This document shows, piece by piece, positions 1 through 50,987 of a stretch of 50,987 nt of DNA. Origin of the DNA: Nemertoderma westbladi (taxonomy: Eukaryota > Animalia > Xenacoelomorpha); assembly GCA_032718475.1 (NCBI GenBank), contig JAUCBJ010008559.1, positions 1-50,987 on the forward strand, given 5' to 3'. The position numbers and the translations under genes are program-made. Every line of letters begins with the position of its first letter. The stretch's first letter is position 1. The notes under the pieces were generated by a model, which did no database searches, was not told where the DNA came from, and saw nothing but the letters and a program-made list of their open reading frames with translations.

Positions 1-10
1 AGAGAAGACA

Positions 11-2053
11 TTGGAAAACAAGGTAAGTGAGAAACCCGTTTCTAGGAGAAGGGTAATACCAGTATGTTATACCGACGACGGTGAAAGCCAAACTTCTCAA
101 GGAGAGGACAGCGGGAAAGACACTGACAGATCTTATGTCAATAAAATGCCTAAAGATCAGGTAAGTAAATCCAAGTCTCGACCCAATGACAGAAGGGAAC
201 CGGTACAAAAAACCCCTCCTACGTCTCCTAAAAGAATTCAGGTGAGAAAGCCCGAGGAAAGAACAAGTGTGCACCACATAGCACAGGTTAAAGTAAGTAA
301 CATCAAGCCCAAATGTGTGCTGTGCGACGGGCCCCACCGTTTAAATGCGTGTGATAAATTCCTGAGGAAATCACTAAAGGATAGACGTGAAGTCATGTGG
401 GATAAGCGGTTGTGTTATAATTGCCTCAGACGAGGACACCAACGGCGAACCTGTAACTCCGACGCAAGGTGTGCAAAGTGCGGCGCAAAACATCATATCT
501 TGTTGCACACGGAATTCGAACGAAACAGCCCGAGTCAGGTAAGTGAGTCCGAACTACATGTCCAATTCAGTGATGTGAACGACACTGATCAATCTGAGAT
601 GGAAGGATTCTATACGGACGAGTTCTCCGACCAAAACGAATCCTGTTACCTAATAAACACCACCGCAGTGTATCGAGCACTCGTACATGAGAAAGACACA
701 GACAGCGACCTTACCTTAACTACTTCCGATCAACAACCATCTTGGAAAGCGCCAACTTCCAATATAGGAATCCGAGAATTTCCTGTAGTCCAGTTACGGG
801 TCCACGGACCTCAGAAGAGCTATATAGTGAACGCCCTCCTGGACTCCGGTAGCACAGGAACATTCATCGATAGGGAACTAGCCGAAGTCATCTTTGCTGG
901 ACAACCCAAGTTCCGAACCAAGCTAAACATGTCAGGGATCATGCAGGTTTGGAATTCTACTGTAGCTGCCGACTATTATATAGGTGAGTTGTCCACTCCA
1001 CAGGATAAACTAGGAGAATACAGTATAAGGTCAGTGAAAATGGTGGCTATAAAGAACTTCGCTACTACTCAAGCAGACCTTTATAATTGGGACGAGGATG
1101 AGAGCATCCAACATCTTAACATACCTCGATTCCAGACTGATTATCCTGGAGTGCAAATACTCATCGGCCAAAACGCGCATGAGGCGCTGGAGACATTAGA
1201 GAAACGACCTGCTCAACCGCAGCCACTACAGACCTATGCGGTAAGAACTAGAGTAGGTTGGTACCTTACTGGACCTTCCCGTAGAACGCTCAGGGAAAGA
1301 CTGCTTCAAGATCGCGTCTGCCAGGTGAGTGAATGGGAAGATGATACTAGTGAGGGAGACGACCCAACTGAGGGAACACCACACTCCTCAGATAATGACA
1401 ATCTTAGCTCCAATGTAGATCAATGGAGATATTGCCCCAAGAAGTTTAATCCAACGGACATCGCTTCCAGAGGAGCAACTCCTCAAGAACTGACAGATAC
1501 TATAGACCGGTTAGGTGAACCCGACTTCCTGAGTAAGGAGAATGAATGGCCTCCCCATCTTACTCCGACTGAGATTAGACCAGCCAAGGGAGCGGAGAAA
1601 GTCGAACCTGAAACCCGGACGGGTGGATCGGAGTTATTTGAACCCGGGATAGATCTGTCGGTATTACATGTTGCCAGGGACGACGCCGTGGATCTGAACC
1701 TCCCCACCGCGAGTGGATCCTTCATGAAGATCAGAGAGAGCGATTGGAGCTCTGGAACATCAGACGTCTCGCAGGGACTCTCACCTCTCCTGCAGAGAGC
1801 GACGGACCACTATAGCTCCTGGAATCGGCTTTGTGACGCCGTCATATACTTTGAGCGATGTTTCTATCGTCACTATTCCAGGACGAAGAGGAAACCTGGA
1901 ATTGTATTCAGGATGCAGCGACTCAATCACCCAGTCGGTCGTTTGTGTTTATCGGAAGGGAATGGAGGACTCTCCGGAAACTGTGGAAGGCAAGATTCTC
2001 TTCCCACGACCACCTCCCTAATCCTTCAAACATCTAGGGACTCCATAACATAG
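11..2053 (+). mobile_element. BEL/Pao LTR retrotransposon gag-protease ORF with RT internally deleted (ORF probably starts upstream of the window)
   Basis: Triple Cys/His knuckle typical of BEL/Pao Gag (CVLCDGPHRLNAC, CYNCLRRGHQRRTC, CAKCGAKHHILLH); aspartic protease ALLDSGSTGTFI and AVRTRVGW; then directly the RNase H-terminal motif QWRYCPKKFNPTDIASRG and YSSWNRL. No YxDD, no integrase. Confidence 0.9.
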
Positions 2054-2596
2054 CAACATATGGAGTGGGTGTGTGACTCTATTATTTTATATTATATTAT
2101 TATTTTTATATTTATGTATGTATTACTATGTAATTTTATTATAATCGTTTTATTTAATTTAGTAGAATATTATTTAGCGATTATTTTGTAGAATAGTGCA
2201 ATATATTCGTGTTTATTACGTACGTAATTACTTATATTATATTTAGTGCGACGGCGAGAAATAATTATTTTTCTCTTTCCTTACTGTCCGTATTATATTA
2301 TAAATACGTAACTACAGTAAGATGAAATGTCTGTACTTATTAAAGTACAATAAAGCCACTACTATATTTAAGTATTATTGGTAGGCAGAGTATTAGGAAT
2401 GCAAAGTTCAGATCCTCGTGTCTCGGCTAAACCAAGCTCTGGGTAGACCTTGGAAACGACTTGCCTCTTCACACTGACATTGCTTCGTGCGATATTGCTC
2501 TCATACCGTATATTAAATAATACATATAGTAGCGTGATGTCCCTTTAACAGTAGCGTATAACGCAAAATAAATCTGTTAAACCCTTTGACCATCTG

Positions 2597-2875
2597 TAAT
2601 TCTAGTCGATTAAGATATCGTGGCACCCACCGATATACTTGAAAGACAAATTCTAGAATCAGTGGTTAACGTCCCCAGACAAGTTCTGGAATAAATCGGT
2701 GCCCATCTCAAATATTAATTAGTTAATATTTACAAATCAAATAAGTCAAGATCTGTAAAATCCAGATCCTTCAACAATTCTAGTCAATTAAGATATCGTA
2801 GCATTTACCGATATTCTTAAAGAGACAATTTATTAGAATTAAGGATCTTGTGTCCCTAGACATGTTCTAGAATCA
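2597..2875. repeat. Diverged ~175-bp-period direct duplication in the retroelement internal region
   Basis: AATTCTAGTC(G/A)ATTAAGATATCGT...ACCGATAT...GTCCC(C/T)AGACA(A/T)GTTCT(G/A)GAAT occurs twice (~2599 and ~2776). Confidence 0.75.
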
Positions 2876-4853
2876 AAATATGTCCATTTAATTATCAATT
2901 AATAAAATTTCAGGGAATAAATTTAAATTCATGCCTTTTAATGAATTTAATAAATTGCCATTTTACGCAATTTATAAAGTTCCCAAAATTCCATTAATTA
3001 ATAGATCAAGGGAGCGGAGATTTATCTTATCATGCGTATGAGTGTGTGAAAGTCTCCCAAACATAGTTAATAGCCGATAAAATTCTTAAAGTCATGTATA
3101 AACAGGACATTGACTATTAAAGAATTACTATTAAATAACATCCCAGATCTGTATGCATTGGAATCACCCTAATTCTACCGCTAGCTTTGCATAATGTCAC
3201 CATAGCAACAACCACGCTAGAATTAGAATTGAGTTAAAAGAAAAATAGAAAGCTTGTCCCATTGAATAGCATAGGGAATAAATAGCGCACTGATAGTATC
3301 CAAGGATACATAATAATACAGTGACATTCTGGAAGGCATTGACTAACGGACAAGTGACCCGAGTGTGTGTAATTTGTGACAAGTTGTGTGTGGTATTTGT
3401 GAGTTTATAGGTGAATGTTACTGCTAAGGTGTGTTTACAGTAGCTAGTCGCAATCGTAAAAGTAACCTAACTCTCCAAGGAACCTGAAGTACATCTAAGC
3501 CTTTGGGACGGACAGTTGAGTGACTTGTGCCGGTTGTCGTTGTCGTTGTGCGGCTACGTCGTTGGCGAAAGTACAGCGGCTACGACACATCGGCGCTGAG
3601 GATCTCGTACTGTCCGGGGTTGATTGGGGTAGGCAGTGACGCCCGCTCGCCTAAATATAAACTCATTATAATATGGATAAACTCATGTATGGCAGATGTG
3701 ACGGAGTTGATAGAAGATGGTCTTGTCATTCTATCGATTTACACAATACGGACTATGTCGACTATATATCCTGCCCAGCGGAGTCGGAACCATAAACGGA
3801 AATTCGAATGCGAAAATTCTATTCGAAATCGACTCGAAAGAAAAGACACTTAAGAAACAAATGGACGCGGTAACTCCAACGTATATTTGGAATTCTTGAT
3901 AGAAGCATTGTAACAACAAATAAATATCACCCGCGTTTACCCTACCAGACGTGCGTCTTTGGTATTATTACGATAAATGCCCTAGACCCAACTAATAAAC
4001 GGAAAGACATAAACATCCACGTAAACCGAAACTTGTTGACGTATCACCTATGCTTACTCGACTCGAACGATCCTGGAGTAAACCTACGATCAGAGTCCCG
4101 GAATACTCGGTCAAACCTCCTCATTCCTTAGTTGGACCTCAGACCTGCGATCTTGATGGTGTCGCGGATCCTCGCGGACTGTATTCACTGTTCAAAGATC
4201 TAGTGCTACCCTAACAATTAATCGGTAACACTCCGACAGTGATTTCTAGCTAGCCGCCCATCTTACCTAGCCGGATTGTGACGCGGACACCTAATATCAC
4301 TATCCAACCGTATGGTCGTCCACGTTTAACGCGATACAACCCCTCATCAAGGGGAAGGAGAGCGTTGTACGAAACGAGTTAAACGCTATTTTATAAAGAT
4401 CAAAAAGGAAACCTGCGTTTGTTCAGATAAACGTAAGTTATAACAGTGAGTCCAATCGATACACGAATTGGCCTTATCTCAATTCGATTGGGAAATCCAG
4501 AATCTCTGAGAAGTTATCGAACTTGGACGATCCTATTCTCTGCGAGAGTTTTTGGATGAACGTATCCAGCTACGAGCGGAGGAAAATCAGCTCGAGGAGA
4601 AGCATATCGAAACGGCAGATACCTCGACCACAATCCTACACCTTCTGATGCAATCATATTGTACCCTTCACCCAGGAGTTATGGCCCTCCTAGTAAAGTG
4701 GCTTCCCCCAAAGAGAAAAAGACTCTTGCTAGCCTCAAAAAACTGCGTAAACGCCGTCTGCGTAAGAAAGACTAACTGTTTAGAGTATCTTTATGTTTTA
4801 GAAACTGTGATTTTTATATTTTATAGACTGAAAATCCCATTTTCTGGGAGCGG

Positions 4854-5537
4854 TGTAAAAGCTTTTACTGAATTGTCCGGTTATTTTTCCTTATTTTTCC
4901 CGTAAAGTACTCTGTAGTTGGTTTACCAGGCATAAAAAGGCCGTGTCCTTGCTGTACTGGTGTTTTAGCGGACATAAGAGCTATTTCTTCTGTATTTGTA
5001 CTTTAGAGGACATAATCCGTAATTCCGTGACGTAAAAGCTCGATACTCTTGAAAACAGTGTCGCTACCATGACGACGGCTAGCAGCTGATATTGCCACGT
5101 CGACGTTTCTTTGTTTCTCTGTTCTCTCGTTGTTCATGTTGACCAATCAGAGCGTTTGTGATCTCTGTGTTGGAGGTATATACAGAAACTCAGTAGTTCA
5201 GTGTTATGTTTTTGTCCAGAGCCTAAGAACCGGCTTTGGCACCTCCGTGTTTTAGTTTTTAGTCTTACACTAGTAGGTTTAATTATAAAGGGCATATATC
5301 CTTTAACGCACCTACCTGACTCATGGAATCACTGCATACTGATGACTGATGTCTGCATACTGCAGTACTGCATACACTGCATACTGTGTAACATTGTGCA
5401 TACTTTTATATTGTTATACTGCTATTTACCGTCAGTTCTTCATAATATGGTTGATGAATAATTATATTTGGAATAACGATAAACAACCCCGAAACCCAAT
5501 ATTCTTGATATACCGAAGGTAAGAGAGAAGGGTTACA
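4854..5537 (+). mobile_element. Putative 3' LTR (about 684 bp)
   Basis: Begins TGTAA immediately after a short purine-rich tract GGGAGCGG and ends TTACA (inverted termini); internal CCAAT (~5142) and TATA-like (~5177) motifs. Partner LTR is not in the window. Confidence 0.55.
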
Positions 5538-6084
5538 GATAAACGATTGTGACTTATGTTAAAGTGGTTTGAAGTGAATCTAATGTTATTTGATAGACCC
5601 TACATGAGTCAGTCTGTGTTCCTTTTATATGTGACTAAAATCAGTGAAGATTGGCAGATTAGTGTGCAGTATTGTGCAGCATTGTGTATGAGTGAGTCTG
5701 TTAAAGAAGCATTCCTAAAGAATGCGCCATATATGTGAATTATAATTAAGCCATATCGTTGTGAGTAGTTTAAGTCATAACTCTGTTTATATAGATAAAG
5801 CGCCACGTTCTAAAGGAACTGTTAATATTCCCGAAGGTGAATAATATTGTCAGAGATTATATAATACTGTCAGTCGAATAATACATTAGGCTTACATAGC
5901 AATAAAATTAAACCGTCGAACCCAATCTCCCGGGAATATCCAGCGGGTGAATGGTCGCGCACGGATTGGTTTCGACTAGTGTAGTGAATCTAATACTTGT
6001 CATAGACTAAAAACTGATTTAATATCTAGAAGACATCTTAATTTGGTGGGTTAAACTGCCAAAGGTCTGAAAGCGCGAACAAAG

Positions 6085-9000
6085 CCATACAATATGCCAA
6101 GTCCTCAGGTGGGCCTACACAAGTAGAAGCTAGACATTATGCCAAGTCCTCAGGTGGGCCTACACAAGAATAAGCTAGACATTATGCCAAGTCCTCAGGT
6201 GGGCCTACACAAGTAGAAGCCAGACATTATCCCAAGTCCTCAGGTGGACCTACACAAGTAGAAGCTAGATATTATGCCAAGTCCTCAGGTGGGCGTACAC
6301 AAGTAGAAGCCAGACATTATGCCAAGTCCTCAGGTGGGCCTACACAAGTAGAAGCTAGACATTATGCCAAGTCCTCAGGTGGGCGTACACAAGTAGAAGC
6401 TAGACATTATGCTAAGTCCTCAGGTAGGCCTACACAAGTAGAAGCCAGATATTATGCCAAGTCCTCAGGTGGGCCTACACAAGTAGAAGCTATACATTAT
6501 GCCAAGTCCTCAGGTGGGCCTACACAAGTAGAAGCTAGACATTATGCCAAGTCCTCAGGTGGGCGTACACAAGTAGAAGCTAGATATTATGCCAAGTCCT
6601 CAGGTGGGCCTACACAAGTAGAAGCTAGACATTATGCCAAGTCCTCAGGTGGGCCTACACAAGTAGAAGCTAGACATTATGCCAAGTCCTCAGGTGGGCG
6701 TACACAAGTAGAAGCTAGACATTATGCCAAGTCCTCAGGTAGGCCTACACAAGTAGAAGCCAGATATTATGCCAAGTCCTCAGGTGGGCCTACATAAGTA
6801 TAAGCCATACATTATGCCAAGTCCTCAGGTGGGCCTACACAAGTAGAAGCTAGACATTATGCCAAGTCCTCAGGTGGGCCTACACAAAGAAGCCATACAT
6901 TATGTCAAGTCCTCAGGTGGGCCTACACAAGTAGAAGCTAAACATTATCCCAAGTCCTCAGGTGGACGTACACAAGAAGAAGCTAGACATTATACCAAGT
7001 CCTCAGGTGGACCTAGACAAGTAGAAGCTAGACATTATGCCAAGTCCTCAGGTGGACCTAGACAAGTAGAAGCCAGACATTCTTCCAAGTCCTCAGGTGG
7101 GCCTACACAAGTAGAAGCCAGACATTATTCCAAGTCCTCAGGTGGGCCTACACAAGTAGAAGCCAGACATTATGCCAAGTCCTCAGGTGGGCCTACAGAA
7201 AGGAGCCATACATTATGCCAAGTCATCAGGTGGGCCTACACAAGTAGAAGCCAGACATTATGCAAAGTCCTCAGGTGGGCCTACACAAGTAGAAGCCAGA
7301 CATTATGCCAAGTCCACAGGTGGGCCTACACAAGTAGAAGGCAGACATTATGCCAAGTGCTAAGGTGGGCCTACACAAATAGAAGCCAGACATTATCCCA
7401 AGTCCTCAGGTGGACCTACACAAGTAGAAGCTAGACATTATGCCAAGTCCTCAGGTGGACCTAGACAAGTAGAAGCTAGACATTATGCCAAGTCCTCAGG
7501 TGGACCTAGACAAGTAGAAGCTAGACATTATGCCAAGTCCTCAGGTAGGCCTACACAAGTAGAAGCCAGATATTATGCCAAGTCCTCAGGTGGGCCTACA
7601 TAAGTATAAGCCATACATTATGCCAAGTCCTCAGGTGGGCCTACACAAGTAGAAGCTAGACATTATGCCAAGTCCTCAGGTGGGCCTACACAAAGAAGCC
7701 ATACATTATGTCAAGTCCTCAGGTGGGCCTACACAAGTAGAAGCTAAACATTATCCCAAGTCCTCAGGTGGACGTACACAAGAAGAAGCTAGACATTATA
7801 CCAAGTCCTGAGGTGGACCTAGACAAGTAGAAGCTAGACATTATGCCAAGTCCTCAGGTGGACCTAGACAAGTAGAAGCTAGACATTATGCCAAGTCCTC
7901 AGGTAGGCCTACACAAGTAGAAGCCAGACATTATGCCAATTCCTCAGGTGGGCCTACACAAGTAGAAGCCAGACATTATGCCAAGTCCTCAGATGGGCCT
8001 ACACAAGTAGAAGCCATACATTATGCCAAGTCCTCAGGTAGGCCAACACAAGTAGAAGCCAGACATTATGCCAAGTCCTCAGGTGGGCCTACACCAGTAG
8101 AAGCCAGACATTATGCCAAGTCCTCAGGTGGGCCTACACAAGTAGAAGCCAGACATTATGCCAAGTCCTCAGGTGGGCCTACACAACTAGAAGCCAAACA
8201 TTATGCCAAGTCCTCAGGTGGGCCTACACAAAGAAGCCAGACATTATGTCAAGTCCTCAGGTGGGCCTGCACAAGTAGAAGCTAAACATTATCCCAAGTC
8301 CTCAGGTGGACCTACACAAGTAGAAGCTAGACATTATGACAGGTCCTCAGGTGGACCTAGACAAGTAGAAGCTAGACATTATGCCAAGTCCTCAGGTGGA
8401 CCTAGACAAGTAGAAGCTAGACATTATGCCAAGTCCTCAGGTAGGCCTACACAAGTAGAAGCCAGACATTATGCCAAGTCCTCAGGTGGGCCTACACAAG
8501 TAGAAGCCAGACATTATGCCAAGTCCTCAGGTGGGCCTACAGAAAGGAGCCATACATTATGCCAAGTCATCAGGTGGGCCTACACAAGTAGAAGCCAGAC
8601 ATTATGCCAAGTCCTCAGGTGGGCCTACACAAGTAGAAGCTAGACATTATGTCAGGTCCTCAGGTGGACCTAGACAAGTAGAAGCTAGACATTATGCCAA
8701 GTCCTCAGGTGGACCTAGACAAGTAGAAGCTAGACATTATGCCAAGTCCTCAGGTAGGCCTACACAAGTAGAAGCCAGACATTATGCCAAGTCCTCAGGT
8801 GGGCCTACACAAGTAGAAGCCAGACATTATGCCAAGTCCTCAGATGGGCCTACACAAGTAGAAGCCATACATTATGCCAAGTCCTTAGGTAGGCCTACAC
8901 AAGTAGAAGCTAGACATTATGCCAAGTCCTCAGGTAGGCCTACACAAGTAGAAGCTAGACATTATGCCAAGTCCTCAGGTGGACCTAGACAAGTAGAAGC

Positions 9001-12000
9001 TAGACATTATGCCAAGTCCTCAGGTAGGCCTACACAAGTAGAAGCCAGACATTATGCCAAGTCCTCAGGTAGGCCTACACAAGTAGAAGCCAGACATTAT
9101 GCCAAGTCCTCAGATGGGCCTACACAAGTAGAAGCCATACATTATGCCAAGTCCTCAGGTAGGCCTACACAAGTAGAAGCTAGACATTATGCCAAGTCCT
9201 CAGGTAGGCCTACACAAGTAGAAGCTAGACATTATGCCAAGTCCTCAGGTAGGCCTACACGAGTAGAAGCCATACATTATGCCAAGTCCTCAGGTAGGCC
9301 TACACAAGTAGAAGCTAGACATTATGCCAAGTCCTCAGGTAGGCCTAAACAAGTAGAAGCCAGACATTATGCCAAGTCCTCAGGTGGGTCTACACAAGTA
9401 GAAGCCAGACAGTATGCCAAGTCCTCAGGTGGGCCTACACAAGTAGAAGCCAGACATTATGCCAAGTCCTCAGGTAGGCCTATACAAGTAGAAGCCAGAC
9501 ATTATGCCAAGTCCTCAGGTAGGCCTACACAAGTAGAAGCTAGACATTATGCCAAGTCCTCAGGTAGGCCTACACAAGTAGAAGCTAGACATTATGCCAA
9601 GTCGTCAGGTAGGCCTACACAAGTGAAGCCATACAGTATGCCAAGTCCTCAGGTAGGCCTACACAAGTAGAAGCCAGATATTATGCCAAGTCCTCAGGTG
9701 GGCCTACATAAGTATAACCCATACATTATGCCAAGTCCTCAGGTGGGCCTACACAAGTAGAAGCTAGACATTATGCCAAGTCCTCAGGTGGGCCTACACA
9801 AAGAAGCCATACATTATGTCAAGTTTTCAGGTGGGCCTACACAAGTAGAAGCTAAACATTATCCCAAGTCCTCAGGTGGACGTACACAAGAAGAAGCTAG
9901 ACATTATACCAAGTCCTCAGGTGGACCTAGACAAGTAGAAGCTAGACATTATGCCAAGTCCTCAGGTGGGCCTACACAAGTAGAAGCCAGACATTATGCC
10001 AAGTCCTCAGGTGGGTCTACACAAGTAGAAGCCAGACATTATGCCAAGTCCTCAGGTGGGACTACACAAGTAGAAGCCAGACATTATGCCAAGTCCTCAG
10101 GTGTTCCTACGCAAAGAAGCCATACATTATGCCAAGTCTTCAGGTGGGCCTACACAAGTAGAAGCTAGACATTATGCCAAGTCCTCAGGTGGGCCTACAC
10201 AAGAAGAAGCTAGACATTATGCCAAGTCCTCAGGTGGACCTACACAAATAGAAGCTAGACATTATGCCAAGTCCTCGGGTTGGCCTACACAAGTAGAATC
10301 TAGACATTATGCCAAGTCCTCAGGTGGGCCTACACAAAGAAGCCATACATTATCCCAAGTCCTCAGGTGGGCCTACACAAGTAGAAACTAGACATTATGC
10401 CAAGTCCTCAGGTGGGCCTACACAAGAAGAAGCTAGACATTATGCCAAGTCCTCAGGTGGACCTAGACAAGTAGAAGCTAGACATTATGCCAAGTCCTCA
10501 GGTGGACCTAGATAAGTAGAAGCTAGACATTATGCCAAGTCCTCAGGTGGGCCTACACAAGTAGAAGCTAGACATTATGCCAAGTCCTCAGGTGGGCGTA
10601 CACAAGTAGAAGCTAGATATTATGCCAAGTCCTCAGGTGGGCCTACACAAGTAGAAGCTAGACATTATGCCAAGTCCTCAGGTGGGCCTACACAAGTAGA
10701 AGCTAGACATTATGCCAAGTCCTCAGGTGGGCGTACACAAGTAGAAGCCAGACATTATGCCAAGTCCTCAGGTGGGCCTACACAAGTAGAAGCCAGACAT
10801 TATGCCAAGTCCTCAGGTGGGCCTACACAAGTAGAAGCCCGACATTATGCCAAGTCCTCAGGTGGGCCTACACAAGTAGAAGCCAGACATTACGCCAAGT
10901 CCTCAGGTGGGCGTACACAAGTAGAAGCCAGACATTATGCCAAGTCCTCAGGTGGGCCTACACAAGTAGAATCTAGACATTATGCCAAGTCCTCAGGTGG
11001 GCCTACACAAAGAAGCCATACATTATCCCAAGTCCTCAGGTGGGCCTACACAAGTAGAAACTAGACATTATGCCAAGTCCTCAGGTGAGCCTACACAAGA
11101 AGAAGCTAGACATTATGCCAAGTCCTCAGGTGGGCCTACACAAGTAGAAGCCAGACATTATGCCAAGTCCTCAGGTGGACCTAGACAAGTAGAAGCTAGA
11201 CATTATGCCAAGTCCTCAGGTGGACCTAGATAAGTAGAAGCTAGACATTATGCCAAGTCCTCAGGTGGGCCTACACAAGTAGAAGCCAGACATTATGCCA
11301 AGTCCTCAGGTGGGCCTACACAAGTAGAAGCCAGACATTATGCCAAGTCCTCAGGTGGGCCTACAGAAAGGAGCCATACATTATGCCAAGTCATCAGGTG
11401 GGCCTACACAAGTAGAAGCCAGACATTATGCCAAGTCCTCAGGTGGGCCTACACAAGTAGAAGCTAGACATTATGTCAGGTCCTCAGGTGGACCTAGACA
11501 TGTAGAAGCTAGACATTATGCCAAGTCCTCAGGTGGACCTAGACAAGTAGAAGCTAGACATTATGCCAAGTCCTCAGGTAGGCCTACACAAGTAGAAGCC
11601 AGACATTATGCCAAGTCCTCAGGTGGGCCTACACAAGTAGAAGCCAGACATTATGCCAAGTCCTCAGATGGGCCTACACAAGTAGAAGCCATACATTATG
11701 CCAAGTCCTCAGGTAGGCCTACACAAGTAGAAGCTAGACATTATGCCAAGTCCTCAGGTAGGCCTACACAAGTAGAAGCTAGACATTATGCCAAGTCCTC
11801 AGGTGGACCTAGACAAGTAGAAGCTAGACATTATGCCAAGTCCTCAGGTAGGCCTACACAAGTAGAAGCCAGACATTATGCCAAGTCCTCAGGTGGGTCT
11901 ACACAAGTAGAAGCCAGACAGTATGCCAAGTCCTCAGGTGGGCCTACACAAGTAGAAGCCAGACATTATGCCAAGTCCTCAGGTAGGCCTATACAAGTAG

Positions 12001-14040
12001 AAGCCAGACATTATGCCAAGTCCTCAGGTAGGCCTACACAAGTAGAAGCTAGACATTATGCCAAGTCCTCAGGTAGGCCTACACAAGTAGAAGCTAGACA
12101 TTATGCCAAGTCGTCAGGTAGGCCTACACAAGTAGAAGCCATACAGTATGCCAAGTACTCAGGTAGGCCTACACAAGTAGAAGCCAGATATTATGCCAAG
12201 TCCTCAGGTGGGCCTACATAAGAATAACCCATACATTATGCCAAGTCCTCAGGTGGGCCTACACAAGTAGAAGCTAGACATTATGCCAAGTCCTCAGGTG
12301 GGCCTACACAAAGAAGCCATACATTATGTCAAGTTTTCAGGTGGGCCTACACAAGTAGAAGCTAAACATTATCCCAAGTCCTCAGGTGGACGTACACAAG
12401 AAGAAGCTAGACATTATACCAAGTCCTCAGGTGGACCTAGACAAGTAGAAGCTAGACATTATGCCAAGTCCTCAGGTGGGCCTACACAAGTAGAAGCCAG
12501 ACATTATGCCAAGTCCTCAGGTGGGTCTACACAAGTAGAAGCCAGACATTATGCCAAGTCCTCAGGTGGGACTACACAAGTAGAAGCCAGACATTATGCC
12601 AAGTCCTCAGGTGTTCCTACGCAAAGAAGCCATACATTATGCCAAGTCTTCAGGTGGGCCTACACAAGTAGAAGCTAGACATTATGCCAAGTCCTCAGGT
12701 GGGCCTACACAAGAAGAAGCTAGACATTATGCCAAGTCCTCAGGTGGACCTACACAAATAGAAGCTAGACATTATGCCAAGTCCTCGGGTGGGCCTACAC
12801 AAGTAGAATCTAGACATTATGCCAAGTCCTCAGGTGGGCCTACACAAAGAAGCCATACATTATCCCAAGTCCTCAGGTGGGCCTACACAAGTAGAAACTA
12901 GACATTATGCCAAGTCCTCAGGTGGGCCTACACAAGAAGAAGCTAGACATTATGCCAAGTCCTCAGGTGGACCTAGACAAGTAGAAGCTAGACATTATGC
13001 CAAGTCCTCAGGTGGACCTAGATAAGTAGAAGCTAGACATTATGCCAAGTCCTCAGGTGGGCCTACACAAGTAGAAGCCAGACATTATGCCAAGTCCTCA
13101 GGTGGGCCTACACAATTAGAAGCCAGACATTACGCCAAGTCCTCAGGTGGGCGTACACAAGTAGAAGCCAGACATTATGCCAAGTCCTCAGGTGGGCCTA
13201 CACAAGTAGAAGCCAGACGTTATGCCAAGTCCTCAGGTGGGCCTACACAAGTAGAAGCCCGACATTATGCCAAGTCCTCAGGTGGGCCTACACAAGTAGA
13301 AGCCAGACATTACGCCAAGTCATCAGGTGGGCGTACACAAGTAGAAGCCAGACATTATGCCAAGTCCTCAGGTGGGCCTGCACAAGTAGAAGCTAGACAT
13401 TTTGCCAAGTCCTCAGGTAGGCCTACACAAGTAGAAGCCAGACAGTATGCCAAGTCCTCAGGTGGGTCTACACAAGTAGGAGCTAGACATTATGCCTAGT
13501 CCTCAGGTGGACCTACACAAGTAGAAGCTAGACATTATGCCAAGTCCTCAGGTGGGCCTACACAAGTAGAAGCTAGACATTTTGCCAAGTCCTCAGGTAG
13601 GCCTACACAAGTAGAAGCCAGACAGTATGCCAAGTCCTCAGGTGGGCCTACACAAGTAGAAGCTAGACATTTTGCCGAGTCCTCAGGTAGGCCTACACAA
13701 GTAGAAGCCAGACAGTATGCCAAGTCCTCAGGTGGGCCTACACAAGTAGAAGCTAGACATTTTGCCAAGTCCTCAGGTAGGCCTACACAAGTAGAAGCCA
13801 GACAGTATGCCAAGTCCTCAGGTGGGCCTACACAAGTAGAAGCTAGACATTTTGTCAAGTCCTCAGGTAGGCCTACACAAGTAGAAGCCAGACAGTATGC
13901 CAAGTCCTCAGGTGGGTCTACACAAGTAGGAGCTAGACATTATGCCTAGTCCTCAGGTGGACCTACACAAGTAGAAGCCAGACATTATGCCAAGTCCTCA
14001 GGTGGGCCTACACAAGTAGAAGCTAGACATTATGCCAAGT
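6085..14040 (+). repeat. 45-bp minisatellite (~175 copies) with higher-order duplication
   Basis: Consensus GCCAAGTCCTCAGGTGGGCCTACACAAGTAGAAGCTAGACATTAT; occasional 43-bp units shift the frame; identical variant blocks recur at offsets 2510 and 2824. Confidence 0.98.
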
Positions 14041-14631
14041 TATCAAGGCCTACACAGGTGGATCCAGACATTATGCCATGTCATCAGGTAGGCCTACACT
14101 AGTAGAAGAAACCAGATATTATGCCATGTCACCAGGCCTACATAGTAGAAGAAACCAGATATTATGCCATGTCACCAGGCCTACATAGTAGAAGAAACCA
14201 GATATTATGCCATGTCACCAGGCCTACACAGGTGGATCCAGACATTATGCCATGTCATCAGGTAGGCCTACACTAGTAGAAGAAACCAGATATTATGCCA
14301 TGTCACCAGGCCTACATAGTAGAAGAAACCAGATATTATGCTATGTCACCAGGCCTACATAGTAGAAGAAACCAGATATTATGCCATGTCACCAGGCCTA
14401 CATAGTAGAAGAAACCAGATATTATGCCATGTCACCAGGCCTACATATCTGGTAGAAGAAACCAGATATTGTGCCATGTCACCAGGCCTACATAGTAGAA
14501 GAAACCAGATATTATGCCATGTCACCAGGCCTACACAGGTGGATCCAGACATTATGCCATGTCATCAGGTAGGCCTACATAGTAGAAGAAACCAGATATT
14601 ATGCCATGTCACCAGGCCTACATAGTAGAAG
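14041..14631 (+). repeat. 43-bp diverged variant of the 45-bp minisatellite
   Basis: Unit TATTATGCCATGTCACCAGGCCTACATAGTAGAAGAAACCAGA, alignable to the 45-mer; ends about 37 bp before the Rab splice acceptor. Confidence 0.93.
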
Positions 14632-14668
14632 ATGCCGGAGATTTATTTTAATTCATTTTCTATTTTAG

Positions 14669-14943
14669 TTCAGCTCTTCGTCGTGGGAAATAAAAACGAC
14701 CTGGGTGAATCCGAAGTTAGCAAAGACAGAGTGCAACGCTTTGCGAAGGCCCACGAATGTCAAAATGCCTTCCTTATATCGGCAAAGACAGGACAAGGAG
14801 TCGAAACGGTGTGTCAACAAATAGCCAAAGACCTTCTGGAGCAAACTCAGGCCGAGAAGCAGCATACTGCCACAAGGAACCCCAGTATTAGAGTTGGTGT
14901 GACACCAGAAACCAGTAAATCAGAATCCACCTGTTGGTGCTGA
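14669..14943 (+). CDS. Rab-family small GTPase, terminal coding exon
   Basis: G4 box VVGNKNDL, G5 box ISAKTGQGVE, C-terminal CxC prenylation motif (CWC-stop); acceptor TTTTCTATTTTAG ends at 14668 (alternative CAG at 14673); AATAAA at 15017. G1-G3 exons not in the window. Confidence 0.9.
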
Positions 14944-15016
14944 ATGTTACCCTATAAATTGCCATTAATATTCTGAAATATTACATTACGACGGATAGAT
15001 AACAAATTAGCAATAG

Positions 15017-15022
15017 AATAAA
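15017..15022 (+). terminator. Candidate polyadenylation signal of the Rab gene
   Basis: AATAAA 74 nt after the stop codon. Confidence 0.5.
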
Positions 15023-15595
15023 GCTTTATGGAATTACGCGCGCTTTATGTGATGTGCTCCACGGTCTGGATTTCTGCTTATGTTTGAAAGGTAAACTTGT
15101 TGGTTCTGAAGATTCACAAAATATTATTAGTGGCGTCAGAAATGTGCAGCATATTTAAAAAAAAAGCCTGTAGAATGGAAATTAAGAATAGTTTTTTATA
15201 ATTAGTTTTAACTTTATAAATAATAATAATATTATTATTATTATAATATTATTAATATTATAATTAGTTTTAACTTTATAGGCCTAGATAAGAATTGGAA
15301 AACAAAGATAGATTCGATTTAAAACTGAACCATGATTCAGTTTATTAGCCATTTTCAGTTTCAGATTCAGTTTATACGAAAACTATAAGCCAATTATTTT
15401 CTATTAAATATACCAAAAGTAGCCGAGCCATTGATTATTGTTAATTTTATATTTATCCGTCACAATTACATTTTGAGTGCATTAGTAATGAATACACTCA
15501 AGTACAAGCTTAATCATTACTGTGTATAAGCTTAACAACATCATGTTCTATAAAGTAGCACTTTATAGCTTTACAACCAGAGTATGATTACTTAC

Positions 15596-15975
15596 CTCCA
15601 GGGAGACACACTTGCACTATTCTTGTTCATAATTGTGGTTGACTATGTTCTACGCATGTCCTTAGATCATCATAATGATGATGGGGTGATGATAACTCCA
15701 CCTACTGGATCCAGAAGTCGAGGAAATCCTGCCAACGTACCTAATTGATCTAGACTTTGCTGATGACTTAGGAGTACTCTCAGAATCATTAGAGGGAGCC
15801 CAACGGCTCCTCAGCTCATTAGAACATGCTGCTTCTAGTGTTGGTCCTTTTTGTAAACTCCAAGAAGACCACAATTTTGACAGTTTTCTTTGAAAGTCCC
15901 CAGGAAATGTCTGATCGTATGAGCATAAGATCAAATTATGTTATGCTTGAGCATGTAAACGACTTCTGTTACCTA
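15596..15975 (+). mobile_element. RTE-clade LINE RT fragment
   Basis: LQGDTLA...DYVLR...DLDFADDL motifs; closely similar to 50398-50778. Confidence 0.88.
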
Positions 15976-16709
15976 GCAGACATAGCATACCTAGGGACAT
16001 AGCATTTTAATACATTGCATGGTGGTGACAAAATGTTTTGTTAAGCCAGCATAGCATCTCAATGTGCAGCTTCAATGCAGCAGGCCTATTATATTACTGA
16101 TTACTTTGTTCTAAAGTCTAATAAGGGCAACTATTCAATTGTGAAGTGAGTCACACGATGTGTAAATTAATTGTCGAATAAAAGATTTGGGTTATTCAAA
16201 ATTTTCAATTTAAACTTGAAAGCATGATTCAGTTTGGTACAGTAAGCAATTAAAGGAGGAGACAGTTCATTGGTTATTAGACGCGGACCGTTGCGCCGAT
16301 TTTTTAAATGTTTTAAACCGTCGATATATTTTATTTGATTAAATATTACGGATCCCAAACAGAAACGAAGGTTTTTGGTGGAAAAATAAAACTACAAACG
16401 GGCGGGGTAGCCCTCCACCCACACTGCCCCCTTCTGCTAGTAATTACGAAATATGTATGTATAGTGTGGTTGTGTAACAAGGATAAGAGCGAATAAAAAA
16501 TATTGTAAATTTACGTGTCGTTGTTTATAAATGGGCTGCTGGGATAGTAAAGTACACAAACATTCAACGGATGAGTCACGATGAGTCAGTTCAAATATAT
16601 AAGAAAATATTAATATTATTCAAGACCGTTAAGTAAAACTGGATGAATTTTAAAATATTATGTAAAAAAAATGTAGGTCAGAAAAGTTTATACGGCGGAT
16701 GATATTCCA

Positions 16710-18524
16710 GTAGCATCGATATCAGCTAGATCCATTGCCGGTCCACCCAGTGGGTAACATCGATATCAGCTAGATCCATTGCCGGTCCACCCAGTGGGTA
16801 GCATCGATATCAGCTAGATCCATTGCCGGTCCACCCAGTGGGTAGCATCGATATCAGCTAGATCCATTGCCGGTCCACCCAGTGGGTACCATCGATATCA
16901 GCTAGATCCATTGCCGGTCCACCCAGTGGGTAGCATCGATATCAGCTAGATCCATTGCCGGTCCACCCAGTGGGTAGCATCGATATCAGCTAGATCCATT
17001 GCCGGTCCACCCAGTGGGTAGCATCGATATCAGCTAGATCCATTGCCGGTCCACCCAGTGGGTAACATCGATATCAGCTAGATCCATTGCCGGTCCACCC
17101 AGTGGGTAACATCGATATCAGCTAGATCCATTGCCGGTCCACCCAGTGGGTACCATCGATATCAGCTAGATCCATTGCCGGTCCACCCAGTGGGTAGCAT
17201 CGATATCAGCTAGATCCATTGCCGGTCCACCCAGTGGGTAACATCGATATCAGCTAGATCCATTGCCGGTCCACCCAGTGGGTACCATCGATATCAGCTA
17301 GATCCATTGCCGGTCCACCCAGTGGGTACCATCGATATCAGCTAGATCCATTGCCGGTCCACCCAGTGGGTAACATCGATATCAGCTAGATCCATTGCCG
17401 GTCCACACAGTGGGTAGCATCGATATCAGCTAGATCCATTGCCGGTCCACCCAGTGGGTAGCATCGATATCAGCTAGATCCATTGCCGGTCCACCCAGTG
17501 GGTAGCATCGATATCAGCTAGATCCATTGCCGGTCCACCCAGTGGGTAGCATCGATATCAGCTAGATCCATTGCCGGTCCACCCAGTGGGTACCATCGAT
17601 ATCAGCTAGATCCATTGCCGGTCCACCCAGTGGGTACCATCGATATCAGCTAGATCCATTGCCGGTCCACCCAGTGGGTACCATCGATATCAGCTAGATC
17701 CATTGCCGGTCCACCCAGTGGGTAGCATCGATATCAGCTAGATCCATTGCCGGTCCACCCAGTGGGTACCATCGATATCAGCTAGATCCATTGCCGGTCC
17801 CCCCAGTGGGTAGCATCGATATCAGCTAGATCCATTGCCGGTCCCCCCAGTGGGTAGCATCGATATCAGCTAGATCCATTGCCGGTCCCCCCAGTGGGTA
17901 GCATCGATATCAGCTAGATCCATTGCCGGTCCACCCAGTGGGTAACATCGATATCAGCTAGATCCATTGCCGGTCCACCCAGTGGGTAGCATCGATATCA
18001 GCTAGATCCATTGCCGGTCCCCCCAGTGGGTAGCATCGATATCAGCTAGATCCATTGCCGGTCCCCCCAGTGGGTAGCATCGATATCAGCTAGATCCATT
18101 GCCGGTCCCCCCAGTGGGTAGCATCGATATCAGCTAGATCCATTGCCGGTCCCCCCAGTGGGTAGCATCGATATCAGCTAGATCCATTGCCGGTCCACCC
18201 AGTGGGTAGCATCGATATCAGCTAGATCCATTGCCGGTCCACCCAGTGGGTACCATCGATATCAGCTAGATCCATTGTCGGTCCACCCAGTGGGTAGCAT
18301 CGATATCAGCTAGATCCATTGTCGGTCCACCCAGTGGGTAGCATCGATATCAGCTAGATCCATTGCCGGTCCACCCAGTGGGTAGCATCGATATCAGCTA
18401 GATCCATTGTCGGTCCACCCAGTGGGTAGCATCGATATCAGCTAGATCCATTGTCGGTCCACCCAGTGGGTAGCATCGATATCAGCTAGATCCATTGCCG
18501 GTCCACCCAGTGGGTAGCATCGAC
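16710..18524. repeat. 44-bp minisatellite (~41 copies), intergenic
   Basis: Unit GTAGCATCGATATCAGCTAGATCCATTGCCGGTCCACCCAGTGG, head-to-tail with no spacers. Confidence 0.98.
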
Positions 18525-19290
18525 ATCTGTATTCGGTAACAATGTACTGATAGCTAATTAATATTAGGCCTACAATATGTCGACAATTGGGATTTACGAT
18601 ATTGTCATTAATATTTAAAATTCGTATAAAATCACATATCGATTCCAAGCACTTGTTGGTTCTAAAATATTAATTTAGACGGCGTTGAAGGTGAACAGGA
18701 AGTGTTTGAACACTATAGTATAAAATCGCAGTTGAGTTATTATTATTAATCGCAGTTTATTAATCATCTATAATATAATATAATATAACTTAACGAAATT
18801 AATTAATTATTATCACAATAATTATCGGCAAGATACGTTGTAATAAATGTATTACCTTCCAAAGACGAACTTGCGCTAATGATAATACAATTATGCTAAT
18901 TGAATGCTAAAGACGGAAAAAAACAAGGAATTAAAAAAAAATAACAAAATTATTAATTGCAGCAATTGCACTATAAATAAATATTATAACTAAAATATAA
19001 GAACATAAATGAATTCTGACGGATGGATCCAGGGTACAGTAATATACATCCAGTTACGGATACAGTCATACAGCTAGACAGTAACAGAGATACAGTCAAA
19101 CAGTAAGACATTATTATACATAAATACATCAGGACATGGACATCATTATACATCAACCAACCAACCTTTGACACCCCATCAGCACACTGCATGTTACAGT
19201 TAACATTTAATTAATTCCTGGCAATGAAGGTCCAGCTTGACTGAACCCGGGACGTACATTATTGCTTTTCGCATACTGTATACGTATTAA

Positions 19291-20155
19291 GGGGACATGG
19301 TACCCTGCTAATTTTCACTAAAATAAAAAAAATTATACAATTTCTTATTAGATCAAGGTCAACATTTTTCATAGATTACAGAAATCGAAACCTTAAAGTC
19401 ATAGCAAAAGACGCAGTAGTCTGTATGTTAGTGTGTCTGTCTGTCGGTTTGTATGTCAGTCAAAAAAATAAGGAAGGACAGTACCTAATTGTAATTATCG
19501 CTATGGGGGTTTTCCTAGTCAGGGATTTCATTTCTGATGTCTCTGATGATTTCTCTCTGTAGCCAATGTCTGGCAGTAGAACAAAGACTGTTTAGATTTC
19601 ATCAAACGTGAATATTGACATCAGAAATATTTATTCAAACGTGAATATTGAAATCAACGACCATAAAACCCATATAGCGATGAATTATGGGCACACATTT
19701 GAAAAATTTATAAACAGAGAAATTTGGCGGGACGGTTTGAAATCTTTGAATGTCTTTTTCTCTAAAAGTACTTTTTCGTGTTTATTTTTTACACAAAGGG
19801 TCAATTTTTTCAGGAACTACCAGATGAAATTTTATGAAATTTTTACTGATTCTCAATATCAATGCTGTCTACACGTGGAACCTCTAACTAACATTTCAGA
19901 ATTTTTGTCTACTTTATTTTATTTTGATGATTAATATAATTTTTTTTTGAAAAAACAAGTAATTTTCAAAAAATTGTCTTATTTTTGCGGAAATTATTTT
20001 TTCGAAATTTTTTAGGTTCTACATTTATCCCGATAGGTGGTCTATCGTCTATCCGATTTCAAAATTTCATAAAATTTCATTGAGCGATTCATCCAAAAAG
20101 TTTGCCTATGTGTTACTTACGTTTGTTAAGGTAATTGGCAGGACAATATGTCTCC
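19291..20155. mobile_element. Non-autonomous DNA transposon with TTAA target site (Kolobok-like)
   Basis: TTAA|GGGGACATGGTACCCTGCTAATT ... AATTGGCAGGACAATATGTCTCC|TTAA imperfect TIRs; internal inverted repeats (ATGAAATTTTATGAAATTTT ~19824 vs AAAATTTCATAAAATTTCAT ~20061). Confidence 0.75.
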
Positions 20156-21158
20156 TTAATGAACTGAGCGTGCAGTTTATAGTATCAGAAAATGGAGATT
20201 ATACGAGTAATCCTATCCAAACGATCACATTATGCTGAGTGAGTGGTCCAAGGAAACACAACTCAATCCTGTTACCACAACAATTCATGAAATTAACAAT
20301 CTAAGTAGTTACATTAATATATACGCGGTATTTAAAACGAAAGTTAGGCCTAATTATTTAAAAATACTTCAAAGAACAATTCAATTAATTAAGTAATTAG
20401 TACATAACAGTAAGTACTAATGATTATGAGGTATTATTAATTAAAAGTTAATGAACCTGCGTCATTACGATTATTCCAACAGGAGGAATATGTCAAGAGA
20501 AAACAGATCCTATGACAGAATGTAAAATAAATTAAAATTAATTTATTGTTATAATTATAAAGTATCTATTAATTGACAATCTAAAAGAACTAGAAACAAA
20601 AAATTATAATTATTAATAATTTTCAACCATTTCAATTCAATTGCAATTGATTGCATCTAAAAAATTATTCTACTACAATAAGATAAAAATACATGGTGTG
20701 CACCGGTTACACAAAACACAACATTTAAAGATGTTAGACATCAACTCAACTGATCATTTAACAAATATAAATTTATAAAATCTGGGTAAAACATTCAATT
20801 CGAAATGAAGCACTCGAGCTAAATGTTTATAATAATTATTCAATTGTTGTCTGACTTTTGTAAATCTACTAATTATTATTCAAAGAGACGAATGACAATA
20901 TACACCTGAAGGAAAATATATGTGGTTTAGATTAGATGAATGCTTTAATAACTTACATCAAATAGTTCGAAAACTACAGCTGACATAACTAAATAATGTC
21001 AATAAAATATATTATTAAAGGATATCAACGGCGATATCATATAATCTGAGCTCTTTGTCGAGCTCGTCAAATAGCCACGAGAAACAATAACGGAGGCTTT
21101 GCAAGGTGAATTATTGTAATGCCAACTTTTTTGGAGCGACTCTAAGCAACGAAACACA

Positions 21159-21418
21159 CTAGGAGTCATCGTCCGCACACAACGCTTGGTTGTAGGCGGC
21201 CGTTGTGCTGGTGGTGCAAGGGTGCACCCTGGATGGGGACGATTTGGACACTTCGCAGGGGTGCACCCTGGATGGGGACGATCTTTGCACCGGCGGTGGT
21301 GTTGACACCGGTGGAGGGGCGGTGACCTTTATAGCACCGGGACCCGAAGATCGCCTTCTCGTTGAGTTCAGATGGCCATGGATAACCTCGACGATCTTTT
21401 TGAAGCGACGATAAGAAC
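21159..21418 (-). CDS. BRSK: BRSK/SAD-1 kinase, terminal exon (end of KA1 domain plus Ser/Pro tail)
   Basis: Acceptor TTTTCTAAG; phase 1; G-SYRRFKKIVEVIHGHL...DDDS-stop resembles BRSK SGPSRRFKRVVETIQ. Confidence 0.88.
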
Positions 21419-22249
21419 CTTAGAAAATAAATAAAAATATTTTCTGTTAATAATAAAAAAAGAAAATGAAAATATAAAAAACATGATTATCAGAAATTTA
21501 TTTCAAAGAAAATTAAATTAAATCCCCGAAAACAAATTCATAGAAATAACTATAAATAGAAACATCCTTTGTGAATTTGTATCGCTAAATGTAAATAGGC
21601 CTCCAACAATATGACCTGCTGTCAATGCAATTGTGATGTAGCTCTCCAAAATTCTAGAAGTCAGCGATATACAAAATTAACAAATAAATGAACCATGTAG
21701 CAAGGCGATCTAGAACTAGTTCTAGACCGCCTTGACATAGACTTAATTAGAATCTCCAGGTTACTTTCTGCGAGGAATCCTAAAAATAAAACTGTGTTGA
21801 CAATGAGTGAGTGATCTCCAACCAAAACCGCTCTAACGATTTTCCTATTATTTTCACCATTGACCGTTTGCCGACCCAAGGGGCGAGTGGTCTACAATGG
21901 AAGGCTCTGATTGGCCGAAACCGAAACTCGATATAACTCGAGTAGAATTAAACGACACTCTTGTAGTCAACACTTTAACCGGAAAAATACAAAAAAAATT
22001 TTGTAACAGCTTCAAAATTTATTACTTTTAGTTGACCTCGGTTGACCAGGCGGTTAATGTCTGGGGCCACTGTCCGGGGGCTAAAGTCATCACTGTCACA
22101 TGTCCGGGTGGCTACTGTCTGGAGGGCCACTGTACCAGTTCGATCCCACCTCCACATGGACGTCATTGCCGACTTTGCCAAGCTGTGCCCAACGAAAAAA
22201 GTTCTATCAATATTCGTGATATACAACCTGCACTAATTAACCAACTCAC

Positions 22250-22430
22250 CTGATTGCAAAGTAAAGAAAACATAATAAGTTTCTTTGCTGGAATCCTTAA
22301 CCCCCACGCATTCCTGTATGTCTACCTGGAATCGGAGATTGCGTTGGAAGACTCCGCCTGTGTAGTAGGATTGTCTCAACTCCGCGTTAAAGCGAGTGGG
22401 GGAGACGACAGTGTGGGATAATTCCTGGGC
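22250..22430 (-). CDS. BRSK: BRSK/SAD-1 kinase exon (KA1 domain)
   Basis: TGTTTTAG|AQELSHTVVSPTRFNAELRQSYYTGGVFQRNLRFQVDI...FFTLQS-G|GTGAGT; 181 bp, phase 0 to 1; resembles BRSK LSHSV.SQTSFRAEY...VFQKPV.FQVDI. Confidence 0.92.
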
Positions 22431-22657
22431 CTAAAACAGGGAAAGGGTGGGATAATTCCTGGGCCTAAAACAGAGAAAGTGTGGGATAATTCCTGGGCCT
22501 AAAACAGGGAAAGTGTGGGATAATTCCTGGGCCTAAAACAGGGAAAGGGTGGGATAATTCCTGGGCCTAAAACAGGGAAAGTGTGGGATAATTCCTGGGC
22601 CTAAAACAGGGAAAGGGTGGGATAATTCCAGGGCCTAAAACAGGGAAAGTGTGGGAT
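22411..22657 (-). repeat. 34-bp tandem repeat made of the BRSK 3' splice site (7 acceptors)
   Basis: Minus-strand unit CTTTCCCTGTTTTAG|GCCCAGGAATTATCCCAC(A/C). Confidence 0.95.
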
Positions 22658-22964
22658 GATTTACATACTAACTACAACACTGTCAGAATTATATTTTTGT
22701 ATTATTTTTTCCCATCTATTACCGTATTGATATATTTAAGTACACGTTTCAATTCAATTTCACAATTAAAAATTAACAATTATAACAATGAATAGCTGTG
22801 TGAGTGATACCAACAAAGATTTGGCCAGGCGATGGAAGCAAGCTTATAAAGCACCTGGCAAGTCTAGAAATTGATCCGTTAATTATATTATATTTTTAAT
22901 TTGGATTTATCAAGGTAAATAAATTTATTAAATGAACTGTTTGTGACATTTATGAATAATAACT

Positions 22965-23176
22965 TAGAACTATTTTATTATATTTTTTAGTTAGTAGAAT
23001 ATTCTTTAGAACTATTTTATTATATTTTTTAGTTAGTAGAATATTCTTTAGAACTATTTTATTATATTTTTTAGTTAGTAGAATATTCTTTAGAACTATT
23101 TTATTATATTTTTTAGTTAGTAGAATATTCTTTAGAACTATTTTATTATATTTTTTAGTTAGTAGAATATTCTTTA
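22965..23176. repeat. 42-bp AT-rich tandem repeat (~5 copies)
   Basis: Unit TTAGAACTATTTTATTATATTTTTTAGTTAGTAGAATATTCT. Confidence 0.93.
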
Positions 23177-23179
23177 AAT

Positions 23180-23790
23180 TTCGTTTATATTGGTAAATAG
23201 TAGAATGCCGGCGAAGTGACATTGAGAGTTGATTCGAGGGTAGTGGACCGTGATAACTCACTAGACTGGGTTGACGATTTTCGATACAGATGGAGAGATG
23301 TATATTATTATTAGTAATTTGACTTAAGATTTTGTGGGAGTTTTCCCATCATAGATTTGTACATAAAAATAAGACTTTGGAAAATGTATAACTTCGGGAG
23401 CTGTAATTCTTGTTGGGTCGAAAATAGTTCATTCGTATGATGTTGCCAGTGTTTTAGATGTACATAACGTATTGCCTTTTTTGGTAGTAGGAAGATGAGA
23501 TTTTTGTCGCAGTACTGTTGGACTCGCTAGTGTTTCCCCAAATAATTAGCGCGAACATAAGATATGGGTGGATAAAGTGTGTTGTACAAAGTGAGGCGAA
23601 TTTAATATGGCATGAAGTTATTAATACTGCCAAGAATTCCTGCGTTTTGGGCAATCTTTAATCTCCTGTATTGCATATGTGCTTGTTCCATCGTTTTAAA
23701 TCGTTGGAAATTATAACGCCGAGAAATGTAGTTTCGGTAACTTGTTTAATTGAACTGCCATTAATGTTGTAAACTGGCTAACTACGTTAG
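23180..23790 (-). mobile_element. Degenerate CR1/L2-group LINE, RT C-terminal fragment
   Basis: Minus-strand translations TTFLGVIISNDLKRWNKHI, HPYLMFALIIWGNTS, KSLIFMYK with frameshifts. Confidence 0.75.
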
Positions 23791-23944
23791 TATTTCTATT
23801 GGATTAAATTAGTATTTTTTTATATAATAAATATTACATTAGTATTTCTATTCCATTAAATTCGTTTTGTTAAGAGTTAGAGATAATTTATTAGATACCA
23901 GCCAATTGTAAACGTTTTGAAATTCGTTAGGTTGAGGATCAAAC

Positions 23945-24500
23945 CTACTACTACTACTATTAGTACTACTACGATCGACATGCTGCATTGCAGCTGCATT
24001 ATATATATTTCATATTTATTAAGAATGTTGTGCCGGCTTGTCAACAAAATTGCGCCGCCACAACTCCCTATCGTCCATGACATTTGCTAGATCATCCGCA
24101 TCTTCAAGGCCAGTGTCCTTTAAGATGCGTCTCAAGAAAGTCATGGGCTGTCCACCATGCTTATTCACTCCATGAGGCTGCCAAAGTACAAGATTATGCA
24201 CTGGCTGGTCCTCACGGCGAAAGCAATGTCCTGCAAAGCGGAGGCGGCTTTGCTCTAGTGTCAAGCTTGGGGGAACCAATGAGACACCTCCAATGTTATA
24301 TAGTGTCTGGTTGGAGATTTGTTTGTGCATTGTACTTGACACAATGCACCCGGCGTAGCATTCTTGTGAATGTGCCATCCAGAGATTTGGTGTCCTCAGC
24401 AGTTAGAGCCCAGCATGGACTCCCATAGGAGTACTGGAACTACTGCTGTTTTAAATAATCGGATCTTAAGTTTCCGATGAATTCTCGGTGACTTCCAAAA
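23945..24500 (-). mobile_element. RTE-clade LINE 3' end
   Basis: KIRLFKTAVVPVLL, RLRFAGHCFRREDQPVHNLVLWQP, DDRELWR; (TAG)n tail; overlaps in sequence with 50860-50987 (inverted). Confidence 0.88.
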
Positions 24501-24553
24501 AGAACAAACGTACTGTAACATTATTATCATCATTTTGAGTTGCAATATCGTGA

Positions 24554-24863
24554 GTAGTATAGGCTTGCTCCTCTTTGTGACAGTTAGACAACACTCATGA
24601 CCCATTGGGTGTTAGGGCGCTAATCGGTCTGATTAATTAGGATAATCAATTAAACCCTAATTAGGAGTCGTAAGACACCTATTAGGGATTAAATGTATTA
24701 ATTAATTGATGATATCTGTCAATTTGGGTCTTATTAGCCTAATTAGGAGGTGTCACCCAGACAGTCTGGCGCCAATGACACCCACATTGTCCTGTGTCAC
24801 ATTCCTAAGTGATGAGTCATGAGTGTGGTCTAACTGTCACAAAGAGGAGCAAGCCTATACTAC
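24554..24863. mobile_element. MITE with ~50-bp TIRs and 8-bp TSD
   Basis: GTAGTATAGGCTTGCTCCTCTTTGTGACAGTTAGAC...GTCTAACTGTCACAAAGAGGAGCAAGCCTATACTAC flanked by TATCGTGA on both sides. Confidence 0.9.
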
Positions 24864-25074
24864 TATCGTGAAGTAAAGACGATAAAGCTAATAATTCTAC
24901 GAATTTTTTGGCTTGGAATCCAAACTGATCATAACATAAAAATTTTGGGTGTAAACGTTAAGCAAACACCTGGTGCGGATACTGGAGCAGAAACCTGGTG
25001 CAGACACTGGTACAGACACCTGGTGCAGGTACTGCACCTGTGTCTACAGCTGTGTCTGCACCAGTATCCGCACC

Positions 25075-25205
25075 AGATGATCTAGCAAATGTCATGGCCA
25101 TGGGTGATAGGGAGTTGTGGCGGCACAATTTTGTCGACAAGCCGTGGCACAGCATTCTTAAAAATGCAGCTGCAATGCAGCATGCCGATCCTAGTAGTAG
25201 TAGTA
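25075..25205 (+). mobile_element. Short RTE LINE 3' end with (TAG)n tail
   Basis: Inverted homolog of 23960-24095; tail abuts the BRSK donor at 25206-25211. Confidence 0.8.
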
Positions 25206-25211
25206 ACTTAC

Positions 25212-25335
25212 CGAAAGGAACGCTTGAACAATGTCAGCTTTTATGGCACTGAGATTCTTATCATTAACAATTACAAGTATTTGTTCTTCGCGATCGGGAA
25301 TCAGCCAGTTCGGAAACCACGGTCTCTTTGATAAT
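25212..25335 (-). CDS. BRSK: BRSK/SAD-1 kinase exon (autoinhibitory segment / KA1 start)
   Basis: TTTCAG|(E)LSKRPWFPNWLIPDREEQILVIVNDKNLSAIKADIVQAFLS|GTAAGT; 124 bp, phase 2 to 0; resembles BRSK ELAK.SWF...EEQIF...DKPLSSIKADIVHAFLS. Confidence 0.95.
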
Positions 25336-25389
25336 CTGAAACATATAGAAGAGATGATTAATCCTAAATCATTAAATGATAATTAATAA

Positions 25390-25980
25390 AATGATAATTT
25401 GAAGCATAAGGTTAAGGTGTTATGACTTGGGACCAACCCCTACCACCACTATATCACTTATTCTGTATCCGAATTACATTGTTCTATTTTTATGTTTCCA
25501 TGACAACCACTGAAAACAGACGTTTTGATACATCGTTAATTTGGGTATAAACTATACAATAAAATGTTCCAAAACTTGATTTGTGTTAGCAGGACCATAA
25601 GCTGGAATTTTTTTGTTAAACTCAAAACCTTCCAGAAATATTTAGTCACCATGGTAACTGGAGTTTATCAAAGTCTATATCATTCAAGTCTATAAATAAC
25701 TATATTTGTAGCAAAACCACTATAGATAGAAACTTAGGGTTTTTCAAATTAACTATAAGCAAAAAAATCTCTATTCAGAAAACCCAGTTACCATGGAAAC
25801 CAGGCTAAACAGATGTTCTAAATTATATAAAGATAATTTGAAAAATAAGGTTAAGGTTGTACGACTTGGGACCATCACCCATTCCCTATATATCACTTAT
25901 TCTGCATCCAATTTACGTTGTTCTATTTTTTTCAGTTTCCATGACAACCAGACATTTTGATAAAAAATCGGTCATTTTGG
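25390..25980. repeat. Diverged direct duplication (~440-bp period), probably transposon-derived
   Basis: ATAAGGTTAAGGT...GACTTGGGACCA...TATATCACTTATTCTG...GTTTCCATGACAACCA at ~25406 and ~25845. Confidence 0.7.
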
Positions 25981-26462
25981 CATAGTAGATGAAGCAATAA
26001 TATATTCTGAAACGCGGTATGTGTCATCTCGCAACCATTCGGGTAGGATATATTGTTCTCATCAATAATCCCAAAGATGCCCAACTGGCATAATTGAGGA
26101 TTTTGCTAAAAGTTGCCAAATTCTACACCTGATTAACTACGATTTCGTTCCCCCAGGGTTTCGTTCCAGAACGTTTTTACTCACTTGGGAACATCCCCGG
26201 TTTCATGTTATAAAGTGTGTTATTATATTGTAACGTTAATGATAATAACGATAATGATCGATTTTTATAGCCCTCGTGGGCGTACCCCTAAAAATACACT
26301 CTCGTGACACTGATCTTAGTTGCCGTATTACAACATTATTACCCGTAATACATTTTTTGGCTCAGAGCTTGCTAGGCTTGCACTATTGGAAACTCTCCAA
26401 ACCTCTAGCAGGTGATAATTACAGGTCAATTAAGCACCTCACGTTTGACCCCGTCCACCGGC

Positions 26463-26500
26463 TATAAAAAGGCCAGTTTCCTTTATTTTACTTCAGTCAG
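26463..26500 (+). promoter_or_regulatory. TATA box plus initiator core promoter candidate
   Basis: TATAAAA at 26463 and TCAGT at 26493, canonical ~30-bp spacing; bracketed by a duplicated 33-mer (26357 and 26540). Confidence 0.5.
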
Positions 26501-26679
26501 TGTAACTCAGCCTTTAGATGCAGCCCTTTGCACGCAATCTTGGCTCAGAGCTTGCTAGGCTTGCACTATTGGCATACTCACCACGACAGAAGTGTGGCTT
26601 GTTAGTGTGGGTAAGTTAGCAAAGCTCTACCACACCAGCCCAGTGCTTGCGTACTCTGCCCGGTGGCTCCTCTGTCCGA

Positions 26680-28592
26680 CCCAGGCCCGACCGTGGAGCT
26701 GTGAGGACAAAGTAGCAGATATCCTGGTGTTTGCACTATGACCAAGTTTCCAATAGCGTGAAAGCTACCCAAGTTTCCAATAGCGTGAAAGCTACCCAAG
26801 TTTCCAATAGCGTGAAAGCTACCCAAGTTTCCAATAGCGTGAAGCTGCACATGTATTTTACGATTTGCGGAATAAATACGGATTTATTTCACATTTGATT
26901 GTGTTTTGCGATATATTTTTTTTTTGTGTATTAGTTGGATGAATATATATACATTACATGAATACAATGAACAAAGCTCCTCCGCCATTAGGAAAGTATT
27001 GCGCCACCTGCGGAAACGGCGACAATTATTGCCGTGCGCCCTCGGCCCAACCAACCGTGAAGGGAAAATCCGCTGTTAAGATTCCCGGACGATGTACCTA
27101 CACAAAAGCTGGGATCACACCTTTCTGTTGTTGGTGTAAGGTGCGCGGGCATAACACCGCCTGCTGCCCCGACATGCTGACACCATGCGAGCACTGTGCT
27201 CTGCGCGGTCACCATTCAAACGCGATCGCCAAGAAGAATAGAGAATGTTGGAGAATGTAGAGAATGTTGAAAATTTAAAGCTTGAAGAACAAATCGCTAG
27301 ATAGGAAGAACTTGAATATCTCGCCTGCGGCCATTCCAAACTCAAATGGCGGCTGGAGATCGCAGGTACGAATGCCCGTTATTATTTACTATTTACGGCA
27401 AGGTGTATTTACCTTCCCCGTTAACCCTTGGGGGTTTGAGTTGCGTCGGTACGATACGGTGGATCAGTACCAGTTCACGTATAAAGCCTTAATGCGTAAA
27501 TCAACTCACTCCGAGGTCGGTCCAGTTGCGGTACAGACGTGGCTTCTCAACTACGTTCCCGGACAACCCTGGGTTTGGCTCGTGGACGGAACGGCTACCG
27601 ATTGGGAACTGAATTATGTTCCCGATCCAGATATCGTGCTCCCCAAAGCACTTCCAGCGTTAGGGATCGGGAGCGAAGGTTCTTATTGGGCAGTATCCGA
27701 TGGAAAGCGGAGATGCCGGATCTCCAGTGGGAGGATCTCCTCGATCCGGAGGCTATGGAGGAAGGGCTTTCTTCCTGACTCTTCTGGGTGGTGAGGCTCA
27801 TACCAACCCTTTTCATGAGGCATGGGTGTTACGCAAGTAATATCCATACTCACTCTCTGGGCGGGGCTTGAGCTTCACAACTTCAGAGCGGGGAAGAGAG
27901 TGGGCAACGGGGGGAGGTCGAGAGAAAGATAGTATTCTCTCGGGCGAAAAGACAACCATCGATCGATACTGACTCATCAATAGACTACAGAGATAAACTC
28001 TTAACACGATGATGGGAGAAAGATCAACCCCAACTTGACGATCCTGAACTCATTTGTGCAATGACCTTCAAGCCGATCCCATTGAACTCTAGGCCGAGTC
28101 ATATTATTTAGGACCTTTTATATAATACCTGATTGCTTCTTTAGTTCCCTACGTGGAACAATGCAGTACCAAGATTTGTCTAATTTGTTTGTTGATAAAG
28201 GTAGATAATATAAATTTTATATCAGTGCAGTTGATTTTCTCTTAGGATCAATTATTTTTCAAAGTCTTGGCTTCAAAAATCATTTTTATGACCACTTTTC
28301 CAAAATTTGTCATCCCATCATTTGTAATCGAGTCCAGCCCTAGTCTTTGCTTCACTCTACCCGCTGGGTCTTCGGCCCGACCGAGAAGTTCTGAGGACAA
28401 AGTCGCTAACTTCCTATGCCCAACGGACATAGAAAAAACCGAGTGTTTGCACTAATCGACGTTAGACCCAAGTTTCCAATAGCGTGGAGCTGCACCAAGT
28501 ATTTTACCTTTACGATTTTCGGAATAAATACTGATTTATTTCAATTTTGATTTTGTGTTTTGCGATAGATTTATTAGTGTATTGGTTGGATT
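26680..28592 (+). mobile_element. Unclassified element: diverged direct repeats flanking a frameshifted zinc-knuckle ORF
   Basis: Repeats at ~26685-26940 and ~28375-28592 share GCCCGACCG..TGAGGACAAAGT, GTGTTTGCACTA, CCAAGTTTCCAATAGCGTG, CGGAATAAATAC; ORF 26958-27260 has CWCKVRGHNTACC and CEHCALRGH; ORF 27282-27794 follows. Confidence 0.55.
26742..26848. repeat. 27-bp tandem repeat (4 copies)
   Basis: Unit CCAAGTTTCCAATAGCGTGAAAGCTAC. Confidence 0.92.
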
Positions 28593-28749
28593 ATTTTTGC
28601 TTACTTTGGTTCCTGACGAAACCAAAGCACCCCTCGAACCCGGTTTCTCTTTTTCCGAAATTATACAGTTTACCAGAAGGAAGACATTAATAATACCTGG
28701 AAACTATAAATTTTTCACTTTCCATTAATATTTTGACTTCAGGGAAATT

Positions 28750-31700
28750 TTTTGTACTTACGGTGTTTTTGCATTATACAACCTGTATGTTAATACATAT
28801 TTCAAGACACATATTTCAATAAAACCGTGTACGTTTTCTTATTATCTATGCAATGACAAAATACCGCAAGTCTTGTTGACTTACGGTTTTTTTGCATAAA
28901 TTTAAGTGACTTACGGTCTTTTTCCTTTGAAACACTATGGACCAAAATCACAAAAAGTGGCCAAAAACGTTTCCCACACGATTCGACTTAATTTTAGAAT
29001 GAAATTTTTTTTGGAACCTAGTAAAGTTATATATATTTTTGAAGATAATTTTATGGTCCAACAGATGCACAAAAAATCATACTGCCACTCCGACTTTGGA
29101 AGATTTTACCGACCTTTTAGTACTAAAAAATGCAGGTTTTTCAATTGTCCAAAAAAGTTCATTGCATTCTGGGGGATGTATTTTGACATCTACTGGGTGT
29201 ATTTCAACAAGTTATAGCTCATTTTAAAGCTAAATAATAGAGGAATGGAATGGAATAACTCCCAAATTGTTTTATTGATATCATATTAAAATAAAACAAT
29301 ATATAATGTACCCCTATTTTTGACAATTACTTGTCCCAAACGGTAACAACTGAATTCACCAATAGGTTTTTATTTGGATTCTATAAACTAAATTCTTATT
29401 TGAAAGGAAAATCTTCAAGAAGTGGAATGTTCCAGATTTTACGAAAAAATACTAAACACAACCGGAGATATGGCTGGTTTTATACGTGCGAGTCGATTAT
29501 GTCAATTAGGATTGTCCCATGTGTAACACCAAGTGCACTGCTTTACCATGCTCTAGAATCAGTTCTAACAAACTTGATATGAAGATTCAAATATCAGAAG
29601 ATAGCTAAGTTCTTGGTCTTTTGCGTGAGTAATCATTTGTGGCAACAATTGACTATGGAATAGACTTTAGTTTCTTTTACATTTATCAGCATGAGCTTTG
29701 TCCCACCTGTAACAAAAGCCTGTAACACAAAAAATCGTTACAAGGCGGGACGTCCCACATGTAACATGTAAATCGAATAATTTTGGGCTACAGAATGGGA
29801 GATGTCTCCCCTGTAACACTTTAGTAGTGCAGACTTTATAATATTGATAAGACTGTAGGTCATGCACACAGAACAGCAGTATTAACTGTGAATTGGTACT
29901 TACCTACCTACAGTAGTACCGCGGTAACAGTATCAGTGCTGTCTCTTTATTGCGTTTGATTATTGCGTTTATTGCGTCTGCGCAGTGCATAGAGTTTACT
30001 ATTGACTACTAAACAAACTAATCCTAACCAGAACCAGTTATAAGACACTGATACAGACACTATGTGACTACGGTATATAATGGAGACCACATTTCATTAC
30101 TTATTAGACATCACCTCGCCGTTCCGGTATCAAGATACTGATTGTAAATAAAAATAGGACTAATAATACTGATCTGTCTTATATGGAATGCGGTCCATCT
30201 TTGATCTATCTTCTGCGATTGGGAGAGGGTGATTGGGAGCGCCGTGAGGGGAGCAGTTAGAGGTGGGAGGGAAAAAAATAGAGGTGCAAGGGGAGCAGTT
30301 TTAGGTGTGAGGGGAAAAGGTAGATGTGCAAGGGGAGCAGTTGGAGGTGGGAGGGGAAAAGGTAGAGGTGCAAGGGGAGCAGTTGGAGGTGCGAGGGGAA
30401 AAAATAGAGGTGCAAGAGGAGTAGTTTTAGGTGTGAGGGGAAAAGGTAGATGTGCAAGGGGAGCAGTTGGAGGTGCGAGGGGAAAAGGTAGAGGTGCAAG
30501 AGGAGCAGTTGGAGGTGTGAGGGGAAAAGGTAGAGGTGCAAGTGGAGCAGTTGGAGGTGCGAGGGGGGAAGGTAGATGTGGAAGGGGAGCAGTTGGAGGA
30601 GCGAGAGGAGTAGTTAGTGCGAGCGCAGTAGGTAGAGGTGCGAGAGGAGTAGTTAGTGCGAGCGCAGTAGGTAGAGGTGCGAGAGGAGTAGTTAGTGCGA
30701 GCGCAGTAGGTAGAGGTGCGAGAGGAGTAGTTAGTGCGAGCGCAGTAGGTAGAGGTGCGAGAGGAGTAGTTAGTGCGAGCGCAGTAGGTAGAGGAGAGGT
30801 GCGAGAGGAGTAGTCAGTGCGAGCGCAGTAGGTAGAGGTGCGAGAGGAGAATGGGAGGATCTGTGGAGGGTGTGGGAGACAGGGTGAAAGGTACAGGAGG
30901 ATCTGTGGAGGGTGTGGGAGACAGGGTGAGAAGTACAGGAGGATCTGTGGAGGGGATGGGAGACGGAGTGGGAAGTACAGGAGGAGCCGTTGAGGGTGTG
31001 GGAGACGGAGTGGGAAGTACAGGAGGAGCCGTGGAGGGTGTGGGAGACGGAGTGGGAAGTACAGGAGGATCTGTGGAGGGTGTGGGAGACGGAGTGGGAG
31101 GATCTGTGGAGGGTTTGGGAGACGGAATGGGAAGTACATGAAGATCTGTTGAGCGTGTGGGAGACAGGGTGAGAAGTACAGGATAATCTGTGGAGGGCGT
31201 GGGAGACAGGGTGAGAAGTACAGGAGGATCTGGGGAGGGTGTGGGAGAAGGGTGAGAAGTACAGGAGGAGCTGTGGGGGGTGTGGGAGACAGGGTGAGAA
31301 GTACAGGAGGATCTGAGGGGGGTGTGGGAGACAGGGTGAGAAGTACAGGAGGATCTGTGGAGGGTGTGGGAGACAGGGTGAGAAGTACAGGAGAATCTGT
31401 GGCGGGCGTGGGAGACAGGGTGAGAAGTACAGGAGGATCTGTGGAGGGTGAGGGAGAAGGGTGAGAAGTACAGGAGGATCTGTGGGGGGTGTGGGAGACA
31501 GGGTGAGAAGTACAGGAGGATCTGAGGGGGTGTGGGAGACAGGGTGAGAAGTACAGGAGGATCTGTGGAGGGTGTGGGAGACAGGGTGAGAAGTACAGGA
31601 GGATCTGTGGAGGGTGTGGGAGACAGGGTGAGAAGTACAGGAGGATTTGTGGAGGGTGTGGGAGACAGGGTGAGAAGTACAGGAGGATCTGTGGAGGGTG

Positions 31701-32930
31701 TGGGAGACAGGGTGAGAAGTACAGGAGGATTTGTGGAGGGTGTGGGAGACAGGGTGAGAAGTACAGGAGGATCTGTGGAGGGTGTGGGATACAGGGTGAG
31801 AAGTACAGGAGGATTTGTGGAGGGTGTGGGAGACAGGGTGAGAAGTACAGGAGGATCTGAGGAGGGTGGGGAAGATGGAGTGGAAGGTACAGGTAGATCT
31901 GTGGAGGGTGGGGATGAAAATGATAATGAACAATTTACAGATTTTGAAGGAGTGGGGGGTATGGGAAGATACGTGGCGGCTATACAAGATAACGTTTGGA
32001 ATACAGGAAAATCTATGGAGGGTGAAGATGATGGAGTGGGGAGTACAGGAGGTTCTGTGGAGGGTGGAGATGAAACTGATGAACAATTTATAGGTTTTGA
32101 CTAACTGCTCAGCCATAGTGATATACAGTTATAAACTCAGTAATAAACTCGTCATACTTTGTGAATTTTCATATAAATCGTCACTAAAGTACCTAAAAGT
32201 GGTTAAAATGTTTTAATAAACTCTTTATGTTTATTTGATAAACTATAATATTTTATAATTTTTCCAGAAATGGGGACCATAAAGATTTATTATGATTGAG
32301 TTTATTTTCAAATAAGCTTTATTGGGATGTGTTACTGGGATCTGGAATGGCTGCATAGCTCCCACTCAGAGACGAAATCTAGGTTAATTTAACATTTCAG
32401 TGTAATTACAACTGGTGTTACATGGTGGGACAAATTGTTACAGGCATCGGAAATCACCATTCAAGGGCTCTGATTGGCTGATATCGGGCGTTACATTGTG
32501 GGACAAGTGTTACAGGAATGGACATCTGTTTTTCTCAATTATTTGTTACCATGAGGTCGGGGCTATTGGGAAATTACCACCATTGAATTCAGCGCATCAA
32601 GAGCTTTCTGGTGATATATAATATTACATACTTTGGGAAACTTTTTTTTTTTACAAAAAAAATAATTTTTTTGGCCACTTTTTGTGATTTTGAGCCTATA
32701 CGTATATGTTGTGACTTACGGTCTTTCTACATTGCATATCTCGAGAACTAGATTATATACGGTGTTCTCGATTATACCATTAGATAAGGCGCACTTTTTA
32801 GACCCGGAAAAAGTGAAGAGTGGATTTTGGAAAAATGCGACTTGCGGTCTTTTTACATTGCACGGCAGAACTATCGTAAGAGGTTGTAATGTCCGTAAAG
32901 TACAAGCCGGCAAAATACCGTGTTTATGAG
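28750..32930. mobile_element. Possible degenerate DNA transposon, boundaries uncertain
   Basis: Both ends carry repeated GACTTACGGT motifs and an inverted pair AAAATCACAAAAAGTGGCCAAAAA (~28944) / TTTTTGGCCACTTTTTGTGATTTT (~32668). Confidence 0.4.
30236..31870. repeat. Purine-rich compound minisatellite (45-, 39- and 42-bp units)
   Basis: Successive units such as GGAGCAGTTGGAGGTGCGAGGGGAAAAGGTAGAGGTGCAAGG, GAGGAGTAGTTAGTGCGAGCGCAGTAGGTAGAGGTGCGA, GTGTGGGAGACAGGGTGAGAAGTACAGGAGGATCTGTGGAGG. Confidence 0.92.
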
Positions 32931-33193
32931 AGCTATTTTGAGTTAGTCATTATTGCAATAAAACCTAATCAATAAAAAGATTGTGAATGCACTTGGAAAA
33001 CTTCAGGAGCTTGCCGTGCCTTGGGCACAATAAATCCTTTACAGACTGGAATTTTAAATTTTCACCTATTTAATATTAGTTAATATAAATAAAATGGTGG
33101 TTATTGTGCTTTCAACCCCTAAGGCTTTGTCAGTTTTGATTCTGGTACCATGAAAGTTTTTTTTATATGATAGAGCAAAGGTGGGGCAACATA

Positions 33194-34916
33194 TATCCTA
33201 CGGTGCTACTAACTCTATCCTACGGTGCTACTAACTCTATCCTACGGTGCTACTAACTCTATCCTACGGTGCTACTAACTCTATCCTACGGTGCTACTAA
33301 CTCTATCCTACAGTGCTACTAACTCTATCCTACGGTGCTACTAACTCTATCCTATGGTGCTACTAACTCTATCCTACGGTGCTACTAACTCTATCCTACG
33401 GTGCTACTAACTCTATCCTACGGTGCTACTAACTCTATCCTACGGTGCTACTAACTCTATCCTACGGTGCTACTAACTCTATCCTACGGTGCTACTAACT
33501 CTATCCTACGGTGCTACTAACTCTATCCTACGGTGCTACTAACTCTATCCTACGGTGCTACTAACTCTATCCTACGGTGCTACTAACTCTATCCTACGGT
33601 GCTACTAACTCTATCCTACGGTGCTACTAACTCTATCCTACGGTGCTACTAACTCTATCCTACGGTGCTACTAACTCTATCCTACGGTGCTACTAACTCT
33701 ATCCTACGGTGCTACTAACTCTATCCTATGGTGCTACTAACTCTATCCTACGGTGCTACTAACTCTATCCTACGGTGCTACTAACTCTATCCTACGGTGC
33801 TACTAACTCTATCCTACGGTGCTACTAACTCTATCCTACGGTGCTACTAACTCTATCCTACGGTGCTACTAACTCTATCCTACGGTGCTACTAACTCTAT
33901 CCTACGGTGCTACTAACTCGGGCTGCCATCCTACGGTGCTACTAACTCTATCCTACGGTGCTACTAACTCTATCCTACGGTGCTACTAACTCTATCCTAC
34001 GGTGCTACTAACTCTATCCTACGGTGCTACTAACTCTATCCTACGGTGCTACTAACTCTATCCTACGGTGCTACTAACTCTATCCTACGGTGCTACTAAC
34101 TCTATCCTACGGTGCTACTAACTCTATCCTACGGTGCTACTAACTCTATCCTACGGTGCTACTAACTCTATCCTACGGTGCTACTAACTCTATCCTACGG
34201 TGCTACTAACTCTATCCTACGGTGCTACTAACTCTATCCTACGGTGCTACTAACTCTATCCTACGGTGCTACTAACTCTATCCTACGGTGCTACTAACTC
34301 TATCCTACGGTGCTACTAACTCTATCCTACGGTGCTACTAACTCTATCCTACGGTGCTACTAACTCTATCCTACGGTGCTACTAACTCTATCCTACGGTG
34401 CTACTAACTCTATCCTACGGTGCTACTAACTCTATCCTACGGTGCTACTAACTCTATCCTACGGTGCTACTAACTCTATCCTACGGTGCTACTAACTCTA
34501 TCCTACGGTGCTACTAACTCTATCCTACGGTGCTACTAACTCTATCCTACGGTGCTACTAACTCTATCCTACGGTGCTACTAACTCTATCCTACGGTGCT
34601 ACTAACTCTATCCTACGGTGCTACTAACTCTATCCTACGGTGCTACTAACTCTATCCTACGGTGCTACTAACTCTATCCTACGGTGCTACTAACTCTATC
34701 CTACGGTGCTACTAACTCTATCCTACGGTGCTACTAACTCTATCCTACGGTGCTACTAACTCTATCCTACGGTGCTACTAACTCTATCCTACGGTGCTAC
34801 TAACTCGGCACTGTCGTGGGGCAACATATATCCTACGGTGCTACTAACTCTATACTACGGTGCTACTAACTCTATCCTACGGTGCTACTATCTCTATCCT
34901 ACGGTGCTACTAACTC
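33194..34916 (-). repeat. 22-bp minisatellite (~77 copies) made of a BRSK 5' splice site
   Basis: Minus-strand unit GA|GTTAGTAGCACCGTAGGATA; first copy is the donor of exon 34915-35038. Confidence 0.96.
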
Positions 34917-35038
34917 GGGACTGTCGATTGGCTCAGTAAATATTTCCTCTGTATTTATTTTGCGTCGATGAAACCTCGGCGATCCCATAAACGAATTCTT
35001 TAGCGATGAGATTTTATTCTTCCACGGCAAAAGATACC
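34915..35038 (-). CDS. BRSK: BRSK/SAD-1 kinase exon (short conserved region)
   Basis: TTTATTTAG|G-YLLPWKNKISSLKNSFMGSPRFHRRKINTEEIFTEPIDSP-E|GTTAGT; 124 bp, phase 1 to 2; matches the BRSK hallmark W..RL.SIKNSFLGSPRFHRRK. Confidence 0.96.
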
Positions 35039-35263
35039 CTAAATAAATAAACAACCAAGACTGCTAAGATGGGGCAGAAATTAGTGTCAAAAGGACCAAG
35101 TCTGTTATTAAATAATCATTAATTAATTAATTAATTAAATAATCATATAAATTACATTTTAAAAAGTTATATTCTTTCTGTTCAAATAACTATTGTAAAA
35201 ACGGACTACCTGAACAGGATTAGGACTTTGCTCCTGTGAATGGATAGGTGATAATCGACTCAC

Positions 35264-35685
35264 CAGATATCCCGGGGAATGGTTTGTTATTGTAGACAGT
35301 TGGTTCCTCGCTTCCGGGTCTAGCATGGTACGCCGATTCGCAGCCGGATGCAGGAACCGCGCTCGCCGCGTGTTTCCGATGAGTTGGGGTCGGCGGCACA
35401 GTCTGTGTGTGAACGGAGGAGAACCGCTGGGCGGCGGTGGGGTGTGCAGGGAGAGACTGGGCTGCGGTGGTGGGCTGGGTAGGGGCGGGCGGTGGCTCGG
35501 TGTAGGGTGGTGGGGTGGCCGTGGACGCATGGGCAGGGGCGGGTGTTTGATCCACTACTATTGGTTGCGGGGCAGGGTCACCACGGACGACGGCCAATGG
35601 GCTGCAGTTGTCAGGGAGTGGGGCAGCATCCGATCCACGGTGTTGAGGAGTCAACTGGACTGGGGAAGGTTGAAGACTTCGGGAT
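35264..35685 (-). CDS. BRSK: BRSK/SAD-1 kinase exon (Pro/Ser/Thr-rich linker)
   Basis: CTTGCTCTTCTAG|..SRSLQPSPVQLTPQH...PFPGIS-G|GTGAGT; 422 bp open, phase 2 to 1, fits both neighbours. Confidence 0.82.
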
Positions 35686-36241
35686 CTAGAAGAGCAAGAA
35701 AGTAACCATCAGACCTAATATTGATATTTAAGGGTGGGGGGGGGGGGGGGGGTACACCATTTTGGTCCAAAATTTGATAATAATTTTTATGAACGATTAT
35801 AATGCACGATTGAATGGTGTTTCTAAATCTGAAAACCGCTATTTAATAGCTCTTTTAGTTTTTAAGTTATAACAATTTCTGTTTAGGGAATCCTATTGAA
35901 ATTACTATTACTATGTATAAAGGAAAGGTCGATTATCTCAAAATATTTTCTTTATGAAATTGTCACATTTCAAAACCCTACCGGTACTACTTCTACAATT
36001 TGTGAGCAATTAGTCTGAAAATTTCTATGGGTGTCTACATAGCCACCCTGCATAAAAGTATCAGACAACTTGACATTTTTTGTTAATAAAATTTAATACA
36101 TTTATAACAAACCTAAAAAAATTAGCATAAATTTGCAGCGCCACCTAGCGGTACAGAATTATTTTCACAAAATGTCGCCTGATAGTTATGTTGCCCCATC
36201 TTTGATCTCATATAATTATATATATGTTTTTATATATCTTA

Positions 36242-36809
36242 GGGGCCGTGCACAATAATGATGTCACGGTCGAGGGGGGGGGGGGGGGGGGGGGGGGGGT
36301 AGGGGGGGGTAGCTATACTTTATGACGTCACAATAGCACTTTGGTGAACAAATAAAATACATCAACAGCCAAAGTGAAATCTATTCAAGTAATCGCGAAT
36401 TGAGGGGATGAAGTGTTAATTCCAAGTGGCGATAAAGATGAAGAACACCACATTGACTGGGTAGATAAGGACGCGGTAGAGTTAGACCCAGGAAGTGGCA
36501 CAATAGTCGGTAGTATACCTGGTGCACTTCCGGTGATCGATGTCCTCATTCCCATGGGACTGAATATGCGGGGTGTCTTCCTTGTTTAGTCATTGTGTAC
36601 AGCTGAATTAATGAAGTATTAACATTTAGTTTTAATAACATAATAAATTCAAATTTAACATTTTTTATTAACAATATATACATATTTTTGGTGATGTGAC
36701 GTTCCAGGGGGGTTTACAAAATTCGTTACGGATTGTGACAGAGGGTGGGGGGGGGGGGGGGTCGAAAATCGTCAAGAAAAGCGTGACGTCATCATTTGAG
36801 CACGGCCCC
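36242..36809. mobile_element. PIF/Harbinger-like MITE
   Basis: TTA|GGGGCCGTGCACAATAATGATGTCACG ... CGTGACGTCATCATTTGAGCACGGCCCC|TTA: ~27-bp TIRs and 3-bp TTA TSD; internal poly-G runs. Confidence 0.85.
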
Positions 36810-36978
36810 TTATCACTATTATAGCTCCCAGTATATTCTTCCACTCCATCTTATGTATGAATTAATATAAAAATGCATTATTGCACACTGTAAGGGAAAT
36901 CTAGTTTTTATAAAGATTTCGTCCGTTTATTCTTATAGCGGACACTGCACGTAAAACGAATTGCCGCAATAAACTTAC

Positions 36979-37115
36979 AATTGTCCCTGAACCTTTATTG
37001 ATGATTTCCTGCATTGTGTTGGCGACAACGCACTACCACCACCAATGTTTATCTCATTGGTCAATTGTGGTCGAAATCCAATTACAGGTGTTTGGGGCTT
37101 CGCAGTAATTCTCAT
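36979..37115 (-). CDS. BRSK: BRSK/SAD-1 kinase exon (linker)
   Basis: CATTTTAG|MRITAKPQTPVIGFRPQLTNEINIGGGSALSPTQCRKSSIKVQGQ-L|GTAAGT; 137 bp, phase 0 to 2, exactly bridges the flanking exons and gives ...RVDSP-M as in BRSK. Homology otherwise weak. Confidence 0.75.
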
Positions 37116-37619
37116 CTAAAATGCAAAGCAAATGTACATATCCGAAACATTAGGAATTCCAAACCTGAGACTTACTGAAATTTTGAACGAGCAACATGTA
37201 GCGACGCTCGCCATAAGCACAGTTACTATATTATTATTATTTATTAAACTAATAATAGTAATTGTTTCATAATCTCGCATTTCGCAACTACAAATTTTAC
37301 GAAATATTAAACGATAAAATTTATTGACTCAACTTTATCGAAGTTTAAACAGGTTCAAACCGTACCTTTTAATGCTTTTATGTCGCTATGATATGGGGCT
37401 ATTTATAGGCAGTAGGCATACCTTTACATAGCGCTATTGCAATTTAGTTTTGCGCAGTTTTGCGCATTAGTTTATTTAAATTAGCGCGCTAGCAGTTCAA
37501 TATAGAAGTTAAAAATTTGAAAAATTTCACCAAAAAAATTATACACTTTACTTAAACAACATAAGTTTCATATTCAAAGTTTTTCATATTAGTTAACGTT
37601 ACAATATTGAACTGCTGTC

Positions 37620-40600
37620 AGGTAAGGTCCCCAGATCCTGCTACCACTATGGCAGTAATGTGGTACTACCTGTAGCTGTCAGCCCAGTAGGGCAGACCCG
37701 ATAAGCATAGCCTATTCATTATTTAGTTGATCAAGAGTGGGTTGGTTTAGCCCCGTCAACTAAATAAGTTATTGAGGGCTATAGCTCCTAGGGCACCATT
37801 GAAGGCAAAGGCTTGATACGCACCTGCATTAGAGATGATACACGCCCCGCCCTGTCTATACTGGATACCTAACCCAAGAGGCACACTTGGTTCAGGGTGT
37901 AACAAATGAACCCCTACAGTCGGCAGCAGGGCTGTAGGCCATGGATAGGCGGAAGGTAATCAACCAATGGCTATAGACATGCTGACAAGGTCGGCGGAAG
38001 GTAATCAACCAACGGCGACCTACTGCGAAGACGCTTGTAGGAGTTGCGACCACAAGCGGTTTACTTCCGCAACTGAAATATATGAGTATGAGAACCCTCC
38101 AGGAGAAATACCGGCTCGGTCGTCGTCCGGGTCAACAAGGACCGCGTACCTCAGTGGTACACCAGGCTGGGGTCGATAAATTGGCTACTGGAACAGAAGA
38201 CAGAGAAGAAAGAAGAACCAACCTGTTGAAATGTAAAAAGACACTAAAGATTGCTACAATGAAGGCACGTACGCTGAAAGCACATACCAAACAGGGTGAC
38301 ATGGTCGCTCTGGCAATGGAATATAACATCGACATCATCTGCATCCAAGAACATCGGATTTGTCATGAAGACACTGCCATGAAGTACAATGACATTGGAA
38401 ATGGATGGACGTTAGTAACAAGCTCAGCAGTAAGAAACTCGGCCAATGCATCAATTGGAGGAGTAGGAATTCTGCTAAGCCCATTTGCACTTAAGACCCT
38501 AAACAACATCGAATCTATAAATTCCATGGTTATGATCGCAACATTTGATGGGAATCCCAAGGCAACAGTTATATGTTGCTACAGTCCAACCAATACCTCA
38601 GAACCAGAACAAGCAGTCAAGTTTTATGAAGAACTGACTGGACTTATAAAGGACATTCCGAAACACAATGTTAAAGCAGAAAACTTAGCAGCTCTTTTAC
38701 TAAGTTTGTTTAGTAATTTTTTTTAGTTATTGTTATTGTCTAGTTATTTTTATATTTATCTAAATATTTGACAATTAACCATTTTTAGATTAAGCACTGA
38801 CCACTTTATTTGTGTATTCTAATCTGTAGTCCTAAATTTAATTTTATTACTTCCCCGACTATTTTACCTAAAACATTATTGCATAGCGGGGACCCACATG
38901 GAAACGAGGTCCGCCTCATGTGGCTATCCCATTAAGTGACAATTTTATCGATATATCTCGCGGAAGATGTACTGTTCATATATTTTTCATACCATACTGA
39001 TTTTAATTCATAACAAAAATATCTCGTACTGTATCTATAACAATTGTATGGTTCCTAACGGTCTATACCAACTTAAATGTTATATATTATGTGTCCCGTC
39101 ACTAATAAATCAATATCAAATATCAAAGTCATTGCTGGTGACCTGAATGCGCAAATTGGCCCAGAAGACATCAAGGGTTACTCCTATAACACCAGTTCTA
39201 ACAGAAATGGGTACTTACTTTTAGACCTAATGGAAGACTGTGAATTGATACCAACAAACAACACATTCGAAAAGAGTAAGGGGAAGCTATGGACCTTTCA
39301 ATACCCTAATGGAACCAAAGCACAACTGGATTACATTCTTATAAACAAAAAGTGGAGAAACAGCATGATCAACTGCGAGGCATACAGCTCGTTCAACCTA
39401 ATTGGTTCGGACCACAAAATTGTGAAGCAAATCAAATATGACTGGGAGAAACTCAGAACTGACAATGCTGTAAAGGATGCTTATACAGTAGAAGTTCAAA
39501 ACCGCTTTGAAGCACTTCAGTCAATGGATGAAGACCAATACACCAATTCAATATACCAGAATATAATAACAGCCCACAAGGAATCAGCTAAGAGGCATAT
39601 ACCCCAGAAACCCAAACGAAAACAGTATGTGCCATGGCAAAACTCTGAGGTTACTTGTAAGAGAGAAGATCTTAAGATAGCCTACAAAGTTAAAACCGAA
39701 CAACCAACAACCGAAAACATTAACAAGGTTGAGAAAGCTAAGGACGATCTTAAATTGGCTTACAACATCAGCCAGGAAAAGTACATACAGGATAAAACTG
39801 AAGCAATTACAACTGCTCACATACAGTAACAATCAAGACTTACCCGGCAAACTGTAAATGAGGTATCTGGTCGGAAAAGTTGTGCAAAGGGGCGCCTCAA
39901 AGCCGATAGTCCTGAAAAACGTGTTGGGAAGTGGAAAAATCACTTCAGCAACTTGCTTGGGCAGCCACCAAACATCGAGGTCAGCCCTACAAGGAAAATA
40001 TATGACAAGACTCTACCTATAGAAACAGGGGACTTCACACCTGCCGAACTCCAAAGAAGCATTAAAAGCATGTCCAATAATAAAGCGAGTGGATTAGATG
40101 AAATCCCAGCGGAGGTATGGAAAACCGGAGTGCTAAACAGACCATTGTTGAATGTTTGCAACCGGATGTTAAAAGGGGAAAATCCACCACCAATTTGGAC
40201 TAAAGGTCAACTAAAGCCTCTCCCCAAGAAAGGAGACCTCGGCGTGGGATCTGTCTGCTTGTGGTAGCTGCCAAAATATACAATAAAATGATTCTATATA
40301 GGATTAGGCCTCACATAGAGAAACTACTGCGTAAGAGCCAAAACGGATTTCGACCAAGTAGATCAACAATAGCTCAGATACTTGCACTACGGAGACTGAT
40401 TGAAGGAATTAAGTCAAAGAATCTCCGCGCAGTCATGACTTTTGTGGACTTCAAGAAGGCATTCGACTCCATCCATAGAGGTAAAATGCTTGAAATCCTA
40501 AGAGCTGATGGAATACCAGAAGTAATTGTTGCTGGCATTGGATTGTTATATTGTGACACAGAAGCGCAGGTACTCTCACCAGATGGTGAAACTGAGTTTT

Positions 40601-41332
40601 TCTCAATCCTGGCTGGCGTACTGCAAGGTGACACATTAGCACCATTACTATTTGTAATTGTGCTGGATTACGCAATGAGGACGGCCACAAAGGGTGAATA
40701 TCTGGGATTCACACTTCAAGAACGCAGAAGTAGTAGATATCCGGCAACTACAGTCACAGACACCGACTTTGCGGATGGCATCGCCCTGCTCTCTAATACG
40801 CTAGCAGATGCACAGCTTCAACTAAATAAAGTGGAGAGGGCTGTTAAGGAGGTTGGATTGCATAAAAATGCTACAAAGACCGAATTCATGACCATTAATG
40901 TTGATGGAAACTTGACAACCATTGATAATAATCAACTAAGGAAGGTCAATGACTTCCAGTACCTTGGATCATGGATAGAGAGTAGCAAAAAGGACATAGA
41001 AGTTAGGAAAGCAAAGGCTTGGGTAGCTCTATCAAAAATGGATACCATCTGGAAATCAGATCTCTCCAGGCACCTGAAGACTAAGTTTTTTCGAGCCACA
41101 GTGGAAAGTGTATTTTTATACGGGGGTGAGACCTGGACACTGACTAAATTACTTGAACAACGAATTGATGGTTGCTACACAAGACTACTAAGGGCAGCCC
41201 TAAACATCAGCTGGAGACAACACATGAAAAACGCCGAGCTTTATGGTACAATACCACCTGTATCAACCACCCGCCGTGAACACAGATTAAGATTCAGTGG
41301 GCACTGCTGGCGAAGTAAAGACGAGGTCATAC
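37620..41332 (+). mobile_element. Near full-length decayed RTE-clade LINE (APE endonuclease plus RT), antisense in a BRSK intron; 5' boundary approximate
   Basis: ICIQEHR, GGVGILL, YSPTN, AGDLNA, QLDYIL, SDH; QNGFRPSRST, FVDFKKAFDS, GVLQGDTLAP, FADG (catalytic DD mutated), RLRFSGHCWR; stop at 39827 and frameshift near 40260; 3' end replaced by the satellite. Confidence 0.95.
38676..39125 (+). mobile_element. ~450-bp insertion in the RTE endonuclease, likely a CR1/L2-group LINE 3' end
   Basis: Splits PKHN-VK/IK-VIAGDLNA; contains a stem-loop (CCACATG...CATGTGG) and ends AATAAATCAATATCAAATATCAAA. Confidence 0.65.
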
Positions 41333-41334
41333 CA

Positions 41335-44300
41335 GCAACACTCACCGGAGTTTTCACTCCTCCGTGGGGGGTCGTGCAACACTCACCGGAGAATGCACCC
41401 ATTTCCGTGGTGGGTCGTGCAACACTCACCGGAGAATCCACCCGTTTCCGTGGAGGGTCGTGCAACACTCACCGGAGAATCCACCCGTTTCCTTGGAGGG
41501 TCGTGCAACACTCACCGGAGAATCCACCCGTTTCCGTGGAGGGTCGTGCAACACTCACCGGATTTGCGTGGAGGGTCGTGTAACACTCACCGGAGAATCC
41601 ACCCGTTTCCGTGGAGGGTCGTGCAACACTCACCGGAGAATCCACCCGTTTCCATGGAGGGTCGTGCAACACTCACCGGAGTTTCCACCCGTTTCCATGG
41701 AGGGTCGTGCAACACTCACCGGATTTGCGTGGAGGGTCGTGTAACACTCACCGGAGAATCCACCCGTTTCCGTGGAGGGGAGGGTCGTGCAACACTCACC
41801 GGAGAATCCACCCGTTTCCTTGGAGGGTCGTGCAACACTCACCAGAGAATCCACCCGTTTCCGTGGTGGGTCGTGCAACACTCACCGGATTTCCGTGGAG
41901 GGTCGTGCAACACTCACCAGAGAATCCACCCGTTTCCGTGGAGGGGAGGGTCGTGCAACACTCACCGGAGAATCCACCCGTTTCCGTGGAGGGTCGTGCA
42001 ACACTCACCGGATTTCCGTGGAGGGTCGTGCAACACTCACCAGAGAATCCACCCGTTTCCGTGGAGGGGAGGGTCGTGCAACACTCACCGGAGAATCCAC
42101 CCGTTTCCGTGGAGGGTCGTGCAACACTCACCGGATTTCCGTGGAGGGTCGTGCAACACTCACCAGAGAATCCACCCGTTTCCGTGGAGGGGAGGGTCGT
42201 GCAACACTCACCGGAGAATCCACCCGTTTCCATGGAGGGTCGTGCAACACTCACCGGAGTTTCCACCCGTTTCCATGGAGGGTCGTGCAACACTCACCGG
42301 ATTTGCGTGGAGGGTCGTGTAACACTCACCGGAGAATCCACCCGTTTCCGTGGAGGGGAGGGTCGTGCAACACTCACCGGAGAATCCACCCGTTTCCGTG
42401 GAGGGTCGTGCAACACTCACCGGAGAATCCACCCGTTTCCTTGGAGGGTCGTGCAACACTCACCAGAGAATCCACCCGTTTCCGTGGTGGGTCGTGCAAC
42501 ACTCACCGGATTTCCGTGGAGGGTCGTGTAACACTCACCGGAGAATCCACCCGTTTCCGTGGAGGGGAGGGTCGTGCAACACTCACCGGAGAATCCACCC
42601 GTTTCCATGGAGGGTCGTGCAACACTCACCAGAGAATCCACCCGTTTCCGTGGAGGGGAGGGTCGTGCAACACTCACCGGAGAATCCACCCGTTTCCGTG
42701 GAGGGTCGTGCAACACTCACCGGAGTTTCCACCCGTTTCCATGGAGGGTCGTGCAACACTCACCGGATTTGCGTGGAGGGTCGTGTAACACTCACCGGAG
42801 AATCCACCCGTTTCCGTGGAGGGGAGGGTCGTGCAACACTCACCGGAGAATCCACCCGTTTCCATGGAGGGTCGTGCAACACTCACCGGAGTTTCCACCC
42901 GTTTCCATGGAGGGTCGTGCAACACTCACCGGATTTGCGTGGAGGGTCGTGTAACACTCACCGGAGAATCCACCCGTTTCCGTGGAGGGGAGGGTCGTGC
43001 AACACTCACCGGAGAATCCACCCGTTTCCATGGAGGGTCGTGCAACACTCACCAGAGAATCCACCCGTTTCCGTGGAGGGGAGGGTCGTGCAACACTCAC
43101 CGGAGAATCCACCCGTTTCCGTGGAGGGTCGTGCAACACTCACCGGAGTTTCCACCCGTTTCCATGGAGGGTCGTGCAACACTCACCGGATTTGCGTGGA
43201 GGGTCGTGTAACACTCACCGGAGAATCCACCCGTTTCCGTGGAGGGGAGGGTCGTGCAACACTCACCGGAGAATCCACCCGTTTCCATGGAGGGTCGTGC
43301 AACACTCACCGGAGTTTCCACCCGTTTCCATGGAGGGTCGTGCAACACTCACCGGATTTGCGTGGAGGGTCGTGTAACACTCACCGGAGAATCCACCCGT
43401 TTCCGTGGAGGGGAGGGTCGTGCAACACTCACCGGAGAATCCACCCGTTTCCATGGAGGGTCGTGCAACACTCACCAGAGAATCCACCCGTTTCCGTGGA
43501 GGGGAGGGTCGTGCAACACTCACCGGAGAATCCACCCGTTTCCGTGGAGGGTCGTGCAACACTCACCGGATTTCCGTGGAGGGTCGTGCAACACTCACCA
43601 GAGAATCCACCCGTTTCCGTGGAGGGGAGGGTCGTGCAACACTCACCGGAGAATCCACCCGTTTCCGTGGAGGGTCGTGCAACACTCACCGGAGAATCAA
43701 CCCGTTTCCATGGAGGGTCGTGCAACACTCACCGGAGAATCCACCCGTTTCCGTGGAGGGTCGTGCAACACTCACCGGATTTCCGTGGAGGGTCGTGCAA
43801 CACTCACCAGAGAATCCACCCGTTTCCGTGGTGGGTCGTGCAACACTCACCGGATTTCCGTGGAGGGTCGTGCAACACTCACCGGAGAATCCACCCGTTT
43901 CCATGGAGGGTCGTGCAACACTCACCAGAGAATCCACCCGTTTCCGTGGAGGGGAGGGTCGTGCAACACTCACCGGAGAATCCACCCGTTTCCGTGGAGG
44001 GGAGGGTCGTGCAACACTCACCGGAGAATCCACCCGTTTCCATGGAGGGTCGTGCAACACTCACCAGAGAATCCACCCGTTTCCGTGGAGGGTCGTGCAA
44101 CACTCACCGGAGAATCAACCCGTTTCCATGGAGGGTCGTGCAACACTCACCAGAGAATCCACCCGTTTCCGTGGAGGGTCGTGCAACACTCACCGGAGAA
44201 TCCACCCGTTTCCGTGGAGGGTCGTGCAACACTCACCGGATTTCCGTGGAGGGTCGTGCAACACTCACCGGAGAATCCACCCGTTTCCGTGGAGGGGAGG

Positions 44301-44482
44301 GTCGTGCAACACTCACCGGAGAATCAACCCGTTTCCATGGAGGGTCGTGCAACACTCACCGGAGAATCCACCCGTTTCCATGGAGGGTCGTGCAACACTC
44401 ACCGGAGAATCCACCCGTTTCCGTGGGAGGGTCGTGCAACACTCACCGGAGAATCCACCCGTTTCCGTGGTGGGTCGTGCAA
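41335..44482 (-). repeat. 43-bp minisatellite (32- and 48-bp variants, ~75 copies) made of a BRSK exon end plus 5' splice site
   Basis: Minus-strand unit TTGCACGACCCTCCACGGAAACGGGTGGATTCTCCG|GTGAGTG = [12 protein letters not shown] plus donor. Confidence 0.97.
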
Positions 44483-44585
44483 CGAATGACGTTCTCGTAG
44501 AATGTCGGGGGCGTCTTCCTGACAAGGTTTACGCAACTTCCGGTCCAACAGAAGGTAGTAAATAACTCGTTCTTGGTTGTTATCG
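44447..44585 (-). CDS. BRSK: BRSK/SAD-1 kinase exon (UBA C-terminal half)
   Basis: TTTTGTGTAG|[25 protein letters not shown]...[12 protein letters not shown]|GTGAGT; 139 bp, phase 2 to 0; matches BRSK NQEKMIY.LLLDRK...[10 protein letters not shown]. Confidence 0.96.
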
Positions 44586-44731
44586 CTACACAAAAGTATT
44601 CAAATAAAGTCATAATGATTAATGACGTTTAATTTTCTATAAATGATCTTACTGAAGAATCACGGTTTATACTGAAGCCTTGGTTGTTACTAATGAAAAG
44701 TAAAGACAAGAGTCGGAAATATATTACTTAC

Positions 44732-44911
44732 ACATCGGCCAGTATTCTATCAACTAATTTATCTTTAGCTTTGAAGCAGCCAAGCGAATTCATGTTGGCT
44801 AGAACATCGGGGTCAATGTCTTCCTCGGAGATTAGGTTGACCTTGGATGACGACATTGACGACGTTGGGCCAGTGGAGAAGGGCATGGGGCCACGGTCGT
44901 CTTTCAATTTA
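44732..44911 (-). CDS. BRSK: BRSK/SAD-1 kinase exon (UBA N-terminal half)
   Basis: TATTTCAG|..KLKDDRG...EEDIDPDVLANMNSLGCFKAKDKLVDRILAD-V|GTAAGT; 180 bp, phase 2 to 2; matches BRSK EDIDPDVLDSM.SLGCF. Confidence 0.95.
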
Positions 44912-45019
44912 CTGAAATATACGAAATAAAGAATTATTTCTAATTAATGATAATTAGTTGACAAAAATTTGGTGAATGTACACAGATAATTCCCCAATAA
45001 AAATCTTAAAATGATGAAT

Positions 45020-45922
45020 GTTGAGTGTGTGTGAGTGAGTGTTGAGTGTGTGTGAGTGAGTGTTGAGTGTGTGTGAGTGAGTGTTGAGTGTGTGTGAGTG
45101 AGTGTTGAGTGTGTGTGAGTGAGTGTTGAGTGTGTGTGAGTGAGTGTTGAGTGTGTGTGAGTGAGTGTTGAGTGTGTGTGAGTGAGTGTTGAGTGTGTGT
45201 GAGTGAGTGTTGAGTGTGTGTGAGTGAGTGTTGAGTGTGTGTGAGTGAGTGTTGAGTGTGTGTGAGTGAGTGTTGAGTGTGTGTGAGTGAGTGTTGAGTG
45301 TGTGTGAGTGAGTGTTGAGTGTGTGTGAGTGAGTGTTAAGTGTGTGTGAGTGAGTGAGTGTTGAGTATGTGTGAGTGAGTGTTGAGTGTGTGTGAGTGAG
45401 TGTTGAGTGTGTGTGAGTGAGTGAGTGTTGAGTGTGTGTGAGTGAGTGTTGAGTGTGTGTGAGTGAGTGTTGAGTGTGTGTGAGTGAGTGTTGAGTGTGT
45501 GTGTGTGAGTGTTGAGTGTGTGTGAGTGAGTGTTGAGTGTGTGTGAGTGAGTGTTGAGTGTGTGTGAGTGAGTGTTGAGTGTGTGTGAGTGAGTGTTGAG
45601 TGTGTGTGAGTGAGTGTTGAGTGTGTGTGAGTGAGTGTTGAGTGTGTGTGAGTGAGTGTTGAGTGTGTGTGAGTGAGTGTTGAGTGTGTGTGAGTGAGTG
45701 TTGAGTGTGTGTGAGTGAGTGTTAAGTGTGTGTGAGTGAGTGAGTGTTGAGTGTGTGTGAGTGAGTGTTGAGTGTGTGTGAGTGAGTGTTGAGTGTGTGT
45801 GAGTGAGTGTTGAGTGTGTGTGTGTGAGTGTTGAGTGTGTGTGAGTGAGTGTTGAGTGTGTGTGAGTGAGTGTTGAGTGTGTGTGAGTGAGTGTTGAGTG
45901 TGTGTGAGTGAGTGTTGAGTGT
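45020..45922. repeat. 21-bp TG-rich minisatellite (~43 copies)
   Basis: Unit TGTTGAGTGTGTGTGAGTGAG. Confidence 0.97.
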
Positions 45923-46715
45923 GGCGCCAAATTTCTTACAAAAAGACAAAAGCGGTATTGTTATTTTACCGCTTCCCTCCCGAAGGTTTTCAATGTTTGA
46001 CTAAAGTGCAATGAATTGTACAATGAATGGTAAAAAATAATTATTTATTTCTGTATTCTTGATATAAACAAAATAATTACATAGCAAATTACACATTCAC
46101 CAGACTCTATCTATACTGTGACCTATACTGTATAGTTAGCCCTGACCTATACTGTATAGTTAGCCCTAAGCCGAGCTGCCTTCTCAGCTATCCATTAAAC
46201 CTGTTAACAAATTTCACGGTAGGTGGACCGGACCGTATGTATGCTGAGGTTATGTATCTTATCTTTTGGGTTTCTTAGAAAATAATTTTTCCTGATGCAT
46301 AACTTCAACTGACAGTGATAGCTGTGATTAAAAAATCACAGCCTTTCTGAATAGTAGTAAGTTTTACTCGATCTAATAATATCTGTGAAATATGGAAATT
46401 AGTAACTGGATTTCATTTAAGGAGTGTGGTAGTGACTGACTTAATTACAATATTGGGGAGTTTTGAGTCGGTGGGGTTGACTTGTGTACGAGAGGCTATT
46501 TACAGGAGCTTCGGTCAACCAATAGGGATCCCGCGGCTTAAATATGTTTTAATTATTAATGATTTTACCAGTCCAACAGTCAAACTAGGAACACACCAAT
46601 TATTTGTTTACAATTTTTTCAAAAAATTGCGCAATAAAATATGTTATAGCTTACATAAAGTATTACGTCAATAAAATATGTAAGGCTGAGTCGATACTTA
46701 TAATGGTTCTGATTG

Positions 46716-49020
46716 GTGTAACATATGGGTCTGATAGGTGTAACATATGGGTCTGATAGGTGTAACATATGGGTCTGATAGGTGTAACATATGGGTCTGG
46801 TAGGTGTAACATATGGGTCTGATAGGTGAAACATATGGGTCTGATAGGTTGTAACATATGGGTCGGATATGTGTAACATATGGGTCTGGTAGGTGTAACA
46901 TATGGGTCTGATAGGTGTAACATATGGGTCTGATAGGTTGTAACATATGGGTCGGATATGTGTAACATAAGGGTCTGATAGGCGTAACATATGGGTCTGA
47001 TAGGTGTAACATATGGGTCTGATAGGTGTAACATATGGGTCTTATATGTGTAACATATGGGTCTGATAGGTGTAACATATGGGTCTGATAGGTGTAACAT
47101 ATGGGTCTGACAGGTGTAACATATGGGTCTGATATGTGTAACATATGGGTCTGATGATAGGCGTAACATATGGGTCTGATAGGTGTAACATATGAGTCTG
47201 ATATGTGTAGCATATGGGTCTGATAGGTGTAACATGTGGGTCCGATAGGTGCAACATATGGGTCTGATAGGTGTAACATATGAGTCTGATATGTGTAACA
47301 TATGGGTCTGATATGTGTAACATATGGGTCTGATAGGTGTAACATATGGGTCTGATAGGTGTTACACATGGGTCTGATAGGGGTAACATATGGGTCTGAT
47401 AGGTGTAACATATGGGTCTGGTAGGTGTAACATATGGGTCTGATAGGTGTAACATATGGGTCTGGTAGGTGTAACATATGAGTCTGATATGTGTAACATA
47501 TGGGTTTGATAGGTGTAACATATGAGTCTGATATGTGTAACATATGGGTCTGATAGGTGTAACATATGGGTCTGATAGGTGTAACATATGAGTCTGATAT
47601 GTGTAACATATGGGTCTGATATGTGTAACATATGGGTCTGATAGGTGTAACATATGGGTCTGATAGGCGTAACATATGGGTCTGATAGGTGTAACATATG
47701 GGTCTGATAGGTTGTAACATATGGGTCGGATATGTGTAACATATGGGTCTGGTAGGTGTAACATATGGGTCTGATAGGTGTAACATATGGGTCTGATAGG
47801 TTGTAACATATGGGTCGGATATGTGTAACATATGGGTCTGATAGGCGTAACATATGGGTCTGATAGGTGTAACATATGGGTCTGATAGGTGTAACATATG
47901 GGTCTTATATGTGTAACATATGGGTCTGATAGGTGTAACATATGGGTCTGATAGGTGTAACATATGGGTCTGATAGGTGTAACATATGGGTCTGATATGT
48001 GTAACATATGGGTCTGATGATAGGCGTAACATATGGGTCTGATAGGTGTAACATATGAGTCTGATATGTGTAGCATATGGGTCTGATAGGTGTAACATGT
48101 GGGTCCGATAGGTGCAACATATGGGTCTGATAGGTGTAACATATGAGTCTGATATGTGTAACATATGAGTCTGATATGTGTAACATATGGGTCTGATAGG
48201 TGTAACATATGGGTCTGATAGGTGTTACACATGGGTCTGATAGGGGTAACATATGGGTCTGATAGGTGTAACATATGGGTCTGGTAGGTGTAACATATGG
48301 GTCTGATAGGTGTAACATATGGGTCTGGTAGGTGTAACATATGAGTCTGATATGTGTAACATATGGGTTTGATAGGTGTAACATATGAGTCTGATATGTG
48401 TAACATATGGGTCTGATAGGTGTAACATATGGGTCTGATAGGTGTAACATATGAGTCTGATATGTGTAACATATGGGTCTGATATGTGTAACATATGGGT
48501 CTGATAGGTGTAACATATGGGTCTGATAGGTATTACACATGGGTCTGATAGGGGTAACATATGGGTCTGATAGGTGTAACATATGGGTCTGGTAGGTGTA
48601 ACATATGAGTCTGATATGTGTAACATATGGGTTTGATAGGTGTAACATATGGGTCTGATAGGTGTAACATATGAGTCTGATATGTGTAACATATGGGTCT
48701 GATAGGTGTAACATATGGGTCTGATAGGTGTAACATATGAGTCTGATATGTGTAACATATGGGTCTGATATGTGTAACATATGGGTCTGATAGGTGTAAC
48801 ATATGGGTCTGATAGGTGTAACTAACATATGGGTCTGATAGGTGTAACATATGGGTCTGATAGGTGTAACACATGGGTCTGATAGGTGTAACATATGGGT
48901 CTGATAGGTGTAATATATGGGTCTGATAGGTGTAACATATGAGTCTGATATGTGTAACATATGGGTCTGATATGTGTAACATATGGGTCTGATATGTGTA
49001 ACATATGGGTCTGATATGGG
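46716..49020. repeat. 22-bp minisatellite (~105 copies) with 863-bp higher-order duplication
   Basis: Unit GTAACATATGGGTCTGATAGGT; rare variants (CTGATGATAGGCG, GTAGCA, GGTCCGATAGGTGCAAC) recur 863 bp apart. Confidence 0.97.
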
Positions 49021-49689
49021 ACAAGATTTGTTTTTAAAAGTAATACACACATTAATGGTTCAAAGCATTTCAATGAAATCCAAAATGAAAACGCACTAGT
49101 GACTCGTTGGTGAAAAGTAACCAAGAAAGTCTTCATTTAATAATGCTGGGAAAATTACAACGACTTTTCAATCTAAATATACAAACCGAGGATAATACGC
49201 ACCCGTAAATATTATAAAGGAGGCATTTGGCGCGTAGCTATATTAGTTGGTGAGAAGCAAACAAACAGGCAGGAAGGTAGGCAATATGGGAAAAGTGGAA
49301 TAGTCAGTCAAGGAAACACGAGATGTTAATTGAATCGATGGATGGAACCGGATGGAACGACACTTATAACAGGCGGGGGTTGAATGTGAACAACTGAAGT
49401 AATTGAATTGTAAGGAGTGGAGAGTCCCAGAGACATACCGGGGGACAATTATTCCTAATTGTAGAAGGAAATTCAATAATCTACTGAGGTGAGCGGAACC
49501 GCACCTATGTGCGGTGGGGGTAAGAGTGAGGGGGGGGGGGGGGGGGGGGGGGGTAGCTCAGATGATAGATGAATATTGTCTTTACAAAGTTGAACGCATA
49601 CCGAGGAAACAAAAACACCTATATATTTACCATCACAAAGAATAGCCAGGTACCGACCGTGAAGCAGGGCTATATTCACAGTAATCGAA

Positions 49690-50987
49690 GCCATTAGAGT
49701 GACAAGGTTAAGGCAGAATCACCAGCCGATCGACTCAATAATGGTTGGAAGGCCCACTTTGAAAAGCTCCTCAATAATGATAGGGTATTGCCTGATAACT
49801 TTATAGAAGTAAAGGTGTCTGAGTCTGTACTCCCAGATATTCCCATTGGCGATATCTCCTTTGCAGAAGTGAAGGCTGCTGCAAAGAGCATTAAGACCAA
49901 TCGTGCCAGTGGAGTAGATGGTGTTCCCCCTGAGGTCTTTAAAATACCTGAGTGTTTAAAGCTCATCTATCCCATCATAGTAGACATGTACCGAACAACA
50001 AGAGTCCCACAAGAAATGAAAACAAATAAGTTGGTGCCAGTTCCCAAGAAGGGCAACCTAACACTCTTATGGTTCTTTTCGGGGAATCTCATTGATCTCG
50101 ATTACTGCAAAGCTATATTGGGTTCTGTAGAGGTCGTGGGACCATGGGGCCCATTTTGGCACTTAGAAGGATAATTGAAGAGTTATCAAAAAAGAAAGAC
50201 AGGCATCTGGCTGTTATCTTTGTTGACTTCTTCAAGGCCTTTGATTCAGTCTCTCGCTCACGTATGTTCAGCATACTTTCATTATATGGGATTCCTGATG
50301 AAATTATTGCAGCAATCAGATCAGTATACGATGGTTCGACAACATTTGTGTCTACTGTTGACGGTGACACAGAACCATTTGAAGTGTTATGGGGCGTCCT
50401 CCAAGGAGACACACTTGCGTCCATTCTTGTTCATAATTGTGGTTGACTATGTTCTACGCACGTCCTTAGATCATCATAATGATGATGGGGTGATGGTAGC
50501 TCCACCTACTGGCTCCAGAAGTCGAGGAAATCCTGCCAAGTACCTAACTGATCTAGACTTTGCAGATGACTTAGGAGTACTCTCAGAATCACTAGAGGGA
50601 GCCCAACGGCTCCTCAGCTCATTAGAACAGGCTGCTTCTAGTGTTGGTCTTTTTATTAACTCCAAAAAGACCAAAATTTTGACAGTTAACTTTGAAAGTC
50701 CTCAGCAAGTCTCTGACCGGATGAGCATAAGCTCAAAGGATGGTATGCGTGAGCATGTGGACGACTTCTGTTACCTGGGATCATGGATCCGGAAGTCAGG
50801 TGAGGACCTTCGAATACGTGAGGGAATGGCATGGGCAGCCTTGAATAGGCTTTCCAGGATTTGGAAGTCACAGATAATTAATCGGAAACTTAAGGTCCGA
50901 TTATTTAGAGCAGCAGTAGTTCCAGTACTCCTCTACGGGAGTCCATGCTGGGCTCTAACTGCCGAGGACACCAAATCTCTGGATGGC
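49690..50987 (+). mobile_element. Decayed RTE-clade LINE RT region (runs off the window)
   Basis: WKAHFEKLLN, RASGVDGVPPEVFK, VPVPKKGNL, FVDFFKAFDS, GVLQGDTLA, DLDFADDL, YLGSW, RLFRAAV; several frameshifts. Confidence 0.93.

Follow-up and report, generated by a model that had tools for sequence, protein, structure and literature searches.

Why does a single gene carry, at three of its introns, long tandem arrays built from copies of its own splice sites? The window analysed here is a whole contig of 50,987 nucleotides from Nemertoderma westbladi, in which an earlier note, made from the letters alone, had pointed out such arrays in a gene assigned to the BRSK/SAD kinases. Our analysis of this locus favours, with a probability of about 0.65, three independent minisatellites spanning real BRSK/SAD splice sites that are neutral mirages, i.e. 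products of ordinary tandem duplication tolerated through the use of the exon-proximal site.

Identity and structure of the gene

The gene model lies on the minus strand and comprises eight exons and seven GT-AG introns, with a frame open over 521 codons. Its assignment to BRSK/SAD is upheld by the first and seventh exons, E1 (44732..44911, the UBA region, with AG/GT ends) and E7 (22250..22430, KA1 domain), each of which matched two PDB sequences, all BRSK1/2 and nothing else (BRSK2 chains 4ynz/4yom for E1, BRSK1/2 chains 4yom/5iri for E7), and by the Pfam KA1_BRSK model, matched by E6 (25212..25335, start of the KA1 domain) at positions 3-34, slightly below the curated cut-off, and by E7 at positions 36-94. 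Two features of this family, a UBA-like region after the kinase domain and a BRSK-type KA1 domain, are thus present. E2 (44447..44585) has an open frame and contributes its final 37 bases to the unit of the first array; its homologue search gave 65 library matches, four of them low-complexity-like, and three of the six looked up were named BRSK/SAD or Ser/Thr kinase. E4 (35264..35685) and E5 (34915..35038) are taken from a spliced contig of the sequencing run X3, which also joins E5 to E6, the donor of E5 being the first copy of the second array. E3 (36979..37115) is predicted from frame and phase only, its AG/GT ends and the passage from phase 0 to 2 restoring the frame, and E8 (21159..21418) is likewise a predicted exon, with an AG acceptor and an open frame until the stop codon at 21159. 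Full-length fish, mite and crab homologues aligned with the model over ~450 residues at 30-32% identity. None of the exons found in the window encodes the N-terminal AMPK-related kinase domain, and the X3 contig has 1,561 more bases on that side. A search for a full-length protein from the same or a related species found none, which is weak evidence. A candidate exon at ~36.4-36.6 kb was rejected because translation from its acceptor runs into a stop in each of the three frames; it also falls within a high-copy repeat. The claim of seven introns, three of them with junction arrays, therefore agrees with the eight-exon model, in which the arrays sit on two donors and one acceptor.

Anatomy of the arrays

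Tandem Repeats Finder (TRF) recovered all three arrays where the earlier note had placed them, with 75, 77 and 7 units. Array 1 (41335..44483, minus strand; TRF period 43, 75.1 copies, unit variants 32-48) is a donor mirage, its 75 donor copies being the real donor, between 44447 and 44446, and 74 decoys, 61 of which are the same as the real site from -3 to +6. Its unit consists of 37 exon and 6 intron bases, the unit lengths form a higher-order pattern and the far edge is diverged. Array 2 (33194..34916, minus strand; TRF period 22, 78 copies, ~77 units) is also a donor mirage, with the real donor between 34915 and 34914, 75 intact decoys and one further decoy, the nearest, in which the GT is destroyed. 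Since its unit holds only 2 exon and 20 intron bases, this array is mainly intron start and spans the boundary only marginally; two rarer, longer units bear 7-11 exon-like bases, so that the array-2 donor was spanned by more than one separate duplication. Array 3 (22410..22661, minus strand; TRF period 34, 7.4 copies) is an acceptor mirage of seven acceptor copies, the real one between 22431 and 22430 plus six decoys, with a unit of 14 intron and 20 exon bases. The idea that the repeated unit is the junction itself consequently stands for arrays 1 and 3 and is marginal for array 2, with its two exon bases. All three are head-to-tail arrays whose units (43, 22 and 34 bases) fall within the ~10-160 bases of mirages, and the GT or AG signal is kept in 74, 75 and 6 intact decoys, respectively.

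The three units are unrelated in sequence, as had been claimed: their pairwise scores were reached by 381, 273 and 504 of 1000 shuffles. In a self-BLAST of the window, the flanks of arrays 1 and 2 each occurred only once. The unit ends match over 5 bases in array 1 and 10 bases in array 3, with no match in array 2, and these stretches could have acted as seeds or be partial copies. The far end of array 1 meets a LINE-type reverse transcriptase frame (40267..41340, plus strand, antisense to BRSK; RVT_1 E 5.6e-26, 0 stops), which continues stop-free into the array and is cut short where the array abuts it, 11 bases beyond a donor copy. Another LINE remnant in the window extends ~60 codons beyond the same motif, and a deletion has therefore probably occurred at this edge.

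Choice among the splice-site copies

The test stretch was present in three sequencing runs, none of them recorded as RNA, and four of the eight listed runs (X1-X4) were compared with the interval 34880-36700. X3 is taken as RNA solely because its contig skips two GT-AG introns. This contig of 3,638 bases covers 35263-35685 and 34911-35037, skipping a 225-base intron, and its loose end maps from 25302 onward, in E6. It thus joins E5 to E6, which identifies the exon-proximal copy of array 2, 34915/34914, as the donor that the spliceosome uses. At arrays 1 and 3 the proximal sites are predicted from frame and from the spacing in homologues, which only these sites preserve: within E6 the KA1_BRSK match extends as far as position 34, the second residue of E7 takes it up again at 36, and among the 8 of 23 homologues longer than 300 residues in which the KA1 motif is visible, the 3-residue spacing of the model recurs in seven and an insertion occurs in one. 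The notion that the functional site is the exon-proximal copy is accordingly borne out at the array-2 donor and predicted for the other two. None of the decoys is productive, i.e. in frame and stop-free (0/74, 0/75 and 0/6 in arrays 1, 2 and 3), as expected from the claim that decoy use gives a stop or a frameshift.

The same runs bear on a possible assembly artefact in the arrays or in their lengths, which we find scarcely credible. Long near-perfect arrays are error-prone, and no contig from the four runs on 34880-36700 crosses an array. Nevertheless, the unit variants recur in ordered higher-order patterns, and a higher-order junction of array 2 is present in X1, though X1 may be the source of the assembly. 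Moreover, the summed contig depth at the array-2 edge, which is no measure of copy number, was 305.9 in X2, where the adjacent exon had 24.7, and 229.4 in the second sample, X4, where this exon had 0.

The complete non-productivity of the decoys (155/155) could also suggest that the arrays are functional, either as U1/U2AF landing platforms or as a poison-splicing rheostat in which copy number would set the BRSK level via decoys and nonsense-mediated decay. The close identity of most array-1 decoys to the real site fits this idea, as do reports from human genes that the two nearest pseudo-sites are used in 6-16 and CBS, so that side effects on splicing are possible, and a title cited in the same article tying CBS repeat length to activity (PMC1557585). 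Non-productivity is, however, automatic, because a TGA or TAG lies within the splice signals and each period exceeds a multiple of three by 1; intron-ward extension being automatic as well, neither is evidence of function. Nor do the decoy signals show excess conservation: distinct substitutions in the splice core, seen versus expected, were 1 vs 3.1, 1 vs 1.6 and 1 vs 1.3 (P 0.15, 0.46 and 0.59), in a test of low power with 15, 4 and 3 events. In array 2 the nearest decoy has lost its GT, and the depth of X3 at the array edge is that of the exon contig alone (64.7 = 131.6 x 30/61); X3 has no contig on array-2 units and hence none from a decoy, a weak negative since contigs drop rare forms. 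A recursive splice site is an acceptor immediately followed by a donor, and the common units of arrays 1-3 hold a donor or an acceptor, with no pyrimidine tract-AG directly before GT as judged by eye, which departs from that definition. We therefore consider a function very unlikely, and the platform, rheostat and recursive-splicing ideas raised previously find no support in the conservation of decoy signals or, weakly, in the X3 contigs. The array-1 core substitutions below expectation, though not significantly so, and RNA support at one of three sites, from a sample whose arrays may differ in length, do count against the neutral reading.

Known junction-spanning minisatellites

The earlier note did not know of a described recurrent system, but such arrays are already in print: amphioxus mirages (PMC3087553, PMC3902484) and the minisatellites that span junctions in five human genes (PMC1557585) are of the same kind as the BRSK arrays. 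In lancelets, the globins BflGb6 and BflGb9 are reported to carry mirages at 5' and 3' boundaries with normal splicing and a mechanism described as unclear, and mirages are proposed there as a route to intron gain (PMC3087553); PGBD5 has two junction arrays (PMC3902484), and Adh3 and troponin C are cited in these articles as further amphioxus cases. As described in these sources, amphioxus mirages resemble the BRSK arrays in being tandem copies of intron/exon boundaries of both types with units of 10-160 bases, in occurring more than once per gene (PGBD5) and in their homogenised interior and diverged edges. They differ in copy number (2-7 in the globins and PGBD5, up to 77 in BRSK) and in the animal concerned, and whereas normal splicing is reported for amphioxus, proximal use is seen at one of three BRSK sites.

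Among the human cases, a VNTR with a 37-base unit in intron 7 of F7 overlaps the donor with its first unit, and splicing takes only the most upstream site; 6-16, CBS, LMNB2 and PDGF are given as similar examples, near decoys being partly used in 6-16 and CBS (PMC1557585). As in the BRSK donors, the first unit in these five genes spans the donor and identical pseudo-donors follow, and the preference for the most upstream donor in F7, ascribed to oriented scanning, is the same at BRSK array 2; the human genes have 5-25 copies and one array each, in contrast to 7-77 copies and three arrays in BRSK. In CBS 844ins68 a 68-base junction duplication is spliced out to give normal mRNA (PMC2630376); the junction is duplicated at the 5' edge of the exon and the upstream copy removed, as would be predicted for BRSK array 3, although the former is a single duplication and the latter an array. 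Human repeats are further reported to modulate splicing via other routes (PMC10078293). Judged from its search results, our literature search found no genome-wide test of the enrichment of arrays at junctions.

Local density of arrays and their excess at junctions

TRF gave 55 rows for the window, which were reduced to 16 arrays by merging overlapping rows and leaving out a G run as well as three arrays with ~2-3 copies of a unit of 17-20 bases. These 16 occupy 20,930 of the 50,987 bases (41%), and 13 of them are without contact to any BRSK splice site, which supports the alternative, already contemplated in the earlier note, of very frequent local tandem duplication with intron-ward survivors. 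Within the seven BRSK introns, 33% of the sequence is array, and three of the ten arrays span a junction, 11 of the 14 splice sites being free of arrays. Uniform seeding over 15,251 collapsed bases would give 0.17-0.27 junction arrays, to be compared with the three observed in one gene for a pattern chosen post hoc. The probability of at least three under this model is 0.0021 with ten arrays, 0.0005 with seven (a cluster merged and the weakest dropped) and 0.0007 with the seven that have at least five copies; it rises to 0.003-0.013, 0.02-0.07 and 0.14-0.37 if the seedable space is reduced to a half, a quarter and a tenth. Part of the BRSK intron sequence is high-copy repeat. The excess is real within this gene and counts against the neutral reading, as does a possible fourth case in the same window.

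The candidate is an array of 8.5 kb (6082-14632) that stops 36 bases short of the last exon of a Ras-family gene, which ends at 14943, and may be a donor mirage of that neighbour. Its 45-base unit contains a donor-like site, of a kind found in 5% of shuffles, and from its tail the frame stays open into the exon, in a register that looks right against Rab sequences. A unique upstream Ras-family exon, as parent of the unit, was sought in 1-6200 and none was found; the frame of the 45-base array, searched against the PDB, retrieved only a designed repeat protein, giving no support to a fourth mirage, and a scan of viral contigs for relatives of the exon found none. If true, this fourth mirage would strengthen the case for junction-biased mutation.

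According to that alternative, a mutational process targets exon-intron borders, for instance breaks or slippage at splicing-linked transcription pauses, or repair beside fresh transposon insertions or deletions, and seeds junction arrays far above chance, the arrays still being functionless. The genome would then seed minisatellites preferentially at these borders, with three or four mirages in this one 51-kb window, ~10 times the uniform expectation. This ~10-fold local excess, the possible Ras-family mirage, the array-2 donor spanned by at least two separate duplications (the 22-base unit and a longer one) and the end of array 1 at the cut-short LINE frame all argue for it, as do the two arrays of lancelet PGBD5 (PMC3902484) and a generating mechanism that PMC3087553 calls unclear. 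On the other hand, it draws on one gene selected post hoc, the probabilities lose their force at a quarter or a tenth of the seedable space, and most BRSK splice sites have no array. We regard border-targeted seeding as the main alternative, though a rather unlikely one. GC content is 0.40-0.59 in all eight arrays longer than 500 bases, 0.39 in non-array intron and 0.52 in exons, and the local excess likely reflects the luck of a selected window together with a tendency of arrays to start from seeds richer in GC, such as exon edges provide.

A probable neutral origin of the BRSK mirages

The reading that we prefer, neutral mirages arising from ordinary tandem duplication, starts from a region that is rich in 20-50-base arrays, mostly away from junctions. 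A piece of 22-43 bases would be duplicated through slippage or in the repair of a break, with the unit-end matches assisting at arrays 1 and 3. Geometry would then act as a filter: a duplication confined to an exon disrupts the reading frame and is eliminated, whereas one across a junction spares the exon and one splice site. As suggested by the human cases, the exon-proximal site would be chosen through oriented scanning and exon definition, and rare decoy use would yield a stop or a frameshift and likely decay. Finally, unequal exchange would enlarge and homogenise the arrays; the diverged edge copies and the higher-order repeats of array 1 are as in ordinary turnover. The arrays would be tolerated because the spliceosome picks the copy adjoining the exon, shown for one donor and predicted for two sites, and a junction-spanning duplication leaves all extra copies in the intron once the proximal site is used. 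The observation that the arrays extend only intron-ward is confirmed, but it follows from geometry.

The BRSK set is an unusually large and clean example of a known oddity, with runs of as many as 77 near-identical splice signals and both donor and acceptor ends of one gene affected. Such a set can mislead gene prediction, and it offers ready material for minigene studies of splice-site choice. A genome-wide enrichment of seeding at junctions would matter more, since PMC3087553 regards the origin of mirages as unclear. Were it to persist across the genome after GC matching, splicing, or the pausing of transcription at splice sites, would leave a mutational mark in DNA, and the genome would be a natural library of thousands of decoy arrays of 7-180 copies for the study of splice-site choice and intron gain.

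Arrays and repeats around the two genes

The last exon of a Ras/Rab-family GTPase gene (14669-14943, plus strand; PF00071 positions 107-161), ending in a Cys-X-Cys tail, places this gene in convergent orientation with BRSK, the minus-strand BRSK/SAD kinase gene. An 8.5-kb plus-strand tandem array (6082-14632; 45-base unit, about 183 + 13 copies) stops 36 bases short of the acceptor of this exon; its unit contains a donor-like CAG|GT(G/A)G, and an open frame runs from the tail of the unit into the exon. No parent exon for the array was found when an upstream Ras-family exon was sought in 1-6200. Judged from these sequence features, the array is possibly a fourth mirage of the window, i.e. a tandem array whose unit spans an exon-intron junction and whose copies extend into the intron. 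The region 1-5000 (plus strand) has by eye the appearance of a putative decayed LTR retrotransposon, with a Cys/His knuckle and a protease-like motif.

Further arrays occupy BRSK introns. Two long ones lie upstream of exon E1 (45015-45923 and 46703-49016), the former beginning 104 bases from the E1 acceptor without spanning it, and three abutting purine-rich arrays (30247-31914; periods 42, 39 and 42) lie in the E5/E6 intron, distant from splice junctions.

Array 1, the mirage at the E2 donor, starts where a LINE-type element (38260-41340, plus strand; endonuclease-like and RT-like frames), broken up by AT-rich sequence at about 38700-39130, is truncated. The E3/E4 intron is full of very high-copy repeats (35734-36700), whose summed contig depth reaches about 190,000, compared with 10-25 for exons; their 36.4-36.6 kb portion is an exon mimic. 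The far flank (33080-33194) of array 2, the mirage at the E5 donor, resembles by eye, in contig loose ends, the high-copy element at 36.1-36.2 kb, a likeness absent from the self-BLAST output within the window; on this likeness, the original intron may have had a transposon fragment starting some 20 bases after its donor.

At array 3, the mirage at the E7 acceptor, an additional AG lies 6 bases inside the exon (22425-22430, minus strand) and recurs in all array units, being predicted as a possible in-frame alternative acceptor.

What the first reader, a model, noticed from the sequence alone, without database searches (positions are those of the whole stretch)
41335..44482. 3.1-kb array of a conserved exon end ([12 protein letters not shown]) plus a perfect CCG|GTGAGT donor
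The unit is the last 36 coding nt of exon 44447-44585 plus GTGAGTG, so about 75 consensus donors, most in the same context as the real one, lie directly downstream in the pre-mRNA. The first extra unit is 44 bp: using donor 2 frameshifts, and reading past it hits TGA at 44399-44401, so only donor 1 is productive. GTGAGT appears intact in the 32-, 43- and 48-bp variants while the exon-derived part varies. How the spliceosome selects the first of ~75 equivalent donors is unexplained.
Basis: partly seen in the sequence, partly recalled or inferred. Interest (0 to 1): 0.85.

Follow-up and report, generated by a model that had tools for sequence, protein, structure and literature searches.

The report
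Repeated splice donor in kinase intron
In an animal BRSK/SAD kinase gene, the end of one exon and its splice signal are repeated 75 times head to tail, yet the one assembled RNA found uses only the first signal, so this is likely an ordinary, tolerated repeat of a kind already described in human and lancelet genes.

Summary
The array is real: 75 GTGAGT donors on the minus strand, 44446 to 41345 (62 CCG|GT, 13 CTG|GT), in units of mostly 43, 48 and 32 bp. It starts at the end of a UBA-domain exon of a BRSK/SAD kinase gene. Only donor 1 keeps the frame open. A spliced contig from an RNA run joins donor 1 to the acceptor at 37115, and none of that run's contigs holds a unit junction. That RNA comes from another haplotype of unknown array length, and decay of faulty messages would hide other donors. 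The same contig uses the last of 7 repeated acceptors in a second, 34-bp array of this gene, which favours choice anchored on the exon over plain first-come scanning. GTGAGT alone is not significantly protected (P 0.06-0.11), though its half of the unit is quiet. The array abuts a 3'-truncated LINE, in a window that is 41% tandem repeat. This is a boundary-spanning minisatellite like human F7, ABCA7 and CBS VNTRs and amphioxus 'mirages'. The scan found this kind before on other DNA: 21 findings in at least 11 genomes. New member of a known kind; low interest.

The parts
41335..44483 (-). Minisatellite of 75 copies; unit = last 36 nt of the exon + GTGAGTG; 32/43/48-bp variants, higher-order blocks (633-bp exact repeat at offset 423), two degenerate units at the distal end
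44447..44585 (-). BRSK/SAD kinase exon, 139 nt: end of the UBA domain and the conserved DPPRKRVDS motif; its last 36 nt are the first array unit
   Evidence: Pfam UBA_BRSK E 9.4e-07; BRSK1/2 hits at 55-64% identity; RNA contig
44441..44449 (-). Donor 1, CCG|GTGAGT, the authentic 5' splice site; intron 44446-37116 (7331 bp)
   Evidence: loose end of the X2 contig equals 37110-37081
44399..44401 (-). In-frame TGA that makes donors 3-75 unproductive
44732..44911 (-). Upstream exon, start of the UBA domain
   Evidence: Pfam E 8.5e-10; joint 44585/44732 in X2; acceptor context
36979..37115 (-). Downstream exon, 137 nt; acceptor at 37115 shown by RNA, donor end inferred from GTAAGT and frame
39077..41334 (+). 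Broken LINE (endonuclease and reverse transcriptase pieces), antisense in the intron; its reading frame is cut off exactly at the distal end of the array, about 60 codons short of its relatives. Its 5' part extends further towards 38200 (read from sequence only)
   Evidence: RVT_1 E 6.5e-28, Exo_endo_phos E 0.0075; 77 of 84 homologs with the GHCxR motif (105 examined) run 40 or more residues past it, median 71, against 12 here
22410..22661 (-). Second boundary-spanning array in the same gene: 34-bp unit x7.4 that repeats the acceptor of a KA1-domain exon 7 times; only the last (22430) is productive and it is the one in the RNA contig
   Evidence: KA1_BRSK E 2.6e-08

Best explanation
A 43-bp piece spanning the exon end and splice donor of a BRSK/SAD kinase gene is repeated 75 times, likely as a selfishly grown, neutral minisatellite that survives because splicing in the one RNA contig seen uses the exon-nearest donor. 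Shown: the array, its exon origin, donor 1 in the RNA contig, stops behind all other donors, block-wise homogenisation, and the same exon-nearest choice at a repeated acceptor in the same gene. Inferred: the unit arose by a local tandem duplication and grew by slippage or unequal exchange; the spliceosome defines the 139-nt exon from its unique acceptor and takes the first donor it meets (as in F7); any leak to donors 2-75 carries a premature stop and would be removed by nonsense-mediated decay; a later deletion joined the distal end of the array to the inside of a LINE.
For: RNA contig (3638 nt, depth 131.6) runs through the unique part of the exon and joins 44447 to 37115; X2 laid 1 contig and has depth 0 at 44395-44436. 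1 of 75 donors is open. The same contig uses the last of 7 acceptors at 22430. Variants are few and copied in blocks: a 4-unit word occurs 4 times, reached by 0 of 10000 shuffles; terminal units are the most diverged. 12 grouped arrays cover 20822 of 50987 bases, so arrays are routine here; 2 of 10 arrays in the gene region sit on a splice site against a rough expectation of 0.26 (P about 0.03 unconditioned, but one of the two is why the window was flagged). No protection of GTGAGT alone. Precedents: F7, 6-16, CBS, LMNB2, PDGF, ABCA7 with 12-427 units, amphioxus mirages at both boundaries.
Against: The RNA is one run, contigs only, from a haplotype that differs from the window at 11 letters in the last exon and 3' UTR; its array may be short. 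Contigs drop rare forms and decay would hide leak, so choice by the spliceosome and clean-up afterwards are not separated. In mammalian tests two strong donors 45 nt or more apart splice almost wholly at the downstream one (PMC3413131), the opposite of what is seen here. The donor-containing half of the unit is quieter than chance (P 0.005-0.034, post hoc).
Confidence: 0.8

Rival explanations
1. The array is a length-dependent dial: downstream donors are used often, their products are destroyed, and longer alleles lower the amount of kinase mRNA or favour skipping of the next exon, as reported for the ABCA7 VNTR.
For: All 74 extra donors are strong and lead to stops. Mammalian data favour the downstream of two strong donors at this spacing. 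ABCA7 shows retention of one unit and length-dependent skipping of the next exon. Depth hints at very different lengths between runs: X3 1.9 against 18.2 expected for the window allele, X1 0.71-0.83 of expected.
Against: No X2 contig holds a unit junction. In F7 the number of monomers did not change donor choice; in ABCA7 use of the second donor did not depend on length. An effect need not be a selected function.
Confidence: 0.1
2. The spliceosome does not prefer donor 1 at all; it spreads over many donors or takes downstream ones, and only decay makes the mature pool look clean, with no regulatory role.
For: Only the productive site survives at both arrays, which decay alone would also give. 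Predicted RNA structure does not single out donor 1: rank 53 and 42 of 75 for openness.
Against: Random choice among 75 would leave about 1% productive mRNA (arithmetic), a heavy cost; in F7, in-frame pseudo-sites were also unused.
Confidence: 0.07
3. The length of 75 units is inflated by assembly; the true array is short.
For: X3 shows a single 73-nt contig, the size of one 43-bp cycle, at 1.9 times flank depth and none of the 48-bp variant. No contig spans the array.
Against: X1 and X6 hold several variant units; X1 depth ratios (21.2, 11.2, 12.1) follow the window's k-mer counts (27.7, 13.5, 17.0), and X6, from another study, has the 48-bp variant. X1 may be the source of the window, and X6's flank depth is uncertain (3.6 here, 19.6 at 21-22 kb).
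Confidence: 0.03

Closest known systems
Human F7 intron 7 VNTR (37 bp x5-9); Borensztajn et al. 2006, PMC1557585 (read parts 1, 3 and 4 of 6: abstract, introduction, part of results, start of discussion)
   Same: First monomer spans the exon-intron boundary; identical donors follow; only the most upstream is used.
   Different: Here 36 of 43 bases are coding sequence (F7: 4 of 37), 75 copies, a stronger donor, and every extra donor leads to a stop.
Amphioxus 'mirage' minisatellites (Adh3, globins BflGb6 and BflGb9, troponin C, PGBD5); PMC3087553 and PMC3902484 (passages read); the original Adh3 paper PMC117041 was not held and is known only through these
   Same: Invertebrate animal; tandem copies of exon-intron boundaries at donor or acceptor; normal splicing; homogenised core with divergent edge units; more than one such array in one gene (PGBD5).
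   Different: More copies than the globin and PGBD5 cases (2-7); another animal (not identified here); distal end cut by a LINE junction.
Human ABCA7 intron 18 VNTR (25 bp x12-427); De Roeck et al. 2018, PMC5954066 (passages read)
   Same: Each unit begins with the donor; very long alleles; use of the second donor gives a frameshift and premature stop.
   Different: Unit is intronic from the GT on, not exon-derived; an effect of length on next-exon skipping is shown there and untested here.
Human 6-16, CBS intron 13, LMNB2 and PDGF intron 4 minisatellites (known only from the introduction of PMC1557585)
   Same: Repeated donors, 10-25 copies; authentic site alone, or with the next two, is used.
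   Different: Low-level use of donors 2-3 could not be measured here.

Membership tests
Boundary-spanning minisatellite ('mirage', F7-type VNTR) | Head-to-tail repeat of minisatellite size | tested here: met
   period 43, 75.1 copies; 32-48 bp units
Boundary-spanning minisatellite ('mirage', F7-type VNTR) | Terminal unit spans an authentic exon-intron boundary | tested here: met
   RNA contig leaves the genome at 44447 for 37115
Boundary-spanning minisatellite ('mirage', F7-type VNTR) | Splice signal kept in many copies | tested here: met
   75 of 75 GTGAGT with G at -1
Boundary-spanning minisatellite ('mirage', F7-type VNTR) | Main mRNA uses the authentic site | tested here: met
   one contig, one RNA run, another haplotype
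Boundary-spanning minisatellite ('mirage', F7-type VNTR) | Extra sites silent or nearly so | tested here: inconclusive
   no unit-junction contig in X2, but contigs drop rare forms and no raw reads were listed
Boundary-spanning minisatellite ('mirage', F7-type VNTR) | Variable length between alleles | tested here: inconclusive
   depth ratio 1.9 in X3 against 18.2 expected; X1 near the window; X6 uncertain
Boundary-spanning minisatellite ('mirage', F7-type VNTR) | Concerted evolution inside, divergent edge units | tested here: met
   block repeats; last two units most diverged
Boundary-spanning minisatellite ('mirage', F7-type VNTR) | Somatic instability (Adh3) | not testable with these tools
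   needs single-animal long reads or small-pool PCR
Tandem exon cassette (mutually exclusive exons) | Each copy has its own acceptor and keeps frame | tested here: not met
   the only AG in the common units lies inside GTGAG; unit lengths 43 and 32 are not multiples of three
Recursive splice sites | AG directly before GT at each site (definition recalled) | tested here: not met
   all sites read CCG|GT or CTG|GT
BRSK/SAD kinase (host gene) | UBA_BRSK and KA1_BRSK domains in order | tested here: met
   4 exons pass Pfam cut-offs; on one RNA contig
BRSK/SAD kinase (host gene) | N-terminal kinase domain | not tested
   not found in the part of the window read; the RNA contig extends about 1100 nt upstream of 44912

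The most novel reading that the evidence does not exclude
The 74 spare donors are a working, length-variable sink that sets how much SAD/BRSK kinase mRNA survives, and the gene, with one donor array and one acceptor array both resolved at the exon-nearest copy, shows exon-anchored splice-site choice that overrides the downstream-site rule in a non-vertebrate animal.
Probability: 0.1. Interest if true: 0.55.

Novelty: new member of a known kind. Interest (0 to 1): 0.2.

Why it matters
As it stands it is one more boundary-spanning minisatellite, long and unusually rich in coding sequence. Its use is as a test bed: mammalian experiments disagree on whether the first (F7) or the downstream (duplicated strong donors) site wins, and this gene offers 75 donors and 7 acceptors on one transcript, possibly with short and long alleles. 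It also warns annotators that such arrays give 74 false partial copies of a conserved kinase motif.

Tried and rejected
No whole genome is held, so no genome-wide count of such arrays and no other copy of the LINE. No RNA holder was listed by record; X2 proved to be spliced only when laid. RNA structure as the selector: donor 1 is not more open than the rest (rank 53 and 42 of 75). A special DNA hairpin as the seed: z -0.52, 0.92, 1.35 for donor-array stretches and -0.93 for the acceptor unit. Coding repeat, exon cassette and recursive splicing: rejected from the unit's sequence. A 5-bp direct repeat at both ends could be the seed of the duplication, but the distal one is equally a cut-off unit at the LINE junction, so this is undecided. 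Exact 31-base unit pattern in JGI metagenomes: 0 matches. Homolog search with the KA1 exon: 12 candidates, none passed, so the animal's group was not placed. Literature search BRSK2 + tandem repeat + intron: 3 papers, none on this by listing; scan notes on a BRSK array: 0; notes on this genome: 0. PMC10078293 passages held nothing on repeated donors. The X3 'short allele' reading was not accepted: no exit contig from the repeat cycle was shown and the library type is not on record.

Full report
Observation. TRF finds one array at 41335-44483, period 43, 75.1 copies. On the minus strand 75 of the window's 82 GTGAGT lie in it, from 44446 to 41345; 62 are CCG|GTGAGT and 13 CTG|GTGAGT. The 74 intervals fall into 15 types: 43 bp x40, 48 x17, 32 x15, 44 x1, 41 x1. 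The unit is the last 36 nt of exon 44585-44447 plus GTGAGTG; the commonest type differs from the exon copy by one synonymous base, which only 4 of 74 units share with the exon.

Host gene. Exons at 44911-44732 and 44585-44447 match Pfam UBA_BRSK and exons at 25335-25212 and 22430-22251 match KA1_BRSK, all above cut-off. The array exon finds BRSK1/2 of fishes, a crinoid and Trichoplax at 55-64% identity (7 of 8 candidates) and weakly mouse or human BRSK2 structures (E 0.04); DPPRKRVDS is in the three homologs printed. The animal was not identified; no genome is held.

Which donor is used. In silico, 1 of 75 donors leaves the frame open through the next two exons; donor 2 (+44 nt) makes a stop at the junction and donors 3-75 include TGA 44401-44399 (the first attempt started the second downstream exon one base off and was corrected). 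Eight runs were listed, none on record as RNA. I laid four on 44395-45010. X2 turned out to be spliced: one 3638-nt contig, depth 131.6, skips the 146-nt intron, covers the whole exon, and its loose end equals 37110-37081. So the main mRNA joins donor 1 to the acceptor at 37115. X2 laid no other contig and has depth 0 at 44395-44436. Limits: one run, contigs only, and a haplotype that differs from the window at 11 letters near the 3' end, so its array length is unknown; messages from other donors carry early stops and would be removed by nonsense-mediated decay (established knowledge, not tested).

A second array in the same gene. A 34-bp unit x7.4 at 22410-22661 repeats the acceptor of a KA1 exon 7 times; only the last, 22430, is free of stops, and the same X2 contig uses it, its loose end matching the exon that ends at 25212. 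So the first donor and the last acceptor are used: in both cases the copy next to the unique exon body. A simple 5'-to-3' first-come rule would pick the first acceptor; exon-anchored choice, or decay, fits both. Two of 10 arrays in the gene region lie on a splice site against a rough 0.26 expected; since one was the reason for the flag, this is no evidence of targeting.

Is GTGAGT protected? The units are block copies (a 633-bp exact repeat at offset 423; a 4-unit word four times, 0 of 10000 shuffles), so the 74 units are not independent. They hold 15 distinct substitutions in 11 columns; P(no hit in 6 of 43 columns) is 0.105, the longest invariant run of 10 has P 0.29, an 8-column exon-derived run is just as invariant, and position -2 of the donor does vary. 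Adding 4 indels gives 0.058. Against my reading, the 19 columns from -1 to +18 hold 1 of 19 events (P 0.005, or 0.034 with linked changes merged; width chosen after the fact). That half holds the donor and 11 exon-derived bases, so it may as well reflect a mutable other half. Predicted RNA structure does not favour donor 1 (rank 53 and 42 of 75 for openness), and the unit does not fold better than shuffles as DNA.

Origin and length. Twelve grouped arrays cover 20822 of 50987 bases (five small TRF loci left out), so minisatellites are routine here. The distal end is joined to an antisense LINE whose frame stops 12 residues after the GHC motif; 77 of 84 homologs with the motif (105 examined) go on for 40 or more residues, median 71. 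I infer a deletion that removed the LINE's 3' end and the original start of the intron. Depth ratios in X1 (21.2, 11.2, 12.1) follow the window's k-mer counts (27.7, 13.5, 17.0); X3 gives 1.9 against 18.2 with a single 73-nt contig; X6 gives 19.3, 10.0, 10.5 against a local flank of 3.6, but its depth at 21-22 kb is 19.6. X1 may be the source of the window; X3 and X6 share a sample code yet differ at some letters. This is a hint of length variation, not proof.

Comparison. PMC1557585 (parts 1, 3, 4 of 6 read) describes the F7 intron 7 VNTR, shows that only the most upstream of identical donors is used whatever the number of monomers, and lists 6-16, CBS, LMNB2 and PDGF. PMC5954066 (passages) describes ABCA7 with 12-427 units, retention of one unit, and length-dependent skipping of the next exon. 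PMC3087553 and PMC3902484 (passages) describe amphioxus 'mirages' at both boundaries with normal splicing. PMC3413131 (passages) reports the contrary rule for duplicated strong donors 45 nt or more apart, which is why the mechanism keeps some interest. The Adh3 paper was not held. No supplements were read. Three searches on this repeat type listed 5, 1 and 1 papers, the mirage search 7 and the BRSK2 search 3; none listed describes this gene's array, which is a statement about these searches only. The scan's notes hold 21 like findings in at least 11 other genomes, unchecked by me on their own DNA.

Verdict. A real, long, exon-rich member of the boundary-spanning minisatellites, most likely neutral and tolerated (0.8). 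Interest 0.2. The boldest reading left open, a length-dependent sink on kinase mRNA with exon-anchored choice at both arrays, has probability 0.1.

Noticed in passing
window 22410-22661 (-): 34-bp array repeats the acceptor of the KA1 exon 7 times; RNA uses the last. Ends share a 10-bp direct repeat. Cycle-contig depth 129.7 in X1 (flank 16-22) and 385 in X6 (flank 19.6) hints at about 6-8 and about 20 copies.
   Followed up: yes
window 39077-41334 (+): Antisense LINE in the intron, cut off at its 3' end exactly at the array; also interrupted by an unrelated AT-rich stretch near 38700-39130 (read from sequence).
   Followed up: partly
window 44471: The one difference between the exon copy and the commonest unit is synonymous, whereas most other unit substitutions would change residues; compatible with exchange between array and exon filtered by selection, but it is a single event.
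   Followed up: no
window 30247-31914 (-): 42-bp repeats give a long proline/threonine-rich open frame, but only 807 nt of mRNA lie between 44447 and 22430 in the X2 contig, of which 683 are placed, so these repeats are not in that mRNA; 124 nt of exon remain unplaced.
   Followed up: partly
window 6082-14632 (+): 8.5-kb 45/43-bp array with a CAG|GT donor-like word in its units, ending about 40 bp before the last exon of a Ras-family gene (14629-14940, Pfam Ras E 3.1e-06) that converges on BRSK; no exon was seen at its start.
   Followed up: partly
window 22150-22198: A short, very high-copy dispersed repeat just inside the intron (bin depth 16259-41684 in DNA runs against about 20), also in RNA contigs.
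   Followed up: no
window 2-2050 (+): 683-aa open frame with CCHC-like knuckles, resembling a retrotransposon gag/protease region by eye; no Pfam hit at E 0.01.
   Followed up: no
window 16710-18527, 33194-34916, 45015-45923, 46703-49016: Further young minisatellites (44, 22, 21, 22 bp; 41-105 copies; 91-98% matches) that touch no known splice site.
   Followed up: no
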